Position numbers and translations under genes: made by a program
The notes under the pieces: generated by a model
What the model saw: only the letters and a program-made list of their open reading frames with translations
What the model was told of the DNA's origin: nothing
Database searches by the model: none
Source of the DNA: an uncultured bacterium
Lineage (GTDB): Bacteria > Poribacteria > WGA-4E > GCA-2687025
DNA length: 64,000 nt
Direction of reading: 5' to 3'
NCBI GenBank assembly: GCA_964473525.1
Contig: CAYYPK010000034.1
Span: 2,408 to 66,407 of the forward strand
Shown here: in pieces, positions 1 to 64,000 of the stretch
Numbering within the stretch: position 1 is the first letter of the stretch
Layout of the letters: every line of letters starts with the position of its first letter

Positions 1-5
1 CGACG

Positions 6-926
6 GTGTCCGGAGCCGAGTCTCCGGCGGTCTCCGCGTTTCGAGCGGAGACGGGTGACATCCTCAACGAGCGTGAGAGCCATTATCCCATGAGCGCAGC
101 TTACTTTCGCGCTGCGGCCGTGAGGGACTTGAGGCGCGCGCTCAAAGACGCTGAGGAAGGCGTCGCCAGCGTGGCGGCTCAGTCCGATCTGTATTGGCAG
201 AACATGGAAGAGGTGCTGGGGGACATCACGGCAATCGTTGGGATATCAGCCGAGGAGTTGCCGCTAACGGGCGTCTTCTTTCCCCGTTCAGATGGGTGGG
301 ACTTCGACTCGCTCCACGAGGAGATCTACGAACAGACCATTTACCCAGCGATGGAGCACCTGAACTACATTGACTTCGAGCCTGCCCTCCATCGCGCGCG
401 GTTCGTGATCGCTCAGTTGGCAAAGCTCGACGCTGAGAGGGGCCGGTTCCTGGATGCCGGGTGCGGGCCAGGCGTGCTCCTGTCGCTGATCTTACAGGCG
501 AAGGCCGAGTGGATCGGTCAGGGCATCGACATCAGCGCATCCTGCTGCGACTATGCAAGGAAGCTGGTGCAGCGGAAAGGCGTCGACGACCGCGCGCGAT
601 TAGATGTCGGGGACATCCGAGACCTGCCATACGACGATGAGGAGTTCGACCTCGTCGTCGCCGTTGAGGTGCTGGAGCACGTGCGCGACTCTGAGGTGGG
701 CATGCGTGAGTTGCTGCGCGTGCTAGAGCCGGGCGGACGGTGCATCTTGGCGCTGCCAGTGAATCTCCAAGCGCATGTGCACCTCCGCGACTTCAGCGAC
801 GTCTCTGAGGTGCTGACGTTCTACGAGCAGTTCGACATGGACATCCTGCGGTTCGAGTGCGAGGAGTTCATGCTGCGCGGCAACCCCTACATCGACACAT
901 TCGCCCTGATGAGAAAGCCGCTCTGA
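6..926 (+). CDS. Class I SAM-dependent methyltransferase
   Basis: 306-aa ORF with strong GC3 bias. Glycine-rich SAM-binding motif 'FLDAGCGPGVL', then 'GIDIS' and 'VVAVEVLEHV', as in Methyltransf_11/25-type enzymes. The start lies 5 nt from the window edge, so the true N-terminus may be upstream. Confidence 0.75.
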   Translation: MSGAESPAVSAFRAETGDILNERESHYPMSAAYFRAAAVRDLRRALKDAEEGVASVAAQSDLYWQNMEEVLGDITAIVGISAEELPLTGVFFPRSDGWDFDSLHEEIYEQTIYPAMEHLNYIDFEPALHRARFVIAQLAKLDAERGRFLDAGCGPGVLLSLILQAKAEWIGQGIDISASCCDYARKLVQRKGVDDRARLDVGDIRDLPYDDEEFDLVVAVEVLEHVRDSEVGMRELLRVLEPGGRCILALPVNLQAHVHLRDFSDVSEVLTFYEQFDMDILRFECEEFMLRGNPYIDTFALMRKPL

Positions 927-2074
927 TGCCTACCACGTTCACATACGGCCACTTCCTGACGGCGTTGGTTCTCGCGTTCTCCGCCTATGCGAGCTACACG
1001 GACATCCGGTGGGGAAAGGTCCGCAATCTATGTAGCTTCGGGCTCATTTACGTTGGATTGCTCGTGCAGCTGGTCTCACTGGTTCGGCGGGATGTGCAAC
1101 TCTCCGCCGTCCTGGGAACCGTCGTGGGGGGCGTTGCGGTCGCCATACTGCTGTATTGGATCGGCATACTCGCCGCCGGTGACGTGAAGCTGTTCTACGG
1201 CATCTGCTTGGCCTTGCCGCCGCAGCTGTTCGAATACGGGTCGAGCGGGCGCCTGTTCTCGCCCCTGGTTCTGGCCGTCAACACCTTCGTACCTTACGCG
1301 TTCTCGCTGCTAGCCGTGCTGATGTGGCGAAGCACCGCCAGGGAGAAGCTGCGCGTCGTGCTGGACGGCCTTCAACCAAAGAGGCTTGGGACACTCATCC
1401 TGACCCTCATTCTCTTCGTGGCGTTCTCGTCTCTTATGTATCCGGCGTTGCTGTGGCTAAGAGTGGTCCTGCCATTTCGCATGACGGGCTTCCCCGCGCT
1501 CATAGTCGTCATCCTGACGTTCTCCGTGCTCCGCAAGCGCGTGACGACGTGGATGCCCATGATCGCCGCCCGCCTTGGCGCACCTGGGAAGAAGGGATAC
1601 CTGTACTACCCTGTCCTGCTGCTGATGGGCCTAGGACTCTATCAGTTCGGCGTGCCATGGGACTTCCTACGGCGGCTGCTGTCCGCGGTGGCGTTCGTGT
1701 ACGTACTCGGCAGGCTGATGGAACTCGCGAGCCAAGTGCTCGACTCCGAGGTGCCGATTGACGATGTCAAGGAGGGAATGATCCTCTCGGAGCCGATCCT
1801 CGAGTACGGCACGGCGGATGGGCAGGTGCGCTACTACATCGGGATGGACCTGCCGGAGGACTCCGGCGCGGTGAGCGTGGAGGTGTTCGCGAATCCTGGC
1901 CGTCTGGGCGATGTGTCCGTCGAGCATCTGCGCGAGCTGTCCGCGGCGGGCGAGTTTGCGCCGTGTGGCGGTGTCGTGCGCATCCAACGTCCCGTGCGCT
2001 TCGCCCCCGTGCTGCTGGTCGGCGTGCTGATCACCGTTTCCTCCGGCGGATTCTTCTACCGCTGGTTCGTGTAG
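926..2074 (+). CDS. A24-family (prepilin peptidase/CpaA-like) polytopic membrane protein with C-terminal extension
   Basis: The ATG at 926 overlaps the upstream TGA (TGATG). Multiple hydrophobic helices. 'YASYTDIRWGKVRN' and 'AAGDVKLFYGI' resemble the two catalytic-Asp motifs of A24 aspartic peptidases. A ~100-aa soluble segment and a terminal TM are not typical of the family. Confidence 0.55.
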   Translation: MPTTFTYGHFLTALVLAFSAYASYTDIRWGKVRNLCSFGLIYVGLLVQLVSLVRRDVQLSAVLGTVVGGVAVAILLYWIGILAAGDVKLFYGICLALPPQLFEYGSSGRLFSPLVLAVNTFVPYAFSLLAVLMWRSTAREKLRVVLDGLQPKRLGTLILTLILFVAFSSLMYPALLWLRVVLPFRMTGFPALIVVILTFSVLRKRVTTWMPMIAARLGAPGKKGYLYYPVLLLMGLGLYQFGVPWDFLRRLLSAVAFVYVLGRLMELASQVLDSEVPIDDVKEGMILSEPILEYGTADGQVRYYIGMDLPEDSGAVSVEVFANPGRLGDVSVEHLRELSAAGEFAPCGGVVRIQRPVRFAPVLLVGVLITVSSGGFFYRWFV

Positions 2075-2103
2075 GGACCGGCCACCCGCCCTCCTAACCA
2101 GGA

Positions 2104-2122
2104 CTCCCTCTCTCAGAGGGAG
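2104..2122 (+). terminator. Stem-loop downstream of the 926..2074 CDS
   Basis: CTCCCTCT / AGAGGGAG form an 8-bp stem with a 3-nt loop, 30 nt after the stop codon. No U-tract follows. Confidence 0.35.
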
Positions 2123-2210
2123 GGTCAGGTCGGCATCGGCAAGCACACGGCGCGGCTGAGCACTACTACCCTTTGCCTGGACTGAACGATAGAACGCTAG
2201 GGAGTGAACG

Positions 2211-4127
2211 TTGAAGCGGTATCTGCTAGCCATGGTCGCGCTTACGCTGCTGGTCGTATCTCCGTTCGCCTACCAACAGTGGGCGGAGGCGAAGCGTCTC
2301 GACAGCCTCGCGGAACTGCGCGACGCCGCCCGTGAACTGGACGCAGTGTCTCCCGACGAAGCCATACGCCTGGCGCGAGGCGACAGCGCCGTCGTCATCC
2401 TCTACACCGGCGACACGCGTGGGCATCTCGAGCCTTGCGGGTGCTACTCGGGTCAGTCGGGCGGCATTCCGCGCCGCAACGCCGTCATCGCGCAGTTCCG
2501 CGACGAGGGCATTGATCCACTGATTGTGGACGCCGGAGGGCTCGCCGACGGCGACGCCGCTCTCGACATACTGCGCACCGAGACGTATGTGAGGGCGATG
2601 GGCGAGGCGGGCTACCACGCCATCGCGCTGACGGACGAAGACAGGCGGCTCGCGGGCGACTCCATCGGCGACGACGGTCGGTTCCTCGTGGCGGACGGCG
2701 CCGCCGCTCCCGACACGCGTACGACGGCGCGCATTGCGGATCGACACGTGGCTATCTTCGCCATCGACTCACAACTCGAAGGGCAGCTCACACAATCCTT
2801 AGCTTCGCTTGACGACGCCGTGGGAGCTGCGGAAGCGACGGCAGACCTCACGGTCGTGCTCGTGGATGGCCCCGTGGACGCGGTTGCTGAGTGGGCCCGT
2901 GGCAGGGACGACGTCGACGCGCTCATCTCCAGCGCCCCCGGCATCGACCGGCGCGAGGGCGACCTCGTCGTGCTGCACGCCTCGCCTAAAGGTGAGACGT
3001 TGGGCATGGCGTCCCTGTCCCTGGCTAGCTCCCACGACGTGACGGAGTACTTCGCGACGGAAATCGCCCTAAGAGAGGACGTGCACGACCACGACGCGAC
3101 CCGAGCCCTGCTCACCGAGTTCTACGAGCAGGTCGCGAGCGATCCGACGTACCACGTCGCCGCGAAGCGCCTCTTCGAGGATCAGGCCGAGGAGCAGGAT
3201 CCCGGAGCTGTGTATGCCGGCCCGGAGACGTGCAAGACGTGCCACGACGCCGAATACGACCAGTGGACGGTGACGCCGCACGCAGTGGCGTACAACACAC
3301 TGCAGACGGTGCAGCGGCACTTCCACCCGGACTGCGTCTCGTGCCACGTCACGGGATTCGGGTATGAGGAGGGGTATCGCATCGGCGACACGGAGTATCT
3401 CCAGGGCGTGGGCTGCGAGACGTGCCACGGCCCCGGGCAAGCGCACGCGGACAATCCCCAGCGCGCGAACATCCGACGCGAAGTACCGGACGCCCTCTGC
3501 GCGCAGTGCCACAACGAGGAGCACTCGCCTGGTTTCGCTGACTCCGTCCATCTGGTGCGCAAGGAAGTCGACCACAGCGAGAAGGTGGCGCCTTTAGAAG
3601 GTATCCTCCAACGACGGATGCGCGGCGCGTTGCGCACCGAAGTGGAGCTGTTTGTAATGAGCATGTGTCCCGCCGGTGTGGGCGCGGAGGACTTCCTCCT
3701 ACCCCTCGTGAAGGAGTATCGGGACGATATCGACTTCCGTCTCCACTACTTCGGCAAGGAGGACGACGAGAACGCCGAAGCCGGCACGGACTTCAAGGGA
3801 TTCAGCAGCATGCACGGCCGCCCGGAGGTGATGGAGGATGTACGGCAACTCGTCGTCGCGCGGGAATACCCGGACAGGTACATCGACTTCATCCTGTGCC
3901 GCAACAAGTCGCTCACGAAGTCGTGGGAGGACTGCGCGCGGAAGCTCGGTCTGGACGTCGCGCGCATCGCGGCCGGCGTCGATTCCGACGAGATGGTCGC
4001 CGTCTACCGCGACAACACGGCGCGCACGCACGCGCTCGAAGTCAGCGGGTCGCCTACCCTCTATATAGACGGGCGCAAGCACCCCGTGTGGGTGTTCCGC
4101 AACAAAGTCAAGGGACAGTGCCGGTAG
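2211..4127 (+). CDS. Secreted three-domain protein: metallophosphoesterase-like N-domain, tetrahaem c-type cytochrome, DsbA/thioredoxin-like C-domain
   Basis: TTG start a few nt downstream of an AGGGAG RBS. Signal peptide MKRYLLAMVALTLLVVSPFA. 'LYTGDTRGHLEPCGC' N-domain. Four CXXCH motifs (CKTCH, CVSCH, CETCH, CAQCH; nt ~3231-3515). C-terminal Trx-like fold ('FVMSMCPAG' ... 'SGSPTLYIDGRK'). Confidence 0.7.
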   Translation: MKRYLLAMVALTLLVVSPFAYQQWAEAKRLDSLAELRDAARELDAVSPDEAIRLARGDSAVVILYTGDTRGHLEPCGCYSGQSGGIPRRNAVIAQFRDEGIDPLIVDAGGLADGDAALDILRTETYVRAMGEAGYHAIALTDEDRRLAGDSIGDDGRFLVADGAAAPDTRTTARIADRHVAIFAIDSQLEGQLTQSLASLDDAVGAAEATADLTVVLVDGPVDAVAEWARGRDDVDALISSAPGIDRREGDLVVLHASPKGETLGMASLSLASSHDVTEYFATEIALREDVHDHDATRALLTEFYEQVASDPTYHVAAKRLFEDQAEEQDPGAVYAGPETCKTCHDAEYDQWTVTPHAVAYNTLQTVQRHFHPDCVSCHVTGFGYEEGYRIGDTEYLQGVGCETCHGPGQAHADNPQRANIRREVPDALCAQCHNEEHSPGFADSVHLVRKEVDHSEKVAPLEGILQRRMRGALRTEVELFVMSMCPAGVGAEDFLLPLVKEYRDDIDFRLHYFGKEDDENAEAGTDFKGFSSMHGRPEVMEDVRQLVVAREYPDRYIDFILCRNKSLTKSWEDCARKLGLDVARIAAGVDSDEMVAVYRDNTARTHALEVSGSPTLYIDGRKHPVWVFRNKVKGQCR

Positions 4128-4325
4128 CCGGCTGACAGACGGCATGTGCTTGCGCCGGCCGACCACGGCATATCGTGGCGCCGGCTCTGCGTGCACTGTA
4201 CCATGCGGAAAGGGCGCGGAGGGCTGGCGCCGCAACTGCAATAGGCGCGATACTGGTCGAAGCCAGTTGACTGACCGATGCCCGCATAGACCCGACAAGG
4301 GTCGGCCCGGCGGGAGACATGACCT

Positions 4326-5120
4326 ATGGCAACACCACGTACCTGCGTCGTATCGCTGGCCCTGTCCCTCGTCGTTGCGCTGAGCGCATCGGCAGTTCGG
4401 GAGCTTCACACCGACCAGTTCGACCGGGTGCCGCTTAGCCCAACGTGGACGTTCTTCGCCCCAGGCGGCGGCTCTTACGAGGTTCGTGATGGGTGGCTGC
4501 ACATCACGTCGCCCGGCTTCCTTGACGTCATGGCCGGGGACGAACCCTCTATGGCTCCGATGCTCCTGATAGAGCCGCCAGTTAGCGACGTGTTCACCTT
4601 CGAGACGCGGCTCCGGTTCCACAAGGACGCCCCGGGCGCGGCCGCGGGGCTCGTCGCAATACGGAAGGATCTCGAATCGCGCATGTCCCTGGAGGTCTAC
4701 ACTCGGCCGCTTGTAGGCATGGTGGTGCTGACATGGCTGGCTGGCCCCCTGCACGGCGGGGACAGCGCGCAAGTAGGTCTGGCAGGCGACACCTGGCTTC
4801 GGGCGGAGTTGCCCGCCGATATGCCTTTCACCGAACCGAGGTTCTTCTACCGGCAGGGAGGCGCGGAGGATCTCTGGATAGATGCCACGGCTCCTGACGT
4901 AGTGTTCCCATTTCGACTTCCTGCTGACATCATCAAGCCCCGGTTCCTCGCCGGCGAATACTTGATCGGCCTATTCGTCAGAGGAGGGTGGGACGAAAGA
5001 GCCGAGGACAACGAAGCGGAGGTCGCGTTCGACTACTTCCACTCGCCAGAGATGCTTGCGTTGACCGCGCATACAGGTAGCACGGCGGCCACCATCTGGG
5101 GATCGGTCAAGCACCGGTAA
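4326..5120 (+). CDS. Secreted concanavalin-like (jelly-roll) protein, tandem paralogue 1, TTWG-type C-terminal tail
   Basis: Signal peptide (..SLVVALSASA). Conserved block 'HTDQFDRxPL..WTFFAPGGGSYEVRxGWLH'. Last strand 'VAFDYFHSP'. Ends ..STAATIWGSVKHR. Roughly half to two-thirds identical by eye to the 5167..5952 product. Confidence 0.75.
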   Translation: MATPRTCVVSLALSLVVALSASAVRELHTDQFDRVPLSPTWTFFAPGGGSYEVRDGWLHITSPGFLDVMAGDEPSMAPMLLIEPPVSDVFTFETRLRFHKDAPGAAAGLVAIRKDLESRMSLEVYTRPLVGMVVLTWLAGPLHGGDSAQVGLAGDTWLRAELPADMPFTEPRFFYRQGGAEDLWIDATAPDVVFPFRLPADIIKPRFLAGEYLIGLFVRGGWDERAEDNEAEVAFDYFHSPEMLALTAHTGSTAATIWGSVKHR

Positions 5121-5166
5121 GAGCCGCCCGGTCCCGGCAGGGCCCTGCGAACAGGAGACCGAAGCA

Positions 5167-5952
5167 ATGACATTCGTCCCACGTAGCGGAATAACGCTTG
5201 CGTTGTTCCTTGCTGTTGCGCTGAGCGCGTCGGCGGCGCGGGAGCCTCACACCGACCAGTTCGATCGCCCGCCGCTCGACCGCAGTTGGACGTTCTTCGC
5301 CCCAGGTGGCGGGTCCTACGAGGTCCGCCATGGGTGGCTACACCTGGCGGCTCCCGGCCCGCTTTGGATGCTGGGAGACGAGGATTCCATGCCCCCAATG
5401 CTCCTCTTTGAGCCGCCGGCGGACGACGTATTCGCCTTCGAGACGCGACTCAAGTTCCACAGAGTCGTGCCCTTCACGTCAGCGGGTCTGGTCGTGATAC
5501 GGAAGGATCTGACGTCGCTCATGGCCTTGACATGTGTGCCCGGCCCGCGCTGGGACCGGGTGTCGCTATCGTGGCGGGATGGCGTTCCCCTTGGCGGCGG
5601 CGGCAGCGCGCAGGTCGTGGAACCCGGCGATACATGGCTCCGCCTGGAGATACCGGCTGATATGCGTGACGCCGACCCAGGATACTTCTATAAGAGGCGC
5701 GCGGAGGCCCCATGGATAGCAGCCGAGAACACGGCGAGGATCCCTCTTGCGCTCCCGGACAATATCGACCTCCGATTCCTCCCTGGCGAATACTGGATTG
5801 GGCTCTTCGTCGATGGCGGATCGGACAAACCCGGGGAAGGCAAGGAGTCGAGAGTCGCATTCGACTACTTCCACTCGCCACAGCTACAGCCGCTGGCCGT
5901 CCATGCAGGCAGCACTGCGGCCACCATCTGGGGCTCCATCAAGCAGCGGTGA
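5167..5952 (+). CDS. Secreted concanavalin-like (jelly-roll) protein, tandem paralogue 2, TTWG-type C-terminal tail
   Basis: Signal peptide (..LFLAVALSASA). Same conserved blocks as 4326..5120. Ends ..STAATIWGSIKQR. Confidence 0.75.
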   Translation: MTFVPRSGITLALFLAVALSASAAREPHTDQFDRPPLDRSWTFFAPGGGSYEVRHGWLHLAAPGPLWMLGDEDSMPPMLLFEPPADDVFAFETRLKFHRVVPFTSAGLVVIRKDLTSLMALTCVPGPRWDRVSLSWRDGVPLGGGGSAQVVEPGDTWLRLEIPADMRDADPGYFYKRRAEAPWIAAENTARIPLALPDNIDLRFLPGEYWIGLFVDGGSDKPGEGKESRVAFDYFHSPQLQPLAVHAGSTAATIWGSIKQR

Positions 5953-6573
5953 GGCGTTGCGGCGAAGGGGCTCCGCTCATCGCGTATTGTTAAGGCAACG
6001 CCAGGCGCGGATGGGGATCCGGGCGTCTGGCGAGATCGTGGCCCGCGAACAGAGGAGACGCGATGTAGGCAGGATCTACGTCGACGTGAGGGGGTGGAAC
6101 CATGCGGATCGCGATCTTCTGTCGGGCCGCCATGTCCCTGTTGGCTATGGCCGCGCGAGACAGACACACGGACACCCGGGCTAGCGTCTGCTCTATAGAT
6201 AGGACCAGACGCCAGAAAGTCTACGCGTCTGACCGATCACGCAACTGACGACAACGACCCACAACGAGTACCCGGTCGCCATACCGCTCGTGCTGTGGCG
6301 CGGGGCTCGCTGGCCTATACGCCATGCAGTCGGACGGCAAGGGCGTGCGACGGCTCTCCGATCACGCGCCGGCCTCTCGCCCTCCGCCGCCCCGGCCGAC
6401 ACCGGCGCATGGCGCGCGGCCGGAGCTTGTAAACTCGCCGCCCCTGTGTCTATACTACCAAGCGCGGGATCGCGAGCTGCCGCCTGTTCAGCATCTTGAC
6501 CGATCGACCGTTGAGCGATATAGTCTCGACGCATTTCCTGTTCCATGGGAACGACCTTGACGTGAGGTACGCA

Positions 6574-7002
6574 ATGAAGACACGCGTGTGTTCTATTGGC
6601 CTGGTGATGTTGGTCGCAGGTCTTGCCGTCCTGCAGGCGTGTGGTGGAGGTGGCGGCGACACCAGTGCTCCGCCTACGGAGATCTCCCACCCCGGTGTTA
6701 TCGTACGCATCAACTCCGACACCGACGGCAGGAAGCCGTACCTCCGTATCGACGCCGTACTACAGTACCCTGAGAATGTCGCGAGCGCGGAATCCAACCG
6801 TATGACGCGGCTGGGTGGTGGCGAAGGTAAGGCTCTGATCGGCAGGGGCCTTCTGCGCAACTTGCCCACCGCCGAGGAAATCGAATCGGACCAGCTCTTC
6901 CACCAGGATGAAGCTGCGGACGCAATCCGCGAAGTACTGGTCGAAGCAGGTTTCCCGGCGCCGTCGCAGGTCATCTTCCCCAGCTGGGTCATCCAGGGGT
7001 AG
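6574..7002 (+). CDS. Small lipoprotein consisting of an uncharacterised ~105-aa domain ending FPSWVIQG
   Basis: An internal ATG at 6574 gives MKTRVCSIGLVMLVAGLAVLQAC (lipobox LQAC) followed by a Gly-rich linker. The remaining ~105 aa are ~65% identical by eye to the C-terminus of the 42023..43192 product. Confidence 0.65.
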   Translation: MKTRVCSIGLVMLVAGLAVLQACGGGGGDTSAPPTEISHPGVIVRINSDTDGRKPYLRIDAVLQYPENVASAESNRMTRLGGGEGKALIGRGLLRNLPTAEEIESDQLFHQDEAADAIREVLVEAGFPAPSQVIFPSWVIQG

Positions 7003-7018
7003 CGGCGGCATCCCAAGC

Positions 7019-7408
7019 TCAGGTGCGTGGGACGTGGCGGACGAACAGGCTCCACTTGGGCTTTACCAGCCGGTCGCCATCGTCGGCGACATCCCACACG
7101 CGACGCGGAATCTTACGCACGAACACGGCGCCCCCGTAGAACTGCTCCACCTGAGTGAGTTCTACAAGGGGGCGCTTCCGCTTCCGGCGGATCGCCCGCT
7201 CCCACGATGTATGCGCCAACCACAGCGTCGAGAAGAAGACCGCGATGCCGCAGATAGTCGTGAGTCGCTGGCCGAGGTCGGTGATGACGACCTCGCGGTA
7301 CTGCCCGAAGCGTTCGGGGTCGCCCTCTTGCAGGAAACGCAGACCCGCTCCGAACAGAAACAGCGCCCACGTCCCCACGTACGGCCCGGGCAGACTAGCA
7401 AAGCGCAT
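7019..7408 (-). CDS. Small membrane protein, unknown function
   Basis: Good GC3 bias. Start chosen at MRFASLPGPYVGTWALFLFG. Two hydrophobic segments, then a basic soluble tail. No family recognised. Confidence 0.45.
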   Translation of the reverse strand: MRFASLPGPYVGTWALFLFGAGLRFLQEGDPERFGQYREVVITDLGQRLTTICGIAVFFSTLWLAHTSWERAIRRKRKRPLVELTQVEQFYGGAVFVRKIPRRVWDVADDGDRLVKPKWSLFVRHVPRT

Positions 7409-7533
7409 GGTGACACGCCAGGATGGGTGAAGGCGCCGGGCGGCGCGTGGTGAAGAAGGTAGCCGCACAGTGCCACCGGCGCCCAATAAGTGTCAAGATG
7501 CGTAGCCGACACTAGCAGAGACAGGAGTAACAC

Positions 7534-8301
7534 ATGAAGTGGTCCCTCAACACCTACCAGACGGCCCAGGACTGGTCCCTCCGGGAGACGCTCCGCGTAG
7601 CCAAGGAGACCGGGTACGAAGGCGTCGAGTTTCTGATGGACTTCGATCAGCCACACGGCTTCGAGTGGGATACGCCGCGTGAGCAATGGAAGCCCATGAA
7701 GCTCACTATCGCAAGGACCGGACTCAAGACCACTGGCTTGACCAGTTGCCAGGTGTTCCACCACGAGGACGCCTCTGACCGCGCGCGAACCGTCGAGCGT
7801 GTGAAGCGCGTTGTCGAGATGGCGAGGTACTTCGACTGCGACCACGTGCGCGTCCTGGGAGACCGTTTCGACGACTCGAATCGCGACGATGTCGTCGGAT
7901 GGGTCACGGACGGGCTCCGCGCCCTTGGGGAGTTCGCTGCGCCGATGGATGTCACCGTCAGCATGGAAATGCACGGCTCGTTCACGGAAGCGGATGCGGC
8001 CATGTCCGTCATTGAGGGCGTCGGTCTCGACAACGTCGGCTTCGTCTTCAACAGCCAGTTCCGAGGGTGTGAGGACGGGGACATCGAGCCGCTCTTCTCG
8101 CGCGTGGCGCCGCACATTACCTCCGTGCACACGCACCAGGCGGAGAATCCCGAGCAGTTCGAGCTCTACCGCCAGATGTTCCAGTGGCTGAAGCGCATGG
8201 GCTTCGACGGCTACGTCTCGAACGAATGCGCGTACCGAGGACCAGACCCGGAGAAGGTGCTGAGCATGTATATCGCGCTGTTTAAGGCGATGGCCGCGTA
8301 G
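7534..8301 (+). CDS. Xylose isomerase-like TIM-barrel protein (sugar phosphate isomerase/epimerase family)
   Basis: 255 aa. 'AKETGYEGVEF', 'VRVLG', 'MEMHG' and 'VHTHQ' show the typical AP_endonuc_2/TIM-barrel pattern. Confidence 0.7.
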   Translation: MKWSLNTYQTAQDWSLRETLRVAKETGYEGVEFLMDFDQPHGFEWDTPREQWKPMKLTIARTGLKTTGLTSCQVFHHEDASDRARTVERVKRVVEMARYFDCDHVRVLGDRFDDSNRDDVVGWVTDGLRALGEFAAPMDVTVSMEMHGSFTEADAAMSVIEGVGLDNVGFVFNSQFRGCEDGDIEPLFSRVAPHITSVHTHQAENPEQFELYRQMFQWLKRMGFDGYVSNECAYRGPDPEKVLSMYIALFKAMAA

Positions 8302-8333
8302 GCAGGGCGTCGGACGCAGGGAAGGAAGATGTC

Positions 8334-9470
8334 GTGCCAGATGTCGTCGTCGGACACATAGGCGGTGTGGACTTCCGCGGCGTAGCCGACGAGTTCCGCC
8401 GCTGGAACCCCACCTACATCCTCGACTGCGGGGTGGTCGAGGACGAGTGCGAGGCGTCGTGCGATGCGCTGCGCTATCTGTGGGTCGAGTCCGGCTCTGG
8501 CGAGTGCTTCATACCCGCAGGAGCCCGCACGCAGGAAGGCGACGGCGACCCGTTGCCCTGTGTATACGCCCCGGACGCCTGCCCACCGGCGGTGATGGAC
8601 GCGCTGGAGACGTTGGGAACGCGGGTGGACAGTTTCGCGCCCGTTCTCCGTGGGCCGATACAGTCGATCATCGACCGCACGCGGGGCGCGGACTTCATTG
8701 GCGATGTCGCTGGCGAAATATGGCTGCTCCTGGAGAGCGGCGTCCCGCGGGGCCAGTGGAGCGAGAGTGACTGCGCTGACTCCGCGCTGGATGCCGTGCT
8801 CGACGTGCATCGGGGCATCGGGTGGTCGGAGAAGTCCGAGGGCTCGTGGGAGCCGGTCATGGCGGGCGACCAACTTGCCGTGACTCCCGACACTCCGCTC
8901 CGGGTACGCGGCGCCTTCCGCTACTGGAGCATCGACGTAACCGACCGAACGCACACGCACACGTCCATCACCCGGCGGTTGAACCACCTTCGGGACACCG
9001 CGGGCGGGTGCAACTTCGCGTTCGACGCGTTCCGCCGCCTGCCCCTCACGTGGATTGCCGAGCAGGGGGGCGGAGACGGCGTGAACGTCGTCAACAGCCA
9101 CGTCGTCAACATCGCCACCGAGACCTCGCGGACGCACTATCATCCTGTCGAGCCGGTCGGGGGCGGGAAGCCACAGAGCGAGATGTACCTCGTTCTCGAC
9201 CCGTCTGCGTACGGTCTCAAGACGTACGGTCGAACGGCCTCGCTGCTGAGCTTCCCAGACGTCGACGATCTGTCCCGCTACGAGGAAACTCCGCTGACAC
9301 CAGGATCCACCGTCTACATTCAGCCAGGCACGGGACACCGTGGGCTGGACGCGTTCGTGAACGTGATTACGCTGCCAGGCTTCAAGCCCCGCAACGAGAT
9401 CTACCTGGATCAGAGAATCAAGGACTCGGCCGGTGGGAGCTCGCCGTACAACGCGGAACTGACGGTGTAG
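8334..9470 (+). CDS. Cupin-domain protein (C-terminal cupin, N-terminal half unassigned)
   Basis: GTG start after GGAAGGAAG. Good GC3 bias. C-terminal 'THYHPVE..EMYLVLD....GSTVYIQPGTGHRG' shows a cupin metal-site pattern. The opposite-strand ORF 8211..9338 looks like a shadow. Confidence 0.6.
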   Translation: MPDVVVGHIGGVDFRGVADEFRRWNPTYILDCGVVEDECEASCDALRYLWVESGSGECFIPAGARTQEGDGDPLPCVYAPDACPPAVMDALETLGTRVDSFAPVLRGPIQSIIDRTRGADFIGDVAGEIWLLLESGVPRGQWSESDCADSALDAVLDVHRGIGWSEKSEGSWEPVMAGDQLAVTPDTPLRVRGAFRYWSIDVTDRTHTHTSITRRLNHLRDTAGGCNFAFDAFRRLPLTWIAEQGGGDGVNVVNSHVVNIATETSRTHYHPVEPVGGGKPQSEMYLVLDPSAYGLKTYGRTASLLSFPDVDDLSRYEETPLTPGSTVYIQPGTGHRGLDAFVNVITLPGFKPRNEIYLDQRIKDSAGGSSPYNAELTV

Positions 9471-9570
9471 GCAGCACGGGCGAAATACCCGCTCCGCGTC
9501 GGTTCACGCAGCCTAGGGCTCGAGCGCGCCAACCCTGTCTAGTGGCGCGTTGCAGGTGGCCGCAGTGTCC

Positions 9571-9589
9571 CTTCCCCTTGCAGGGGAAG
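9571..9589. terminator. Stem-loop between convergent genes
   Basis: CTTCCCC / GGGGAAG form a 7-bp stem with a 5-nt loop, between the 3' ends of 8334..9470(+) and 9686..10291(-). Confidence 0.35.
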
Positions 9590-9685
9590 CCTAGGATGGG
9601 TCGAGAACGGCGCGGCAGTGGCTAGGATCCTCCCTCGCCACTCGGAAGGCCAGCGGCATCGTCGGCCGTCCCGCTGTGCGTTCCG

Positions 9686-10291
9686 CTAACGCTTCTTCAC
9701 CTGCCACGTGGGCTCGCCCTCCCCGCTGAGCGTGAGCAGGCTCCCCTCCAGCACCCACGTGCCTGTCTGGGTTCCGTGCATTACCCAACGCTGAGCTCTC
9801 TGTTCGAACCACGCCGTGTTGGCGACGATCCCGTTATCCGCGCGCGCTGTCGCCGAGAGCCGCGCCGTCCCCTGTGTCTCAGCGGGGGTGAAAGTGTACG
9901 TGGAGTCGGTTCTCTCGTACGTGCCCGTGTGATCGTATCCGATGGTAGTGTTCGCGCGCTTCTTGACGCCGTCGGCGGCGCGGACGTCCCACTCCATCTG
10001 TATCGAGTATCTACTGACGGCAGGGGTGAAGGCGATGGAGGCGGTGAACCTAACATCGTCCGTGGGATCCTCGGCGGTGATTTCGTCGCGCTCCGTAACC
10101 GCAGGATTGGCCCCGCCAACGGAGACGATGGCCCATACTCCCGCCCACGGGTCCGCCACGACGATGGGGGCGTCGTCCCCGTTGTCGTCGCCCTCGTCGA
10201 CTGGGTCGCTGCCGCAACCCGTGCTGAGGAGCAGGCTTGCGATCACGACGCCAAAAGTGAATGGGACACCAAACAGGCGAGTGCGATACAT
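9686..10291 (-). CDS. Lipoprotein, unknown function
   Basis: The ATG at 10291 is preceded by AGGAGG. Signal and lipobox MYRTRLFGVPFTFGVVIASLLLSTGC. The beta-rich mature part is unassigned. Confidence 0.6.
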   Translation of the reverse strand: MYRTRLFGVPFTFGVVIASLLLSTGCGSDPVDEGDDNGDDAPIVVADPWAGVWAIVSVGGANPAVTERDEITAEDPTDDVRFTASIAFTPAVSRYSIQMEWDVRAADGVKKRANTTIGYDHTGTYERTDSTYTFTPAETQGTARLSATARADNGIVANTAWFEQRAQRWVMHGTQTGTWVLEGSLLTLSGEGEPTWQVKKR

Positions 10292-10506
10292 GGTAGGCCT
10301 CCTGGCTCTCCCGACATGGAGATACACGCGCCATCCTGTACTTCGCTGAGGTCTTCGGGCGGCATGCGTAATCCGCGGGCGACAGGCGTCGCCTCCCAAT
10401 GCCCACTGCGGTGAGTGTACTACCGTCGCGCGGCCGGTCCCAACCTGAATCCTGTCCGGGCGTGTTCGATAGAGGGCGGTATCGCGCGGCGCCCGTTGCC
10501 CCCGCA

Positions 10507-10566
10507 GTCATTCCTGACAGAGCAAGGAACCTCGGGTCTCGTCTCGAGGCCGAGCTCAGAACGCCA
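10507..10566. repeat. Short intergenic REP-like element (GTCATTCCTGA..AGCAAGGAACCTC type)
   Basis: Related by eye to the element at 38794..38889 (GTCATGCTGAGCGTCAGCGAAGCATCTC ...). Imperfect hairpin potential. Confidence 0.35.
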
Positions 10567-10817
10567 TACCATCGCGGGTTGAGAACCGGGCGTCCAAGGT
10601 ATTCGCGGTAGCAGACAGAATCAGCTATAGTCAGTCAGGCAGCGCGACCCGCCGCACGGTGGGATCGCCAGGAGGTAGGGCTGCGGCGCAACCGCGCCGA
10701 ACCGCGGACGCACGCACGCACGCCCCAGACGGCTGCCGCGATGCGCCCGCGCATCGGTACCCGATCGATTGCCACTGCCAACACCTAGACTCTCGCCCTC
10801 GCAGCCCTGGATAGGCA

Positions 10818-12752
10818 ATGCCACCGAGGATCGCCGCATCCAAGGCGTCCCAGACGCAGCCAGTCCGGCTCCGCGCCGTGCTGCTCGCGCTGGCGATTAT
10901 CCCGCTGAACGCATACTGGATCGCGCTGACGGAAATGGTGTGGTCGTCATTGCACTTCACGGCGGCCTCCCTGCCGCTGAACGTCGTGTTCATCCTGTGC
11001 TGCATCATCGGCTGCAACGCGCTGACTCGTCGGATGACACCCAATGCCGCTCTGTCGCCAGCGGACCTGCTCGTCATCTACATCATCCTCGCGACGGCTA
11101 GCGCCATCAGCGGCTACGACAGCCTGGTTGGCCTGGTGGGCGTGCTGCCCCACGCGACGCATTTCGCCACGGCGGAAAACGACTGGACGGCACTGTTTCG
11201 GTCCCACCTTCCCGACTGGCTGACGCTGACGGACGCCAAGACCGTGCGGGCGTTCTACGCCGGTGAGGCGTCGTTCCTCGGGGCGGGACACTGGCGGGCG
11301 TGGGTCCGTCCGATGGCGTACTGGGGGATGTTCCTCACGCTGCTCGCGGGGCTGTCGCTCTGCATCACCGTCCTGCTGCGGCGGCCGTGGACAGAACACG
11401 AGAAGCTCGCTTACCCCATCATCCAGCTCCCTCTGGAACTCAGCCGACGCAAGACGATGCTTTTCCGCGGCCGCCTGTTCTGGATAGGTTTCGGCATCGC
11501 CGCCGTCGTGGACGTGCTCAACGGGCTGAACTACCTGTACCCAGCCGTGCCCTCCATGCCGGTGAGGGGAACTCAGCTAGAGCGGTACGCAACCGAGAAA
11601 CCGTGGTCCGCCATCGGATGGACCCCCGTGCGCTTCCGATTCTTCATGGTGGGGATGACGTACCTGCTGCCGCTCGACCTGTCCGTCTCATGTTGGGCGT
11701 TCTACTGGATCCGCAAGGCGGAGCAGGTCGTGGGCGCCGCCGTTGGGCTGTCGCGCGTGCCGGGGTACCCCTTCCTTGGGCAGCAGGCCATGGGCGGCAT
11801 GCTGGGGCTGGGGGTCGTGGCCCTGTTTGGCATCCGTCGGCATCTTGCCGGGGCGTTCCGGTCTCTGACGGGACCAGACGACGGCGCGTCCGACGGTGAA
11901 CCCATCACATACAGGGCAGCGGTGTTCGGGGCGGCGTTCTGCGCCGTGGCGATGGCGTGGTTCAGCGTGCGCATGGGTCTGTCGCCGTGGGTCATGGTCG
12001 CGTTTGCCGGGGTCTTCTGGACGATGTACGTCGGCATGGCGCGCATCCGCGCCGAGGCTGGAGTGCCAGAGCACGACCTGAACCTGCTGTCGCCACAGGA
12101 ATCGCTCGTAGCCGTGTTCGGGACGCGCGCCGTAGGAGCGCGCAGCCTGTCGGCGCTGTCGCTGTTCGTCTGGTTCAGCCGTCGCAAGCGCAACTATCTG
12201 ATGCCGCACCAGTTGGAAGCCTTCAAGATAGCCGAACGGGAGCGGCTGCCCAACCGCGCGGTATTCGGCGTGCTGCTGTTGGCGACCGTCGCGGGACTCG
12301 TCTCCGCGATGATCATCTTCCCCGGCGTGCTGTACCGTTACGGCGCGGAGTCGCGCGCGTACGGTATGAAGGACGTCGGGTGGAACACGTACAACCGGCT
12401 GGCGTCCTGGCTGCAAGCGCCCCGCGAGACGGACTGGCTGGCTACAGGCTTCCTCGGAGGCGGCGTTGGCGTGTCCGCGCTGCTCATGTTCCTGCGGCAT
12501 CGGTTCGTGTGGTGGCCGCTGCACCCGGCGGGTTACGTCCTCGGCACGGGCTTCGGTATCGACGACTACTGGTTCGCGATGGTCCTGTCGTCGGGCGCCA
12601 AGTTCGTCGTGCTGCGAAGTGGCGGCGTGGGAGCGTACCGCCGGTCGCTGCCGTTCTTCTTTGGACTTATCCTCGGCGACTACCTGCTGGCGTGCGGCTG
12701 GGCGCTCCTGGGCGTGGTCCTCGACCAGCCGATGTACACGATGTGGCAATAG
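10818..12752 (+). CDS. Large polytopic membrane protein, unknown function
   Basis: 644 aa with more than 12 hydrophobic segments and good GC3 bias. No catalytic motif recognised. Confidence 0.65.
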   Translation: MPPRIAASKASQTQPVRLRAVLLALAIIPLNAYWIALTEMVWSSLHFTAASLPLNVVFILCCIIGCNALTRRMTPNAALSPADLLVIYIILATASAISGYDSLVGLVGVLPHATHFATAENDWTALFRSHLPDWLTLTDAKTVRAFYAGEASFLGAGHWRAWVRPMAYWGMFLTLLAGLSLCITVLLRRPWTEHEKLAYPIIQLPLELSRRKTMLFRGRLFWIGFGIAAVVDVLNGLNYLYPAVPSMPVRGTQLERYATEKPWSAIGWTPVRFRFFMVGMTYLLPLDLSVSCWAFYWIRKAEQVVGAAVGLSRVPGYPFLGQQAMGGMLGLGVVALFGIRRHLAGAFRSLTGPDDGASDGEPITYRAAVFGAAFCAVAMAWFSVRMGLSPWVMVAFAGVFWTMYVGMARIRAEAGVPEHDLNLLSPQESLVAVFGTRAVGARSLSALSLFVWFSRRKRNYLMPHQLEAFKIAERERLPNRAVFGVLLLATVAGLVSAMIIFPGVLYRYGAESRAYGMKDVGWNTYNRLASWLQAPRETDWLATGFLGGGVGVSALLMFLRHRFVWWPLHPAGYVLGTGFGIDDYWFAMVLSSGAKFVVLRSGGVGAYRRSLPFFFGLILGDYLLACGWALLGVVLDQPMYTMWQ

Positions 12753-12759
12753 CCGCGGC

Positions 12760-13665
12760 TCAACCTGTCAACGGTTGGACCAATCCCTGTTCCATGTACT
12801 TCTCGATCGTGGTCTTCCGCTTGCGGATGTCCAGAGGGATTTCGGAATCGCTGTCCGCGTCGGTGTCGAGACCAGTATCCCGGTCGAGGAACAGCGGTGC
12901 GTCGGCTGATGGCGGCTTGTGATTGGCATAGCCGTTTGCGTAGCTGCGCATGATGATACGTCGCTCGCGGGGCAGCGTCTCCAACCAGTCGGGATCCGAC
13001 GTGTGCCGGTCCGCAGCGACGACCCACGACGGCGAATACGCCATGAAGATGTTCTTCCGAGGCGTGTCGATCTCGCTGGCTTCCACGCGGTGCCATATAC
13101 TCGCGTGCATGAGCGTCATCGTCCCAGCCGGACACGTGAGAATCTGCTCGCCCGGCAGACTGTCGTGCGTGCGGTAGGCGTTCAGCGTCTGGTGTCGGTG
13201 GCTTCCCGGCAAGCAGACGAAGTTGCCCATCTTCGGCGCCGTCAGGTCGGTGAGCCAGTAACCGATCTTGATCTGCATCGGCATGGGGCTATAGACGGTG
13301 TAGGGCACCATCCGCGCGCCGTCGGGATGCCAGGCGTTGTGCCAGCCGCCCTTCGTTCTCACAAGCGCGTGGGACACAAGCAGCTTCAGGAGTTCGCCGT
13401 ACACGTCGTACGCGTAGCCGACGTGCCGAGGGTGGTCGATGAGTTCGGCGAACGCCGGATCCTTCTCGACGATGTTCTGCGCGCCCAGGTTCTTGTCGGG
13501 ATGGTTGCCGCTGTCGTGCCACAGTTTGTCCACCGCGTCGCGGTAGCGGCCGACATCCTCAGGCGAGATGGCGTCCTCGATCAGGAGGAAGCCGTCCTGC
13601 ATGAACTTGTCCCACTGCGCAGGCGTGAATCCCGGCGGCGCTACACGTAGTTCCCCATCCGACAC
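12760..13665 (-). CDS. Phytanoyl-CoA dioxygenase (PhyH) family Fe(II)/2-oxoglutarate dioxygenase
   Basis: GTG start after GGGAGGA. 'WDKFMQDGFLLIEDAI', 'WHPDG' and 'SIWHRV' match the PhyH family pattern. Confidence 0.7.
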   Translation of the reverse strand: MSDGELRVAPPGFTPAQWDKFMQDGFLLIEDAISPEDVGRYRDAVDKLWHDSGNHPDKNLGAQNIVEKDPAFAELIDHPRHVGYAYDVYGELLKLLVSHALVRTKGGWHNAWHPDGARMVPYTVYSPMPMQIKIGYWLTDLTAPKMGNFVCLPGSHRHQTLNAYRTHDSLPGEQILTCPAGTMTLMHASIWHRVEASEIDTPRKNIFMAYSPSWVVAADRHTSDPDWLETLPRERRIIMRSYANGYANHKPPSADAPLFLDRDTGLDTDADSDSEIPLDIRKRKTTIEKYMEQGLVQPLTG

Positions 13666-13693
13666 GGCGCGTCCTCCCTACCGATTCGTCGAC

Positions 13694-13726
13694 GAGAACC
13701 GGGCCAGCGGCGCCGGCCCTGTTCTC
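13694..13726 (-). terminator. Stem-loop downstream of the sigma-ankyrin gene
   Basis: GAGAACCGGGCC ... GGCCCTGTTCTC form a ~12-bp stem with one mismatch, ~140 nt after the stop of 13863..15425. Confidence 0.3.
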
Positions 13727-13862
13727 GCGGAGTCTAACACGCGTCCTGCCGCCGTGAGTAGATGTCCGCGGAGGGCAATCAGCCGCAGTCGTGGCGCACT
13801 GGGAGACCGCAGCCATGGACGCGACCCGCCGCGCCCGCGCCCCGCGCAGCGACGCCGCGCGG

Positions 13863-15425
13863 TCATGCCGCCGGCGCCCCATGGGAGCGCAACACCTCGA
13901 TAGCCTCCTGATAGCCGGGATCCGCGGCAACGGTTCCAGTGTTCTGGGACACGCGCTCGGTTACTCGGAGCGCGTAGGCTAGCGGAGTGGCCTCGATGAG
14001 CTCATTCTCAACGAGGACGGGTCTCGCGGAGGCGGTATCTGCCCCCGCGTCGATGAGCGCCCCTACGATTTCGGGGAGGTACCCGTAGCCACCCTCTTGG
14101 TTTGTGCACGCGCCGAAGGGCGTGCCAACAGCGATGAACAGGGGCCACATGGGCCGTGCCGACACGGTCAGCCAGAGCGCCGGGCTCTTCCATCCCTGGT
14201 CTGGATTCGTGGGGACCGGGTATCCACGCTGGAACCCCGACCACACCACGGCATTCGGATCCGCGCCCCGGTTGAGAACATAGGGCACGAGATGCGCGTT
14301 CTGCAGTTCACACTGAAACGCAAGAGGCCCACACGCCGCGTTCGGATGCGGGTCGATGCGCGCGCCGTGTTCGAGCAATAGGTCCATCGTCGCGGTGTTG
14401 CGTGCGGCCGTCAGCGCGACATCCCCGTCTGCGGTCACGTCCCCGCCAGCCTCTATCAGGAAGGACACCAGATCTGTGTGGCCGTAGCGAGCCGCGATGG
14501 CGATAGGTTTCATCCCGCCGTGCGCGTCCCATCCATCAACCGCGAAGCGGGCCGTCAGCAACGCGGGCGTGTCTCCGACGAGCCTGGCGACCGTATCTCG
14601 GTCCCCTGCTTTGATGGCCGTTCCCAGGTCGGGGAGCACGCCCTCGTGTAGAAGCAGCGAATACACCTGTCGCGGCTCATCGCCATGGTGAAGGTCCGTG
14701 CGCGCCGCAACTTCCATGGGGTTCCTACCCCGTTCATCTCGCGCATCGCGCCAACGTTGCCCTCCCGCGATCAGCTCACGCAGCCGGTCGACATCCGCCT
14801 GCTTGATGGAGGCAAACAGCTCCTCGACGAATGCGCCATCGCGTGAGGGCTTCGCCTGGTGCAGTACTTCACGCGCCATCGTCTCCAACCTTCCCTTGAG
14901 TCGGCTCCGCGCGGAGTGGAGCCGCGTGCTGACGGTCGTCTCTTTCACTCCGAGGAATCCGGCTATCTGCCCGTGCGTGTACCCGTCGAGGTAGTAGAGA
15001 GTCGTCGTCGTGCGCTCGTGCTCGGGCAGCGCGGCTATCGCGCGGCGCACGCTCGAACTCACCTCGGCTTCCTCAGCGCGTGTGTGTGGGTCCGCCCGGT
15101 CTGACGAGGCCCATCGCTCGCTCTCTGCCAGCTCCTCGCGTCGTCGCCGTGCGCGTAGCAGCACGTCGCACTGCGTGCGCACGATGAGGCGGAACCAACC
15201 GGGAAACGCGGCCGGATCGCGAAGGTCGCCCATCTTCCGCCACGCGGTGAGGAACGCCTGTTGCGCTACGTCTTGGGCGTCGGCCTCGGCGCCAAGTAGC
15301 GCGTAGGCGTACCCATACGCCATGTCCTCGAAGCGCCGGACGATGGCGCGAAAGGCGTCCGCGCGAGCGTGCGCCGTCGCGGCGCCGTCCGTGGCGCGTT
15401 CTACAAGGTGGCGTATGTCAGGCAT
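13863..15425 (-). CDS. ECF (sigma-70 family) sigma factor fused to C-terminal ankyrin repeats
   Basis: Start moved to the ATG at 15425 (AGGGGA SD 9 nt upstream). Region 2 is 'DVAQQAFLTAWRKMGDLRDPAAFPGWFRLIV'. Region 4 is 'ALPEHERTTTTLYYLDGYTHGQIAGFLGVKETTVSTRLHSARSRL'. About 330 aa of ANK-like repeats follow ('IAARYGHTDLVSFLIEAGGDV', 'LLLEHGARIDP', 'VLNRGADPN'). Confidence 0.75.
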   Translation of the reverse strand: MPDIRHLVERATDGAATAHARADAFRAIVRRFEDMAYGYAYALLGAEADAQDVAQQAFLTAWRKMGDLRDPAAFPGWFRLIVRTQCDVLLRARRRREELAESERWASSDRADPHTRAEEAEVSSSVRRAIAALPEHERTTTTLYYLDGYTHGQIAGFLGVKETTVSTRLHSARSRLKGRLETMAREVLHQAKPSRDGAFVEELFASIKQADVDRLRELIAGGQRWRDARDERGRNPMEVAARTDLHHGDEPRQVYSLLLHEGVLPDLGTAIKAGDRDTVARLVGDTPALLTARFAVDGWDAHGGMKPIAIAARYGHTDLVSFLIEAGGDVTADGDVALTAARNTATMDLLLEHGARIDPHPNAACGPLAFQCELQNAHLVPYVLNRGADPNAVVWSGFQRGYPVPTNPDQGWKSPALWLTVSARPMWPLFIAVGTPFGACTNQEGGYGYLPEIVGALIDAGADTASARPVLVENELIEATPLAYALRVTERVSQNTGTVAADPGYQEAIEVLRSHGAPAA

Positions 15426-15835
15426 CTGGTGATCCCCTGGCGTTCTTGATAGTAGGACACCCGTGAACCAACATCCGTCAGCGGGAAATGCGTGGGCAGC
15501 GTGTTGGCCCGACGCGGCCATGTCGATTGAGGGTGTTCGCTCCCAGTAGGATGGCGCGCGGCGAAGTGCTAGACGGGCAATGCGCGACGGTCTTCTGCGT
15601 CGTGGGCGCCTCTGCACGCGGTCGTGCCGGGTTTGACCGCATAGCCCTGTCGGGTATATCCTGTAAAGGTGGGTCTCCCGCCTTACAGGGACAGTCTGGA
15701 ACGTCCCGCCTTCCCGTCTACGTACGTTCGCCTGCCATCGCGCCGGCATGCGGCTCGGTAAGAATCGCGCGCGTAGACATCAGTGGCGCCCGTAGCGCCT
15801 CGTGCCAACGCGGGTGAACCGCAGATTGGCCCTAC

Positions 15836-18613
15836 ATGGGATACGGAAGCCGCGACGATACGTCCCATCTGGACACAGCAAACGGCTGTGGTCCTGCGGT
15901 TACGTATGCCTGCGACCCGGCCAACGACTTCCGCCTGACGTTCGTCACACAGAACGTCGAACGGCTCACGGGGTTCAGCGCCGAGAGTTTCCTGGACCCG
16001 AAGACCTGCCACGCAGAGCGCATTCATCCAGACGACCGAGAAACCGTGTCTGCCGCAATGGATGAGGCGTGTCACCGCGGCGCCAGCATCGTGGAGTACC
16101 GCTTCCTCCGCCCAAACGGCCATTACATATGGCTGCGGGACGAAGTCCAGGCCGCATGTGCCGATGACGGTAGCCCCTTAGAGCTCATTGGGTCGGCGAC
16201 GAGCTTGGGAGCGGGGCCGGCTCCCGCGACCGGACACGCCGCCGCGAACGCGCGGTCTCTGCTGTGTGGGCCTGATGCCTCGAGCGTCGGCGAGGCATCC
16301 CGTCTGGAGCAGATGGAGGCCGCCGTCGATAGTATCCCTGTCGCCATCGCGTGCATCGACAGCAGCCAGCGGTTTCGGTTCTGCAACCGCGCGTTCGAGA
16401 AGTGGTTCGCGGCGGATCGCGAAGAGATAGCTGGGCTCTCAGTCCTCGAGGTCGCCGGGGAGGACATATACCGTCGCGTGGCCGCCTACTTGGAGCAAGC
16501 GCAGTCCGGGGAGCAGGTAGGCTTCGACATCAGGACGCCCTCCGCGCAGGGCGGGGAGTATGAGCTCTCGGTGGCGTGCCTGCCACACACGACTACGGAT
16601 GGCGCTGTCGACGGGTTCTTTGCGCTCGTGAGCGATGTCAGCACGGAAAGCGTGCTGACAAGCAGGGCCCAACACCGTGAGGCGCGGCTCCAGGCGGTCT
16701 TGGATGCGACCGTCGACGGTATCGTCACCATGTCCGCGGCGGGAATCATCGAGTCGTGCAATCCGTCCGTGGAGCGCATACTCGGCTACCGCTCCCACGA
16801 GCTCCGGGGCCAGCCGATAGAGATGCTCATGCCGGAGCCCTACCGGTCCAAGCACGCTGGGTACCTCGGCAACTACCTGGCGGGCGGGGAGGCCAGCATC
16901 ATCGGCGTGGGCCGCGAAGTGGCCGGGCTGCGCAAGGATGGAACGACGTGTCCTCTCTATCTCGCCGTCGCGGAGACAGAGGTCGATGGCGAACGCCTGT
17001 TCACAGGCATCCTGCGGGACATCACCGCGCAAAAGCGGCTGCAGGACGAACTTACCGAACTGAATGCTCACCTCGAAGCGCGGGTTAAGGCGCGCGCGGA
17101 GGAATTGGTCCGTGAAGCCGAGGAACACGCGCAGACGCGAGCGCTCCTGGAGCGCGTCACATCGTCCGCGCGGTGCTTGCTGTGGCACGGCGAAGTGCGC
17201 GAGGACGACGGCGAGCTAACGTGGGACATCCGACCGGTGAGTAGCGGGGCCGCCCAGAGGCTCCTTCCGCTCGATGGGCGACGGGGAGAAGCGTGGCATC
17301 AGACCGCGTACCGCGCGCGGCTACCGGAAGACTCGGTACGGGCGGACGCGGTGTCACGGCATGCGCTCCTGAATGGGCTGTCGGAATACAGCCAGGATCT
17401 TCGCTCCGTGGACCGGAACGGAGCGCTGAAGTGGCTGCACGAGGATGTCTACATCGAGCAAGTCGCACAGGGCCGATGGCAAGTGACCGGCGTCACCACG
17501 GACGTGACGGAGCGGACCTTGGCGGCGATAGAGGCGCGGGAGAGCGAGGAGCGCCTCGCGCTCGCACAGCGCGCGGCGAATTTCGGGAGCTGGGACTGGA
17601 ACATCGTCACGAATGGGCTGCACTGGTCCGACCAGATCGAGCCGATGTTCGGATTCGAGCCTGGTGGGTTCGGCCGGACCTACGAGGCGTTCTTGGACCT
17701 CGTGCATCCCGAGGATCGCCAAGCCGTGATCGACGCTGTTGACGCCGCCGTCTACCAGGGCGAACCGTACGCCATCGAGCATCGCATTGTGTGGCCGGAT
17801 GGTTCGGTTCGTTGGGTCGCCGAAAGCGGTGAGGTGCACCACAACTCGCAGGGCGAGCCGGTGCGCATGATCGGCGCCGTGCGTGACGTGACGTCTCGGC
17901 GCGAGGCGGAGAGCGAGATTAGAGACGCCAACGCCCGCCTGGAGGACGCCCTCCGGCAGGTGTTCACGATACAGGAAGAGGAACGCGCGCGAATCTCCCG
18001 AGAGCTGCACGACCAGGTGGGGCAGGAGCTCACATCCGTGCTGCTCGGACTGCGCGTCATCGAGGCAGCGGATGCGCTAGACGACGTCCGCGAGCAGGCG
18101 GGCGAGCTACGCACCGTGACATCGAACACGCTCGAAGACGTTCGGCAGATAGCCTTCGACATGCGCCCGAGCTCGCTGGACGATCTCGGCATCGTCGCGG
18201 CGCTTGGGAGGGATTTGGAACTGCTGGCTCAGTCCGCAGCCTTTGAGACGACGTTGCACGCCCACAACCCTGAGGACGTCTCTCTCCCCGCCGAAACCGA
18301 GGTCGGCCTGTATCGCATGATCCACGGCGCCCTGACGAACATCGTGCGCCACGCCCGCGCGGGGAACGTCGGAGTCGTACTCCGCATCCACGGAGCAGAC
18401 GACGCTCGCGTAGCATCCGCGCTCATCCAGGACGACGGCGTCGGTTTCGACGTTGAGAAGGTGCTAGGCGGTCCTGTCGAAGGGCGGTTCGGCCTGCTAT
18501 CCCTCCAGGAGCGCGCGAAGCTGATGGGAGGACAGGCGACGTTCGAGTCCGTTGAGGGCGAGGGATCGACGGTTCTTCTCGACGTGCCAATCCCCCCAGC
18601 GTCGCCGGAGTAG
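15836..18613 (+). CDS. Cytoplasmic multi-PAS sensor histidine kinase (HisKA_3 + HATPase_c) with FixL-like haem-PAS
   Basis: 925 aa with no TM. PAS with 'LMPEPYRSKHAGYL...GLRKDGTTCPLYLAV...FTGILRDITAQK'. H-box 'RISRELHDQVGQELTSV' is HisKA_3 (NarL-class). The ATPase G-boxes are at the C-terminus. Confidence 0.8.
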   Translation: MGYGSRDDTSHLDTANGCGPAVTYACDPANDFRLTFVTQNVERLTGFSAESFLDPKTCHAERIHPDDRETVSAAMDEACHRGASIVEYRFLRPNGHYIWLRDEVQAACADDGSPLELIGSATSLGAGPAPATGHAAANARSLLCGPDASSVGEASRLEQMEAAVDSIPVAIACIDSSQRFRFCNRAFEKWFAADREEIAGLSVLEVAGEDIYRRVAAYLEQAQSGEQVGFDIRTPSAQGGEYELSVACLPHTTTDGAVDGFFALVSDVSTESVLTSRAQHREARLQAVLDATVDGIVTMSAAGIIESCNPSVERILGYRSHELRGQPIEMLMPEPYRSKHAGYLGNYLAGGEASIIGVGREVAGLRKDGTTCPLYLAVAETEVDGERLFTGILRDITAQKRLQDELTELNAHLEARVKARAEELVREAEEHAQTRALLERVTSSARCLLWHGEVREDDGELTWDIRPVSSGAAQRLLPLDGRRGEAWHQTAYRARLPEDSVRADAVSRHALLNGLSEYSQDLRSVDRNGALKWLHEDVYIEQVAQGRWQVTGVTTDVTERTLAAIEARESEERLALAQRAANFGSWDWNIVTNGLHWSDQIEPMFGFEPGGFGRTYEAFLDLVHPEDRQAVIDAVDAAVYQGEPYAIEHRIVWPDGSVRWVAESGEVHHNSQGEPVRMIGAVRDVTSRREAESEIRDANARLEDALRQVFTIQEEERARISRELHDQVGQELTSVLLGLRVIEAADALDDVREQAGELRTVTSNTLEDVRQIAFDMRPSSLDDLGIVAALGRDLELLAQSAAFETTLHAHNPEDVSLPAETEVGLYRMIHGALTNIVRHARAGNVGVVLRIHGADDARVASALIQDDGVGFDVEKVLGGPVEGRFGLLSLQERAKLMGGQATFESVEGEGSTVLLDVPIPPASPE

Positions 18614-18702
18614 TTGCCGCGTGTAGGCGAGAACGCAGGCGTCTACGCTCAGCAGACGGAACAGCATGCCTAAGGGTGACGCGCCGTGTTGTTCCCTCAC
18701 GC

Positions 18703-19704
18703 TCAGCGAGCGGGAGCGCCGAGACGTTTCAGCCAACCCCACGTGGTCGTGCGCCGACCGATCGGAGAGACGCTACGCGGGACATCCGGGTCGAACCAAC
18801 TCGCGCCGTTTACACTGGCGATTCGTTCGTCCGTAACCTTCTGCACGATGCGACCATCCAGGTCCATGATGAACAGCCCTTGGGAGTCGTCGCGTGTCGA
18901 CTCAAACACGATCTGCGTGCCGTCGGGTGACCAACAGGGGTTGCCATCCCACGCGAGGTGCTTGGTGATGCGTCGCTCGTCGGACCCGTCGGTGTTGATT
19001 GTGTAGATGTCGGGCATGGCGCCCTCCACGTCAGACTTCATGAACGCGATGGCGTTCTCCCGGGGATGCCACGCCGCCGATCCACCCCCAACGTGGTCGG
19101 GTAACTGACCCGTATGCCGCCCTCGTCCATCCATGAAATGGATGGCATGGCCACCCGTCCTGCTTGAGGAATAGGCGATGGCGTTCCCTACCGGCCTCCA
19201 GCTAGGCCGGAAGGCGTACGTATCCAGGTCGGTCAGCCGTGTGTCTGGGCCTCCCTGAACGTCGGTCACATACACGCCGTGCGCATTCGGCCATCGGGTC
19301 GACGAGAAGGCCACCGCGTTCCCGCGAGGCGACCAGGTGGGGAAACCGTCATAGTTTCCGTTGTCTTCACCGTCAGAAATCAGCCGCTGGGCGCCAGCGT
19401 CGGCGTCCATCACGTAGATGCGCTGCCCAACCCAATTGCGGTTCGATGAGAAGGCTATCTGACGGCCGTCCGGTGACCATGCGGGATCCGACGACCATCC
19501 GCTCTGTCCCCCGTCCTGGAAGGTCAACTGCTCGAGCTCCCCGCCGTCGAGGGTCGTGACGTAGATGTTCGACGTGCCGCCGGCCCCTGCCCCTGCAAAC
19601 ACGATGCGCGCCCCATCCAGCGCCCACGCCCACGGCGTCGAACACGCGAATCCGAGCAACCCAATCAGCGCGAGACGGTTCGCGCGCGCCGCTACAGGCT
19701 TCAT
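18703..19704 (-). CDS. Secreted PD40/TolB-like beta-propeller protein, TTWG-type tail
   Basis: Signal peptide MKPVAARANRLALIGLLGFACS. Repeated 'P.WSPDG..IAF.S.R.G...IY' PD40 blades. Ends ..GRRTTTWGWLKRLGAPAR. Confidence 0.8.
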   Translation of the reverse strand: MKPVAARANRLALIGLLGFACSTPWAWALDGARIVFAGAGAGGTSNIYVTTLDGGELEQLTFQDGGQSGWSSDPAWSPDGRQIAFSSNRNWVGQRIYVMDADAGAQRLISDGEDNGNYDGFPTWSPRGNAVAFSSTRWPNAHGVYVTDVQGGPDTRLTDLDTYAFRPSWRPVGNAIAYSSSRTGGHAIHFMDGRGRHTGQLPDHVGGGSAAWHPRENAIAFMKSDVEGAMPDIYTINTDGSDERRITKHLAWDGNPCWSPDGTQIVFESTRDDSQGLFIMDLDGRIVQKVTDERIASVNGASWFDPDVPRSVSPIGRRTTTWGWLKRLGAPAR

Positions 19705-19774
19705 CGAGTCTGCTCTCCTTCCCGGCGCCGCGCCATGTCACGCGCCTGCGCTGCCTGCGCGGCGAGGCATTCTC

Positions 19775-19792
19775 ACTGTAGTGTCTCACAGT
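19775..19792. promoter_or_regulatory. Palindrome ACTGT-N8-ACAGT in a divergent promoter region
   Basis: Perfect 5+5 inverted repeat with an 8-nt spacer. It lies in the relatively AT-rich spacer between 18703..19704(-) and 19953..20735(+). Confidence 0.3.
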
Positions 19793-19952
19793 AACGGCAT
19801 GAGAGCCACCGTGGTTGCTCAGTGAACACGACGATGGACAGCGGCAGGGATTTCTGGCAAGCTGCGTTGGCGCCCTGTAGGAGCGCACAGGACGACCGAC
19901 GCCGCTTGGGTAGCGATCGTCGACGGTCAGCATCCGCTCGGAGGCAAGCGTC

Positions 19953-20735
19953 ATGCGTATCGGCAACTGCGGTCTTTACTGGCTCTGCGTCGTGTTCTTG
20001 GTGAGCATGGGTCAAGCTTCCCACGCCCTGCCGAAGGACGGGCTGTTCATGCACTACACGTTTGAACCGGCCACCGTGAGCGGCGGTGTTGCTGAAGATG
20101 TCTCGGGAACGGGCGCCGACGGCACATTGCAGAACGGCGCGAAGGCCCAAGGCGGCGTCCTGGTGCTGGACGGCGCGGACAGCTACATCAATACTGATCC
20201 GCTCGAAATACGCACTGGCGGGGTCATCCCCTTCACCGCGATGGCTCAGTTTCGCACGGACAGGGTCGACAACGGCCCGCTCTGGATGTGGGGAGACAAC
20301 GCGGTCCCGAGCGCGTCGGGGGCAGCCGAGGGGCCCGTGGGCTGGCGAAGCACCACCTCCAACTTCGCGGCAGGATTCTACCAGGGCGGGCACTTCTATG
20401 CCGACGCCGAGGTGGATTACGCTGATGGGGAATGGCACTCCGTGGCCCAGGTGGGAGACCTGGACCTGGGTTACCTCTACATCGACGGGGAGCAGATCAG
20501 CTCGACGACCGCAGGTTACGTGTACGGGGCAGCGCCATACTTCCTGCTTGGCGCCCGGACCAAGAACTCCGGGAGTGAAATCGACGATATCGAGTACTTC
20601 GAGGGTGAGATCGACAACGTCCTGCTATACGATCGCGCGCTGACCGCGGACGAAGTCCTGGCGGTCACTGAGCAGGCGCAGGCGGTCTCGTCCCACGGCA
20701 AACTCGCCACCCTGTGGGGCGAGCTAAGGCGGTAG
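19953..20735 (+). CDS. Secreted LamG-domain protein, TTWG-type tail
   Basis: Signal peptide. 'LFMHYTFE..DVSGTGADGTL.NGA' and 'FEGEIDNVLLYDRALTADEV' are Laminin_G_3 hallmarks. Ends ..GKLATLWGELRR. Confidence 0.8.
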   Translation: MRIGNCGLYWLCVVFLVSMGQASHALPKDGLFMHYTFEPATVSGGVAEDVSGTGADGTLQNGAKAQGGVLVLDGADSYINTDPLEIRTGGVIPFTAMAQFRTDRVDNGPLWMWGDNAVPSASGAAEGPVGWRSTTSNFAAGFYQGGHFYADAEVDYADGEWHSVAQVGDLDLGYLYIDGEQISSTTAGYVYGAAPYFLLGARTKNSGSEIDDIEYFEGEIDNVLLYDRALTADEVLAVTEQAQAVSSHGKLATLWGELRR

Positions 20736-20808
20736 ACCAGGCGTCGAGATTTCGGTCGTTGCACGCGCCTTGCGGTAGTGGGTGTCCGCGGGCCGGTTTC
20801 CCACGCGC

Positions 20809-21786
20809 TCAACGTACTGGAGCGCCGAGGCTCTTCAACCAACCCCACGTGGTCGCGTGCCGACCCACGGGCGACACGCTGCGCGGGTGGTCCGGGTCGT
20901 ACCAACTCGATCCTCGGAACTGCGTGAACCGCTCGTCGGTCACTCTCTGGACGAAGCGGCCGTCCAGGTCCATGGTGAAGAGCCCAGCGACGCCATCACG
21001 TCGCGAGGCGAACAGAATCCGTGTGCCGTCTGGCGACCAGCGCGGCTCCCAGCCACCCATGGGATGCATCGTCAGGCGGCGTTCGCCAGATCCATCGACG
21101 TGCATCGTATGGATGTGCCAATCCGATGCAAACACGACCGCCGTCCCGTGGGGATGCCAACTGGGCATCGTGTCCGACGCTGGACGGTCAGTCAACTGAG
21201 CCAGGTGAATCCCATCGCCGTCCATGATGTGTATATCCGTGGGTTCGCGACCATCTCCGTCCGACGCATAGGCGATCGCATCTCCTGTCGGACTCCAGCT
21301 GGGCCAGAAGCAGTGCGTATCTGGGTCGGTCAGGCGGGTATCTCCGCCACCATTGAGGCTGGTCGCATATACCCCCTTGAACCGCCCGCCGCCGTCAGAC
21401 TGGAAGGCGACTCCGTCGTTTCGAGGTGACCAAGTGGGGCGCCAGTCGGACGAGCTGTCGTCTGAGATGCGTCGAAGGTTGTCTCCGGCCGCGCCCATCA
21501 GGTAGATGTGGGTCGGACGCCCTGCGAGACCGTACGCGAGAGCGATGGTTCTGCCGTCGTTCGACCACGCCGGGTAGGCGGCTCGGCCCCCGTGGCCCGC
21601 CAACTCCTCGTACCAAGCCCCGTCAGGATTCGTCTTGTAGACACGCCACTCGCGGTCAGCCGCCAGGCCTCCGAAAAGTATGCGCGCCCCATCAAGAGGC
21701 CATGCCGGGAGAGCCGAGATCGCAGTCAGGGTCAGGACCACCATCGCGAGTCCGTTTGCGAGCGCGCGCCATACCATCGACTTCAT
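20809..21786 (-). CDS. Secreted PD40/TolB-like beta-propeller protein, TTWG-type tail
   Basis: Start moved to the ATG at 21786 (GGAGAGGA SD), giving the signal peptide MKSMVWRALANGLAMVVLTLTAISA. PD40 blades. Ends ..GRHATTWGWLKSLGAPVR. Confidence 0.8.
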   Translation of the reverse strand: MKSMVWRALANGLAMVVLTLTAISALPAWPLDGARILFGGLAADREWRVYKTNPDGAWYEELAGHGGRAAYPAWSNDGRTIALAYGLAGRPTHIYLMGAAGDNLRRISDDSSSDWRPTWSPRNDGVAFQSDGGGRFKGVYATSLNGGGDTRLTDPDTHCFWPSWSPTGDAIAYASDGDGREPTDIHIMDGDGIHLAQLTDRPASDTMPSWHPHGTAVVFASDWHIHTMHVDGSGERRLTMHPMGGWEPRWSPDGTRILFASRRDGVAGLFTMDLDGRFVQRVTDERFTQFRGSSWYDPDHPRSVSPVGRHATTWGWLKSLGAPVR

Positions 21787-21863
21787 TGCGGCCGGGATCC
21801 TCTCCGACCGGGCGCCGGTCCAAGGCAGTGCCGGCTGTGGGTGTAGGAAGGCTGCGCCCGCTT

Positions 21864-22859
21864 TCAGCGGGCAGGCGCGGCGAGACGCTTCATCCAACCC
21901 CACGTGGTCGCGTGCCGACCGGCGGGCGACACACTACGCGGGTGGTCCGGGTCGTACCAACTCGAGCCTTCTATGCCTATGAAGCGGTCGTCTGTCACGC
22001 GACGAACGATGCGGCCGTTCAGGTCCATGATGAACAGCGCGTCGTCGCCGTCGCGATCCGACGTGAACAGGATCTGAGTGCCGTCGGGCGACCAATCCGG
22101 GTCGTGGTCGTACGCGGGATGCACGGTAAGACGCCGCTCCTTGGTACCGTCAGTGCTGATCGTGTGGATGTCGTAGTTCTCGCCGTCACCCTCAGCGACA
22201 TACGCAAGAGTGTCTTCGCGAGGATGCCACGTCGGCTGAAAGTCGATGCGCGGGCGATCGGTCACCTGGGCCAGGTGAAGGCCGTAGGCGTCCATGAGGT
22301 GTATGTCGAGTCCTTCCCCGTACCACCCCGCGTAAGCGATGACGTCTCCCGCCGGACGCCAGCTAGGACCCGACGCGCCCGCCAGCCCAGTCAGCCGGAA
22401 GTCTCCACGGCCGTTAAGAGGTCCATGATGGTAGTTCACGTAGACGCCCTGGCGGTCGGACCCTTGCCGCGCTGACCTGAAGGCAATCGCTTCGTCGTAA
22501 GGCGCCCAGGTGGGTCCGTAATCGCCCGGCCCTTCCGACAGATGTCTCAGACTCCCGCCGTCGGCGTCGATCCGATAGATGCGGGTACGATCGACTCCGT
22601 CGCTGTAGTTGAAGGCGATTCGGCGCCCGTCGTGTGACCACGCGGGGTTGCCTGCGACAGAGGGCGCCGAAATCAGCTGCTCAATCTCTGAGCCTCCGGG
22701 GTCTGTCACGTACAGCCCACGCTGGAGGTCCGGTGTAACACCACCGAACGCGATACGGGGCCCACCCAGGGCCCATGCTCCCAGAGTGGAACACGCGAAC
22801 AGGATCAGGGCCATGATCGTGATTCCGAACGCGCGCACGTCCGACTGCGCCAGCTTCAT
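21864..22859 (-). CDS. Secreted PD40/TolB-like beta-propeller protein, TTWG-type tail
   Basis: GGAGAGGGA SD. Signal peptide. PD40 blades. Ends ..GRHATTWGWMKRLAAPAR. Confidence 0.8.
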   Translation of the reverse strand: MKLAQSDVRAFGITIMALILFACSTLGAWALGGPRIAFGGVTPDLQRGLYVTDPGGSEIEQLISAPSVAGNPAWSHDGRRIAFNYSDGVDRTRIYRIDADGGSLRHLSEGPGDYGPTWAPYDEAIAFRSARQGSDRQGVYVNYHHGPLNGRGDFRLTGLAGASGPSWRPAGDVIAYAGWYGEGLDIHLMDAYGLHLAQVTDRPRIDFQPTWHPREDTLAYVAEGDGENYDIHTISTDGTKERRLTVHPAYDHDPDWSPDGTQILFTSDRDGDDALFIMDLNGRIVRRVTDDRFIGIEGSSWYDPDHPRSVSPAGRHATTWGWMKRLAAPAR

Positions 22860-22903
22860 TGGTTTCCCTCTCCTCTCTTTGCGTTTCCTTGCTCTGCCGT
22901 CAC

Positions 22904-23632
22904 TCAGTCGGTAGAGCGACTCTGGCTAAGCGCGGCGCCGACGATGTGAATGAGGAACGCGAACAGCGCCAGTCCGCAGACAGATGTCGCAGCAGCAATC
23001 ACGCGCCCAAGTATCGTGAGCGGCGACATGCCGCTGTCGAGCGGTGTGAGAGCCCCGACGCCCCACCACATCGTCGCGACGATGTCGCGGAAGGCTGTGT
23101 CGTGAACGCCACCCTCGGCATAGTAGACGAGGACACTCCCGACCATCAGGACGGTAAACATCGCGAGCAGATAGACGCGAAGGGCCTTCCCCAAGGACCC
23201 CAGTCCTTCGGTCCTGATCTTGGCCCAGTCATCCGCGACGACCTTCGCCAGTTTGAGGACGCGGACAACGTAGAACACCCGAAGATCAAGGGGCCCGCTG
23301 AAGTAGGAAGAGGTCACCACCGACAGAAGGTCGATGATTCCCCAGGCGCCGAAGATGTACTTGCGTCGCGGGCTCGCGACGTACACCTTGCCGGCGTATT
23401 CGAGCAAGAACACGCCTACTACGAAGGCTTCGGAGATGCGGAAGAATCCCCAGTAGCGCGTGTGAATTCCCTCTATGGAATCAAGGGTCATGGCCCCAGT
23501 GGCGTAGAGCACTGTCAAGACGACCGCGCGACGCACTGCCCGGTACAGTCTGCCGTGTTCATTGCTGAAGGCGTCGTGCAGGATTCGGTTGATTCCCACG
23601 CGGCCCGGGACGCCCGCTCTACCGACTGCCAT
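22904..23632 (-). CDS. Ion_trans-family (voltage-gated-like) cation channel with non-canonical pore sequence
   Basis: AAGGAGG SD. S4-like 'LRVFYVVRVLKLAK'. Pore region 'ATMWWGVGALTPLDSGMSP' replaces the K+ signature TVGYGD. Confidence 0.6.
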   Translation of the reverse strand: MAVGRAGVPGRVGINRILHDAFSNEHGRLYRAVRRAVVLTVLYATGAMTLDSIEGIHTRYWGFFRISEAFVVGVFLLEYAGKVYVASPRRKYIFGAWGIIDLLSVVTSSYFSGPLDLRVFYVVRVLKLAKVVADDWAKIRTEGLGSLGKALRVYLLAMFTVLMVGSVLVYYAEGGVHDTAFRDIVATMWWGVGALTPLDSGMSPLTILGRVIAAATSVCGLALFAFLIHIVGAALSQSRSTD

Positions 23633-23788
23633 GAGCTAACCCGCCTCCTTGCTCTCAGACATCTGCCGCCCGCGACGAAGTTCGCGCCATACACTACCGT
23701 AGTATGTCGGGCGCGTAGGCGCAAGAATGCACGTGGCGGAGGGTCGCGGCTCCTGGCGCCTGGACGAGCCGCGGATCGCAATAGGCGT

Positions 23789-24958
23789 CTAACGCCTCAT
23801 CCCGCGGAGCGAACTGCCGCCCGCGCTGACGACGCCGACCAGGAGCAACGCCGCTCCGACGACGCCGAACGTCATCGACAGCCCAACCCAGCCGGCGATA
23901 GGCTGGCTTGCGAACGGCGAGGCGAACTGTCCGAGGAACAGGCACGTCGTGAGCCCGCCGAACGCGCGGCCTCTGACTGCTTCGGGGGCCACGGACGACA
24001 GCCACACGTTCAGGTTCGGCATGAGCAGACCGAAGCCGGCTTCGCTCACTGCCAGAGCGCATAGCACCTGCCAGTAGGAGTTGGACAGCGCGAGCCCCAC
24101 ATACCCACCGCCCATGATGGCGAGGGACGCGGCAGTGAGCGTCTGGAACGAGGCATGGCGTCGCGCGCGGCTGTACAGCAGTCCCATAAGCGCCGCAGCC
24201 AGAGCCCCCGTGGCCAGCGCGACGCCTGCTCCAAGCGGCCCGACACCCATGTGAGCGTCCAGGAGAAACGGCAACTGAACGGGCAGCACGTAGAAGGCGC
24301 CCTGTAGCAGGGCCGCCGCAGCGTAGATCGGCGCGAGCGCCCGACGAGGCACGGCCGCGTCTTGGCGCATGGCATCGCGCCGCGCGCGGCTCGGTTCCTT
24401 GAGAATCAAGGCGGCCACCGGGAGGACCGGCGCCGCCGCTAAGTACACGGCGAACGGAGCTCGCCAGTGCAACTCCGCCAAGAAGCCACCGACGACCACG
24501 AACGTCATACCCCCGAACGCCATCACGGCGCCGTACAGCCCCATGAACGAGGCGCGGGCGGATTCCTCAACGATGTCAACGCTGAGGGCGAGGACAGCCG
24601 TCGTGAGTCCGCCGACGGCAATGCCTAAGCACGCCCTTCCGACGAGCAGAACCGGCAGGGATGGCGCCACGCAGCCCGACCCACCGGCCACGACATATAG
24701 CAGCACGGACGCAGCGAGCAGTGGCTTACGTCCGTAGCGATCCGCGACGGCGCCGGCGACGGGCGCCCAGAGCACGACGAACAGGGCTGGAAGCGTCAGG
24801 ACCAGCGGCGTCCACATGTCCACGCCCGGCACGTCGGCGAATTGCGCGCGTATCGCGGGCAACGCGGGGGCGATCGTCGCGCCCGACATCACGGTCAATG
24901 AGCCTGCGGCTAGGAGGACAACGCGAGTGATTGGACGGTCGTTGGAGCGTATCGGCAT
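23789..24958 (-). CDS. MFS transporter
   Basis: 389 aa with ~12 TM. 'VADRYGRKPLL' is MFS motif A. Confidence 0.75.
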   Translation of the reverse strand: MPIRSNDRPITRVVLLAAGSLTVMSGATIAPALPAIRAQFADVPGVDMWTPLVLTLPALFVVLWAPVAGAVADRYGRKPLLAASVLLYVVAGGSGCVAPSLPVLLVGRACLGIAVGGLTTAVLALSVDIVEESARASFMGLYGAVMAFGGMTFVVVGGFLAELHWRAPFAVYLAAAPVLPVAALILKEPSRARRDAMRQDAAVPRRALAPIYAAAALLQGAFYVLPVQLPFLLDAHMGVGPLGAGVALATGALAAALMGLLYSRARRHASFQTLTAASLAIMGGGYVGLALSNSYWQVLCALAVSEAGFGLLMPNLNVWLSSVAPEAVRGRAFGGLTTCLFLGQFASPFASQPIAGWVGLSMTFGVVGAALLLVGVVSAGGSSLRGMRR

Positions 24959-25063
24959 GGGGCCATGGTAGCTGGCGACAGGGCCACGCCGGAGCGCTGG
25001 CTTCGCCGTGAAGTGTCGTGGCGCCAGTCGCGTGGGCGAGACCGGCCGTCGTCCGCCGGTTGG

Positions 25064-25876
25064 CTACCGCCCCGCCTTGAGGCGCTGCCACTGCGTCGCG
25101 AGCAACCCGTCTGACGCGGCCACGTCCCCTATGAAACCAACGGCTGACAACTCCCACACCTGAGCGTGATCCAGCGCCTCGTCAAACAGATACAGCTCGT
25201 CCAACTCGCCTTGTAGCCAATGGTTCTGACCAGCTCGCGACCCGATGTAGATGGACCCGTCGTTGGCGCGGATGGCATTGGGAGCGTCGACCTCACCCAC
25301 GGGCATGCCATCGACATAGAGGACCGCAGTCAGGCCGTCATACGTCGCCGCGATGTGACGCCAACCCGTGTTGAGCAGGTGGCCGCCGCCGCCGACATCG
25401 TCGTGTCCTGGGATTTCGAACACCACCTCGTCGTCGAAGACGGGCTGAAGGCTATAGGATCCTGGCGCCCACGGGGCTCCCTTCTCGATTGCCACCTGGT
25501 GGTCTCCCATGGGGCCGTCGCCGTCCATACGCACCCAGCACGCAACGGTCATCGCGGCGCCCACATCGAGCCGGTCGTCGTGCGGCACGGTGGCCCATCG
25601 CCCGGCGCCAAAACGAACAGCCCCGCCCTTCCGCTCTAGGAGCAGGAGCTCGCGCCACTCACCCCTGCCGTCCATCCGACCCCAGTAGCCCTTGACCTAC
25701 TCTGGGTCGCCGTGCAACGTCGCGTGATGGCCGTTCCCGCTGCCGTCGATGGCGATATCGCCTTCTCCCTCGTCGAACTGCAACCAGAGAGTCGGGCGTG
25801 GCACTGAGATCACAACCGTCGCCTGTGCTGACAGCGCGACGAGTAAGAAGGCGAGAGAGATGGCGCAGCGTTTCAC
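25064..25876 (-). pseudogene. LamG-domain secreted protein interrupted by one in-frame TAG (25697..25699)
   Basis: A GTG at 25876 (GGAGGCAAACT upstream) gives the signal peptide KRCAISLAFLLVALSAQA. 'LWLQFDEGEGDIAIDGSGNGHHATLHGDPE' then TAG, then in frame 'VKGYWGRMDGRGEW...' continues the LamG fold. Ends ..LLATQWQRLKAGR. Confidence 0.65.
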
Positions 25877-26087
25877 AGTTTGCCTCCGGCGGGACGCAGC
25901 GCGGTCAGGAGTTCGTTCGCCTGCGAGCGTCAGCCTCGGTGACTCTCGGGTTGCCCGCGAGCCCTGTCTACAGCGTCCTTGGCCTGCAGCATTGTCTACG
26001 TCGTGAAGAGCGTGCTTGGATGGCTCTGTCGAGACCGGGATCGCGTTGACCCTACGGAGCCGCTGGCCTAGACTTATGGACGCTGAT

Positions 26088-26163
26088 GGGGCCATAGCTC
26101 AGTGGTTAGAGCCACCGGCTCATAACCGGCAGGTCCCAGGTTCGAATCCTGGTGGCCCCACCA
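26088..26163 (+). tRNA. tRNA with anticodon CAT (elongator Met or Ile2; not initiator-like)
   Basis: Cloverleaf folded by hand: acceptor GGGGCCA/TGGCCCC, D-arm GCTC/GAGC, anticodon loop CTCATAA, T-arm CCAGG-TTCGAAT-CCTGG, encoded CCA. G1:C72 is paired, so it is not initiator-like. Confidence 0.9.
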
Positions 26164-26214
26164 CCTCCTACGAACTGTCCGCGCATCTTCTCGGGATCTT
26201 CTCGGAACCTCTAT

Positions 26215-26289
26215 GGGGTGTTAGCTCAGGGGTAGAGCGCTATCTTCACACGGTAGATGTCGCTGGTTCAAATCCAGCACACCCCACCA
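26215..26289 (+). tRNA. tRNA-Val (anticodon CAC)
   Basis: Cloverleaf folded by hand: acceptor GGGGTGT/ACACCCC, anticodon stem CTATC/GGTAG, loop TTCACAC, T-arm GCTGG-TTCAAAT-CCAGC, encoded CCA. Confidence 0.9.
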
Positions 26290-26320
26290 CTTCCTTACCG
26301 CTCACGTGGACACGCGCGGC

Positions 26321-27049
26321 ATGTATCTGTCCGACCTCACGGCGACACAGTTGGACGACGTGCCTCGTGAACGCGTCGTGATCGTCCCCCTCGCCGGTTT
26401 CGAACAGCACAGCCTGCACCTGCCGTTCGGCACGGACGCGCGCATCCTCGACGCGCTCGTCACGGAGCTCGTACAGCGCGTTCCCGACCACCTGCTGGCG
26501 CTGCCGACGCAGTGGCTATCCAATTCGAGCCAGCATGCCCCGTACAAGGGCGCGATTAGCATCCCGTCTCATACATACGGCGAGCTGCTAACCGGGGTAG
26601 TGAACAGCATCGCCGACGCGGGCTTCTCGCGGGTGCTTCTCCTGAACGGTCAGTACGACAACGAGGCGCCGCTTGCGATGGCCTTGCGCGAGATGCGTGA
26701 GCGTCGATCCGGGCTGTCCGTGGTTGCCTGCTCGTACTGGTCGGTGATCGACGCGACGGGGCACGGCGACTTCCCCGGCCACGCGGGCGATCTCGAGACA
26801 TCGCTCATGATGCGCCTGCATCCCGACACGGTGGTCGCCGACAAACGCGCGCGCGACGGACTCGTACCCCCTTCCAAGCACCGCCAGAACGTGATGCAAT
26901 ACGCTCGGATAGACCAGCGGTCGCATCACGGGGGTCTGGGTGACCCCGAGGCCGCATCGGCCGAACGCGGCGGCCGGCTGTTCGACGAGATCGCGTCTGG
27001 GCTCACCGCCCTGGTTCGCGACCTGCACGACGGGCTCCTCACCGGCTGA
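26321..27049 (+). CDS. Creatininase-family amidohydrolase
   Basis: 'VVIVPLAGFEQHSLHLPFGTDA' and 'GHAGDLETS' match the creatininase-family pattern. The start is uncertain (GTG 26306 or ATG 26321). Confidence 0.7.
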   Translation: MYLSDLTATQLDDVPRERVVIVPLAGFEQHSLHLPFGTDARILDALVTELVQRVPDHLLALPTQWLSNSSQHAPYKGAISIPSHTYGELLTGVVNSIADAGFSRVLLLNGQYDNEAPLAMALREMRERRSGLSVVACSYWSVIDATGHGDFPGHAGDLETSLMMRLHPDTVVADKRARDGLVPPSKHRQNVMQYARIDQRSHHGGLGDPEAASAERGGRLFDEIASGLTALVRDLHDGLLTG

Positions 27050-27084
27050 CAGCCTGATGCCGCGCAACCGGCTTCCACACCTGG

Positions 27085-28446
27085 ATGGAGGAAGCGGCAG
27101 TGCGCCCATCGTCCCGCTTCCTACCCGCATTTCCCGAAGAATGGCTCTGCCGCGTGTGGGAGCGGCCGGACCTGCTGCGGCAGCCCTTCCGAACGCTGGA
27201 CGGCAGGACGATCCGCATCCTCGACCCCGGAACGGCCAATCCCGTCGATGGCCCAGACTTCCTGGACGCGACGATCGAGGAAGACGGGAGACCGCGCCGC
27301 GGCTCTGTCGAGTTCCACTTTCGCACGTCAGACTGGTACGCCCATCGACACCACACGGACCCGCGCTACAACGGCGTCGTCCTGCACGTCGTGCTGAACC
27401 ACTCGCTCCCCGACCTTTACGTGCACACGGAGGAGCAGGGACGGGCGCCCATCGTGGAGTTGCGCACGCATCTGCGAATACCCGTCGGGGATCTCGCGAA
27501 CAGCCTCGCATCGGCCCCGAAGAAGTGGGACTGCCCGCTGCCCCACGACGCACCGGCCGAGGACGTCAGAATGCGTGTCATCGCGGTGCTTGGAGACGTG
27601 CGGTTCCTACGCAAAGCCGAGGCTGCTGGGGAGCAGCGCCGACTGCTGGGAGAGGACGAAGCCGTCTATCGGATGCTCGCCGATGCCCTCGGCTACGCGA
27701 ACAACCGCGAGCCGTTCGGGAACCTCGTGGACCTCGTGCCCCTCGACCGCCTGCGTGGTCTCGGCCCGGTAGACGCCGAGGCGATGCTACTCGGCTCCGC
27801 GGGGTTCCTCGCTACGAGCGCGCCGGACGCGCACACGCAACACCTACAGCGTCGATGGGCCGCGCTCGACGGGCGGAAGGAAACGCTGCTGAGGGAACAG
27901 TGGCGGTTCTCGCGGTCGCGCCAGGGCAACACGCCCGTGCGTCGCGTTGTCGCTCTGGCGGGTCTCGTGTCGGAATTCGGCGGGGCGTTTGTGCCACGCT
28001 TCAGGGGCATCTCGATGCAGGGAGATGCGGACGGCGGATGGCGGCCCCGTTGGCGATCCGTACAGGTCACGCCGGCGGCGTACTGGGCGGAGCGGCTGGA
28101 CGTGGGCAAGCCATCGCTGACGAAGGCGCGCTACCTCGTGGGGGAGACGCGAGCGCGCGACGTGTGGGTCAACGTCGTGTTACCAATGCTCGTCGCGAGT
28201 GGAGACGCGGCCCGTGGGGAAGAGACACGACGGCGGGCAATCGACCTGTACCACGGCCATCCGTCGCTGCAATCGAACTACAAGACGCGATGGGTCGCCG
28301 CTCAGGCGCTCAGGCTGCCTGACAAGGCCGACGCGAAGCAGCAGGCAAAGATCCAGCAGGGGATGCTCGAACTGTACGATGGCTTCTGCGAGCCACGGCG
28401 GTGCTTCGAATGCCCAATTCAGGCGGCGCGCGCTGTACCGACTTGA
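27085..28446 (+). CDS. DUF2851-family protein
   Basis: 'IRILDPGTANPVDGPDFLDATIEEDGRPRRGSVEFHFRTSDWYAHRHHTDPRYNGVVLHVV' matches my recollection of the DUF2851 N-terminal signature. Confidence 0.6.
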   Translation: MEEAAVRPSSRFLPAFPEEWLCRVWERPDLLRQPFRTLDGRTIRILDPGTANPVDGPDFLDATIEEDGRPRRGSVEFHFRTSDWYAHRHHTDPRYNGVVLHVVLNHSLPDLYVHTEEQGRAPIVELRTHLRIPVGDLANSLASAPKKWDCPLPHDAPAEDVRMRVIAVLGDVRFLRKAEAAGEQRRLLGEDEAVYRMLADALGYANNREPFGNLVDLVPLDRLRGLGPVDAEAMLLGSAGFLATSAPDAHTQHLQRRWAALDGRKETLLREQWRFSRSRQGNTPVRRVVALAGLVSEFGGAFVPRFRGISMQGDADGGWRPRWRSVQVTPAAYWAERLDVGKPSLTKARYLVGETRARDVWVNVVLPMLVASGDAARGEETRRRAIDLYHGHPSLQSNYKTRWVAAQALRLPDKADAKQQAKIQQGMLELYDGFCEPRRCFECPIQAARAVPT

Positions 28447-28498
28447 CGCTGTCGTTGAGCTCCTGCGCGAACGCCTGGGTCCTGGATACGCCGCCAGG

Positions 28499-30187
28499 CT
28501 ATCTGGCGCCTCCCGCTCTCGCGCTATCCACCATCCACTCCTGCGCCTCGGTCGACGGGCCCTTGCTGCCCCAAAGAAACTCGAAGTGTCCTGAGAATTC
28601 CCTATACGCCTGCGACCCCGGGGCGTACTCAAGCACCGGTACCTTCCCGCCGAGGATCGTCGACCCCGGCTCGTCGCTCCCATAGTGATACTGCTCAATG
28701 AGAACCCCATACTCAGATAGGACCATGAAGCAACACGGGGCTCCATGGTAGAGCCGCGCGTCTACCGAGTCCGGGGTCGTATCCAGCCGCTCAATGGTGT
28801 TCAGAGATGTGAGGACATCGTTGTTAAGGTTGTCGGGCCTAGTGCCCGGCTCCTCGCGCTCGGAGCGGATGCGCCCTTGATCGGACTCGGGATTCAGCAG
28901 GAGGGCCCTGATCTGCCTCGCCTTCGCGGAGCTGTCGCGGCTAGCGAGGATCTTGTAGAAGCGCCGGCCGCCATGAAAGAAGTCTCGTAGGGAGATGCCG
29001 AGCATGCCCACTTCCCCGGACGCGTTCGCTAGGATGTACGCGATCCTATCCTCCGCTTCGGAACGCGACGGGTACAGGTTCATCAGTTGACATTCCCAGG
29101 CGTTCTTCGATACGCCCACCTCGCGCTTGACCAACAGATCCACAAGCGGCCTGGAGTGGTTCTCCCAAATATACGTAAAGTGTCCCTCCAGGTGCTTCGC
29201 GACCTGCGAATCACTTGGGAACTTCAGCAAGGGAAAGCTGCCACCGACCAACCCAGACTTGGGCAGTCCATAGTGGTATTGCTCAATGTAGGTGTGGGTG
29301 TCCGTGATCACCATGAAAGCGCAGGGAGCCCCGCTGTACACCCTCCCCTCAATCTTGTTCGGCACATAACGCATGTTGAGATTCTGCATCGTCTGCTGAA
29401 CATCAGCGTAGAGCCCACTTCGCTCGTAAGGGTTATCCACGCTGAACGGGGCGTCAGACTCCCTCTCGGCGCGGATTGTCGCCTGATCGCCGTTCGGATC
29501 AAGGATCAATGCCTCGAGCGACCTCCCTTCGGTGTTCTTCGTGTTGGTCATGACAACGTCCATCTCGCCGCTGTATCGCCCCGCGTTCATGAAGTATTCG
29601 CGAAGGGAGATCCCCAAAAGTCGCACTCGCTCGGATTGGCGGATGTCGGTCATGACGTCTGCCAGCCCATCCGATCGACGGCTATATATGCAGACGACGC
29701 CGCTATCGAACGCGCCAGCAAGGATTTTGTTGTGGGTGAGTAGCTCATCCAAAGACGCGTCAACTCTTTGGATCTTTCCATCCAAGCTCCCCACAGCGCC
29801 GCGGACTACCCTCTCTACATGCTCTTGGTTTGTGCGGTCGAACACTTGCTGGAAAATGAAGTAGAGAACGGACGTAATGCAGAGGGCAAGACCGAGCTGC
29901 CCTAGTGGCGTGCTCCAAGAGGGATCCGCCGTGCCAGGCTCGGCGCTGAGAATCAGCAATACCACGCCTGATAGGAAGCCAATCAGGCACATCGCCCCTC
30001 GCAGCGCGAAACCACGCCAGCCGCGCTCCGAGCCGGAGTCGCAAGCAACGCTGCCCCTAAGCGCCTCTGGGTCTGCTTCGGCCTTGTCCACGTTCGCCGC
30101 GGCCTTCTGGGGCCTGGCCGGATACTCAGGCACGGTGGCTTCCTCCCGGGACGATGGTGATGACGCCTGCGATTGCGAGGATAGCAT
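28499..30187 (-). CDS. Membrane-anchored protein with two tandem DUF5919-like domains
   Basis: Start set at MLSSQS (ATG 30187). Two TM helices, then an internal duplication: 'LLGISLREYF...LILDPNGDQATIRAERE...RVYSGAPCAFMVITDTHTYIEQYHYG...GHFTYIW' versus 'MLGISLRDFF...LLLNPESDQGRIRSERE...RLYHGAPCCFMVLSEYGVLIEQYHYG...GHFEFLW'. GC is lower than in the neighbours. Confidence 0.6.
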   Translation of the reverse strand: MLSSQSQASSPSSREEATVPEYPARPQKAAANVDKAEADPEALRGSVACDSGSERGWRGFALRGAMCLIGFLSGVVLLILSAEPGTADPSWSTPLGQLGLALCITSVLYFIFQQVFDRTNQEHVERVVRGAVGSLDGKIQRVDASLDELLTHNKILAGAFDSGVVCIYSRRSDGLADVMTDIRQSERVRLLGISLREYFMNAGRYSGEMDVVMTNTKNTEGRSLEALILDPNGDQATIRAERESDAPFSVDNPYERSGLYADVQQTMQNLNMRYVPNKIEGRVYSGAPCAFMVITDTHTYIEQYHYGLPKSGLVGGSFPLLKFPSDSQVAKHLEGHFTYIWENHSRPLVDLLVKREVGVSKNAWECQLMNLYPSRSEAEDRIAYILANASGEVGMLGISLRDFFHGGRRFYKILASRDSSAKARQIRALLLNPESDQGRIRSEREEPGTRPDNLNNDVLTSLNTIERLDTTPDSVDARLYHGAPCCFMVLSEYGVLIEQYHYGSDEPGSTILGGKVPVLEYAPGSQAYREFSGHFEFLWGSKGPSTEAQEWMVDSARAGGAR

Positions 30188-30422
30188 AGCGCGGTGATAT
30201 AACACTAGGGTCGGGTGGGCCGCCGTCGCCAGCGTCAGCGAACAACCCTCACGGCACGAGCGCGTCAACGGTGGACCCCACGCCGCGAAGAGCGTCAGTC
30301 GTGGCTTACGCCCGCGCATTTCCGCGTCGAACCGCGCGAGGACGCCCGCGAAACGGGGGAACAGCGCTGGTCGCCGGTTGGTGCGGCCCGGGGCCTAGGT
30401 CCCTGGCCGCCCACTGAGGCGT

Positions 30423-31247
30423 CTAGCCCGGGTCATCGGGACGACGCTCGACGCTCTTCACCGCCTCCGCCAACTCGCACACGAAAGCCTGCGTGGCGGA
30501 CACGAGGTCTGCCTTCCCAACGTGCGCCTCAATCGTGTTCACGATGGCGCTGCCGACAATGACGCCGTCCGAAATCTCCGCGACGCTGCTCGCCTGCTTC
30601 GCGTTGCTGATACCAAAACCCACGCATACGGGCTTGTCCGTGCGAGAACGCACGCGCTGCATTAGCGGCGGCAGATCGTCGGACACCTCGCTGCGCGCTC
30701 CGGTCACTCCCATGAGTGACACGGCGTAGATGAACCCGCGCGACAGGTCGGCGATGCGGTCCATCCGCTCCTCGGTGCTCGTTGGGGCGACGAGGAAGAC
30801 AGTGGACATGTCGTGCTCGCGCGCCGACGGCAGAAGCTCGTCGGCCTCCTCGACGGCGAGGTCCGGCACGATGAGTCCGTCCATGCCCGCTTGCTTGGCG
30901 GCGACGCAGAACTCGCTAACGCCGTAGTGGTAGATGGGGTTGTAGTAGGTCATGAAGGCGAGTGGCACGTCGCTGGAGCGTCGTATCTTCTCGACGGTTC
31001 TGAGGATGCCCTCGACGTTGGCTCCGGCCGACAGGGCGCGTTCGGTGGCGCGCTGCACGCTCGGGCCGTCGGCAATCGGGTCCGAGAAGGGGATGCCCAA
31101 CTCAATGACGTCGCAGCCTGCGGCGTCGAAGGCGAGGACGAGATCCTCCGTGATATCGAGTGTCGGGTCGCCAGCGGCAATGTAGGGGATGAACGCCCGC
31201 TTGCCGTCCGCGCGGAGCTTCACGAACGCGTTGTCGATGCGGTTCAT
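30423..31247 (-). CDS. trpA: Tryptophan synthase alpha chain
   Basis: '[13 protein letters not shown]', '[15 protein letters not shown]' and 'GFGIS' are classic TrpA motifs. ATGA overlap with trpB. Confidence 0.95.
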
Positions 31248-32467
31248 ATCGATTCCCCTAGCGTGTCCGCGATCATGCTCGTGTCCTTGTCGCCGCGCCC
31301 GGACAGGTTCATCACGATGATGCCGTCCGCTCCGACATCCTTCGCCAACGTCGGCAGATACGCGATGGCGTGCGCGGATTCCAGAGCCGGGATGATCCCC
31401 TCGGTGCGGCAGAGCAGTTGGAAGCCCTCGACCGCTTCGTCGTCCGTGATGGCGACGTACCGCGCTCGACCGGTGTCTCGATAGAACGAATGCTCAGGCC
31501 CGACGCCGGGGTAATCTAGCCCTGCCGAAATCGAGTGCGCCGGGGTGATCTGCCCGTCAGCCTCCTGTAGAAGGAAGCAACGCGCGCCGTGGAAGACACC
31601 CACGGTGCCAGCGGTCAGCGGCGCTGCGTGGCGGCCGTCGAGACCCTCGCCCGCCGCCTCGACCCCAACCATCTCAACGTCCGTGTCCTCGTAGAACGGG
31701 GCAAACAGTCCGATGGCGTTGCTTCCTCCGCCCACGCACGCCAACAAGCAGTCCGGCAGACGCCCCTCCTTGGCGAGAATCTGCTCACGCGCCTCAATGC
31801 CGATGCACGTCTGGAAGTCGCGGACGATCGTGGGATAGGGGTGCGTGCCGCACGCGGAGCCGAAGAGGTAGTAGGTCGTGCGGACGTTCGTGACCCAGTC
31901 CCGGAAGGCGCCGTTCACCGCGTCTTTGAGGGTGCCCGCGCCGGAGGAGACGGGAACCACCTTCGCCCCGAGCAGCTTCATGCGGAAGACGTTCAGCGAT
32001 TGCCGCTCGACGTCCTCCTCGCCCATGAACACTTCGCATTCCATACCGAACATCGCGCAGGCGGTCGCCGTGGCGACGCCGTGCTGTCCGGCGCCCGTCT
32101 CGGCGATGATGCGCTTCTTGCCCATGCGTCGCGCGAGCAGTATCTGCCCGATGGCGTTGTTGATCTTGTGCGCGCCCGTGTGGTTCAGATCCTCGCGCTT
32201 CAGGTAGATCTTCGCGCCGCCGAGTTGTTCGGTAAGCCGTTCCGCGTGGTACAGAGGGGTGGGCCGGCCGACGTACTCTCGGAGATAGTAGGCGAGCTCC
32301 GCCTGAAAGTCGGGGTCGTCCTTCGCCGCTGTGTACGCCTCTTCGAGTTCGAGCAGCGCGGGCATGAGCACTTCCGGCACATACCTCCCGCCGAAGGAGC
32401 CGAACCGTCCGCGTTCGTCCGCCTGGAGCACCGTGTACCTCCGTCGTTCGCCGTCGTTCGCCGTCAC
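31244..32467 (-). CDS. trpB: Tryptophan synthase beta chain
   Basis: '[13 protein letters not shown]', '[15 protein letters not shown]' (PLP Lys) and 'GGGSNAIG'. Confidence 0.95.
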
Positions 32468-32546
32468 AGAGAGACGCTAACAACGATACGTCAGGAAGAC
32501 CCGGTCGGGGAAGCGCTGGCGAGGGACAGGTGTGACAGGGAGCCGA

Positions 32547-33122
32547 CTAGGAATCTGGGCCTGTCGCTGGTGGCAGGATGGCTCTCACGTAGGGGTCGAG
32601 CTCCTCCTTGCTGTGATAGCCCTGGAGCCTCGTCACAATCTGATGGTCAGCGCTCAGCAGGAACGTCGTGGGAATGACCAGGACGCCACCGTACGACATC
32701 GCAATGGCGCGCACGACGGACTCGTCGCCCATCAGAATGGGGTAGTCCACGCTGTGCTCGGTAACGAACGCGCGGACATCTACGGGCGTGTCGCTGACAG
32801 CGATGCCGAGGACCACGAGCCCTTCATCCCCGTGGGACTCGTAGAATTCGACGAAGTGAGGCATCGCCTGCACGCAGGGCGCGCACCAGGTCGCCCAGAA
32901 GTCGACGATGACCGCCTTGCCCCGGTAATCAGAAAGCGAGACCGTCTTCCCGTCGAGATCGACCAACGTGAAGTCAGGCGCGGGTCCGAGATCCCTTGCG
33001 ACGACGAGGTCGTCCGAGGACACGCGCAACGCGTCGCCGTCCGGCTTACAGCCGGATGCCATCACGACCGTCAACAGGAGGCATGCGCACGCGACAGGTT
33101 TGATGAGCTGTCTCAGGACCAT
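32547..33122 (-). CDS. TlpA/ResA-like thiol:disulfide oxidoreductase lipoprotein
   Basis: ATG at 33122 after AGGAG. Lipobox MASGC. 'VIVDFWATWCAPCVQAMP' is the thioredoxin CxxC site. Confidence 0.8.
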   Translation of the reverse strand: MVLRQLIKPVACACLLLTVVMASGCKPDGDALRVSSDDLVVARDLGPAPDFTLVDLDGKTVSLSDYRGKAVIVDFWATWCAPCVQAMPHFVEFYESHGDEGLVVLGIAVSDTPVDVRAFVTEHSVDYPILMGDESVVRAIAMSYGGVLVIPTTFLLSADHQIVTRLQGYHSKEELDPYVRAILPPATGPDS

Positions 33123-33129
33123 TCGGCTC

Positions 33130-34242
33130 CTACCCCAACCTGTCGCGCGCCGTGACGCCCCATTCCGCGGTGATGCTCCCGTCCTCGACGAGGTGCGCGC
33201 GCTTGTGCAGAGCCACGGTCGGGCAGATGTGCGCGGGTACGACGAAGACCGGGTCACCCACTTTGAGGCTGGCGTGCGTGGATTCGTCGGTGAGTTCGAG
33301 AACCCAGTGTTCCTCGCTCTGGCCGCCTACCTTGGCGCCCGGCACGTTCAGCACCTGCCCTCTGTCTCCGACAGGATCGGCGGCTATCGCCTTGTGTCCC
33401 AGGTCGATGCAGACGAGATGCGGGAGCGGCTTGGAGATGACGCGGCTGAAGAGTATGGCGGCGGGCGTAAATCCCAGGTCGGGCAGGCCTTCGCCGTAGC
33501 CGCAGTCGTGCAGCACGAACGTCCCGGGCGACGCCTCGACGCCCTCCTGCCGCGCGTAGTAGGGAAACGGTGGCGTGCCACCGATGACGATGAGCGGAGC
33601 CGCGATGCCCTCGGACTCCAACTGGCTCTGGAGACCCCGCACGACGGCGAGGATGTCTTCACAAGCCTTGTTCCGCTCGTCGACATTGGACGCCCGGTTG
33701 TGGCCGTCGTAAGCGTGCAGTCCGACGGCGTTCAGCCCGGCGATGGCAGGTAGCGCGCGATACAGATTCAGGGCGGCGTCGCCCGCTTCTATGCCCGTGC
33801 GATGCATCCCTACGTCCAGGTCGACCATGACGCTTGCGGTCTGTCCGGCAGACCGCATGGCGGCGCCCAACGCCTCCGCCGCAGCGATGTCGTCCACGAC
33901 GCTCTTGAAGTCCGTGTTGGGATGCGCCGCCATGAGACGGGCGAGCGCGTCGGCGTTGGGTCCGACCATCTGGTAGGCGATGAGCACGTCAGGAGCGCCG
34001 GTCTCCGCGAGCATCTCGGCTTCACGCAGCGTGGCACACTTGTGCTTTGTGATGCCCACGGCCAGTTCGCGGCGCACGATCTCTGGAGTCTTGTGCGTCT
34101 TGACGTGCGGTCGCATGCGGGACGGATCACCCTCGCAGAGCTCCAGCGCGCGCTGGATGTTCGCGTCCATGATGTCGCTGTAGAACAGCAGAGACGGCGA
34201 CAGGATCGAATCGAGATCGCGGACATCGTAACGCGCGTCCAT
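33130..34242 (-). CDS. PLP-dependent D-serine dehydratase / D-threonine aldolase-like enzyme (alanine racemase N-domain family)
   Basis: ATG at 34242 after GGAGG. 'MRPHVKTHKTPEI' is the PLP-Lys context. The C-terminal 'H.CPT' is typical of the DSD1/D-TA family. Confidence 0.7.
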   Translation of the reverse strand: MDARYDVRDLDSILSPSLLFYSDIMDANIQRALELCEGDPSRMRPHVKTHKTPEIVRRELAVGITKHKCATLREAEMLAETGAPDVLIAYQMVGPNADALARLMAAHPNTDFKSVVDDIAAAEALGAAMRSAGQTASVMVDLDVGMHRTGIEAGDAALNLYRALPAIAGLNAVGLHAYDGHNRASNVDERNKACEDILAVVRGLQSQLESEGIAAPLIVIGGTPPFPYYARQEGVEASPGTFVLHDCGYGEGLPDLGFTPAAILFSRVISKPLPHLVCIDLGHKAIAADPVGDRGQVLNVPGAKVGGQSEEHWVLELTDESTHASLKVGDPVFVVPAHICPTVALHKRAHLVEDGSITAEWGVTARDRLG

Positions 34243-34567
34243 CCGCGCGGCCTCCGTGTGCTGTGGGCTGCCGACTACCCGGCTGCGGACACGTCTGGGC
34301 GTCCGCCTCTGTCGGCGCAAACATCCCATGTGGACCAACGTCTGTCAAGATGTGGGCGTCCACGCCTTCTGGCGACCTGCGAGAGATCGGCGCCATCCGT
34401 TGAGCTATCAGTGGACGTGCCTTCGCCACGCACTTAGCATGGCGGGAGACACACACGGTGGTCCGGGTAGCGGCGATGCTATGTCCTACCGCGGAGCGCG
34501 GGACGGCGCGCCAAGCGAAGGCGCCATGTCGTACGCGATGCGAAGCTCAGAGGGAGCGTAAGCTAAC

Positions 34568-36280
34568 ATGGGAAAGTCCACGCCTGCGTCTGCGTCTGCG
34601 GACAGCCGCCGGCATGATCTGGACGCCTTACGCGCCACCGCCATGCTGCTGGGGATCGCCCTGCACGCCTCTCTCTCGTTCGTCAAGGTCGCTTGGGTAG
34701 TGCAAGACAGCCGGGAGCACGCCCTGTTCGGCCTGTTCGGCCTGTTTGCCGCTGTCGTACACGGGTTTCGGATGCCGCTGTTCTTCCTGCTTAGCGGCTT
34801 CTTCACCGCAATGCTCTGGAGACGAAGGGGCCTGAAGTCCCTCCTTGGGCAGCGAGTCCGTCGCATCGTCCTGCCGCTTGCCCTGTGCATGGTCACGGTC
34901 ATCCCGACTATGGCCGTGGTGAATGGGATCGCGATGGCAACGGGCATCGAGCGCTCAACCGTCCGCGAACAGAGCGGGGTTGCGCAAGCCGACATTTGGG
35001 CAGCCGCGCGAAGCGGCGCCGTCGACGCGATCCGCGAACACCTCGCCGCTGGCGTCGACGTCGACAGTCAGCACCCCGAGTCTGGCGGGACGGCGCTGGC
35101 CATGGCGACCCTGGGCGACCAGACTGAGGCTGTCGATCTGCTGCTGCGCAGAGGAGCCGATGTGAACGCGCGCGGCAGGGACAAGGGTACTGCCCTGCAC
35201 GCCGCCGCGTTCCTCGGCCACGCCGGGCCAGCTCGCCTGCTTGTCGAAGCGGGCGCCGACCTAGCCGCGCGAAACGGCTCTGGAGCGACGCCCACAGAAG
35301 TCCTGGCGACCGATTGGCCTACGACGCAGTTCATCGCCGAGCTCCTCTCGATCACAGTGGAGGAGGACAAGGTCATGGCGGGGAGGGAAGAGGTCGCTGC
35401 CCTTCTCGCGGAGGGCGATTCAGGCGCGCGGGTACCCGGCAGGTCCGCGGGGGCGCCGGCCCGGCAGCTCAAGGGGGTCCGGTCAGGGCGGATCCAGCAG
35501 CTCATGGCGACACCTGTATTCCACCATCTGTGGTTCCTGTGGTTCCTGTGCTGGCTGGTACCCGGCTTCGCCGTCTGTGCGGCAGTAGCAGACAGGCTTG
35601 GGTGGCAAGGGGCTCCTGCGTGGCTGGTCGTGTCGCCGGCGAGATTCCTGTGGCTCATACCGCTGACGCTGGTCCCGCAGTGGTTCATGGGACAGGCGCC
35701 TGGCAACTTCGGGCCCGACACGTCCGCAGGGCTTCTGCCGATGCCCCGCGTGCTGCTCTACTACGCGGTGTTCTATGGCTTCGGCGCGCTGCATTACGAC
35801 GCCGACGACAGCGAGGGGCGTGTCGGGCGCTGGTGGTGGCTGGCGTTGCCTGTGGCGTTCGTGCTGGCCCTTCCGCTGGGACTGGCGTTTTCCATGGGCG
35901 CCGTGGATAGCGTGGACCCACAAGCCCGTCGCGCGATTTCAGCCGTAGCGCAGGTAGGCTACGCGTGGCTTATGACGTTCGGACTGATGGGCCTATTCCG
36001 CGCGGTGCTTTCGCGCGAGCGCCGGTGGGTGCGCTACGTCTCGGACTCGTCGTACTGGCTGTACATTGCGCATCTGCCGCTCATCATCTGTGCGCAGATG
36101 GTCGTGCGCGACTGGCAGACGCCCGCGATCGTGAAGTTCCTCTTCGTCTGTGTCGCCGTCACTGGGGTGCTTCTGCTGGTCTACCACACGGTGGTTCGGT
36201 ACACGTGGCTTGGGAAGCTCCTCAACGGGCCGCGCCAGAGGCCGGGGAAGGCGGGCGCAGCTCCCTCCGCGACGGCGTGA
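34568..36280 (+). CDS. Acyltransferase_3-family membrane protein with an inserted ankyrin-repeat loop
   Basis: 'RRHDLDALRATAMLLGIALH' is the acyltransferase-3 N-terminal motif. About 10 TM. The central soluble ~200 aa carry ANK repeats ('GGTALAMATLGDQTEAVDLLLRRGADVNARGRDKGTALHAAAFLGHAGPARLLVEAGADL'). Confidence 0.7.
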   Translation: MGKSTPASASADSRRHDLDALRATAMLLGIALHASLSFVKVAWVVQDSREHALFGLFGLFAAVVHGFRMPLFFLLSGFFTAMLWRRRGLKSLLGQRVRRIVLPLALCMVTVIPTMAVVNGIAMATGIERSTVREQSGVAQADIWAAARSGAVDAIREHLAAGVDVDSQHPESGGTALAMATLGDQTEAVDLLLRRGADVNARGRDKGTALHAAAFLGHAGPARLLVEAGADLAARNGSGATPTEVLATDWPTTQFIAELLSITVEEDKVMAGREEVAALLAEGDSGARVPGRSAGAPARQLKGVRSGRIQQLMATPVFHHLWFLWFLCWLVPGFAVCAAVADRLGWQGAPAWLVVSPARFLWLIPLTLVPQWFMGQAPGNFGPDTSAGLLPMPRVLLYYAVFYGFGALHYDADDSEGRVGRWWWLALPVAFVLALPLGLAFSMGAVDSVDPQARRAISAVAQVGYAWLMTFGLMGLFRAVLSRERRWVRYVSDSSYWLYIAHLPLIICAQMVVRDWQTPAIVKFLFVCVAVTGVLLLVYHTVVRYTWLGKLLNGPRQRPGKAGAAPSATA

Positions 36281-36383
36281 CTAGCGAGGGCGCGCGCGCC
36301 CCTGACGCGCCGCGCGTCTTGACGTCGGTTGAATCTCATATGGTTAGCCAGTAGCCTACGCTCAGACGTTGGCGGGGCGATCC

Positions 36384-38654
36384 ATGCCACATTCGGACGC
36401 ACAGGCAGACGCACGGGCAGAGCCGCGTGATGGGCGCCATTGGCAGGTCGGCATTCCCGGCCTCGCGCCAGACTCTGAACACGCCCAGCTCGTCATCCTG
36501 TTCACGGACATCGCGGGATCGACGAAGCTCAAAGATAGCATGCCCGGTGACGACTACCACGCGCTGCTACTCGACCACGACGCAATCCTGAAGGACATCA
36601 TCACTCGCGACGACGCCGGGACGTGCGCCAAGCACACCGGCGACGGGTACCTCGCCGCGTTTCGCTTGAAGGATGTCGCCGTGCAGCGCGCTCTCGATAT
36701 GCAGCGCGCCATGCGCGACCACAAGCTCAGCATACGTGTCGGCATCAACGCCGGGCAGGTGCGCCTCAGGCGGATGGACGACGGCCGCTTCGACGTGTTC
36801 GGCCACAACGTCGATTGGGCGGCGCGCGCTGAGGCCATGGTGGAAGCTGGACACATATGCGTCACGCGCCCGGTGCACACGGACGCCTCGCGACAGCTTA
36901 ACTCCGGCGTCTGCTCGTGGAAACACCACGGCGAGTACGTCGTCAAGGACGGCGAGACCCCGCTCGACATCTGGGAGCCGCACGAGGCGGACGTCGATCC
37001 GATGCAGGCGCCACGCGGAAGCCGCATGTACGGCGCCCACCCGACGACATGGCACGTCCCCATACGCCGCAACCGCAACTTCACGGGTCGCGAAGGCATC
37101 CTGACGACGCTGTACGACTCGCTGCACAACCCGGCCCACGGAAACGAGAAAGATCGCGCCGCTCTGACGCAGACGGACGCCATTCACGGCCTCGGCGGCA
37201 TCGGTAAGACCCAGATCGCGGCGGAATACGCGCACCGCTACGCGGGCGAATACAACTGCGTGTGGTGGGTCGCCGCGGAGGATGCCTCCTCCCGACAGAC
37301 GGGCTACGTTGCGTTTGCGCAGCAACTGGGCCTGCCGCAGAAGGACGCGCAGGATCAGACCGTCACCGTGGCTGCCGTGCGTGAGTGGCTGCGCCTGAAC
37401 GACAAGTGGCTGCTGATACTCGACAACGCCCCGGACGCCGACGCCGTCGCGGACCTGCTACCCGACGGCGACTCAGGACACATCGTCATCACGTCGCGGA
37501 GCGCCGCCTGGCGAGGGACCGCGCGACCCCTGCTCGTGGTTACATGGCCGCGCGAGGAATCCGTTGAGTTCCTGCGCGCCCGCACGGGAGACGAGGGCGA
37601 CGCGGCAGACACACTCGCCGACGAGTTGGGCGACCTGCCTCTGGCGCTGGAGCAAGCGGCGGCGTACATGGACGCGGCGGGGATATCGTACGACGAATAC
37701 CTGGCGGGCTACCGCGAGGATCCCGCCGACGCGATGGAAACCGCAGCCCCGCTCGCGCACCCCGACCCGGTCGCAAGGACGTGGGAAGTGTCCATGGAGC
37801 GCGTTCGCGAGGAGTCGCCGGAGGCAGCGGACCTGCTGAACCTGTGCGCCTTCTTCGCGCCGGACGACATCCCGCGCGGCATCATCACGGAGGGCGCGGA
37901 GCATCTGCCCGAGCCATTGGCCTCAGCAGTGAGCAGTGTGCGCGCCATGGGAAGGGTCACGATCGCGCTACGGCAGTATTCGCTGATGACCGTGGACGGG
38001 GACGCGCTGTCAGTGCACCGGCTTGTGCAGCAGGTTGTGCGAGACAGCATGTCCGACGACGACCGCCAGCGATGGTGGGAATGCGCCGTGCGTTTGCTGT
38101 CCAAAGCGATGCCGGCAGACGTCCTAACCGATCCCGAGGTGTGGCCCACGTACGACCGCTTACTGTCCCACGTCCGCGCTGTGACAGAGGGCGAGACGGA
38201 GCCGGGGTCAGCCGCAGACGCGCTTGGGAGCATCCTCAATCACGCTGGTGCCTACCTTCAGATCCGCGCGCAGTTTGCCGAGGCCGCTGACATGCTCAGG
38301 CAAGCGGCTGCGGTCTACGAAGCCGATCTTGGACCCGACCACCCGGCCGTGGCGACCTCCGTCAACAACCTGGGCCTCGTGCTCAAGAGTCAGGGCGATC
38401 TGGACGGCGCGAAAGAGTGCTACGAACGCTCATTGCGTCTGGGCGAAGCCACCTACGGACCCAACCACCCGACCGTGGCGATCCGCGTCAACAACCTGGG
38501 CGGCGTCCTTTTCACTCAGGGCGACCAGGACGGCGCGAACGAGTGCTACGAACGCGCAATGCACATATTCGAGCAGGTCCTTGGTGCCGGACATCCGAGC
38601 ACGGAGACCGTGCGGCGCAGCCTCGCTGTAGTCCTCAGCCAGATGCGCGGCTGA
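36384..38654 (+). CDS. STAND NTPase: class III adenylate cyclase domain + NB-ARC + TPR repeats
   Basis: Cyclase: 'ILFTDIAGST', 'KHTGDGYLAAF', 'RVGINAGQV', 'GHNVDWAARAE'. NB-ARC: Walker A 'GLGGIGKTQIA', Walker B 'LLILDNA', 'ITSRS', 'GDLPLALEQAAAY'. C-terminal TPR_10/12-type repeats. The start could also be the TTG at 36369. Confidence 0.8.
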   Translation: MPHSDAQADARAEPRDGRHWQVGIPGLAPDSEHAQLVILFTDIAGSTKLKDSMPGDDYHALLLDHDAILKDIITRDDAGTCAKHTGDGYLAAFRLKDVAVQRALDMQRAMRDHKLSIRVGINAGQVRLRRMDDGRFDVFGHNVDWAARAEAMVEAGHICVTRPVHTDASRQLNSGVCSWKHHGEYVVKDGETPLDIWEPHEADVDPMQAPRGSRMYGAHPTTWHVPIRRNRNFTGREGILTTLYDSLHNPAHGNEKDRAALTQTDAIHGLGGIGKTQIAAEYAHRYAGEYNCVWWVAAEDASSRQTGYVAFAQQLGLPQKDAQDQTVTVAAVREWLRLNDKWLLILDNAPDADAVADLLPDGDSGHIVITSRSAAWRGTARPLLVVTWPREESVEFLRARTGDEGDAADTLADELGDLPLALEQAAAYMDAAGISYDEYLAGYREDPADAMETAAPLAHPDPVARTWEVSMERVREESPEAADLLNLCAFFAPDDIPRGIITEGAEHLPEPLASAVSSVRAMGRVTIALRQYSLMTVDGDALSVHRLVQQVVRDSMSDDDRQRWWECAVRLLSKAMPADVLTDPEVWPTYDRLLSHVRAVTEGETEPGSAADALGSILNHAGAYLQIRAQFAEAADMLRQAAAVYEADLGPDHPAVATSVNNLGLVLKSQGDLDGAKECYERSLRLGEATYGPNHPTVAIRVNNLGGVLFTQGDQDGANECYERAMHIFEQVLGAGHPSTETVRRSLAVVLSQMRG

Positions 38655-38709
38655 CCAAGCGACCGTCGCAGCCGAGGCATCTTCGCGCGGACAGCAACAC
38701 GGCGGTCGT

Positions 38710-38749
38710 CCCGAGACCCTTCGTCGTCTTTGGCTCCTCAGGGCGACAG
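38710..38749. repeat. Intergenic repeat copy A (GACCCTTCGTCG.CT..GGCTCCTCAG)
   Basis: Direct repeat of 38848..38889, near-identical core by eye. Confidence 0.4.
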
Positions 38750-38793
38750 GCGTGGGTGTGTGGCGCGTCCGCCGGCCCACCAGCCCCAGCCAT

Positions 38794-38889
38794 GTCATGC
38801 TGAGCGTCAGCGAAGCATCTCCCGGTGCGTAGCGCGGCGTTGGTTGCCCCCGAAGACCCTTCGTCGCCTCCGGCTCCTCAGCGTGGCAG
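38794..38889. repeat. REP-like element with imperfect inverted arms, plus repeat copy B
   Basis: GTCATGCTGAGCGTCAGCGAAGCATCTC (38794..38822) is partly complementary to ..GACCCTTCGTCGCCTCCGGCTCCTCAGCGTGGC (38848..38889). The left arm resembles 10507..10533. Confidence 0.4.
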
Positions 38890-39006
38890 TCGGAGCGCGC
38901 TGCGGTCATCCCACGCGGCCGCTCAATTGCCGCGAAACCGCGCCCGTGCTAGACTTCGCGGCCGTGGCACGCTTCCAACGACATTTCACGACGCAGGGAG
39001 AAACAG

Positions 39007-40023
39007 GTGGCTGACGAGATTCGCGGAGCCGTCATAGGCTACGGCGCCGCGTTCAACATGGGACGTCATCACGTCCACGCGATGAACCGCACCGACGGTA
39101 TCAACACCGTCGCTATCCTCGACATCGATGAGGCGCGCACGGCGGCCGCGAAGGAAGAATTCCCCGAAGTAGAGGTGTTCAACTCCCTCGACGATATGAT
39201 CGCCTGGGGTGAATTCGACGTAGCCGTGAACGTGCTTCCGCACAATCTTCACCACGGGCCCACCCTGGCTTGCCTCCAGGCTGGCAAGCACGCCATCGTC
39301 GAGAAGCCCTTCACCATCACCATCGCCGAAGCGACGGACCTGATAGAAGCGGCGAAGCAGAACGATGTCGTCGTGACGGTCCACCACAACCGCCGGTGGG
39401 ACCAGGACTTCTGGACGCTCAAGGGGCTGGTCGAGAGCGGCGTCATCGGTCAGGTGTACAACATCGAGATGTGGGGCGGCGGCTACGGCAAGCCGAACCC
39501 CGACTGGTGGCGTAGCTCCAAAGCGGTGTCGGGCGGCGCGTTCTACGACTGGGGCGCCCACTTCATCGACTGGCTGCTAAACGTCATCCCCGACAAGATG
39601 GTGAACATCACCGGCTTCTTCCACGATCTCGTGTGGGACGACATCACGAACGAAGACCACGTGCATGGGCTCATCCGGTTCGCCAACGGGTGCAGCGCGG
39701 ACATCCAGATGTCGCAGATCGCCACGGTAGGAAAGCAGCGTTGGCGCCTGTTGGGCTCCCACGGCTCCATCACGGACGGCGACGGCTGCTTCCACGTGCA
39801 GTCGAAGCTGGACGACCAGCCCGACAGCCAGGAAGTGAAGTACGAAGGTCGGCCTGGCCCGAGCTTCTACGAGAACTTCGTCTCCTACATCAACGACCCG
39901 GTGAACACGAGCCTCATCGTGACGCCGGAGTCCGCGCGGCGCGTCATTGCCGTGCTGGAGCTCTCCGAGAAGTCCTCGCGCACGCACCAGGCGGAGACCG
40001 TGCCTTACGAGTTCGAAGACTAG
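39007..40023 (+). CDS. Gfo/Idh/MocA-family NAD(P)-dependent oxidoreductase
   Basis: GTG start after AGGGAGA. 'GAVIGYGAAFNMGRHH' Rossmann start and 'EKPFTITIAEA' family motif. Confidence 0.8.
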   Translation: MADEIRGAVIGYGAAFNMGRHHVHAMNRTDGINTVAILDIDEARTAAAKEEFPEVEVFNSLDDMIAWGEFDVAVNVLPHNLHHGPTLACLQAGKHAIVEKPFTITIAEATDLIEAAKQNDVVVTVHHNRRWDQDFWTLKGLVESGVIGQVYNIEMWGGGYGKPNPDWWRSSKAVSGGAFYDWGAHFIDWLLNVIPDKMVNITGFFHDLVWDDITNEDHVHGLIRFANGCSADIQMSQIATVGKQRWRLLGSHGSITDGDGCFHVQSKLDDQPDSQEVKYEGRPGPSFYENFVSYINDPVNTSLIVTPESARRVIAVLELSEKSSRTHQAETVPYEFED

Positions 40024-40104
40024 GCGCGGCCTGACGGTTCGATCACGTTGCACGCCCCGGCCATCCGGCCGGGGCCGTCTTGTTTCTGGGGGTCGTGAAG
40101 CAGG

Positions 40105-40962
40105 ATGGCGGAGGTCAAGGCGGAGAGCATCGCCGTCAACGGCGTCACGCTGCACACGACGCGACAGGGCAAGGGCAAAGCGATCGTCCTGTGCCACGGT
40201 GGACCCGGCGGCTACGACGACCTCGGACCCGTCGCGGACATGCTGGACGACCTCGGTCGTGTCTATCGGTACGACCAACGCGGGTCGGGCAGGTCAGAGC
40301 GGCGCGGCCCGTACGATGTCGCGACATTCGTGGACGACCTCGAGGCGCTCAGGAAGCGATGGCGCGTTCGCAAGTGGGTTGTCGGCGGTCACTCGTGGGG
40401 AGCTTCGCTAGCCCTCATCTACGCGGCGCGGTACCCGTCGAAGACGCGGGCGCTTGTCTACATCAGCGGCACGGGCATCGACCCGCGCTGGCGAACGGAA
40501 TACCGCCGCGCGCGACTGACTCGGCTCACCACGGAGGCGCGCGCCCGCTTCGAGGCGCTGAATCGGCTGCGCGCCCGCGCGACGGATAGCCAGCGCGCCC
40601 TCATCGCCCACGAGCGGCAGACGATACTTACTCCCACGAACTACCACGATCCCGGCGCGGCGCCCGAGCCCCCCGGAGACCACGACCGGCTCGTTAACAT
40701 CGAGGTGAACGCGCACGTGAACGACGACCACGAGCGGATCGTGTCGAACCCACGGTTTCTCACACGCGTGGCGCAGCTGCCCATGCCTACGCTCGTCGTG
40801 CACGGCGCGAGCGACCCCCGCCCAGCGTGGTCCGCGGAGAGCGTAGCGCGAACCGTGGCGGACGGTGAGTTCGTCTCCCTACCCGGCGTGGGTCACTATC
40901 CCTGGGTGGAGGAGCCAGACCTGCTGCGCGGCGCCTTGCGAGGGTTCCTGCACAAGCTCTAG
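40105..40962 (+). CDS. Alpha/beta hydrolase (proline iminopeptidase-like)
   Basis: 'VLCHGGPGG', nucleophile elbow 'GGHSWGASL', C-terminal 'GVGHYPWVEEP'. Confidence 0.75.
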   Translation: MAEVKAESIAVNGVTLHTTRQGKGKAIVLCHGGPGGYDDLGPVADMLDDLGRVYRYDQRGSGRSERRGPYDVATFVDDLEALRKRWRVRKWVVGGHSWGASLALIYAARYPSKTRALVYISGTGIDPRWRTEYRRARLTRLTTEARARFEALNRLRARATDSQRALIAHERQTILTPTNYHDPGAAPEPPGDHDRLVNIEVNAHVNDDHERIVSNPRFLTRVAQLPMPTLVVHGASDPRPAWSAESVARTVADGEFVSLPGVGHYPWVEEPDLLRGALRGFLHKL

Positions 40963-40987
40963 TCCCTTCTCTGCCTCGCTTCGGCTT

Positions 40988-41758
40988 CTACCGCGCGCCA
41001 GACTTCAGCGTTGCCCATCGCACGGCGGCTTTGCCCTTCGGGTCCACTGCCAACACGGTCGAGGCGAGGCTAGCGTCCGCAGTGGCGATGGCGTTGATCT
41101 CGTCTTCCGACAGCGCCGTGTCGAAGAGGGCCACCTCGTCCATAGCTCCCGCCAACCAGTGCACATCCTTCGTGTCACCCCGCACGCCCATGGAGAGCGA
41201 CTTGTTGCTGGGATTCAGGTCGCCGTTAGCGACGGCGAGCTCGCCCACGTTCTCCCCGTCTTGATAGAGCCGTAGCGTGTCGCCGTCGTACGAGAACGCG
41301 CAATGAGTCCAGATGTCCGTCTCGAGCGCGCCACCCGTTGTGACGGGGGCGTCCACTCCCCAGATGACGTAGCATTGCAACTGCGCGCCGTTCGTGCGGA
41401 AGGCGTAGGCGCCGAGCTCGCCCGCCCAGTCGTATTGCTCGAGGATAGAGTGGTTGCCGGCGACGTTGTCGAACTTCACCCACGCCATGGCCGTCATCGC
41501 GGGCGGGATGAGCACCTGGTCTGGGTCCGGGACCTCGACGTGTCCCGTCGAGCCGTCGAACACGATGCCGCCTCCATACTTGCCGGCGTCCCAGTCCGCG
41601 CCGCCGACGAGTTCTCCGTCGGCCTGCTGTCCCGACGCGTCCACGGTTGTGCCTCCGCTGCCCTCCTCGAACAGCCAGGCGCCGATGAGTTCGCCCCGTG
41701 CGGCGAACGCCGGCGTCAGTAGCAGGATGGCGAGAGCGAAATGGGCGTGCTTAGGCAT
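40988..41758 (-). CDS. Secreted LamG-domain protein, TTWG-type tail
   Basis: ATG at 41758 after GGGAGGA. Signal peptide MPKHAHFALAILLLTPAFA. 'AWLFEEGSGGTTVDASG' and 'LAGAMDEVALFDTALSEDEI'. Ends ..GKAAVRWATLKSGAR. Confidence 0.8.
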   Translation of the reverse strand: MPKHAHFALAILLLTPAFAARGELIGAWLFEEGSGGTTVDASGQQADGELVGGADWDAGKYGGGIVFDGSTGHVEVPDPDQVLIPPAMTAMAWVKFDNVAGNHSILEQYDWAGELGAYAFRTNGAQLQCYVIWGVDAPVTTGGALETDIWTHCAFSYDGDTLRLYQDGENVGELAVANGDLNPSNKSLSMGVRGDTKDVHWLAGAMDEVALFDTALSEDEINAIATADASLASTVLAVDPKGKAAVRWATLKSGAR

Positions 41759-42022
41759 GAGTCGTCCTCCCTCGCGGACATTCGGAATGGCGAACTCCGT
41801 CGAGGCGTGGCGAGACGCCGGCCGACGGCGCCGACAACGTACCTCGCGACAGAGGGCGATGCAACGCCGCACACGTCACTATCGGAGCCGACGCGCCGCT
41901 CAGCACATCTGCGTAGCATATCGTGATCCTTGCCACACAAGGCGGCTAGAGCCTACCCTGTGGCGGCTAGTATCGGCGGGCGCGACGGCGCGCCATTCTC
42001 GACTCAGCCTGGAGGATCGCAT

Positions 42023-43192
42023 ATGTCTCGGTGGCGGATCGGCGGATTGGCGCGCGTTGTCGCGGCTTCCCTGTGCGTCTGTGGGCCGGCTTGGGCGCAG
42101 GCGGAGCGGATCGACGCGGAAGGGCGGCTGGTAGTCCATCCAGACGCGTCCTTGTTCGAGGCGCGCGCGATGGCGCTCTATATGGACGACCATGACGATC
42201 CGTCGACGGGCTCTGTTCTCTTTGACGAGCGCGACGAGGCGTCCGGCGTGCGCGTCATCGCTCTCGTGTCGCCTGCGAGGCAGCCCTCGCCGTCGGAGTT
42301 CTACCTCAGAGTCGGGGTGTGGGGTGATGACGACGGGCCGAGATTCGCCACCGCGCCAACGCTGCACCTCATCGCGCCCGACGACTCCGTGGAGCTGCGA
42401 GGGGTGTGGCGCATCGGCGCCTACGACCGACCAGGGGGCGAACCCACCGGGCTCCCGGAAGCCGCTGCCGACGACGTACTCAACGCGGGCGCCCCTCCAC
42501 GTCGGCTCACCGTGGACGCTGGCCCGGTGCGGCCGGGCGGCGGATCCCGGTTCGTGCGCAACGATGCCGGGGCTGCGGACGCCGCCGGATCAGCCCTGGC
42601 CCGGGCGATCGAGTGGGAGAACTACTACGACACTTACGCGATTCCCGGAACCGGCGACCATCCCGCAGCTGGCTATGAGTACGTCGTTCCCCTTCACGTG
42701 ACCGATGGCAGGCTGATGGCTCGGGCCATCGTGAGCGGGATCGACTGGGAAGCTGAGGACGGCGCTACCCGCCCCTCTGCCGAGAGCGCGGCAGTCGCGG
42801 TCGATCTCGATCACGACGAGCGGGCCGCGTCCCGTACGCGGAGAGAGGCGTTCGCTCCGGCCGCGACGGACATCATCCACGCTGGGGTCATCATCCGCAT
42901 CAACTCGGACACTGTCGGCCGGAAGCCCTATATGCGGGTAGACGCGGCCATACGGTATATCCCCGAGGTCATGCAGGCGGAGGCGGCCCGGATGGAGCGC
43001 CTGCGCGGCCCCGAAGGTAAGGCGCTCGTCGCCAAAGGCATGCTCTCAGCGATGCCAACGGCGGAGGAAATCGAAGCAGATCAACTCGCCGCCATCGACC
43101 GCGCGGAGGAGGCGATTCGGAGGGTTCTCGTCGAGGCGGGCTTCCCGGCTCCAGTGGCAGTGCTGTTCCCGAGCTGGGTGATACAGGGCTAG
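42023..43192 (+). CDS. Secreted protein with the C-terminal FPSWVIQG domain
   Basis: ATG at 42023 after GGAGGA. Signal peptide MSRWRIGGLARVVAASLCVCGPAWA. The last ~105 aa are homologous to the 6574..7002 product. Confidence 0.65.
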   Translation: MSRWRIGGLARVVAASLCVCGPAWAQAERIDAEGRLVVHPDASLFEARAMALYMDDHDDPSTGSVLFDERDEASGVRVIALVSPARQPSPSEFYLRVGVWGDDDGPRFATAPTLHLIAPDDSVELRGVWRIGAYDRPGGEPTGLPEAAADDVLNAGAPPRRLTVDAGPVRPGGGSRFVRNDAGAADAAGSALARAIEWENYYDTYAIPGTGDHPAAGYEYVVPLHVTDGRLMARAIVSGIDWEAEDGATRPSAESAAVAVDLDHDERAASRTRREAFAPAATDIIHAGVIIRINSDTVGRKPYMRVDAAIRYIPEVMQAEAARMERLRGPEGKALVAKGMLSAMPTAEEIEADQLAAIDRAEEAIRRVLVEAGFPAPVAVLFPSWVIQG

Positions 43193-43195
43193 GGC

Positions 43196-44116
43196 ATGGG
43201 GTCTAAGGGGCTCCAGATCGCTGGCGCGAGCGTGCGGATCTGGCGGCTGACGCTGTGCTGCGTCGTTCTCTGCCTGCCGTTGCAGTCAGTGTGGGCCGTT
43301 GTCTACCGCTTCGACTCACCAGCGGAGTTGGACGACTGATCGAGTCGCGACGCCTACCAGCCGCCAGCCTGGACCGTCGAGGAAGGCGTATTGCGTGTTG
43401 CATCCACGCGCTACGGCTTCGGGATCCTCGGCATAGACGGTCTTCAGCTTGCCGAGGGCGCGATCACCTGGCGGATGAAGATCACGAAGCTAGCCGAGGA
43501 CGATCTCCTGCAGATCGGCGTCGCGTTCCGAATCCAGGACGAGCCGGATCCAGACGGTCATCCCGCGCAACATGTGTACGTGTCCGTTGGCCACGGGGCG
43601 CTTGGGGATGGCGTCCTCGTCTGGCACAGCGTGTTCCGGTGGGACTGGGGCGACGACCTGCCGCCCTTCCCAGGCGTACCTCCGCTGCCGGCCGGCGTGT
43701 GGCGGGAGACAAGGACGGGAGGCGGACGGCACGTCCCAATCCCTGGGTGGCCTGCGGCTCCCGTAGACGTGTGGATCGAGGGCCGGATCGAACTGCGAGG
43801 CGGCGCGCACGAGGTGTACCTCGGCATCCGTGAGCCTCCACGTCGAATTCTCAACACGGACGCAGTGCGGCTCACGACCGTGGGTCCAGGACCGGGCCTG
43901 GCAAACCGGAAGCCCGTCGCTGAGTGGATCAGCGAGGGCCACCCCAACTTCGGCGTCGGCGGCGTGGGCATCTACGTCAAGGCCAACCCACACCCCGGCA
44001 ACGACGGCGGAATCGAGGTCGCCTTCGATGACTTCAAGGTGGACGTGGTGAGGACTGCGTCGCCACGTGGGCGGCTGGCGACGACATGGGCGGCGCTACG
44101 GGCGGCAACCCCGTAG
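43196..44116 (+). pseudogene. Secreted jelly-roll (DUF1080/LamG-like) protein interrupted by one in-frame TGA (43337..43339), TTWG-type tail
   Basis: My own translation from the ATG at 43196: MGSKGLQIAGASVRIWRLTLCCVVLCLPLQSVWAVVYRFDSPAELDD-TGA-SSRDAYQPPAWTVEEGVLRVAS.. This is in frame with track ORF 43391..44116. Ends ..GRLATTWAALRAATP. Confidence 0.6.
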
Positions 44117-44738
44117 CGCCGCCCGACCAGGTGTCGTCGGTGAGCTGGTTGACGAGTTCCCCGTCGATGTAGGTCGTGATGGAGTGGTCCCGGGCAGCGA
44201 TCTGGACATCGTACTCGCGGTCGCGTTCCAGTGTGTAGTTCACCGTGCTCAGCTTGACGAGGTCCAGCCTGCCCTCGTCGTTGCGGGTCAGCTTGTAGAT
44301 GGCCGCCACCTGCCACCCGAGCATCAGGTCGAACGTGTACCAGCCGCCGCCATCCTCGTCTATGCGGAACATAATCGCGGCGTTGCCGCCCGCCTGAGGC
44401 GTGATCCGCGCGGACAGTTCCACGTTGCGCCACGACGGCTCTCCGAAAGCCAGCGCCGTGCTACCAGAGCGACTCTCGCCAATGAGACCGTCTTCCCCGA
44501 CGACCGTCCAGCCGTCCGGCGCGCTAGTGACAGGCGCGAAGGCCTGACCAGGCGCGCGCTGGCTCCATCCATCCCACGACCCGTCGAACATCGGCTTCCA
44601 TGCCATCCTGCCCAGGTTGCCCGCGATGACCGCGCGGGGCTCGTCAGACGCGTGCGAATCCGCGTCTCCGTGCGCAAGAGCCAGGAGTGGAATGGCCAGC
44701 AACGTAGAAACAAGCAACACAGTACGAAGTCGGGACAT
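44034..44738 (-). CDS. Secreted DUF1080-like jelly-roll protein (paralogue of the sigma-fused domain upstream)
   Basis: ATG at 44738 after GGAGAG. Signal peptide MSRLRTVLLVSTLLAIPLLALAHG. The mature part is ~55-60% identical by eye to residues ~190-370 of the 44792..45943 product. Its 3' end overlaps 43196..44116 by 83 nt, and the C-terminus diverges from the paralogue. Confidence 0.7.
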   Translation of the reverse strand: MSRLRTVLLVSTLLAIPLLALAHGDADSHASDEPRAVIAGNLGRMAWKPMFDGSWDGWSQRAPGQAFAPVTSAPDGWTVVGEDGLIGESRSGSTALAFGEPSWRNVELSARITPQAGGNAAIMFRIDEDGGGWYTFDLMLGWQVAAIYKLTRNDEGRLDLVKLSTVNYTLERDREYDVQIAARDHSITTYIDGELVNQLTDDTWSGGATGLPPVAPPMSSPAAHVATQSSPRPP

Positions 44739-44791
44739 GGGCTCTCTCCGCTGTAGTGGTTGGGTGAACACTTCGCGTCGGCGATCGTCCG

Positions 44792-45943
44792 TCAGTCCTC
44801 GTCCAACACGCGATAGCGCATTTCTCGATACAGGGTTTTGGATTTCCACACGGTCAGCCCGACGCGCCCACGCGCCCATGCGTCGTCGGTGAGTTGGTTC
44901 ACGAGGGCGCCGTCCACGTAGGTTGTGATGGAGTGCCCACGCGCCGCGATGCCGATCGTGTACTCACGACCACGTTCGACGGGGTAGTTCACGGTGCTGA
45001 GCTTCTCGAGTCCCGCCGGGTCAGAACCTGTTCGTGTGATTCGATGGATCGCCGCCACCTGCCATCCAAGCATCAGGTCGAAGACGTATCCGTTGCCGTC
45101 GTCGTCCATACGGAAGGAGACCTGTGTATTGCCTCCCTGAATCGGCGTGACAAGCGCCGAGACCTCAATGTCCCGCCATGACAGCTCACCGAACTTCAGA
45201 CCTACGCCGTGGCCATAGTCCTCGCCGACGAGACCGTTCCCACCGACGACCTCCCAACCGGCGGGGGCTTCTGAGACCGGCCGTGGTGGCTGTCCGCGTG
45301 ACGGCGCGCGCCAGCCATCCAGCGATCCGTCGACCATGGGTTTCCAGGGCATCTCGCCCTGGTTGCCCGCGATCACCTTACGAAACTCGTGCGGCGTGTG
45401 CGTATCGGCTCCGTTGGTCATCCGTCCGAGCTCCCTTCGTAGTGTGCCCCTCGCGTGATGCAGTCGACTCTTGACGGTTCCCGTCGGCAAATCGAGCAGC
45501 CGCGCGACTTCCTTCACGGCAATGCCGCCGAAGTAGTGCAGCCCCACGACAAGACTGTCCTTCGGGCTGAGCGCGTGTAGCGCCGCGACGACCTGCGGCG
45601 GCTCGTCCTCTTCCGCTGGCTGCGTGTCTGCGTATGCTGGCGCCACGCTCGCCAAGCGGGCAATCGCGCGTCCGTAAGCCGCGCCTGCCTGTCGTCGCCG
45701 TGTCGCGCAGCGGACGACCACCCTGTACAGCCAGGCAGGGAACCGTTCGGGCTCGCGCAAGGTCGACAGCCGGCGTACCGCGACGATCCACGCCTCCTGC
45801 ACGGCGTCGTGCGCGTCCTCCCGGTCGTGCAGGACGTTGTGCGCGATGCGTCGCATGGCGGAGTCGTATTCGTCGACAAGCGAACGCATGGCGGCTGCGT
45901 CTCCCGCCTGTGCCCGCTCGACCGTCTGTACGAGGTCGTCCAC
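44792..45943 (-). CDS. ECF sigma factor fused to a C-terminal DUF1080-like jelly-roll domain (no TM)
   Basis: GTG start with GAGGAGG upstream. Region 2 is 'DAVQEAWIVAVRRLSTLREPERFPAWLYRVVV'. Region 4 is 'LSPKDSLVVGLHYFGGIAVKEVARLLDLPTGTVKSRLHHARGTL'. A ~190-aa jelly roll follows directly. Confidence 0.75.
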   Translation of the reverse strand: MDDLVQTVERAQAGDAAAMRSLVDEYDSAMRRIAHNVLHDREDAHDAVQEAWIVAVRRLSTLREPERFPAWLYRVVVRCATRRRQAGAAYGRAIARLASVAPAYADTQPAEEDEPPQVVAALHALSPKDSLVVGLHYFGGIAVKEVARLLDLPTGTVKSRLHHARGTLRRELGRMTNGADTHTPHEFRKVIAGNQGEMPWKPMVDGSLDGWRAPSRGQPPRPVSEAPAGWEVVGGNGLVGEDYGHGVGLKFGELSWRDIEVSALVTPIQGGNTQVSFRMDDDGNGYVFDLMLGWQVAAIHRITRTGSDPAGLEKLSTVNYPVERGREYTIGIAARGHSITTYVDGALVNQLTDDAWARGRVGLTVWKSKTLYREMRYRVLDED

Positions 45944-46286
45944 CGCGTCACTTGCCTCCTCATATGACTATAGAGCGCGTCCATCGCTGCAGGTTTGGTC
46001 TGATTCTGCGTGGCGCGCGTGCGCTGTGCCTTCCGGCGCAACGCCGGCGCGCGCCAGGAATGATGTGTGGTCGTCCCTGCGGTCTGTATCGCGTTCGGAG
46101 GCCTGGCGCGCCGCCGGCTGCTGTTGCCACCTGCCTCCCCGCCTGCGAGAATCGCCGCGCAAGCTCTCAACCGCCCAGCCCTAATGCACACACTCCAGTC
46201 CAGCGCGCCGCAGGCAGAACCACTCCTTTCGACCGGTCGCCGCCCTCCGAAATCGGTCGCTCATGAGCCCGGCGCCAAGAAATCCG

Positions 46287-46314
46287 TGACAAAGCACGAC
46301 CACGCCCGTGTTAT
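46287..46314 (+). promoter_or_regulatory. Possible sigma-70-type promoter for 46324..48033
   Basis: TGACAA (46287-46292), a 16-nt spacer, then TGTTAT (46309-46314). By-eye match only. Confidence 0.2.
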
Positions 46315-46323
46315 CTCGGGAAG

Positions 46324-48033
46324 GTGGGCAACAGATCCATGAGCGCTGGGTCGGACGGACTAGGCGACGACTTCGATCAACAGGTGCTAGCGCACGTAGG
46401 CCTCATCCGGCACATCGGTAGCCGGAGCGAGAGGACGCGGCGTGACCTGGACGACTTCACCCACACTGTGCTCGTCGCCGTGTGGGCGGGGAAGAAGCAT
46501 GTCACCTACACGGACCACTTAGAGCGATGGATCGCGCGAATCGCCCATAACATCGTGATTGACTGGAACCGCAAGCGACAGCCAACGCTCTCGGGTGACC
46601 CGTTCGAGGTCGCCGCGCCCGTGCCGCCGATCGATGAGACGCTCGCGGTGCGGGACCGTTGGGAGAGTGTCGTCGCTGCGTTGTCCGCGTTGGATGAAGA
46701 TGAGCAACACCTCATCCGGTCACGATATCTGGAGGACCGCAGCTACGAGGAGCTGCAGGAGCAGTTAGGGATCTCTCAAGGGGCGATTCGCATGCGTATG
46801 ACGCGCGCGATGGGGCTTCTGCGCCGACGGCTGGCCATCGCGTCAGTCGCTCTCGCGTGGCTCACCGCACGTCCGCAAGCGAGAGCTTTTGGGGAAGTCC
46901 CAAGGGGGACCAATCGCATGACCAGCGCCGTTTCCGTGGTGACTTCGACACTCATGATTGGATGGTTGGGGATCAGCGCCCACGAGATAGAGGAATCCGC
47001 CGTGGATCTTGCCATGCTCTCCGCGCGTGGCGACACGTTCGTGCCCATCGCGCAGTTAAGTGGGTCGATGGACGCGTTCCGAGCGCGGGTGAGGCCCCTC
47101 GCGCCGCTGCCGGACGCGGGGCCGCGGCCCGTGATGGCAGCGCCTGGGTTGCCCGCTCCCGTGGCTCTTACCCAGAACGGGGCGGGCGATGGCGAGCCGG
47201 TCTGGTCGTCCGACGGGCAGGAGGTACTCTTTCACACGAATCGCGACGGCAACTACGAGATCTACATCATGGACAGTGACGGAGGAAACCAGGTACGACT
47301 CACCGACAATCCCGAGCAAGACCTGTTTCCAACCTGGTCTCCCGACGGGCAGAAGATCGCGTTTGGGAGAACCCAGGGCGGATGGGCAAACGGCGACATC
47401 TACGTCATGGACCGCGACGGAGGCAATGTCACGCCAATCGCCGTGGGTCCTGTCTTCGACTGGGATCCTCACTGGTCGCCGGACGGGGCACAGATCTCCT
47501 TCTCATCCAGTCGGGCCGGCGGGCGGATGGAGATATTCGTCATGGAACCTGACGGTGGCGGCGTCCGGCAGCTCACGCGCAACGGCGCGAATAGCTGGGG
47601 GGCTCGCTGGTCGCCGGATGGTCAGCAGATCGTGTACTTCGTAGAGAACGCAATCGCCATTATGGACCGCGACGGAGGCAACGAGGTACGGTTGGCGCCC
47701 AACGCGTACAATGACGGCCCAGCCTGGTCACCCGACGGGAGCAGGATTGCCTTCAGCTCCGGGCCTGAGCCAGTGGACACAGAGATCTACGTCATGGATC
47801 GCGACGGAAGCAACCTGACCCGGCTCACGGACACCGAGGCGAGGGACCGCCGCCCGAGTTGGTCGCCCGATGGCACGCAGGTCGCCTTCGAGTCGGGGGC
47901 GGCCGAGGCGGAGGACATATACGTGGTAGACGTCTCAGAACTGCTCTCGACAGACGAACCCACGGACGAGCCCGCAGCCGTCACTCCTTCCGGTAAGCGC
48001 CTGACGCGGTGGGGTGACCTGAAGCGCCGCTAG
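46324..48033 (+). CDS. ECF sigma factor fused via a TM segment to a PD40/TolB-like beta-propeller, TTWG-type tail
   Basis: Region 2 is 'HLERWIARIAHNIVIDWNRK'. Region 4 is 'LDEDEQHLIRSRYLEDRSYEELQEQLGISQGAIRMRMTRAMGLLRRRL'. Hydrophobic 'MTSAVSVVTSTLMIGWLGISA'. At least 5 PD40 blades ('PVWSSDGQEVLFHTNRDGNYEIYIM' and others). Ends ..GKRLTRWGDLKRR. The start may be GTG 46324 or ATG 46339. Confidence 0.75.
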   Translation: MGNRSMSAGSDGLGDDFDQQVLAHVGLIRHIGSRSERTRRDLDDFTHTVLVAVWAGKKHVTYTDHLERWIARIAHNIVIDWNRKRQPTLSGDPFEVAAPVPPIDETLAVRDRWESVVAALSALDEDEQHLIRSRYLEDRSYEELQEQLGISQGAIRMRMTRAMGLLRRRLAIASVALAWLTARPQARAFGEVPRGTNRMTSAVSVVTSTLMIGWLGISAHEIEESAVDLAMLSARGDTFVPIAQLSGSMDAFRARVRPLAPLPDAGPRPVMAAPGLPAPVALTQNGAGDGEPVWSSDGQEVLFHTNRDGNYEIYIMDSDGGNQVRLTDNPEQDLFPTWSPDGQKIAFGRTQGGWANGDIYVMDRDGGNVTPIAVGPVFDWDPHWSPDGAQISFSSSRAGGRMEIFVMEPDGGGVRQLTRNGANSWGARWSPDGQQIVYFVENAIAIMDRDGGNEVRLAPNAYNDGPAWSPDGSRIAFSSGPEPVDTEIYVMDRDGSNLTRLTDTEARDRRPSWSPDGTQVAFESGAAEAEDIYVVDVSELLSTDEPTDEPAAVTPSGKRLTRWGDLKRR

Positions 48034-48060
48034 CGCCTACCGCGCGTCGACGATCCTCCC

Positions 48061-48092
48061 GCGCCCGACCGGGCCTCGCTCCGGTCGGGCGC
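48061..48092 (+). terminator. Strong stem-loop after 46324..48033
   Basis: GCGCCCGACCGG / CCGGTCGGGCGC form a perfect 12-bp stem with an 8-nt loop, 28 nt after the stop. No U-tract follows. Confidence 0.5.
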
Positions 48093-48215
48093 CCTACCGT
48101 ACCGCCACTTACAGACGGGCGCGCGCTGCCCGGGCGTCTTGCGTGATGAAGCCCATCGGGGGATGATCCGTGGCGTGGCGGAACGCCGGTTCCTCAACTC
48201 GATGGAAGGCGCGGC

Positions 48216-49697
48216 ATGAAGGCAATCATGGTGATGTTCGACTCGTTGAACCGGCACATGCTGCCGCCCTACGGGTGCGACTGGACGCACGCGCCGAACT
48301 TCGCGCGGCTGGCGGAACGCACGGTCACGTTCGACAAGTCGTACATCTGCTCGATGCCCTGCATGCCCGCGCGTCGCGACCTGCACACGGGGCGACCCAA
48401 CTTCCTGCACCGCAGTTGGGGTCCACTGGAGCCGTTCGACGACTCCGTCCCTGGCATACTCCGCGAGAACGGCGTCAGCTCACACCTCATCACGGACCAT
48501 CAGCACTACTGGGAAACCGGAGGAGCTACCTACCACACGGAATACAACACGTGGGAGTTCCACCGCGGCCAGGAGGGCGACGCCTGGATCGGGCAAGTGG
48601 ACGACCCGCCTGAAGTGGACGCCGTCGGACGAAACGCCGGCGAGGGAGGCGCCCATCGCCAGGACCGCATCAACCGCCTGCACATGCAGAGAGAGTGCGA
48701 TCAGTCGCAGTCGCGCACGTTCGACTCCGGGGTCGAGTTCATCCGGCGCAACTCCGAGGCGGACAACTGGTTTCTCCAGCTCGAGACGTTCGACCCGCAC
48801 GAGCCGTTCTTCGCGCACCGTATGTACAAGGATCTCTACCCAGAGCACTACGCGAACTACGACGGACCACTGCACGACTGGCCGCCATACTCCAAGGTGA
48901 CGGAGACGCGCGAGCAGGTCGAGCACATGCAGCACGAGTACGCCGCCCTGCTCAGCATGTGCGACGCGAAGCTTGGAAACGTGTTGGACCTCATGGACGA
49001 GTTAGACATGTGGGAAGACACGATGCTGGTCCTGTGGACGGACCATGGGTTCCTGCTGGGCGAGCACGACTCCTGGGCGAAGTGCTGGCTGCCGTTCTAC
49101 AACGAAATCGCCCACACGCCGTTCTTCGTGTGGGATCCGCGCAGCGGAGCCAAGGGCGAGCGACGCGACAGCCTCGTGCAGCCGTCCATCGACCTCGGTC
49201 CGACGCTGCTGCAGTACTTCGGCATTGAGCCGACGGAGTCCATGCTCGGGAAGCCGCTGGGCGACACGATCGCGAACGACACTCCCGTGCGCGAGGCCGC
49301 CATCTTCGGGCAGCACGGCCATCAGGTGAATGTTACGGACGGGCGGCATGTCTACATGCGCGCGCCAGCGCGTGAGGACAACCAACCGCTGAACGACTAC
49401 ACGCTCATGCCGACGCACATGCGCAGCTCGTTCTCACCCAGCGAACTGCGGGACAACATCGAACTGGCGGAGCCGTTCTCGTTCACGAAGGGCTGCCAGA
49501 CGATGAAGATCGCCAACCGCGGCCGCAGTGGCATCTACCAATACGGCACGCTGCTGTTCGACCTTGAATCGGACGCTGGGCAACTGACCCCGCTGGAAGA
49601 CGCCGCTGTCGAAGCGCGCATGCAGGGGCACATGACGGACCTCATGCGCGAGTGCGACGCGCCCGCTGAGCAGTTCGACCGGCTTGGTATCGAGTAG
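48216..49697 (+). CDS. Sulfatase (formylglycine-dependent, alkaline phosphatase superfamily)
   Basis: 'MVMFDSLN' and 'CSMPCMPARRDLHTGR' contain the C-x-P-x-R sulfatase signature. 'LWTDHG'. Confidence 0.8.
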   Translation: MKAIMVMFDSLNRHMLPPYGCDWTHAPNFARLAERTVTFDKSYICSMPCMPARRDLHTGRPNFLHRSWGPLEPFDDSVPGILRENGVSSHLITDHQHYWETGGATYHTEYNTWEFHRGQEGDAWIGQVDDPPEVDAVGRNAGEGGAHRQDRINRLHMQRECDQSQSRTFDSGVEFIRRNSEADNWFLQLETFDPHEPFFAHRMYKDLYPEHYANYDGPLHDWPPYSKVTETREQVEHMQHEYAALLSMCDAKLGNVLDLMDELDMWEDTMLVLWTDHGFLLGEHDSWAKCWLPFYNEIAHTPFFVWDPRSGAKGERRDSLVQPSIDLGPTLLQYFGIEPTESMLGKPLGDTIANDTPVREAAIFGQHGHQVNVTDGRHVYMRAPAREDNQPLNDYTLMPTHMRSSFSPSELRDNIELAEPFSFTKGCQTMKIANRGRSGIYQYGTLLFDLESDAGQLTPLEDAAVEARMQGHMTDLMRECDAPAEQFDRLGIE

Positions 49698-49736
49698 TCC
49701 GCGCTGGGAGATACCCGTCAGGAGCGGCGCGCGGCC

Positions 49737-50348
49737 CTACCGCGTCGCTCCGGTCACTGGGTCAGAGGTCGCCACCTCGACGAGCCGCGACAGATCTGTT
49801 GCGCTCTCGTCGGCGTACTCCGCGAGTTGCTCCTGGGACGGCAGCGCGCCCGGCAGCGGAACCGCCACGCCGTCGACCATGCTGCACGCGGCGGCGTCAC
49901 AGGCCTGACCGTTGATGATGACGGTCGCTTCGGCGCCCTCGACGCGCTCCACTCTCGCGGCGAATTGCGTCACTCCTTCGAAGCCCCACGTGTACCAGTG
50001 GATGGCGGCCTGAGACAGGTCCGTGGGATCCGACTGGCGCCAGTTCCCCACGACGCGAAGCCCGCCGCTGACCTCGATTCGGGTCGGAAGCTCCGTATCT
50101 GGTCTGTCCCTGCCCGACGCCTCCCGCGCGCGCTCAACATTGTCCAGAGCATAGGTGTGCCAGGTCGGAGCGTGGGTGGCCTCCACGACGAGCGTAGCGC
50201 CGTCCAGCTTCGCCCTGTACGAGACCACGACGAGATCCCTGTGAAACACCTCAACGGGTTCGCTCCACTCAGCTACGGGCAGGGGCGTGCGGGAACTACA
50301 CCCGACGATAAGGAGAAGCACACACAGCGGACCTGCGGCAATTCTCAT
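49737..50348 (-). CDS. DsbD N-terminal (alpha) domain-like lipoprotein
   Basis: Lipobox LLIVGC. 'THAPTWHTYAL', 'LPTRIEV' and 'INGQACDAAACS' match the pattern of DsbD-alpha-type thiol:disulfide interchange domains. Confidence 0.55.
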   Translation of the reverse strand: MRIAAGPLCVLLLIVGCSSRTPLPVAEWSEPVEVFHRDLVVVSYRAKLDGATLVVEATHAPTWHTYALDNVERAREASGRDRPDTELPTRIEVSGGLRVVGNWRQSDPTDLSQAAIHWYTWGFEGVTQFAARVERVEGAEATVIINGQACDAAACSMVDGVAVPLPGALPSQEQLAEYADESATDLSRLVEVATSDPVTGATR

Positions 50349-50394
50349 GACAACTCCACTCGCGTCGACGTCGCAGGCGTGCGCCTGGCCGGTC

Positions 50395-51672
50395 CTACTT
50401 GCGGTACCTCTGCCTGCGCGTTCTGATTCGCACGTCCGTCGGCTTCCCGTAGCGCAATACCTTCGCGGGGAAGGCGGACCCCGCTGTCATCGTGAGCTTG
50501 ATGTGGGTTTCGCAGTTCTGCGTCGCCTCGTTGACCTGCACGCCGTCTACCGAGTAGATCACGTCTCCCGGCCGCAACTCGTCCCGTCCTCCGCTCCTGC
50601 TCCTGAGGCTAATCTGAGTCACCTCCGACGCAAGCCCGTCAACCTCGAGACCATGCCGCTTCTTCTCCCTGTCGCTCAGCGGTCGCGCGGAGAACGTCAG
50701 GATGGGCTCAACGGACCAGAAGCGATGGTACAGGTCGGTCCACCACCACTCCTTAGGCAGATCCACGGTAAGGGCGCGCGTCTCGCCGTCTCGGCTGACC
50801 GCGAACCGCACCTGCTCCGCGTCGCGACGCGTCTGACTGTAGAAATACTGCAGGTCGCCGAACGTCAGCGTCAGCGTGCCGTTGACGGCGACGATCGTGT
50901 CTCCGGCTCGCATTCCCGCGCGTTGGGCAGCTCCCTTAGCTTCCTTCACAACCAACCCGGTAGGCACATTCAGCTCAATGCCGATGGTCCTGATGTCTGG
51001 AGACCGGTACATGTCCCGGCGCCTATCGAGCTCGCCAGCGCGTTCCGCCTCCTGCGCCTGGTAGTCGGCAATAAGGTGACACTCCACGCATCGGGTCGGA
51101 AGTATCTCCCGCTTCACGCCCGGTATGTCCCTGGGATAGAACGGCTTGGGACGCGTCTGCTTTTCCAGCTTCCCTTGCTTGTAGAGTTCGTGTCGCTCGA
51201 GTCCCATCCTGAGGGCGACCTCAAGGCTGTCCAGGTCCAGGTAGGAATGAGCCGACCTTGCGTCCCTCCCACCGTAGCGCATGTAGATGTGCTCGTGGGC
51301 GTTCATGATGAAGTAGTAGAGCGCGTTGTGGCGATCGTAGTCGAAGAGCCCGATGTCGATGTTCGTCATGCTGGCAATACGCGCGGTGACATACTGCGTG
51401 AGCAGTTTGCCCCGAGGCGACGACTTGGCGGTATGCACAACCTGTGCATCAAACACGCGGCCGTTAATTCAGGGCACGCAACGAAACTCGACGAACAGAG
51501 GCTTGCCGGTAGCCTTCGCCTCAGCGATAGCCGCGCGATAGTTGTTGATCCAGTGGATCTCCGGCTCGGCCGCCAACGCAACTAGGCCGACGCCCATCAG
51601 CGCCAGATACGTAGCCGTGAAGCCAACCGCTAGGCGCCGCAAGGGCCGGCGGCCTGTCGTCCCGAACTTCAT
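50395..51672 (-). CDS. Membrane-anchored thioredoxin-like + 2x PDZ protein with in-frame TGA (51469..51471) at the CxPC second-Cys position; candidate selenoprotein
   Basis: ATG at 51672 after GGAGGAG. Signal anchor 'LAVGFTATYLALMGVGLVALAA'. '..GKPLFVEFRCVP-TGA-INGRVFDAQVV..' is in frame with track ORF 50395..51456. PDZ motifs 'GMRAGDTIVAVNG' and 'LRPGDVIYSVDG'. There is a hairpin downstream of the TGA. Confidence 0.6.
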
Positions 51673-51900
51673 ATGTTCTCCTCCCCGCTTTGGACACCAC
51701 ACCACCCGACCAGGTTGAGGCATCGCGGCCTCGGCTCCCGTCCGTAGGCGAGTCCAGCACGGTAGCAGGTCCGCGTTTCGCCTACGCAGATCTCCACCCG
51801 CGCTCTGGCAGCGCACTCCAGGCACTGGGAATATCGACGGACTCGGCCGCGATGGCAAGCTGGACGCCGTTGGGATCAGACGCGGCGAAGGTAGCGTCTG

Positions 51901-53097
51901 CTACTCGGGCGCGATGCCCACGTAACGCGCCCTGGGACGGATGAGGCGGTCGGTCGCGTACTGCTCGATGGCATGGCCGATCCACCCGACGGTTCTGCCG
52001 AGAGCGAACAGCGTCAGCGCGCTGCCCATCGGTAGGCTCAGCGCGCGGCGCAGGGCGACGAGCGCAAAGTCGATGTTCGGGAGCTGCCCGAGGGAGTCTT
52101 CGACGGCGAGGGCAAGATCATCGGCGGGTGTGAGGCGCATCGCGTCCCCGTAGAGAGCGCGCGCGCGCGCCAAAAGCTCCGCGCCGCGAGGGTCGCCGCC
52201 GGGGTACAGCTTGTGTCCGAAGCCGGGAATGACGTCCCCACGCCGCAAGTAGTTCGCCAGAACCTGCGTGGCTCCGCCGTGGGCTTCCGCCTCGCTGAAC
52301 AGAGCCTCGACACGATCCGTCGAGCCGCCGTGCTTGTGGCCCTGCAATGCGGACAGGCCTGCGTTGACCGCCGCATAGAGCGTGGAACCCGTCGACGCCA
52401 CCGTCCGCGCGGTGAACGCCGACGCGTTGAACTCGTGATCGGCACAGAGGATGAGCGCCGCGTTTAGCACGTCGCGCGCGAGCCCATCATCCCCGTCGAC
52501 TCCCCACCCGGCCCGCAGGGTCTCCGCTACCGACGCGAGGGTATCGCCGCCTCTCACCGCGATGGAGGCGAACAGACCCACGATCCGCGCGCCAATCTCG
52601 GGCGCGACCTGTGGGTCTGGGTTGTACGCCGCCAGGTCGCTGGTCGAGGCCATGGGCGCTGCCACTTGGAAGGCGTCCGTGGGCGGAAGCGCGCGCAGGA
52701 TCTCCCAAGGGAGCGCGTCGGCGTCCTGCGGCTTACACACGATGCCGTCGCCGTCCGCCTGCCAGATCAGGGCTGCCACCTGCTCCAAGGTCGCGCGCCT
52801 CGACAGCTCGACAGCGTCCTTGCCTCGGTAGTAGAGCCTCCCATCGGATATGAGCGTGATGCCCGACTCCATCACGGGCGATCCCCAGTGCATCGCGTTC
52901 TCGATGGCTCCCGCCGGATCTCGCTTGCGCTCCTGGCGACGCTTCAGCTCCTGAACGTCCGAGGCGCTATACCGTCGGCGCCGCGTCTGTCCAGGCTCTG
53001 GCTCCGACCGCAGGAGCCCTCGGCTCACGTACGCGTAGAGCGTCTGGAGCGTAACGCCGAGCTCCTCCGCAGCCGCCTTCGCGCTTAGGTATCGCAT
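51901..53097 (-). CDS. Excisionase/MerR-type HTH domain fused to a citrate synthase-like domain
   Basis: N-terminal 'LSAKAAAEELGVTLQTLYAYVSRGLL'. A citrate-synthase fold follows, with 'CADHEFNAS', 'GHKHGGST', 'GFGHKLYPGGDPR' and 'PNIDFAL'. Confidence 0.7.
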   Translation of the reverse strand: MRYLSAKAAAEELGVTLQTLYAYVSRGLLRSEPEPGQTRRRRYSASDVQELKRRQERKRDPAGAIENAMHWGSPVMESGITLISDGRLYYRGKDAVELSRRATLEQVAALIWQADGDGIVCKPQDADALPWEILRALPPTDAFQVAAPMASTSDLAAYNPDPQVAPEIGARIVGLFASIAVRGGDTLASVAETLRAGWGVDGDDGLARDVLNAALILCADHEFNASAFTARTVASTGSTLYAAVNAGLSALQGHKHGGSTDRVEALFSEAEAHGGATQVLANYLRRGDVIPGFGHKLYPGGDPRGAELLARARALYGDAMRLTPADDLALAVEDSLGQLPNIDFALVALRRALSLPMGSALTLFALGRTVGWIGHAIEQYATDRLIRPRARYVGIAPE

Positions 53098-53121
53098 GTC
53101 GGGCCATGTCCCGGGCCATAC

Positions 53122-53139
53122 ATTGATTACACGATCAAT
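53122..53139. promoter_or_regulatory. Palindrome ATTGAT-N6-ATCAAT next to a consensus TTGACA in the divergent citrate-synthase spacer
   Basis: Perfect 6+6 inverted repeat (53122-53127 / 53134-53139) in the most AT-rich stretch of the window. TTGACA at 53141-53146 points toward 53225..54346. Confidence 0.35.
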
Positions 53140-53224
53140 ATTGACAGTATATGCGGCCTCCGAGACATACTCAAGTCAGGCAGTTCCGCGTATCTCATAG
53201 CCGTGGCCCGTGAGAGGGATAGGC

Positions 53225-54346
53225 ATGTCAACAGGACTCGACGGTGTGGTCGCCGCGAAGACGCGTCTCAGTTACATCGACGGCATCGCAGGTCGTCTAA
53301 CCATAGGTGGGTACGCCGTCGAGGAGTTGGCTCCCCGCGCGTCGTTCGAGGAGGTCACGCATCTGCTGTGGCATGACCGACTTCCGAACGCCGCGGAGCT
53401 TGGAGCGCTCGCTGATGCGCTCTCCGACCATCGATCGCTTCCAGCGGAAGTACTGGACTTACTCAGCGCGGCGGCCAAGCGGGAGACCCCCGTTATTGAC
53501 ACGCTCCGCGTCGCCACGGACGCGCTGACGATGGGAGCCAAAGACGGCGATCCCCATCGCGATGCCGTGCGAATGGTTGCGGCCATGCCGACGATCGTCG
53601 CTACGTACTGGAGGCGGCTGCGCGGCGGGGACTCCGTGGCGCCGAACGCCGGTATGGGCCACGCGGAGAACTACCTGCACATGCTCACGGGCGAGCCGCC
53701 CGACCCGATGCAGGTCCGCGCCCTGGAGGCGTACTGGAACACAGTCGCCGAGCACGGATTCAACGCGTCCACGTTTGCCGCCCGCGTCATCGTGTCGACA
53801 CACTCGGACCTGGTCTCTGGCGTAACGGGAGCGTTGGGCGCTCTGAAGGGGCCGCGTCACGGCGGCGTGCCAGAACCTGTGCTGGACATGCTGCGCGAGA
53901 TCGGCCAGCCGGCGAACGCCGAGGCGTACCTGCGCGCGCTGCTCGACCGTGGCGACCGCATCATGGGATTCGGCCACCGCGCATACAAGGTGCGGGATCC
54001 TCGCGCCGCAGTCCTGGAACGGGTCGCGCGCCCTCTCTTCGAGAGCAACGCCGACGACCCCCTGCTGTCGTTGGCCAAGTCTGTCGAGCAGACTGCCGTG
54101 GCGCTGCTGGACGAGCACAAGCCAGGCCGTGGACTGCGCGCGAACGTCGAGTTTTACGCGGCGCTCGTGCTACACGCGTTGGACCTGCCGAAGGAGCTCT
54201 TCACCCCAACGTTCGCTCTCAGCCGCGTCGCGGGATGGACGGCGCACGCGCTCGAACAGCTCGACGGGGGCAGGCTCATCCGCCCGTTCTCGGAATACGT
54301 CGGTGGCGAGGGTCGGCGTTGGGAGCCGTTGGAACGGCGAGCGTAG
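53225..54346 (+). CDS. Citrate synthase (short, ~370-aa type; 2-methylcitrate synthase not excluded)
   Basis: ATG at 53225 after GAGAGGGA. 'GLDGVVAAKTRLSYIDG', 'HGFNASTF', 'GPRHGG' and 'GFGHRAYKVRDPR'. Confidence 0.85.
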   Translation: MSTGLDGVVAAKTRLSYIDGIAGRLTIGGYAVEELAPRASFEEVTHLLWHDRLPNAAELGALADALSDHRSLPAEVLDLLSAAAKRETPVIDTLRVATDALTMGAKDGDPHRDAVRMVAAMPTIVATYWRRLRGGDSVAPNAGMGHAENYLHMLTGEPPDPMQVRALEAYWNTVAEHGFNASTFAARVIVSTHSDLVSGVTGALGALKGPRHGGVPEPVLDMLREIGQPANAEAYLRALLDRGDRIMGFGHRAYKVRDPRAAVLERVARPLFESNADDPLLSLAKSVEQTAVALLDEHKPGRGLRANVEFYAALVLHALDLPKELFTPTFALSRVAGWTAHALEQLDGGRLIRPFSEYVGGEGRRWEPLERRA

Positions 54347-54356
54347 AGGCGCCCGT

Positions 54357-55238
54357 CTATCGGCGCATCTTCAGGGCGGCCCAGCGCGTTGCGGCCTTCC
54401 CACGCACCTCGACGGCGAGGCTGGCCAGACGCAACGTATGGCCCTTCCCCGAGGTGTCGGCGTAGCGCATCACCCGTCTACCCTCGTCGAAGCGCCACAG
54501 CGCCTTTGTGGGCTCATCGGGCGTCACGGGCCGGTCGAAGTCCTCGACCGGCCCGGTAGCGCCTGCGCTGATTTCGAGTTCGTCCAGGGCGATGGGCGAG
54601 GACACGAGCAGGTCGTAGGGGAACGCCTCGTCACCAGGGCCGTAGATAGCGTCAGGCGGGATATCGCCGACGTACAGGCGCGAGGACGATCGGTTGAACA
54701 GTCGGTCTGGATGCGGCGAGGAGAAGCCGTTGCTGCGCCTCTCGCCGTTGATCGCCACCTGGGAACTGAGCCCGCCGCGCGTTGCACGTAGAAGCAGGTG
54801 GAAGTGTGTCCATTCACCCGCGGCTACTCTTGGCTGCCACATCATGTCTGCGTCGATGCCGTCCTCTGTCCATCGGTAAACACCGAGGACGATGTAGGAA
54901 CGCGGCACGGGGATGCGTCCGGTCACGTCGCGTCCGAACTCGACGAGACGCTGTAGAGAGACGAGATAGCTACCAGGCTTCGCAACGATAACGCGATGCT
55001 GAAAGGGCGCCTCGGGGAAGTCCGTCGGACGCACCCAGAACTGAATGCCAAGGCTTCCCGTCAGCGCGCCGTCGAGGTGATGCGTGCTCCCTGTCCACAG
55101 GTAGTCGCCCGCCCTGAGTTCCAGCACGTCGCCGTCGGCGATCGGCGGGTTGATCGGCTGATCCGCTGTCGCGCTCGAACCTAACAGGAGGACGGCAGCC
55201 GCGACCATGGCGCCGACCGGCTTGGCTAGCTTCCTCAC
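54357..55238 (-). CDS. Secreted jelly-roll (LamG-like) protein, tandem paralogue B, TTWG-type tail
   Basis: GTG start overlapping the upstream stop (GTGA). Signal peptide. 'GIQFWVRPTDFPEAPFQHRVIVAKPGSY' parallels the upstream paralogue. Ends ..GKAATRWAALKMRR. Confidence 0.7.
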   Translation of the reverse strand: MRKLAKPVGAMVAAAVLLLGSSATADQPINPPIADGDVLELRAGDYLWTGSTHHLDGALTGSLGIQFWVRPTDFPEAPFQHRVIVAKPGSYLVSLQRLVEFGRDVTGRIPVPRSYIVLGVYRWTEDGIDADMMWQPRVAAGEWTHFHLLLRATRGGLSSQVAINGERRSNGFSSPHPDRLFNRSSSRLYVGDIPPDAIYGPGDEAFPYDLLVSSPIALDELEISAGATGPVEDFDRPVTPDEPTKALWRFDEGRRVMRYADTSGKGHTLRLASLAVEVRGKAATRWAALKMRR

Positions 55239-56092
55239 CGACTCGCTCCCCTGCCTCGATTACCAGCGCGCAAGTGAGCCCACGTCGTAGCTACCTTCCG
55301 CGCGCTGGACACATCCAGCGTGGCGCGATACAGCCTGAACTCCTGCGGAGCGGCGGAGGTATAGTGGTCGGCGCCCTCTCCCTCCTCGAAATGCCACAGG
55401 CCGGCCGTCTCGTCGTCCGGCTGCGCGTGCCACTGCACATCGGCGACACCTCGCCAATCTGCCGCGAAGTGTAGGTCGTCCAATTCGATGGTCGTCGCTG
55501 CAATAGGAGAATATGGCAGCGCACGACCGGGCGTGGCGTCCTGCCAGGCATCCGGGGGCACGCCTCCGACGTACAACGGCTCCCGCGATCCCGCGAGTGT
55601 CCCACCCTGAAGCGCCGTCGCCCAGATGTCATCGACTCTCTGGCCCCGTCCTCCTCCGCCAACGCCTGTCGATAGATCGACCGAGATGCGGATCCACTCA
55701 CCATGGCGAAGCTCGAACCATCCGACCGAACCTACATGCCCAGATTTCGAATAGACGACCTGGGCGAGCTCAGTGATGAGTGGCGGCGCTAGAGCAGCCT
55801 CGCCGTCTTCCTCAGGTCGTCGCCACCAGCGCTCGCCCCGCCGTATGACCAGCGCCCAGGCTCCCGGTCGCGCGACGAGTATGCGCTGTTGGAAGGGCAG
55901 CGGCTTCTTCTCGCCCAGCCGCAGCCAGAACTGCACCGACCACGCCCCACCGTCGTCCATGGTGGGAGCCTCTGGCTGCTCCGCGACCAGGTATTGGTTG
56001 GCTCGGAGGCGCAGATTTTCCCCGGGCGGGACATCAACTCCCCATGCTCCGCAGCAGAATCCAAACATCAGCAGGAGGGTAATGCGTGCCAT
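55235..56092 (-). CDS. Secreted jelly-roll (LamG-like) protein, tandem paralogue A, TTWG-type tail
   Basis: Signal peptide MARITLLLMFGFCCGAWG. 'SVQFWLRLGEKKPLPFQQRILVARPGAW'. Ends ..RKVATTWAHLRAGNRGRGASR. Confidence 0.7.
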   Translation of the reverse strand: MARITLLLMFGFCCGAWGVDVPPGENLRLRANQYLVAEQPEAPTMDDGGAWSVQFWLRLGEKKPLPFQQRILVARPGAWALVIRRGERWWRRPEEDGEAALAPPLITELAQVVYSKSGHVGSVGWFELRHGEWIRISVDLSTGVGGGGRGQRVDDIWATALQGGTLAGSREPLYVGGVPPDAWQDATPGRALPYSPIAATTIELDDLHFAADWRGVADVQWHAQPDDETAGLWHFEEGEGADHYTSAAPQEFRLYRATLDVSSARKVATTWAHLRAGNRGRGASR

Positions 56093-56355
56093 GCTTCCCT
56101 TCCTCAGCTACGCCGTGTGCGCCCGTTCCGTCTGGGGCGCCTTGCATCGGTCAGCCCCATACGGGGCGCCGCCAACGAGGCACGCTCCCAACGCGCGGCG
56201 GCCAGCGCCTCGGGGCCTCCCTACGTGCAAGCACCGCGCCAACGACACTCATCGCGGGCGATCGCATCAGCGGCGTTTCGTCTTGTTGGACGGCGCCTCG
56301 CGCCGTATGATACGGACGCGCGGACGACCGACGCCCCATCCAAGAAGGCCTATCC

Positions 56356-57294
56356 ATGAAGCTGCTGCAATACCACGACCCGGCGGAGGGCAAGCGCGTT
56401 GGCGTGTTGACGCGTGAAGGCTCCATCATCGACGTGACGACCGACGAAGCCCCCGGGGTGCTGGAGTTGCTGCAGGTCGCCGCATCCGACAGCGTCAGCT
56501 TGAATATCCTCGTCGCGGAGATGCAGGAGCAGTCCTCGGCGGGACGCCCCGCGCCCGCTCCCTGGGAGGATGGCGCGCGGGAGGAACTCAGCTACGACAC
56601 CGTCAACGTCCTGCCCACGGAAGACGGTCACCACCTGCGGACCCCCATAGACTCGCCGGAGGTGTGGGGATGCGGCGTCACGTACAAGCGCAGCAGTGAC
56701 ATGCGCGACGACGACAGCGCATCCGACATCTACTCGCGCATCTACGCCGCCGACCGCCCGGAGATCTTCTTCAAGGCGACGCCGCGCTGCATCGTCGGGA
56801 CGAACCAGCCGATTGGCATACGCCGAGACTCTACGCTGACGGCGACTGAGCCCGAGCTTGCCTTCGTGACGGGCGAGGGCGGCGAGATCGTCGGGTACAC
56901 GCTCTGTAACGACGTCTCCGCCTGGGACATCGAGCGTGACAATCCACTCTATCTGCCGCAGTCGAAGATGTACAATGGGTGCTGCGCGCTCGGCCCTGTC
57001 TTCGCGACGCCCGCGGAGCTCGAAGACCCCTACAACCTCGACATCAGTTGCGTGATCCACCGCGACGGAGGCGTCCTGTGGGAAGGCTCCGTCAACACGG
57101 AGCAGATCAACTGGAAGCTCGAGGACCTCGCCGAATACCTCATGCGCGACAACGACTGCCCAGTCGGCACGGTCGTCTCAACGGGGACGGGGATTATCGT
57201 CCCGAACGACCTGCCGTTACAGGACGGCGATGTCGTGGACATCTCCTGCGACGAGCTCGGCACGCTGTCGAATCCCGTTGTGCAGTTCGGCTAA
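56356..57294 (+). CDS. Fumarylacetoacetate hydrolase (FAH) family protein
   Basis: 'VWGCGVTYK', 'EPELAFV', 'GYTLCNDVSA' and 'STGTG' match the FAH-family pattern. Confidence 0.75.
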   Translation: MKLLQYHDPAEGKRVGVLTREGSIIDVTTDEAPGVLELLQVAASDSVSLNILVAEMQEQSSAGRPAPAPWEDGAREELSYDTVNVLPTEDGHHLRTPIDSPEVWGCGVTYKRSSDMRDDDSASDIYSRIYAADRPEIFFKATPRCIVGTNQPIGIRRDSTLTATEPELAFVTGEGGEIVGYTLCNDVSAWDIERDNPLYLPQSKMYNGCCALGPVFATPAELEDPYNLDISCVIHRDGGVLWEGSVNTEQINWKLEDLAEYLMRDNDCPVGTVVSTGTGIIVPNDLPLQDGDVVDISCDELGTLSNPVVQFG

Positions 57295-57315
57295 CGGCTC
57301 CCCGGAAAAGAGACC

Positions 57316-58752
57316 ATGGCGAAGTTCTTCAAATACAAGACTCTGGACATGCTGCGCGAGGAAGTCGAGCGCCTCGGCGTCGGTGTGCGCCTCGAGGACG
57401 AGTTGCGCGCGTGTCTGGAACCCCTCGAAATCGGCGGCCGCACGGTCGGGAATCGGTTCGCCATCCACCCCATGGAAGGCTGCGACGGCGAGTTGGACGG
57501 CAAGCCCGGCGAACTGACAATACGCCGCTGGGAACGCTTCGGAGCGGGCGGCGCCAAGCTCATATGGGGAGAGGCAACAGCCGTCGCGGACGAAGTGCGG
57601 GCGAACACGCGGCAATTGCTCATCAACGAGGAGAACCTGTCCTCGCTCGCCGACATGTTGGAACGCACGCGGAAGGCGCATCGGCACTCCGTCGGCGACG
57701 ACAGCGACCTGCTGATAGGCCTGCAGCTCACGCACTCAGGGCGATACTCCTACAAGGGGCCGTTGATAGCGCAGCATGACCCCGCCGTAGACGCCGTGAC
57801 CATCGCGGACAAGAAGAAGCGCCTGTTCGTTACGGACGATTACCCCGTTCTCACCGACGACGAGTTGAGGGTCGCGGGCGACCAGATCGTCGAAGGCGCT
57901 CGACTCTCCGCGAAGGCGGGATTCGACTTCGTGGACATCAAGCAGTGCCATCGCTATCTGCTGTCGGAGTTGCTCGCCGCGCGCATGCGACCAGGCCCGT
58001 ACGGCGGCTCGTACGAGAACCGCACGCGGCTCGCGCGGGAGATCATCGGACAGGTTCGCGACGAATTGGGCGACCGGCTCATCATCGCCTCCCGCCTGAA
58101 CGTGTACGACGGCGCGCCGTTCTTTCAAGACCCCGAGACGGGCGCGGGCAGTCCGAAGGACGTCGAAACGCCCTACCTCGGCGGATGGGGCACGGACCCG
58201 GACAACCCACTGGAACCGGACTACACGGAACCCGTCCAATACGTGAAGGACATGGCGAAGTGGGGCGTGCAACTGCTCAACATCTCGATGGGCAGCCCCT
58301 ACTACAACCCGCACGTTGGTCGCCCGTTCGAGCGCCCGCCGATCGACGGCTACACGTCGCCGGAGCACCCGTTGCTTGGGGTCGAGAGGCATTTCGAGGC
58401 GGCGGCGGTGATCCAGGAAGCCGTGCCGAACGTGCCCGTCATCGGCACGGGATACAGCTGGCTACAGCACTATTTCGCGAACGCTGGCGAAGCGAACTTG
58501 CGCGATGGGCGCGTGTCCATGATCGGCGTGGGTCGGGGGAGTCTCGCGTACCCTGATTTCGCGAAGGACGCGATGGAAAAGGGCGAGTTGGCGCGCACGA
58601 AAGCGTGCGTGGCGGTCAGCTACTGCACGGCCCTCATGCGCGCGAAGCACAACGACATGGGTCAGTACCCCACGGGATGCGTGCCGCGCGACAAGCCGTA
58701 CGCCGACATCTACAAGGACGCCCTCGCTACCGACCCGACGCGGGACGCCTAA
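57316..58752 (+). CDS. Old Yellow Enzyme-family NADH:flavin oxidoreductase
   Basis: 'NRFAIHPMEG', 'LQLTHSGR', 'FDFVDIKQCHRYLLSELL' and 'GVGRGSLAYPDF'. Confidence 0.75.
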   Translation: MAKFFKYKTLDMLREEVERLGVGVRLEDELRACLEPLEIGGRTVGNRFAIHPMEGCDGELDGKPGELTIRRWERFGAGGAKLIWGEATAVADEVRANTRQLLINEENLSSLADMLERTRKAHRHSVGDDSDLLIGLQLTHSGRYSYKGPLIAQHDPAVDAVTIADKKKRLFVTDDYPVLTDDELRVAGDQIVEGARLSAKAGFDFVDIKQCHRYLLSELLAARMRPGPYGGSYENRTRLAREIIGQVRDELGDRLIIASRLNVYDGAPFFQDPETGAGSPKDVETPYLGGWGTDPDNPLEPDYTEPVQYVKDMAKWGVQLLNISMGSPYYNPHVGRPFERPPIDGYTSPEHPLLGVERHFEAAAVIQEAVPNVPVIGTGYSWLQHYFANAGEANLRDGRVSMIGVGRGSLAYPDFAKDAMEKGELARTKACVAVSYCTALMRAKHNDMGQYPTGCVPRDKPYADIYKDALATDPTRDA

Positions 58753-59132
58753 CCCTCGTCGTCGGAGTCCGCGTCAGCATCGTCGGCATCAATGCCTGCC
58801 AGGTAGTCCTCAATGAGGAGCGCCGCTTGCTCCGCGTGCTCCACGGGGACGAGGATGGCGCCCCACGATTCTGCCTTCGAATTCAGCAGCGGCCCGTAAC
58901 CCGCCAGTGTATTCGCCTCGACACGGACGGGGATGTCCTCGGCGTCCAAGACGCCCTGTAGCATCACCGCTGCCACCTGATCCTCCGCGGCATAGACGCG
59001 CTCCCAACGCACGAGTTCCACGTTAGAATCGGACGCGGGCTCCGCCGGGCCGTCCACCAGAGTTCCCTGGCAGTCGGAGCAGACAACGGCCTTCTCAGTG
59101 TATTCGGCTCCGCACGATGGACAGCTACGCAT
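58749..59132 (-). CDS. Zinc-ribbon + DUF2007-like small protein
   Basis: ATG at 59132 after GGGAGG. 'CPSCGAEY...CSDCQG'. The C-terminal part resembles the 'putative signal transducing protein' fold. Its stop overlaps the stop of 57316..58752. Confidence 0.55.
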   Translation of the reverse strand: MRSCPSCGAEYTEKAVVCSDCQGTLVDGPAEPASDSNVELVRWERVYAAEDQVAAVMLQGVLDAEDIPVRVEANTLAGYGPLLNSKAESWGAILVPVEHAEQAALLIEDYLAGIDADDADADSDDEG

Positions 59133-59277
59133 GACGCCTCCCACGCTGATTGTGGCACATGCGCGCCGAAGGCGCTAAGTCCAGGCCCGGTGTTCCGTGC
59201 CGCTCGTGAGGGCATCTGCGCATGCTGGGCTCGGTGTCGAGCCTACCGTCGTAGCAAGCCGCCGTGGACGCGGCCTA

Positions 59278-59955
59278 TCACTGGCGCGCCTTGAGGTCTC
59301 CCCATGTCGTCGCCAGCCTATCGTCGGAAGAAACCGCGAGTCCCGCCACGCCAGGCCCTTCCGCCACGAAGCCATCGTACTTGGTCTCGGCGTTCTCGTT
59401 GGCTAACCCCACGCGGCCGACCGGCATCTCCGCGAAGCTGTGCCGGTTCACCTCTTCGTCCTCGTCGTCGTAAATCACCACGTCGTCCTGCTCTATAGCA
59501 ACGGTGTACCGAGGCAGGGGCCCGGCGCCATTCACCCGGGCATCGCCAACTTCGCCGAAGTTCTGCTCGCCTCCGGCAAGCGCGCTCTTCTCGATCGTCC
59601 AGTTGCCACGACCGATGCGCGCCCCAGCGTAGTAAACCTCGGTCTCGCTTACGTAGGCGAAGATGATGTACCCGTTCTGCCAACCGCCGGCAACGTGCTG
59701 CTCGGTAACTTGCAGACGTAGACCGTCGTGCGTCTCAATATCAGAGAAGAGGGCGAACGCCCCCGACCCAATCGCCGGACTGAATCCGTGCCGCCACCCG
59801 TCCTCCGACCTCCAGTCACCTTGCAGCGTCTCCCACAGTTCGTCGGTGTAGTCGGGATCCTCGAAGTCGTCCATGAGAGTAACGGCTTCCGCTACCGCGC
59901 CGACGCCCACGAGAAGCAAACCGGCAAGCCAAACCGCGATCCAGCGCGCTGTCAT
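59278..59955 (-). CDS. Secreted DUF1080/LamG-like jelly-roll protein, TTWG-type tail
   Basis: AGGGAGG SD. Signal peptide MTARWIAVWLAGLLLVGVGAVAEA. 'DDFEDPDYTDELWETLQGDWRSEDGW'. Ends ..DRLATTWGDLKARQ. Confidence 0.75.
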   Translation of the reverse strand: MTARWIAVWLAGLLLVGVGAVAEAVTLMDDFEDPDYTDELWETLQGDWRSEDGWRHGFSPAIGSGAFALFSDIETHDGLRLQVTEQHVAGGWQNGYIIFAYVSETEVYYAGARIGRGNWTIEKSALAGGEQNFGEVGDARVNGAGPLPRYTVAIEQDDVVIYDDEDEEVNRHSFAEMPVGRVGLANENAETKYDGFVAEGPGVAGLAVSSDDRLATTWGDLKARQ

Positions 59956-60504
59956 GTGATTGCCTCCCTGTCTGAGGATCCGTCCTCGTGACGCAGGCGA
60001 TGCATCCCTCGGAGGGCATCATAGGTATGTCGCGGGGAGCCCGGCAACCTAGCATGACCCGTCGGTGTCCATCTCGATCGGCGCCGGTGATCACACGGCC
60101 TCCCTGAACGATGCGTCAGGGTCGCCTCGGGTCAGTCTGCGGTACTTGGAGATGCTGTGGTCAGGACGCGCTCTGCGCGGTCAGCGCCGCCATGCGAACC
60201 GATTGCCATGGCGTTGAGCGCCTTCGTCGTCCTGCCAGCTGGACGCTGGGAATTCGCGAGCCCCAGACGCGCCTGTCCTCGAGGCTGAGGATGGCGACAT
60301 GGGCGGCGTAACGACTATCGTGGATCCCGACGCCTGCGGCGGCAAAGCCACGAACCCCGGAGTGAAGGCTCTACGCAACGTCCGTCTGCCCAACTAACGC
60401 GATTGGCGCGTATGGGCGAGGTTCTCCTGCCCAGCGTAGGTCACGACCACCAAACAGGCCGGCTATCCACGGACCCCGCCGAAGGACACGCGACGTCACC
60501 AGCG

Positions 60505-62883
60505 TCAGGAAGGAGTACCGTCGGTTCTGTCCGCGAGCGGGATCTCGATCAGAACCGTTGCTCCCTCGCCTGGGGTCGACTCCACCGTCACGCGCCCACC
60601 CACCATCCTTGCGCGTTCCTGCATTGACAGCAGGCCGAAGCGGCCTTCGACGGGACCGGCGAAGACTGCTTCGTCGTCGAACCCAACGCCGTCGTCCTCG
60701 ACCAGTAGAGACACGATGTGGTCGCCTTCGACGTGGGCCATTTGTAAGGCAACTGTCACCGCCTGGGCCTCCGCGTGTCGCACTACGTTTGTCAGGGCCG
60801 TATGTGCCAGGCGATAGAGTCCCACCTCCATCTCCGTCGATGCGGAGAGGCCGTCAGGATTGTGGATGTGCAGGTTGGCCGTGAACCCAGCGTTCTTCGC
60901 GAGTACACCTAGATCGCGGCGCAGGGCCGTCTCCAGACCTAGATCGTCGAGTGAACTAGGGCGCATGTCGAACGCGATCTGACGGATGTCCTCCAGCGTG
61001 CTCGATGTTACCTTGCGCAGCTCCGTCGCCTGGCGGGTAGCGTCCTCGGTTGTCTCGGCCGACTCTATGACTCGCAGGCCTATGAGAACCGACGTGAGCT
61101 CCTGCCCGACCTGGTCGTGCAACTCGCGGGCGATGCGGGCGCGCTCCTCTTCCTGTACAGCCAGCATGCGGTCCATCAGTTGCGTGCGCTGGTTCTCGCC
61201 GTCCTCGAGCGCTCGCGCGGTGGCGCGATGCTGCTCCGCCTCCCGCGCTAGCGCCGCCGTGCGGTCCTCGACCCGCTGCTCCAGGTCGGCGTTCAGACCG
61301 ATGAGCTCATCTCGCATCGCTTTCTGCTCGGTGATGTCCCGAACAACGCACGCGTAAAGCCTTCGGCCCTCGAGCAACACCTTCCCGATGGACATGCTCG
61401 CCGGGAAAGTCGTGCCGTCTTTGCGCCGCCCCTGCACCTCTCTGCGCGTGCCTACTGCCGTAGCTTCGCCCGCGCGCAGGTAGCCTTCGACGTAGCGGCC
61501 GCCCGACCGCCCGTCAGGGGCGGGCATCATCGTGCTGACATCCGAGCCCAGCAATTCGTCCCTGTCGTATCCGAACATGTCCGCCGCGGTGGGGTTCAGC
61601 GACGCGATACGCCCCTGGGCGTCCATTGTGATGATGCCGTCGACCGCTCCGTCCATGATCGCGCGCAGGTGCGCTTCACTGTCACGCACGTCCCGGATCG
61701 CTCGCTGACGCTCCGTGACGTCCGTCACCAACGCCATGAACCCACGCACGGAGCCGTCGTCCGCTATGTCGGGCACGTAGAGGCAGTCGGCATCGCGAGG
61801 GCCCTCCTCGCCTCCGGGCATTTCGAAGTCGAACCGAACGCGCTCGCCGGCCAGCGCCGCTTGGATGCCGTCGCGCGTCGCCTGGTAGAGAGTCTCGCCG
61901 ATGGCGTCGCGTACAGGTGTCCCGGGTATGTTCTCGGTGTCCCACCCGAACCAGTCGTTGTAGGCGCGATTGCAGAACACGTATCGCTCCTCCGTGTCGA
62001 CGTAGGAGATGAGCACCGGAAGGCTGTCGGCGATCAGCCGCGCCTGTTGCTCGCTCTGTCGTAGCGCGTTCTCCGCGTGCCGCCTGTCGGTGACGTCCAT
62101 CGTGACGCCGACAAGACGCCACCTGTCTGGGCCATCGGGCTCGATGAATACTTCCTCGTGGAGCCAGCGCGCCATGCCGTCGCGATCGACGCATGGGTAC
62201 TCCTGGGAGTAGCGTGGCGCGCCTGACCTTATGGCGTTGCGGCTGGTGCGTTCCATACGTGGGACATCTTCCGGCCGCCGCGATCGGTTGACGGCTTCGT
62301 GCCACGCTTCGCCAGGATGTAGGTCGACCGGGAGGAATCTCTCGGCAACGGCTTCGTCTACTGGGTCGACGTGCCAGTGCAGTTCGCCAGCGTGATCCGT
62401 TACCTTGGCGTGCCACAGCAGGCACTGCACGCCGGCTATGACGGCTCGGAGCTGGTCTTCGGCGCGGCGTCGCTTGGTGATCTCGGAGACGGTCCCGGTC
62501 AGGCGCCAACAGTTCTCGCCCACTGCGTCAATCACTACGTCCTCATGCAGCCACACCATGTCGCCGTACCAGTCGACGTGGCGCACATCCTCCGCGTACG
62601 ACGGCTCGCCCGCGAGGATGGCTTGCCGCGCGGTTTCGTCGGCGCGCCGCGCGTCCTCCGGCACGCGCGTTCGCAGTGTCCGCTCCCACGTATCACCAAG
62701 GCGCGCGACCTGCGGGAGCACACGGGGGAGTACCTCTGGGTTCACGACGCTCTGGTCCCACTCAAGGGATCCGTCACGCAGCGTTACGTCTGCCGTCCAC
62801 ACCAGGCACCGCATCCGCGATAGCGCTTGCTGGAGGACTGAATCGGGCATATGTTCAGGCATTCGGTCGGCCAATCGGCGCAC
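60505..62883 (-). CDS. Cytoplasmic multi-PAS sensor histidine kinase (HisKA_3 + HATPase_c), paralogue of 15836..18613
   Basis: H-box 'RIARELHDQVGQELTSV'. Its PAS is homologous to the FixL-like PAS of the paralogue but reads 'MMPAPDGRSGGRYVEGYL', with no His at the proximal position. Confidence 0.8.
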   Translation of the reverse strand: MRRLADRMPEHMPDSVLQQALSRMRCLVWTADVTLRDGSLEWDQSVVNPEVLPRVLPQVARLGDTWERTLRTRVPEDARRADETARQAILAGEPSYAEDVRHVDWYGDMVWLHEDVVIDAVGENCWRLTGTVSEITKRRRAEDQLRAVIAGVQCLLWHAKVTDHAGELHWHVDPVDEAVAERFLPVDLHPGEAWHEAVNRSRRPEDVPRMERTSRNAIRSGAPRYSQEYPCVDRDGMARWLHEEVFIEPDGPDRWRLVGVTMDVTDRRHAENALRQSEQQARLIADSLPVLISYVDTEERYVFCNRAYNDWFGWDTENIPGTPVRDAIGETLYQATRDGIQAALAGERVRFDFEMPGGEEGPRDADCLYVPDIADDGSVRGFMALVTDVTERQRAIRDVRDSEAHLRAIMDGAVDGIITMDAQGRIASLNPTAADMFGYDRDELLGSDVSTMMPAPDGRSGGRYVEGYLRAGEATAVGTRREVQGRRKDGTTFPASMSIGKVLLEGRRLYACVVRDITEQKAMRDELIGLNADLEQRVEDRTAALAREAEQHRATARALEDGENQRTQLMDRMLAVQEEERARIARELHDQVGQELTSVLIGLRVIESAETTEDATRQATELRKVTSSTLEDIRQIAFDMRPSSLDDLGLETALRRDLGVLAKNAGFTANLHIHNPDGLSASTEMEVGLYRLAHTALTNVVRHAEAQAVTVALQMAHVEGDHIVSLLVEDDGVGFDDEAVFAGPVEGRFGLLSMQERARMVGGRVTVESTPGEGATVLIEIPLADRTDGTPS

Positions 62884-63426
62884 CTACGTCGTTGGGCCGT
62901 ACGCACAGCTACTCGTGGCAAGCGGCCCCGGCGCCGTCACATCCGTGCATCTGGGCGGGAGGACGGGTCTAGACTCGCGCATGTCGCGGGCGCGCGGCCA
63001 CACGCCAAGTATATGGGGTGCATGACCCTCTACGCACCGGCTGTCGTGCGGACCTCGTGATCGAGGCATGGGACGCACGCCGGCTCCGGCCGCCAATGGG
63101 CGCCGTGCCGACGGAGCCGCAGAGGCATGGCTGCTCGGGCCTCTCGCCGCCTTGGAAACGCGTTGAGCGCAGGCATCGTCGCTAGGACGCAAGCGTCCGG
63201 TCGCTCGCGACAGGATCCCGCACGTGTGTAACCCCTTGACCGGTGTGCTCGATTCATGTACTTAGCGTTGGACTCCGTTTGATGACGCGCGCGTGAGCAT
63301 CGACATCTCAGCATTCGTGACGCGCGCCGGATATCGAGGTTCCCGTTAGAGCGCCAGCCGCAACCTACACCTGGCGGCTTAGCAGTGCCGACCGACTACG
63401 CCTTCCCGTCTCCTTGGAGGATTTAC

Positions 63427-64000
63427 ATGCGAAGCAAAGCGCGACGGATGTTATGGGCCCGATTGAGCAGCGTGCTGTTGCTGGTGTTAGTGGCGCCGCA
63501 CGCCTTTGCGCAGGACAGCCTGGACTCCGGCGATACCGCCTGGATGATCGTGTCCTCCGCGCTCGTGATGCTCATGGTGCCGGGTTTGGCGCTGTTCTAT
63601 GCGGGCATGGTACGTCGGAAGAACGTGCTAAGTTCCATGATGCATTCGTTCATCGCTCTCGGAGTCATCACCGTGCAGTGGGTAGTGATTGGCTACTCGA
63701 TCGCGTTCGGTGACGACATCGGCGGACTGATGGGGAACCCGGCGACGAAGTTCCTCATGATGGGCATCACACCGGAGAAGCTCAACGGGAGCGTGCCAGA
63801 GCTGGTGTTCGCGATGTTCCAGGGCATGTTCGCCATCATTACCCCAGCGCTCATCAGCGGGGCCATCGCCGAGCGTGTGAAGTTCAGCACGTACATCGTC
63901 TTCATCGTGCTGTGGGCCACCCTCGTCTACGACCCGCTCTGCCACTGGGTGTGGGCCGAAGGAGGTTGGCTGTTCGAGAAGGGCGCGCTCGATTTCGCTG
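63427..64000 (+). CDS. amt: Ammonium transporter (Amt family), 5' part; runs off the window
   Basis: My own translation from the ATG at 63427 (TGGAGGA SD): signal peptide, then 'DSGDTAWMIVSSALVMLMVPGLALFYAGMVRRKNVL...FQGMFAIITPALISGAIAERVKF..WATLVYDPLCHWVW'. The frame is open to nt 64000. It is absent from the ORF track, presumably because there is no stop in the window. Confidence 0.9.
   Translation, partial: MRSKARRMLWARLSSVLLLVLVAPHAFAQDSLDSGDTAWMIVSSALVMLMVPGLALFYAGMVRRKNVLSSMMHSFIALGVITVQWVVIGYSIAFGDDIGGLMGNPATKFLMMGITPEKLNGSVPELVFAMFQGMFAIITPALISGAIAERVKFSTYIVFIVLWATLVYDPLCHWVWAEGGWLFEKGALDFA

What the first reader, a model, noticed from the sequence alone, without database searches (positions are those of the whole stretch)
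18703..22859. Conserved extreme C-terminal tail shared by 13 exported proteins of unrelated folds: candidate undescribed sorting or anchoring tag
Three PD40 propellers and one LamG protein in this cluster, plus nine more genes in the window, end with the same short motif within the last 10-20 residues:
- 4326..5120: STAATIWGSVKHR
- 5167..5952: STAATIWGSIKQR
- 18703..19704: GRRTTTWGWLKRLGAPAR
- 19953..20735: GKLATLWGELRR
- 20809..21786: GRHATTWGWLKSLGAPVR
- 21864..22859: GRHATTWGWMKRLAAPAR
- 25064..25876: GLLATQWQRLKAGR
- 40988..41758: GKAAVRWATLKSGAR
- 43196..44116: GRLATTWAALRAATP
- 46324..48033: GKRLTRWGDLKRR
- 54357..55238: GKAATRWAALKMRR
- 55235..56092: RKVATTWAHLRAGN...
- 59278..59955: DRLATTWGDLKARQ

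The consensus is about [KR]-x-[AT]-T-x-W-[GA]-x-[LI]-[KR], followed by basic residues and the stop. Twelve of these proteins have an N-terminal signal peptide, and the thirteenth is TM-anchored. The passenger domains are at least three different folds: PD40 propeller, LamG, and DUF1080/concanavalin-like.

The tail is too short to be a T9SS C-terminal domain and lacks the TM helix of PEP-CTERM, LPXTG or GlyGly-CTERM-type signals. I cannot match it to any named sorting signal. At nucleotide level the 3' ends of the PD40 paralogues are far more conserved than the gene bodies. Between the 20809 and 21864 copies there is a 27-nt identical run, followed about 3 nt later by ~40 nt with two mismatches. 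This points to selection or gene conversion on the tail region. Thirteen carriers in 64 kb implies a large genome-wide family, and presumably dedicated recognition machinery not evident in this window.
Basis: partly seen in the sequence, partly recalled or inferred. Interest (0 to 1): 0.8.

Follow-up and report, generated by a model that had tools for sequence, protein, structure and literature searches.

The report
Poribacteria-wide C-terminal tag on exported proteins
Thirteen exported proteins in this piece of a marine Poribacteria genome end in the same ~17-residue tail; the tail sits at the very end of hundreds of secreted proteins across that phylum and matches no catalogued sorting signal, so it probably marks an unknown way of placing proteins in the cell envelope.

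Summary
Thirteen GC3-supported genes in the window end with ..V-x-P-x-G-[KR]-x-A-T-T-W-[GA]-x-L-[KR] plus 1-10 residues, against 0.07 expected by shuffling. The window comes from a high-GC pelagic Candidatus Poribacteria.

- **Phylum specificity.** A DNA scan of 185,579 species genomes with the canonical form (KL[ATS]TTWGx[LI]K) returned almost only Poribacteria.
- **Position.** In 909 kb of those loci, 179 of 188 loose matches lie within 10 residues of a stop codon. The rest are chance matches.
- **Export.** Carriers are almost all signal-peptide proteins (odds ratio 32).
- **Passengers.** Unrelated folds: LamG, DUF1080, CBM9, discoidin, LTD and PD40. Rarely the tail sits on the periplasmic end of membrane-anchored sigma or BlaR1 transducers.
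- **Level of selection.** Synonymous codons vary freely, so selection acts on the protein.
- **Structure.** AlphaFold leaves the tail undocked on two different folds, and it has no transmembrane helix.
- **Prior description.** No match in Pfam, NCBIfam (June 2026), PDB or the searchable literature.

Best reading (about 0.5): a new recognition tag without a membrane-spanning segment, bound by an unidentified envelope partner that retains or docks exported proteins. Function and machinery are inferred, not shown.

The parts
4326..5120 (+). Exported concanavalin-like (GH43_C2-like) protein with the tail; tail at 5061..5120 (LTAHTGSTAATIWGSVKHR*)
5167..5952 (+). Paralogue of 4326..5120 with the tail; tail at 5893..5952 (LAVHAGSTAATIWGSIKQR*)
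18703..19704 (-). Exported PD40 beta-propeller with the tail; tail at 18703..18777 (RSVSPIGRRTTTWGWLKRLGAPAR*)
19953..20735 (+). Exported Laminin_G_3 protein with the tail; tail at 20679..20735 (QAVSSHGKLATLWGELRR*)
20809..21786 (-). Exported PD40 beta-propeller with the tail; tail at 20809..20883 (RSVSPVGRHATTWGWLKSLGAPVR*)
21864..22859 (-). Exported PD40 beta-propeller with the tail; tail at 21864..21938. AlphaFold2: propeller pLDDT >90, tail pLDDT 40-55 and undocked
25064..25876 (-). LamG-type carrier interrupted by an in-frame TAG at 25699 (probable pseudogene); tail at 25064..25126 (DVAASDGLLATQWQRLKAGR*)
40988..41758 (-). Exported Laminin_G_3 protein with the tail; tail at 40988..41053. 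58 of 62 homologues keep the tail. AlphaFold2: domain pLDDT >90, tail pLDDT 44-51
43196..44116 (+). Carrier with a signal peptide, interrupted by an in-frame TGA at 43337; tail at 44051..44116 (RTASPRGRLATTWAALRAATP*)
46324..48033 (+). ECF sigma factor, then a putative single TM (residues 199-219), then a PD40 propeller and the tail; tail at 47974..48033 (AAVTPSGKRLTRWGDLKRR*)
54357..55238 (-). Exported protein with no Pfam or NCBIfam match, with the tail; tail at 54357..54419 (LAVEVRGKAATRWAALKMRR*)
55235..56092 (-). Exported protein with no Pfam or NCBIfam match, with the tail and the longest extension after it; tail at 55235..55318 (LDVSSARKVATTWAHLRAGNRGRGASR*)
59278..59955 (-). Exported 225-aa protein (no NCBIfam match) with the tail; tail at 59278..59340 (LAVSSDDRLATTWGDLKARQ*)

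Best explanation
The tail is a recognition tag specific to the phylum Poribacteria. It has no membrane-spanning segment. Its canonical form is [L/T/F]-[A/P]-V-[E/D]-[P/A]-x-[G/D]-K-L-[A/T/S]-T-T-W-G-x-[L/I]-K followed by 1-6 mostly basic or polar residues. The lineage of this window uses a looser version.

Proposed mechanism:
1. The protein is exported through Sec by its N-terminal signal peptide, and the passenger domain folds. The signal peptides are shown; export itself is inferred from them.
2. The tail hangs free on a short linker. This follows from AlphaFold2 models of two different folds.
3. The tail is then bound as a short linear peptide by a common envelope partner, a receptor or scaffold on the periplasmic side. 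This step is inferred.
4. Binding retains or docks a large repertoire of small lectin-like binding modules in the envelope. The same tail occasionally tethers the periplasmic sensor domains of membrane-anchored sigma or BlaR1-type transducers.

It works like a dockerin or a cargo-loading peptide in logic, and like PEP-CTERM or LPXTG in genomic behaviour. It is not a member of any of these families.
For: - **Position.** All 13 window occurrences are 1-10 residues from the stop, against 0.07 expected. In 909 kb of Poribacteria loci, 179 of 188 loose matches are within 10 residues of a stop. The rest are ThiI chance matches or non-coding frames.
- **Export.** The association with a signal peptide has odds ratio 32, p = 5e-49. 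The apparent exceptions are over-extended start codons or fragments. In the window, 12 carriers have signal peptides and none of the roughly 30 cytoplasmic proteins carries the tail.
- **Modularity.** There are 19 unrelated passenger clusters, including Laminin_G_3, DUF1080, CBM9, F5/8-C, LTD, DUF3108-like and PD40. Among the 120 best-scoring homologues of the sigma-PD40 fusion, only the fusion itself and P0342 carry the tail, and one (P0253) has a T9SS C-terminal domain instead.
- **Conservation.** 58 of 62 LamG homologues keep the tail, down to 28% identity. V at position -10 is conserved in 140 of 145 carriers although it was not part of the search pattern. Synonymous codons vary freely.
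- **Phylum restriction.** 108 of 119 genome loci are labelled Poribacteria. Three loci from other or unlabelled genomes are out-of-frame chance hits.
- **Free tail.** pLDDT is 40-55 in the tail against more than 90 in the passenger, on both a LamG and a PD40 carrier.
- **Periplasmic site of action.** The tail occurs on sigma-TM-PD40 (window), BlaR1-PD40 (P0342) and sigma-TM-Kelch proteins.
- **No TM.** The maximum 15-residue hydropathy has a median of 0.31.
Against: - No binding partner or processing enzyme was identified.
- The neighbourhood analysis gave only weak leads. An exported TPR protein and a CRTAC1-like protein lie next to carriers of at least five passenger families, but both families are multi-copy.
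- No experimental or proteomic datum shows whether the tail is kept, cleaved or modified.
- AlphaFold2's weak helix over TTWGxLK is of low confidence.
- The membrane-anchored carriers are few. The window's sigma fusion has no full-length orthologue, so those cases could be recent fusions without function.
- Near-invariance of T-T-W-G-x-L-K fits an enzyme recognition site as well as a docking site.
Confidence: 0.5

Rival explanations
1. The tail is a cleavable sorting signal for a sortase-like or exosortase-like transpeptidase. An envelope enzyme recognises it, cuts near V-E-P or after W-G, and links the passenger covalently to a lipid, glycan or peptidoglycan. The short x-[L/I]-K-x(1-6) piece is the leaving group.
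For: The genomic behaviour matches PEP-CTERM, LPXTG and GlyGly-CTERM: signal-peptide proteins, extreme C-terminus, lineage-restricted, many carriers with unrelated passengers. A Pro-containing motif lies upstream and a basic end downstream. The length after the invariant K is tightly limited, mostly 2-4 residues. G after W is near-invariant, 134 of 145.
Against: All known systems of this type need a TM helix to present the signal to a membrane enzyme, and there is none here. No sortase, exosortase or rhombosortase model or gene was seen in the window or its neighbours, though this was not searched exhaustively. K is replaced by R in 3 of 13 window tails, which argues against a Lys-based linkage. 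Covalent attachment of sensor domains of inner-membrane transducers is hard to rationalise.
Confidence: 0.15
2. The tail is a minimal outer-membrane translocation or surface-exposure signal. It does the job of a T9SS C-terminal domain with a linear peptide, and an unknown outer-membrane translocon recognises it to export lectin-like proteins to the cell surface or the medium.
For: The passengers are the classes that carry C-terminal sorting domains in other phyla: lectins, CBMs and propellers. One PD40 homologue has a T9SS C-terminal domain (P0253). Periplasmic-type exported proteins in the window lack the tail: a cytochrome/DsbA-like protein and a lipoprotein. Kamke et al. 2014 noted T9SS-like C-terminal domains in Poribacteria without T9SS genes, so an unknown pathway is already suspected.
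Against: The tail also sits on periplasmic domains of proteins anchored in the inner membrane, which cannot be secreted. No translocon candidate was found. There is no similarity to TIGR04183 or PF18962.
Confidence: 0.12
3. The tail is a lipid-binding in-plane anchor. It forms a short cationic, Trp-containing amphipathic helix that sticks exported proteins to a membrane leaflet or to LPS without any protein partner.
For: AlphaFold2 puts a short helix over TTWGxLK in two carriers. L, W and L/I fall on one helical face, flanked by K and R. The hydrophobic moment is 0.38, comparable with the MinD membrane-targeting sequence at 0.27. This reading is compatible with both soluble and inner-membrane-tethered carriers.
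Against: Only three large hydrophobic residues are present, and mean hydrophobicity is about zero. Near-invariant T-T, G and V-E-P are not expected for simple lipid binding. The helix is of low confidence (pLDDT 40-55).
Confidence: 0.1
4. The tail is a C-terminal degron or regulatory handle. A periplasmic C-terminal processing or PDZ protease reads it to control turnover of exported proteins and to trigger the sigma or BlaR1-type transducers.
For: The tail occurs on ECF-sigma fusions and a BlaR1-type protein, both classes controlled by regulated proteolysis. It must lie near the free C-terminus.
Against: The last residues are variable in sequence and length, 1-10 residues, which is unlike PDZ ligands. 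It is implausible that half of the exported soluble proteins in the sampled loci carry a conserved degron. No S41 protease was found nearby. The PDZ protein in the window is a Trx7/PDZ selenoprotein.
Confidence: 0.06
5. The tail has no function as a tag. It is a remnant of common ancestry or is spread by gene conversion among paralogues, or it reflects a DNA or RNA element at gene ends.
For: Most carriers (85 of 145) are LamG paralogues, often in tandem. The pair 20809/21864 shows an excess of identical codons in the tail.
Against: The tail is found on at least six unrelated folds. It is conserved across genomes of 41-65% GC with free synonymous variation. DNA conservation stops at the stop codon. 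It is maintained down to 28% passenger identity.
Confidence: 0.03

Closest known systems
PEP-CTERM / exosortase sorting signal (TIGR02595)
   Same: Sits on proteins with an N-terminal signal peptide, at the extreme C-terminus. Restricted to certain lineages, with dozens to hundreds of carriers per genome. Passengers are unrelated and include LamG. It has a short Pro-containing motif (V-E-P here, P-E-P there) and a basic end.
   Different: There is no hydrophobic transmembrane stretch between the motif and the basic residues. The NCBIfam and Pfam models give no match. No exosortase was seen. The conserved core here (K-L-x-T-T-W-G-x-L-K) has no counterpart.
T9SS C-terminal domain (TIGR04183 / PF18962)
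   Same: A C-terminal tag on Sec-exported lectin, propeller and CBM passengers. One PD40 homologue from another phylum carries it where the Poribacteria proteins carry the tail.
   Different: The T9SS domain is a folded beta-sandwich of 70-100 residues, whereas this is a 17-residue linear peptide. No model match. Kamke et al. 2014 (PMC3909097) report that Poribacteria lack T9SS structural genes.
Dockerin-cohesin docking modules
   Same: One common C-terminal module on many different carbohydrate-binding or carbohydrate-active passengers. It is connected by a linker and is presumed to dock onto a shared scaffold.
   Different: A dockerin is a folded, calcium-binding duplicated domain of about 60-70 residues. 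No cohesin-like partner was identified here. There is no sequence similarity.
Short C-terminal targeting peptides: encapsulin cargo-loading peptides, BMC encapsulation peptides, PTS1
   Same: A linear peptide of 10-20 residues at the extreme C-terminus, on a flexible linker, disordered on its own and read by a receptor pocket. The G-x-[L/I]-K ending resembles the encapsulin G-S-L-K ending; this comparison rests on my own recollection, not on a tool result.
   Different: Those act in the cytoplasm or on cytosolic cargo without signal peptides. Here every carrier is exported.
Outer-membrane-protein beta-signal
   Same: A short C-terminal motif on exported proteins with alternating polar and hydrophobic character.
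   Different: The beta-signal ends in an aromatic residue and belongs to a beta-barrel. Here the last residue is aromatic in only 23 of 145 carriers, and the passengers are soluble folds.

Membership tests
PEP-CTERM (exosortase substrates) | Match to the PEP-CTERM model (TIGR02595 / PF07589) | tested here: not met
   NCBIfam and Pfam scans of whole carriers (E up to 1) and of isolated tails (E up to 10) gave no such hit.
PEP-CTERM (exosortase substrates) | Hydrophobic transmembrane helix between the motif and a C-terminal Arg/Lys cluster | tested here: not met
   The maximum 15-residue Kyte-Doolittle hydropathy in the last 30 residues has a median of 0.31 and a maximum of 1.47. The longest run without a charged or amide residue has a median of 8 and a maximum of 13.
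PEP-CTERM (exosortase substrates) | Exosortase (EpsH/Xrt) encoded in the genome | not testable with these tools
   Whole Poribacteria genomes could not be scanned with an exosortase model. None is present in the 64-kb window.
T9SS C-terminal domain | Folded C-terminal beta-sandwich of 70-100 residues matching TIGR04183 or PF18962 | tested here: not met
   Conservation across passenger families starts only 12-13 residues before the Trp. No model hit, including on the C-terminal 134 residues of a 968-aa carrier. AlphaFold2 shows no folded C-terminal domain.
T9SS C-terminal domain | T9SS machinery genes present | not tested
   Only the literature was consulted: Kamke et al. 2014 report no Por secretion system structural genes in Poribacteria.
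LPXTG / sortase substrates | LPXTG-type pentapeptide followed by a TM helix and a basic tail | tested here: not met
   There is no LPXTG in the consensus, no TM helix and no NCBIfam hit.
Dockerin | Duplicated calcium-binding loop-helix module of about 60-70 residues | tested here: not met
   No Pfam dockerin hit. The conserved part is 17 residues with no Asp/Asn-rich loops.
OMP beta-signal | C-terminal residue aromatic (Phe, Tyr or Trp) at the end of a beta-barrel | tested here: not met
   The last residue is aromatic in 23 of 145 carriers and is most often Arg (50 of 145). The passengers are soluble LamG or PD40 folds.
Generic C-terminal sorting or docking tag (functional class, not a family) | Restricted to exported proteins, position-specific, on unrelated passengers, conserved in orthologues | tested here: met
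Generic C-terminal sorting or docking tag (functional class, not a family) | A cognate receptor or enzyme, and an effect on localisation | not testable with these tools
   This needs proteomics, genetics or complete-genome profiling. The neighbourhood analysis gave only weak leads.

The most novel reading that the evidence does not exclude
Poribacteria possess a previously undescribed protein-sorting or anchoring system. Its signal is a 17-residue linear C-terminal peptide without any transmembrane segment, and it is carried by more than half of the signal-peptide-bearing soluble ORFs in the sampled carrier loci. It is read by dedicated, still unknown envelope machinery. That would be a new class beside the sortase, exosortase, rhombosortase and T9SS signals.
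Probability: 0.45. Interest if true: 0.85.

Novelty: new variant of a known kind. Interest (0 to 1): 0.7.

Why it matters
C-terminal sorting signals such as LPXTG, PEP-CTERM, GlyGly-CTERM and the T9SS C-terminal domain have each revealed a dedicated envelope machine. All known ones use either a transmembrane helix or a folded domain. A linear tag without a TM helix, on a large share of the exported proteins of a whole uncultivated phylum, would point to a different recognition principle.

It also labels the Poribacteria proteins destined for the envelope, mostly lectin-like modules likely to bind host or particle glycans. That is directly useful for interpreting sponge-symbiont genomes and metaproteomes. 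Existing sponge metaproteomes can test it now, because K|L-A-T-T-W-G-x-L-K is a well-sized tryptic peptide. The tag also gives a simple marker for assigning contigs to Poribacteria.

Tried and rejected
1. **Named signals.** Scans of whole carriers and of isolated tails against Pfam and NCBIfam 20.0 gave nothing. PDB sequences gave only chance hits with E above 0.03.
2. **Literature.** Searches for Poribacteria combined with LamG, sorting signal, C-terminal motif, laminin, dockerin and signal peptide, and for 'TTWG', found no description. Kamke 2014 mentions only TIGR04183-like domains.
3. **Tail-only profile against the 5.8-billion-protein index.** The second returned only short fragments and no taxonomy.
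4. **Tail profile against 1.84 billion representatives.** It worked but was partly contaminated by the LamG C-terminal helix, so a few LamG-repeat proteins without a tail scored.
5. **Machinery by neighbourhood.** Clustering 788 ORFs from 119 loci found recurrent TPR, CRTAC1-like, PhyH, GFO/IDH/MocA, methyltransferase and ECF-sigma neighbours. All are multi-copy or syntenic families, so none is convincing.
6. **Orthologues of the sigma-PD40-tail fusion.** None were found.
7. **Terminal strand of the passenger fold.** Rejected by AlphaFold2 on two folds.
8. **DNA or RNA element.** Rejected by codon analysis and by the loss of DNA conservation after the stop codon.
9. **Internal occurrences.** The only ones in long ORFs are ThiI 'VAAWQMIK' chance matches.
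10. **Cluster-member look-ups for taxon names.** These gave no informative names.
11. **Concerted shift of tail residues in this lineage across passenger families.** This would hint at co-evolution with one partner. It was considered but not claimed, because the reference set was selected with the canonical pattern.

Full report
**What is in the window**

The window is 65% GC. A GC3-guided gene model gives 52 genes. The loose pattern W[GAQ]x[LIMV][KR] occurs 19 times in the six-frame translation. Thirteen are these C-termini, and the other six are in non-coding frames or are isolated internal hits. Shuffling the residues of each of the 52 proteins gives on average 0.07 C-terminal matches (maximum 2 in 2000 trials), against 13 observed. 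Only two internal matches occur in 18,412 residues.

Two carriers are interrupted by in-frame stops at positions where Trp is expected: TAG at 25699 in ..PE*VKG, and TGA at 43337 in ..DD*SS. The second split is also called in independent assemblies. They are probably pseudogenes.

**Who carries the tail in the window**

The passengers are as follows:
- Four are PD40 propellers: 18703, 20809, 21864, and the C-terminal half of 46324.
- Three are Laminin_G_3 / LamG-type proteins: 19953, 40988, 25064.
- Two are GH43_C2-like concanavalin folds: 4326 and 5167.
- Four have no family match in the scans run: 54357, 55235 and 59278; 43196 was not scanned.

Twelve have an N-terminal signal peptide with an AxA-type cleavage site. 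The thirteenth, 46324..48033, is an ECF sigma factor followed by a moderately hydrophobic segment (residues 199-219), a PD40 propeller and the tail. None of the roughly 30 cytoplasmic proteins in the window carries the tail. Exported proteins without it are a cytochrome/DsbA-like protein, a lipoprotein, and two proteins that share another C-terminal module.

**Source organism and phylum distribution**

The LamG carrier 40988..41758 has 62 homologues, down to 28% identity. The named ones are all Candidatus Poribacteria. 58 of the 62 keep the tail at the extreme C-terminus, and the four without it are fragments or a divergent 338-aa protein. The same protein is found in marine water-column metagenomes, so the window belongs to a high-GC pelagic Poribacteria lineage.

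I scanned one genome for each of 185,579 species with a DNA pattern for K-L-[A/T/S]-T-T-W-G-x-[L/I..]-K. I estimate about 20 chance matches for this pattern.
- 108 are labelled Poribacteria.
- Eight are unlabelled MAGs.
- One each is labelled Synechococcus, Bacteroidaceae and Pseudomonadota.
- The Synechococcus locus, the Bacteroidaceae locus and one unlabelled locus have no in-frame motif and are chance DNA matches.
- The 'Pseudomonadota' contig has two genuine tails. It comes from a sponge sample whose neighbouring bin is Poribacteria, so it is probably mis-binned.

**Anatomy of the tag**

In the 909 kb of those loci the loose protein motif occurs 188 times, and 179 of these lie within 10 residues of a stop. 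The remainder are ThiI ('VAAWQMIK') chance matches, non-coding frames, or a stop 12 residues away.

Anchored on the Trp, 145 full-length carriers give the consensus [L/T/F]-[A/P]-V-[E/D]-[P/A]-x-[G/D]-K-L-[A/T/S]-T-T-W-G-x-[L/I]-K, followed by 1-6 residues (mode 3) rich in R, S, Q and K.
- V at position -10 is present in 140 of 145, although it was not in the search pattern.
- Conservation across families begins only at about position -13.
- The tail has no transmembrane potential. The maximum 15-residue hydropathy has a median of 0.31.
- It does not end in an aromatic residue: 23 of 145 do.
- All synonymous codons are used at the conserved V, K, L, T, T, G and K positions, in genomes from 41% to 65% GC.
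- DNA similarity among the PD40 paralogues decays right after the stop codon.

Selection is therefore on the peptide, not on a nucleic-acid element.

**Modularity and link to export**

The 145 carriers fall into 19 BLAST clusters once the signal peptide and tail are removed. They include Laminin_G_3 (85), 3-keto-disaccharide hydrolase/DUF1080, CBM9, F5/8 type C, DUF3108-like, a 968-aa Lamin-tail-domain protein, PD40, a BNR-like propeller, and several without a Pfam match. The median length is 260 residues.

Among ORFs of the loci, a signal-peptide-like N-terminus is strongly associated with the tail. 138 of 264 signal-peptide soluble ORFs carry it, against 12 of 362 ORFs without a signal peptide (odds ratio 32, p = 5e-49). 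Those 12 are over-extended start codons or truncated fragments.

The 120 best-scoring homologues of the sigma-PD40 fusion match only its PD40 part and, where named, come from other phyla. Only the window protein itself and P0342 have the tail. One homologue (P0253) carries a T9SS C-terminal domain instead.

A tail profile searched against 1.84 billion representative proteins finds 847 clusters at E of 0.001 or below. 132 of the 146 newly retrieved top hits have the motif within 10 residues of their end. The others are LamG-repeat proteins picked up by the LamG part of the profile, variant tails, or fragments with read-through.

**Structure**

AlphaFold2 with alignments models the LamG carrier and a PD40 carrier with pLDDT above 90 for the passenger. 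The last 25 or so residues have pLDDT 40-55. They form at most a short low-confidence helix over TTWGxLK and do not pack on the domain. The tail is therefore not the terminal strand of either fold. The LamG model resembles lectin-like jelly-rolls: the clostridial neurotoxin HCN subdomain, the trans-sialidase lectin domain and a GH43 accessory domain.

**A constraint on mechanism**

Three proteins carry the tail at the periplasmic end of an inner-membrane-anchored signalling protein.
- The window's sigma-TM-PD40 fusion.
- P0342, a BlaR1-type (Peptidase_M56) protein with a PD40 sensor, encoded next to a BlaI-type repressor.
- On the same contig, an ECF sigma-TM(218-236)-Kelch protein ending ..VSLQGKLPTKWGAEKSK, a degenerate tail.

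If these are functional, the tail is read on the periplasmic side and does not require release from the cell. This favours docking or retention over a pure outer-membrane secretion signal. The window's fusion has no full-length orthologue, so this argument has moderate weight.

**What it is not, and whether it is known**

- Whole carriers and isolated tails hit no sorting-signal model in Pfam or in NCBIfam release 20.0.
- A tail profile finds nothing meaningful in PDB sequences.
- Full-text searches found no description.
- Kamke et al. 2014 (PMC3909097) noted TIGR04183-like C-terminal domains on Poribacteria repeat proteins without T9SS genes, and left the pathway open. They do not mention this tail.

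Defining features of PEP-CTERM (TM helix, model match), the T9SS C-terminal domain (folded 70-100-residue domain), LPXTG, dockerin and the OMP beta-signal were tested and not met. The tag behaves like these systems genomically, but it is not a member of any.

**Interpretation**

The best-supported reading (confidence about 0.5) is a phylum-specific linear recognition tag without a TM helix. After Sec export, a common envelope partner binds it and so retains or docks a large, diversifying repertoire of small lectin-like modules, and occasionally sensor domains.
- Shown: position specificity, restriction to exported proteins, modularity, conservation at the protein level, phylum restriction, an undocked tail, and absence from curated libraries.
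- Inferred: the existence and location of a partner, and any effect on localisation.

The rivals are:
- a cleavable transpeptidase signal (0.15);
- a minimal outer-membrane export signal (0.12);
- a lipid-binding amphipathic anchor (0.10);
- a degron or regulatory handle (0.06);
- a non-functional remnant or product of gene conversion (0.03).

No machinery was found. An exported TPR family and a CRTAC1-like family lie next to carriers of at least five passenger families, but both are multi-copy, so this is only a lead.

The three PD40 paralogues are 58-60% identical in nucleotides and 47-49% in amino acids over the body. Over the last 35 codons they are 76-85% and 74-83% identical. The 27-nt identical run between the 20809 and 21864 copies is there, and so is a 29-nt run. 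For that adjacent pair, identical residues use identical codons in 79% of tail positions against 47% in the body. Local gene conversion is therefore possible for that pair. For the family as a whole, purifying selection on the peptide explains the pattern.

**Verdict**

This is a real, statistically overwhelming and apparently undescribed C-terminal tag. It is a new variant of the known kind 'C-terminal sorting or docking signal'. Its mechanism is open, and existing metaproteomes and complete MAGs can test it directly.

Noticed in passing
window 50395..51675 (-), TGA at 51469..51471: A Trx7/PDZ (seleno)protein (NCBIfam NF041199, 343 bits, cut-off 300). It has an in-frame TGA inside a C-V-P-U redox motif, which is probably selenocysteine. 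ORF lists split it into 51469..51858 and 50395..51456.
   Followed up: partly
window 6496..7002 (+) and 41930..43192 (+): Two other exported proteins share a different C-terminal module of about 90 residues, ending ..EAGFPAPxxV(I/L)FPSWVIQG*. It has no Pfam or NCBIfam match. This is a second shared C-terminal module in the same window.
   Followed up: no
window 25699 (TAG) and 43337 (TGA): Two tail carriers have in-frame stops exactly where Trp codons are expected (PE[W]VKG and DD[W]SS). The 43337 split is also called in independent JGI and ENA assemblies. They are likely pseudogenes in an expanding and decaying paralogue family.
   Followed up: partly
window 13863..15749 (-), 44792..45943 (-), 46324..48033 (+); L120 255..2105 (-): ECF sigma factors fused to large C-terminal domains: ankyrin; DUF1080 without a TM helix or tail; PD40 with the tail; and, in L120, a TM helix plus a Kelch propeller with a degenerate tail. 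One-component transmembrane sigma factors seem common in this phylum.
   Followed up: partly
L120 5229..7542 (+): A BlaI-type repressor gene is followed by a BlaR1-type (Peptidase_M56) protein. Its extracytoplasmic sensor is a PD40 propeller ending in the tail (..AVFPAGKLMSTWAWLKQTFH).
   Followed up: partly
Loci L004, L013, L019, L057, L062, L072, L081, L090, L091, L098, L100, L101, L107, L112, L113 and others: An exported TPR protein (~437 aa) and a CRTAC1-like FG-GAP/ASPIC-UnbV protein (~533 aa) recur immediately beside tail-bearing genes of at least five passenger families. They could be glycan-related cassettes or a lead to a tail-binding partner.
   Followed up: partly
window 10818..12752 (+); L120 7575..9512 (-); L060, L063, L077: The large DUF6785/DUF6784 membrane protein is multi-copy in Poribacteria. 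In L120 it lies next to the BlaR1-PD40-tail gene. Its function is unknown.
   Followed up: partly
L127 (IMG/VR UViG_3300012947_000048) about 1..341 (+): One contig classed as viral encodes a protein ending ..RPKLATTWGHLKSGK*. It could be a prophage, a mis-classified Poribacteria contig, or a phage protein that uses the host tag.
   Followed up: no
window 54357..55238 (-) and 55235..56092 (-): In these adjacent carriers with no family match, the segment just before the tail (W[R/H]F[D/E]EG...SGxG) resembles the N-terminal strand motif of LamG_3 proteins. This may indicate a permuted or truncated LamG element. The two genes overlap by 4 nt.
   Followed up: no
L050 (JAPPIL010000222.1, labelled Pseudomonadota, RHO2_bin_21): This contig carries two genuine tail-bearing genes, and a Poribacteria bin (RHO2_bin_20) exists in the same sample, so it is probably mis-binned. 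The tail could serve as a marker for assigning contigs to Poribacteria.
   Followed up: partly

Follow-up and report, generated by a model that had tools for sequence, protein, structure and literature searches.

The closest described relatives of the gene analysed here make up NCBIfam NF041199, 'Trx7/PDZ domain-containing (seleno)protein', a curated family whose members consist, end to end, of a signal sequence, a Thioredoxin_7 domain with a C-x-x-U motif and two PDZ domains. It was first reported in 2008, in ocean metagenomes, when Zhang & Gladyshev (PMC2398784) gave it the name 'putative secreted serine protease MucD, CxxU', and is called 'PDZ domain-containing protein, pfam13899, CxxU' in PMC9312934. 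Three kinds of described protein resemble parts of this layout. The VPGUxxT families NF041382 and NF041383 and the AGR2-like Thioredoxin_7 proteins have an N-terminal region of the form W-x-x-Y...KP-[ILV]-hydrophobic strand-C-x-x-[CU]; these CxxU/UxxC Trx-fold families are without a PDZ tandem. The HtrA, DegP and DegQ proteins ('serine protease Do') end in tandem PDZ domains and have a trypsin-like protease domain. DsbD, an extracytoplasmic system, couples a Thioredoxin_7-class domain (compare DsbD-gamma) to a DsbD-alpha fold with a Cys pair on a hairpin. For the RNA signal, the points of reference are the E. coli fdhF-type SECIS and the bSECISearch consensus, a stem-loop lying within the coding region, immediately 3' of the UGA, with a small apical loop opening with GG(U).

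A Trx7/PDZ gene in a poribacterial contig

The window, by which we mean the whole 64-kb stretch of DNA analysed, carries on its minus strand a reading frame that runs from ATG 51672, preceded 7 nt upstream by an AGGAG ribosome-binding site, to the TAG at 50397..50395. It comprises 425 sense codons and a single internal stop, the TGA of codon 68 (51471..51469), which is the only break in the frame and is read in the context ...KPLFVEFRCVP(TGA)INGRVFDAQVVH. Four sense codons (INGR) lie between this TGA and GTG 51456, at which ORF finders restart. A preliminary description had noted that the frame stays open past the TGA with normal GC3, and this is confirmed: 357 codons are open downstream, at a GC3 of 0.80 against 0.78 upstream.

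Scored with U replaced by C, the joined protein matches NF041199 at 408.2 bits (E 3.1e-122; cutoff 300), protein residues 40-417 corresponding to positions 2-389 of the 390 in the model, and its homologues in NCBI bear the name of that family. Its layout from end to end and the position of its selenocysteine are those of the family, from which it differs in nothing material. In the window copy the first x of the motif is V (CVPU), a form that recurs among the genome loci compared below, where CEPU and CAPU are the most frequent. The gene thus belongs to a known selenoprotein family curated by NCBI. The preliminary description had the Trx-PDZ-PDZ architecture right, as the Pfam matches (one Thioredoxin_7 and two PDZ domains) show, and had also proposed that this architecture was new to selenoproteins; the novelty claim fails because the family is curated as NF041199, an equivalog matched over its full length above cutoff, and was reported in 2008. 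The selenoprotein call is a correct one and not a discovery.

The other described proteins are more distant. NF041382 and NF041383 score 15-17 bits against cutoffs of 275-350, and resemblance to these families and to the AGR2-like proteins, confined to weak matches, lies in the N-terminal region quoted above. Unlike HtrA, DegP and DegQ, the window protein has no trypsin-like protease domain: searches with Pfam and NCBIfam gave no Trypsin or Peptidase_S1 match in it or in 48 homologues, only PDZ domains, and the 'protease' in the names of homologues is an annotation artefact.

The features of the locus are collected in Table 1. The putative export signal, as read from the sequence, has a basic n-region followed by a run of some 20 hydrophobic residues and then A-L-A-A, and would direct the protein out of the cytoplasm. 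Pfam PF13899 matches residues 41-83 (E 2.4e-6) and is found in 14/14 full-length homologues. The AlphaFold model of a Cys homologue (P0010; pLDDT 92) has a Trx core of the beta-alpha-beta / beta-beta-alpha kind, and the solved sequences nearest to the Trx domain belong to AGR2 and to an exported Trx protein related to cytochrome c biogenesis. Each of Pfam PDZ_2 and PDZ_6 matches two stretches of the protein; a fold search with the whole chain of the P0010 model, in which the PDZ tandem dominated the result, returned the PDZ tandems of DegP/DegQ and RseP. Between the Trx domain and the first PDZ domain lies a CxxCH motif, invariant in all 48 homologues aligned.

Table 1. Features of the Trx7/PDZ locus, in positions of the window
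Feature	Position	Strand	Basis
Complete Trx7/PDZ selenoprotein gene	50395..51672	minus	direct reading, NCBIfam, Pfam
Predicted N-terminal export signal, about residues 1-35, MKFGTTGRRPLRRLAVGFTATYLALMGVGLVALAA / EPE	51568..51672	minus	sequence reading
Thioredoxin_7-like domain, about residues 38-165	51178..51561	minus	Pfam PF13899, homologues
Redox motif C65-V-P-U68 (TGC GTG CCC TGA)	51469..51480	minus	homologue alignment
SECIS element: upper hairpin (51449..51433) on a short bulged lower stem	51428..51458	minus	folds, comparison
CxxCH motif, C195-V-E-C198-H199	51076..51090	minus	homologue alignment
Tandem PDZ domains, about residues 231-305 and 335-417	50422..50982	minus	Pfam
Partner gene, DsbD-alpha-like lipoprotein, 203 residues	49737..50348	minus	Pfam of homologues, fold search

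The linked lipoprotein and the putative function of the pair

The next gene encodes a protein with a lipobox (LIVG/C) and an invariant pair of cysteines, C150 (49901..49899) and C155 (49886..49884), spaced C-x4-C. It had been described beforehand as a DsbD-alpha-like lipoprotein, and matches of its homologues to Pfam, together with a fold search, bear this out. The window protein itself reaches 12.8 bits (E 0.12) with DsbD_N (PF11412), for which the gathering cutoff is 25 bits; among its homologues, 36/38 match at E <= 1, the best at 5.5e-8. A profile search of PDB sequences with the partner alignment gave no match. The AlphaFold model of the partner (pLDDT 91) has the immunoglobulin-like fold of nDsbD with the Cys pair on a beta-hairpin, C150 and C155 standing at the ends of adjacent strands, and all of its top 12 PDB fold matches are nDsbD structures (6dnv, 1jzd, 3pfu, 1jpe, 1l6p and others), with TM-scores on the target of 0.57-0.73.

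The partner lies directly downstream of the Trx7/PDZ gene in 64 of 74 related loci, and in Verrucomicrobia the two are fused, with the partner at the C-terminal end of the Trx7/PDZ homologue (34% identity, E 2e-29); adjacency and fusion argue for direct functional coupling. Six related loci, all three UxxU forms among them, have no adjacent partner. Around the module no third conserved neighbour, CcdA and DsbD-beta included, was found in the 74 loci, nor any DsbD-beta/CcdA membrane component near it in the window, and the gene order shared with the closest genomes, Poribacteria MAGs at 72% identity, is confined to the two genes.

The likeness to DsbD is therefore one of parts: a Thioredoxin_7-class domain is coupled to a DsbD-alpha fold with a hairpin Cys pair, and both systems would work outside the cytoplasm, export here being deduced from the signal. 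The window module differs from DsbD in having no DsbD-beta or CcdA membrane domain in or near it, in the placing of its alpha-like domain (a separate lipoprotein, C-terminal where fused), in its C-x4-C spacing, in its Sec active site and in the added PDZ tandem and CxxCH motif.

By analogy with these systems we infer that the product, exported and about 390 residues long, with a Trx7 domain, a CxxCH linker and two PDZ domains, is most likely an extracytoplasmic thiol/selenol-disulfide oxidoreductase. Its C65-V-P-U68 redox centre would form a selenylsulfide and would exchange electrons with the co-transcribed lipoprotein, in the manner of the gamma and alpha domains of DsbD or of DsbD-alpha and its Trx-fold clients (CcmG, DsbC, DsbG), and the PDZ pair probably holds a substrate or a partner peptide.

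The invariance of CxxCH in all 48 homologues, the likeness of the PDZ tandem to those of DegP/DegQ and RseP, and the six loci without an adjacent partner (three of them UxxU) would also suit another function, in which the protein chiefly binds haem or a metal through CxxCH, or is a PDZ-guided chaperone or protease regulator, the CxxU motif serving to protect or mature the centre and not to act in a DsbD-type relay. We consider this unlikely. No cytochrome family is matched by the 48 members at E <= 1, and metal-binding matches are sporadic and weak (DUF2387, probable metal-binding, in 3/48); no protease domain is present; and the adjacency of the partner in 64/74 loci and its fusion in Verrucomicrobia favour a direct functional coupling of the two proteins.

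The TGA codon and the hairpin downstream

The preliminary description had called the gene Sec-encoding, with the UGA at the second Cys of a Trx C-x-x-C motif. Alignment supports both claims. The search for protein homologues gave 790 matches; the best 120 of the 790 are mostly N-terminally truncated calls of 321-362 residues that start just past the UGA position. Among these matches listed are 14 full-length Cys forms, and in 14/14 of them the TGA column is the second Cys of RC[AT]PC (C-x-P-C). At the genome level we compared 72 species-representative loci in which the N-terminus is kept, spread over at least eight phylum-level groups: 58 have C-x-x-TGA, three have TGA-x-x-TGA and 11 have Cys, encoded by TGC or TGT at the UGA position. 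The Sec form is thus commoner than the Cys form (61/72 species-level genomes). U-x-x-U variants are rare (3/72 loci).

On the mRNA, the hairpin AUGCACA-GGU-UGUGCAU, a 7-bp stem closed by a GGU loop, begins 19 nt past the UGA and places its apical loop 26 nt from it. A SECIS-type hairpin at this spacing had been claimed from the sequence beforehand, with a bacterial SECIS predictor, RNA folding and an alignment of orthologues named as ways of checking it. The hairpin is seen in minimum-free-energy folds of the segment from the UGA to +45 (-11.5 kcal/mol) and of the hairpin alone (-7.7 kcal/mol). Published bSECIS constraints are a loop of 3-9 nt, a stem of 4-16 bp, a G in the first two loop positions, a distance of 16-37 nt from the UGA and an MFE no higher than -7.5 kcal/mol (quoted in PMC13188914); in loop, stem, spacing and MFE the window hairpin lies within all of them. 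The z-scores of folding against shuffled sequence are -0.9 (71 nt), -0.3 (45 nt) and -2.4 (21-nt hairpin). At 45-71 nt the folding energy is not significant, being no better than that of shuffled sequence, and so it is not used as evidence; the case against chance rests on the genome comparison.

In that comparison the column holds Cys or UGA, and the hairpin is retained in every TGA form through frozen synonymous sites and compensatory changes. Its core, GCACAGGUUGUGC, is exact in 51/56 CxxU forms and absent from 11/11 Cys forms. Over the four codons that encode A-Q-V-V (codons +8 to +11), codon entropy in the Sec forms is 0.22, 0, 0.13 and 0 bits, against 1.49 bits (Ala) and 1.94 bits (Val) in the Cys forms and 0.4-2.2 bits, mostly >0.7, at other conserved columns; synonymous freezing at the hairpin is thus a property of the Sec forms only. 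The 5-bp upper stem is 100% paired, with compensatory changes in 3/5 pairs, a result reached by 0/500 shuffles in a test that included divergent loci; on the 56 near-identical CxxU sequences alone covariation is uninformative because the stem is almost invariant. Across phyla the SECIS is nearly identical. Rfam gave no SECIS family, either in 51350..51520 at E <= 10 or in the whole window at gathering score, where its only matches were two tRNAs. The window hairpin shares with the E. coli fdhF-type element its site just 3' of the UGA and its GG(U) loop, and differs from it in having no bulged U in the upper stem. The fdhF loop is about 7 nt closer to the UGA.

These observations bear on whether the TGA is read through at all. 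Since a GTG stands four codons past it, and automated public annotations call exactly the ORF from GTG 51456, the locus might yield two products, a 67-residue N-terminal peptide and a 353-residue PDZ protein. Such a division would cut the Trx fold within its active-site motif and deprive the downstream product of a signal peptide. In the full-length Cys homologues one continuous polypeptide aligns across the junction, and the restart codon is not conserved as a start: the truncated calls begin at differing residues. We regard separate products as very improbable. That the TGA is a nonsense mutation, the mark of a pseudogene, or that a former Cys codon was garbled in sequencing or assembly is suggested by the single base change that turns TGC or TGT into TGA, and by the gene callers that split the gene here (P0001, 353 residues). 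It is effectively refuted: the TGA is present in the independent public assemblies SRR8062318 and SRR9166051, with 0 mismatches to the window over about 3.7 kb, and in 61 other species-level genomes; protein conservation and coding GC3 extend to both sides of it; and the hairpin specific to TGA forms is kept by synonymous constraint and covariation. Organism-wide reassignment of UGA, such as that to Trp or Gly in genetic codes 4 or 25, for which nothing specific was found, has a negligible probability in a genome of 65% G+C in which TGA stops many Pfam-supported genes of the window (27058..28446, 34562..36280, 36348..38654 and 60505..62883, for example), in which this is the only TGA in 64 kb with coding-like sequence on both sides and an adjoining Cys motif, and whose homologues have Cys, not Trp or Gly, at the column.

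These comparisons strongly support the in-frame TGA as a genuine codon for selenocysteine. UGA codon 68 would be read as selenocysteine, the hairpin acting as a bacterial SECIS that recruits SelB with Sec-tRNA(Sec). No second credible TGA-interrupted gene was found in the 64-kb window. Searches of the same 64 kb, with motif patterns and Pfam applied to 48 ORFs and with a tRNA scan, found no selA, selB, selD or tRNA-Sec. Genes of this kind are normally unlinked to selenoprotein genes, so their absence from the window is uninformative. Sec machinery is presumably present in this organism. As indirect pointers, SelA/SelB are enriched among bins of sponge symbionts (PMC5649159), and Poribacteria are reported to have hydrogenases that contain Sec (PMC13582414).

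Meaning for the Trx7/PDZ family

Taken whole, the explanation that we hold with high confidence is that the gene is a genuine member of NF041199 whose UGA encodes Sec under the direction of a SECIS, and whose product is most likely an exported oxidoreductase paired with a DsbD-alpha-like lipoprotein. Specialists will find no surprise in the window itself. Public calls split or truncate this gene and most of its homologues, giving products of 321-362 residues often named 'serine protease Do' or 'hypothetical protein'; the proper annotation is a single selenoprotein of about 420 residues.

Tentatively, and with rather more doubt than belief, we suggest a wider scheme, in which the two proteins form an extracytoplasmic selenol/thiol relay that operates without a dedicated DsbD-beta and is widespread (Acidobacteriota, Planctomycetota, Poribacteria, Hydrogenedentota, Nitrospirota, Actinomycetota and Verrucomicrobiota), CxxCH being a third redox or haem centre and the rare U-x-x-U versions having a diselenide. 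In a search of the literature that was not exhaustive we found no description of a relay between a Trx7/PDZ selenoprotein and a DsbD-alpha-like partner. If true, the relay would add a mechanism to the family and leave the identity of the gene unchanged.

What the comparison adds to the family is the prevalence of the Sec form, a near-identical SECIS, a linked partner and an invariant CxxCH; on the strength of these points a first biochemical study of the family would be reasonable.

Reading frame and family

Direct reading of the minus strand confirms the preliminary description of a single frame broken only by a TGA: 357 codons remain open beyond it, with coding-like GC3 (0.78 in the 60 codons 5' of the TGA vs 0.80 3' of it), and the ATG is preceded, at 7 nt, by a ribosome-binding site (AGGAG). 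GTG 51456, four codons past the TGA, is where an ORF finder restarts. Across ~3.7 kb that include the TGA, the window agrees without a mismatch with each of two independent assemblies in Logan (SRR8062318 and SRR9166051). Global reassignment of UGA is excluded, since TGA terminates several Pfam-validated genes of the window normally; no second credible TGA-interrupted gene was found in the 64 kb.

The joined protein, scored with C in place of U, falls in NCBIfam family NF041199, "Trx7/PDZ domain-containing (seleno)protein", at 408.2 bits (curated cutoff 300; E 3e-122; model positions 2-389 of 390). Its Pfam domains are Thioredoxin_7 (residues 41-83) and a pair of PDZ domains. Searching a large protein collection gave 790 homologues. 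Public calls among the best 120 listed are mostly truncated N-terminally at the UGA: 106 start just past it, with no Thioredoxin_7 N-terminus, and are 321-446 residues long (321-362 in most), and 14 are full-length (about 413-426 or 580-590 residues) with PF13899 present. Several of the 120 bear the NCBI name of the family. In 14/14 full-length homologues the window TGA aligns with the second Cys of RC[AT]PC, the position originally assigned to it in the thioredoxin CxPC motif.

The gene belongs to a family that is already known and curated. In Zhang & Gladyshev 2008 (PMC2398784) the family appears as "putative secreted serine protease MucD": they had 2 Sec sequences and 12 Cys homologues, gave the motif as CxxU and predicted a SECIS (their Figure 7); two later listings refer back to that paper. 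The earlier statement that a Trx-PDZ-PDZ architecture was not among known selenoproteins is therefore wrong.

Coordinates of the principal features (window scale; L-numbered sites lie in homologous loci)
Feature	Position	Strand	Remarks
Trx7/PDZ reading frame	ATG 51672 to TAG 50397..50395	minus	single frame
In-frame TGA	51471..51469	minus	codon 68; context KPLFVEFRCVP[TGA]INGRVFDAQVVH
Hairpin AUGCACA-GGU-UGUGCAU	51449..51433	minus	3' of the UGA
CxxCH motif	51076-51090	minus	residues 195-199; between Trx domain and first PDZ domain
Partner lipoprotein gene	49737..50348	minus	203 residues; lipobox LIVG/C; downstream of Trx7/PDZ gene
U-x-x-U site, L039	nt 2884-2895		TGA at both active-site positions
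U-x-x-U site, L040	nt 3110-3121		TGA at both active-site positions
U-x-x-U site, L074	nt 6094-6105		TGA at both active-site positions
U-x-x-U site, L077	nt 1289-1333	minus	TGA at both active-site positions
Varied-domain genes	13863-15779 (minus), 34562-36280 (+), 36348-38654 (+), 44034-45967 (minus), 46267-48033 (+), 48216-49697 (+)	mixed	gene content

The hairpin and selenocysteine

The proposed hairpin begins 19 nt past the UGA, as described, and is recovered in minimum-free-energy folds. Its stability is not better than that of shuffled sequences (z = -0.9 over 71 nt and -0.3 over 45 nt; -2.4 when the 21-nt hairpin is taken alone), and folding energy by itself is therefore not evidence. Published bSECIS constraints are a loop of 3-9 nt with G in its first two positions, a stem of 4-16 bp, 16-37 nt from the UGA and MFE <= -7.5 kcal/mol (PMC13188914); the window element fits them, with a GGU loop, a 7-bp stem, a spacing of 26 nt and an MFE of -11.5 kcal/mol from the UGA to +45 (-7.7 kcal/mol for the hairpin alone).

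Conservation is more telling. Counting from the U of UGA, the core GCACAGGTTGTGC spans nt +25 to +37; 51 of the first 56 CxxU sequences gathered have it unchanged, and none of the 11 Cys-form loci has it. The hairpin overlaps a conserved peptide, D-A-Q-V-V, whose codon entropy in Sec forms is 0.22, 0, 0.13 and 0 bits at A, Q, V and V; Cys forms, encoding the same residues, give 1.49 bits (Ala) and 1.94 bits (Val), and other conserved degenerate-codon columns of the Sec forms 0.4-2.2 bits, mostly >0.7. In divergent Sec forms the sequence differs but the helix is preserved: CAACA-GGU-UGUUG (L074), ACGCA-GGU-UGUGU (L047), GCACG-GGU-CGUGC (L025) and GACC-AGUU-GGUC (L065/L066). In an alignment of 32 sequences, pairing of the 5-bp upper stem is complete (100%), with double changes in 3/5 pairs, a result matched by 0/500 shuffles; when the register is slid, only 12-58% of cells pair. 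The expectation that orthologues would carry either Cys or UGA with a conserved hairpin thus held, and on this comparative evidence, together with the Sec/Cys alignment across genomes, the interpretation of codon 68 as a selenocysteine is correct.

No tRNA-Sec was found in the 64-kb window, nor SelA, SelB or SelD among its 48 ORFs. As a rule the Sec genes lie apart from genes for selenoproteins, and not finding them here therefore speaks neither for nor against Sec decoding. Should the organism be a Poribacteria-like sponge symbiont, two reports would lend indirect support: sponge-symbiont bins are enriched in SelA and SelB (PMC5649159), and Sec-containing hydrogenases are reported from Poribacteria (PMC13582414).

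Distribution and active-site variants

Scanning one genome per species returned 74 loci, the closest in Candidatus Poribacteria MAGs (72% identity), with which synteny is confined to the two-gene module, so that any taxonomic placement on this basis is tentative. The 72 loci retaining the N-terminus read C-x-x-TGA (58), TGA-x-x-TGA (3) or TGC or TGT (11). Sec forms occur in Poribacteria, Hydrogenedentota, Acidobacteriota, Planctomycetota, Acidimicrobiia, Nitrospirales, Verrucomicrobiia and Rhodothermaeota; Cys forms in 9 Verrucomicrobiota genomes and 2 Nitrospirales. A 2026 review table gives the family as CxxU, with one Sec. Four homologues have U-x-x-U, at the three genome loci and on metagenome contig L077: FR[TGA]AP[TGA]ADGR in two Akkermansiaceae MAGs and the contig, FR[TGA]DP[TGA]GECK in one Planctomycetota MAG. 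The same single downstream hairpin serves both TGAs. All three U-x-x-U genome loci (L039, L040, L074) lack the adjacent partner.

The window's gene content is of a kind typical for bacteria that are sponge-associated or PVC-like: ankyrin repeats occur fused to an ECF sigma factor and to an acyltransferase, sigma-70 domains are joined to domains of the 3-keto-disaccharide hydrolase or PD40 beta-propeller type, and there are a sulfatase and an adenylate cyclase-NB-ARC-TPR protein. Citrate-synthase-family genes at 51901-53097 (minus) and 53210-54346 (+) are divergently transcribed; the former, adjoining the selenoprotein gene, fuses an N-terminal MerR/HTH_17 DNA-binding domain to the citrate synthase fold.

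The partner lipoprotein and a proposed mechanism

The downstream neighbour had been called a DsbD-alpha-like lipoprotein. Its own sequence has no significant Pfam or NCBIfam match (DsbD_N, E 0.12); 36/38 homologues match DsbD_N at E <= 1 (best E 5.5e-8), and the top 12 PDB matches of its AlphaFold model (pLDDT 91) are DsbD N-terminal domains (TM-score on target 0.57-0.73), which with the lipobox bears the description out. Cys150 and Cys155 are invariant. The partner lies directly downstream in 64/74 loci, and 4 of the remaining 10 end at contig edges; no further conserved gene, CcdA and DsbD-beta included, surrounds the module among the 74. Verrucomicrobia carry it as a C-terminal extension of the Cys-form protein (34% identity, E 2e-29; P0036, P0070, P0087, P0107 and P0113, from Rubritalea and Luteolibacter), a fusion that argues for a functional link between the two proteins.

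The model of a Cys homologue (P0010; pLDDT 92) has a Trx-type core, a helical linker and a PDZ tandem resembling those of DegP/DegQ and RseP. A CxxCH motif (RCVECH), invariant in 48/48 aligned homologues, has the look of a site for haem-c attachment, metal binding or a second redox centre; no family member matches any cytochrome family, leaving the haem-binding reading without support.

The best-supported reading is of a presumably exported Trx-fold oxidoreductase in which Cys65 and Sec68 would form a selenylsulfide centre, the PDZ domains would recruit a substrate or partner, and electrons would be exchanged with the DsbD-alpha-like lipoprotein, by analogy with DsbD-gamma/alpha or DsbD-alpha/CcmG. 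The window holds another unusual extracytoplasmic redox fusion, a 639-residue ORF (2208-4127, +) with multihaem Cytochrome_C554 and Cytochrome_C7 domains and a C-terminal GILT/DsbA-like thioredoxin-fold domain, and a TlpA/ResA-like AhpC-TSA/Redoxin lipoprotein (32547-33326, minus; lipobox VMASG/C) whose active site, WCAPC, has Cys; it is not a selenoprotein.

For many of the 120 homologues the public label is 'serine protease Do', 'C-terminal processing protease' or 'hypothetical protein'. Neither the window protein nor its homologues have a protease domain, so it is the PDZ domains that give rise to the common "serine protease Do" label, an artefact. The finding is of use for setting the annotation right, and it adds leads on the family: the partner linkage, SECIS conservation, the U-x-x-U variants and the CxxCH motif.
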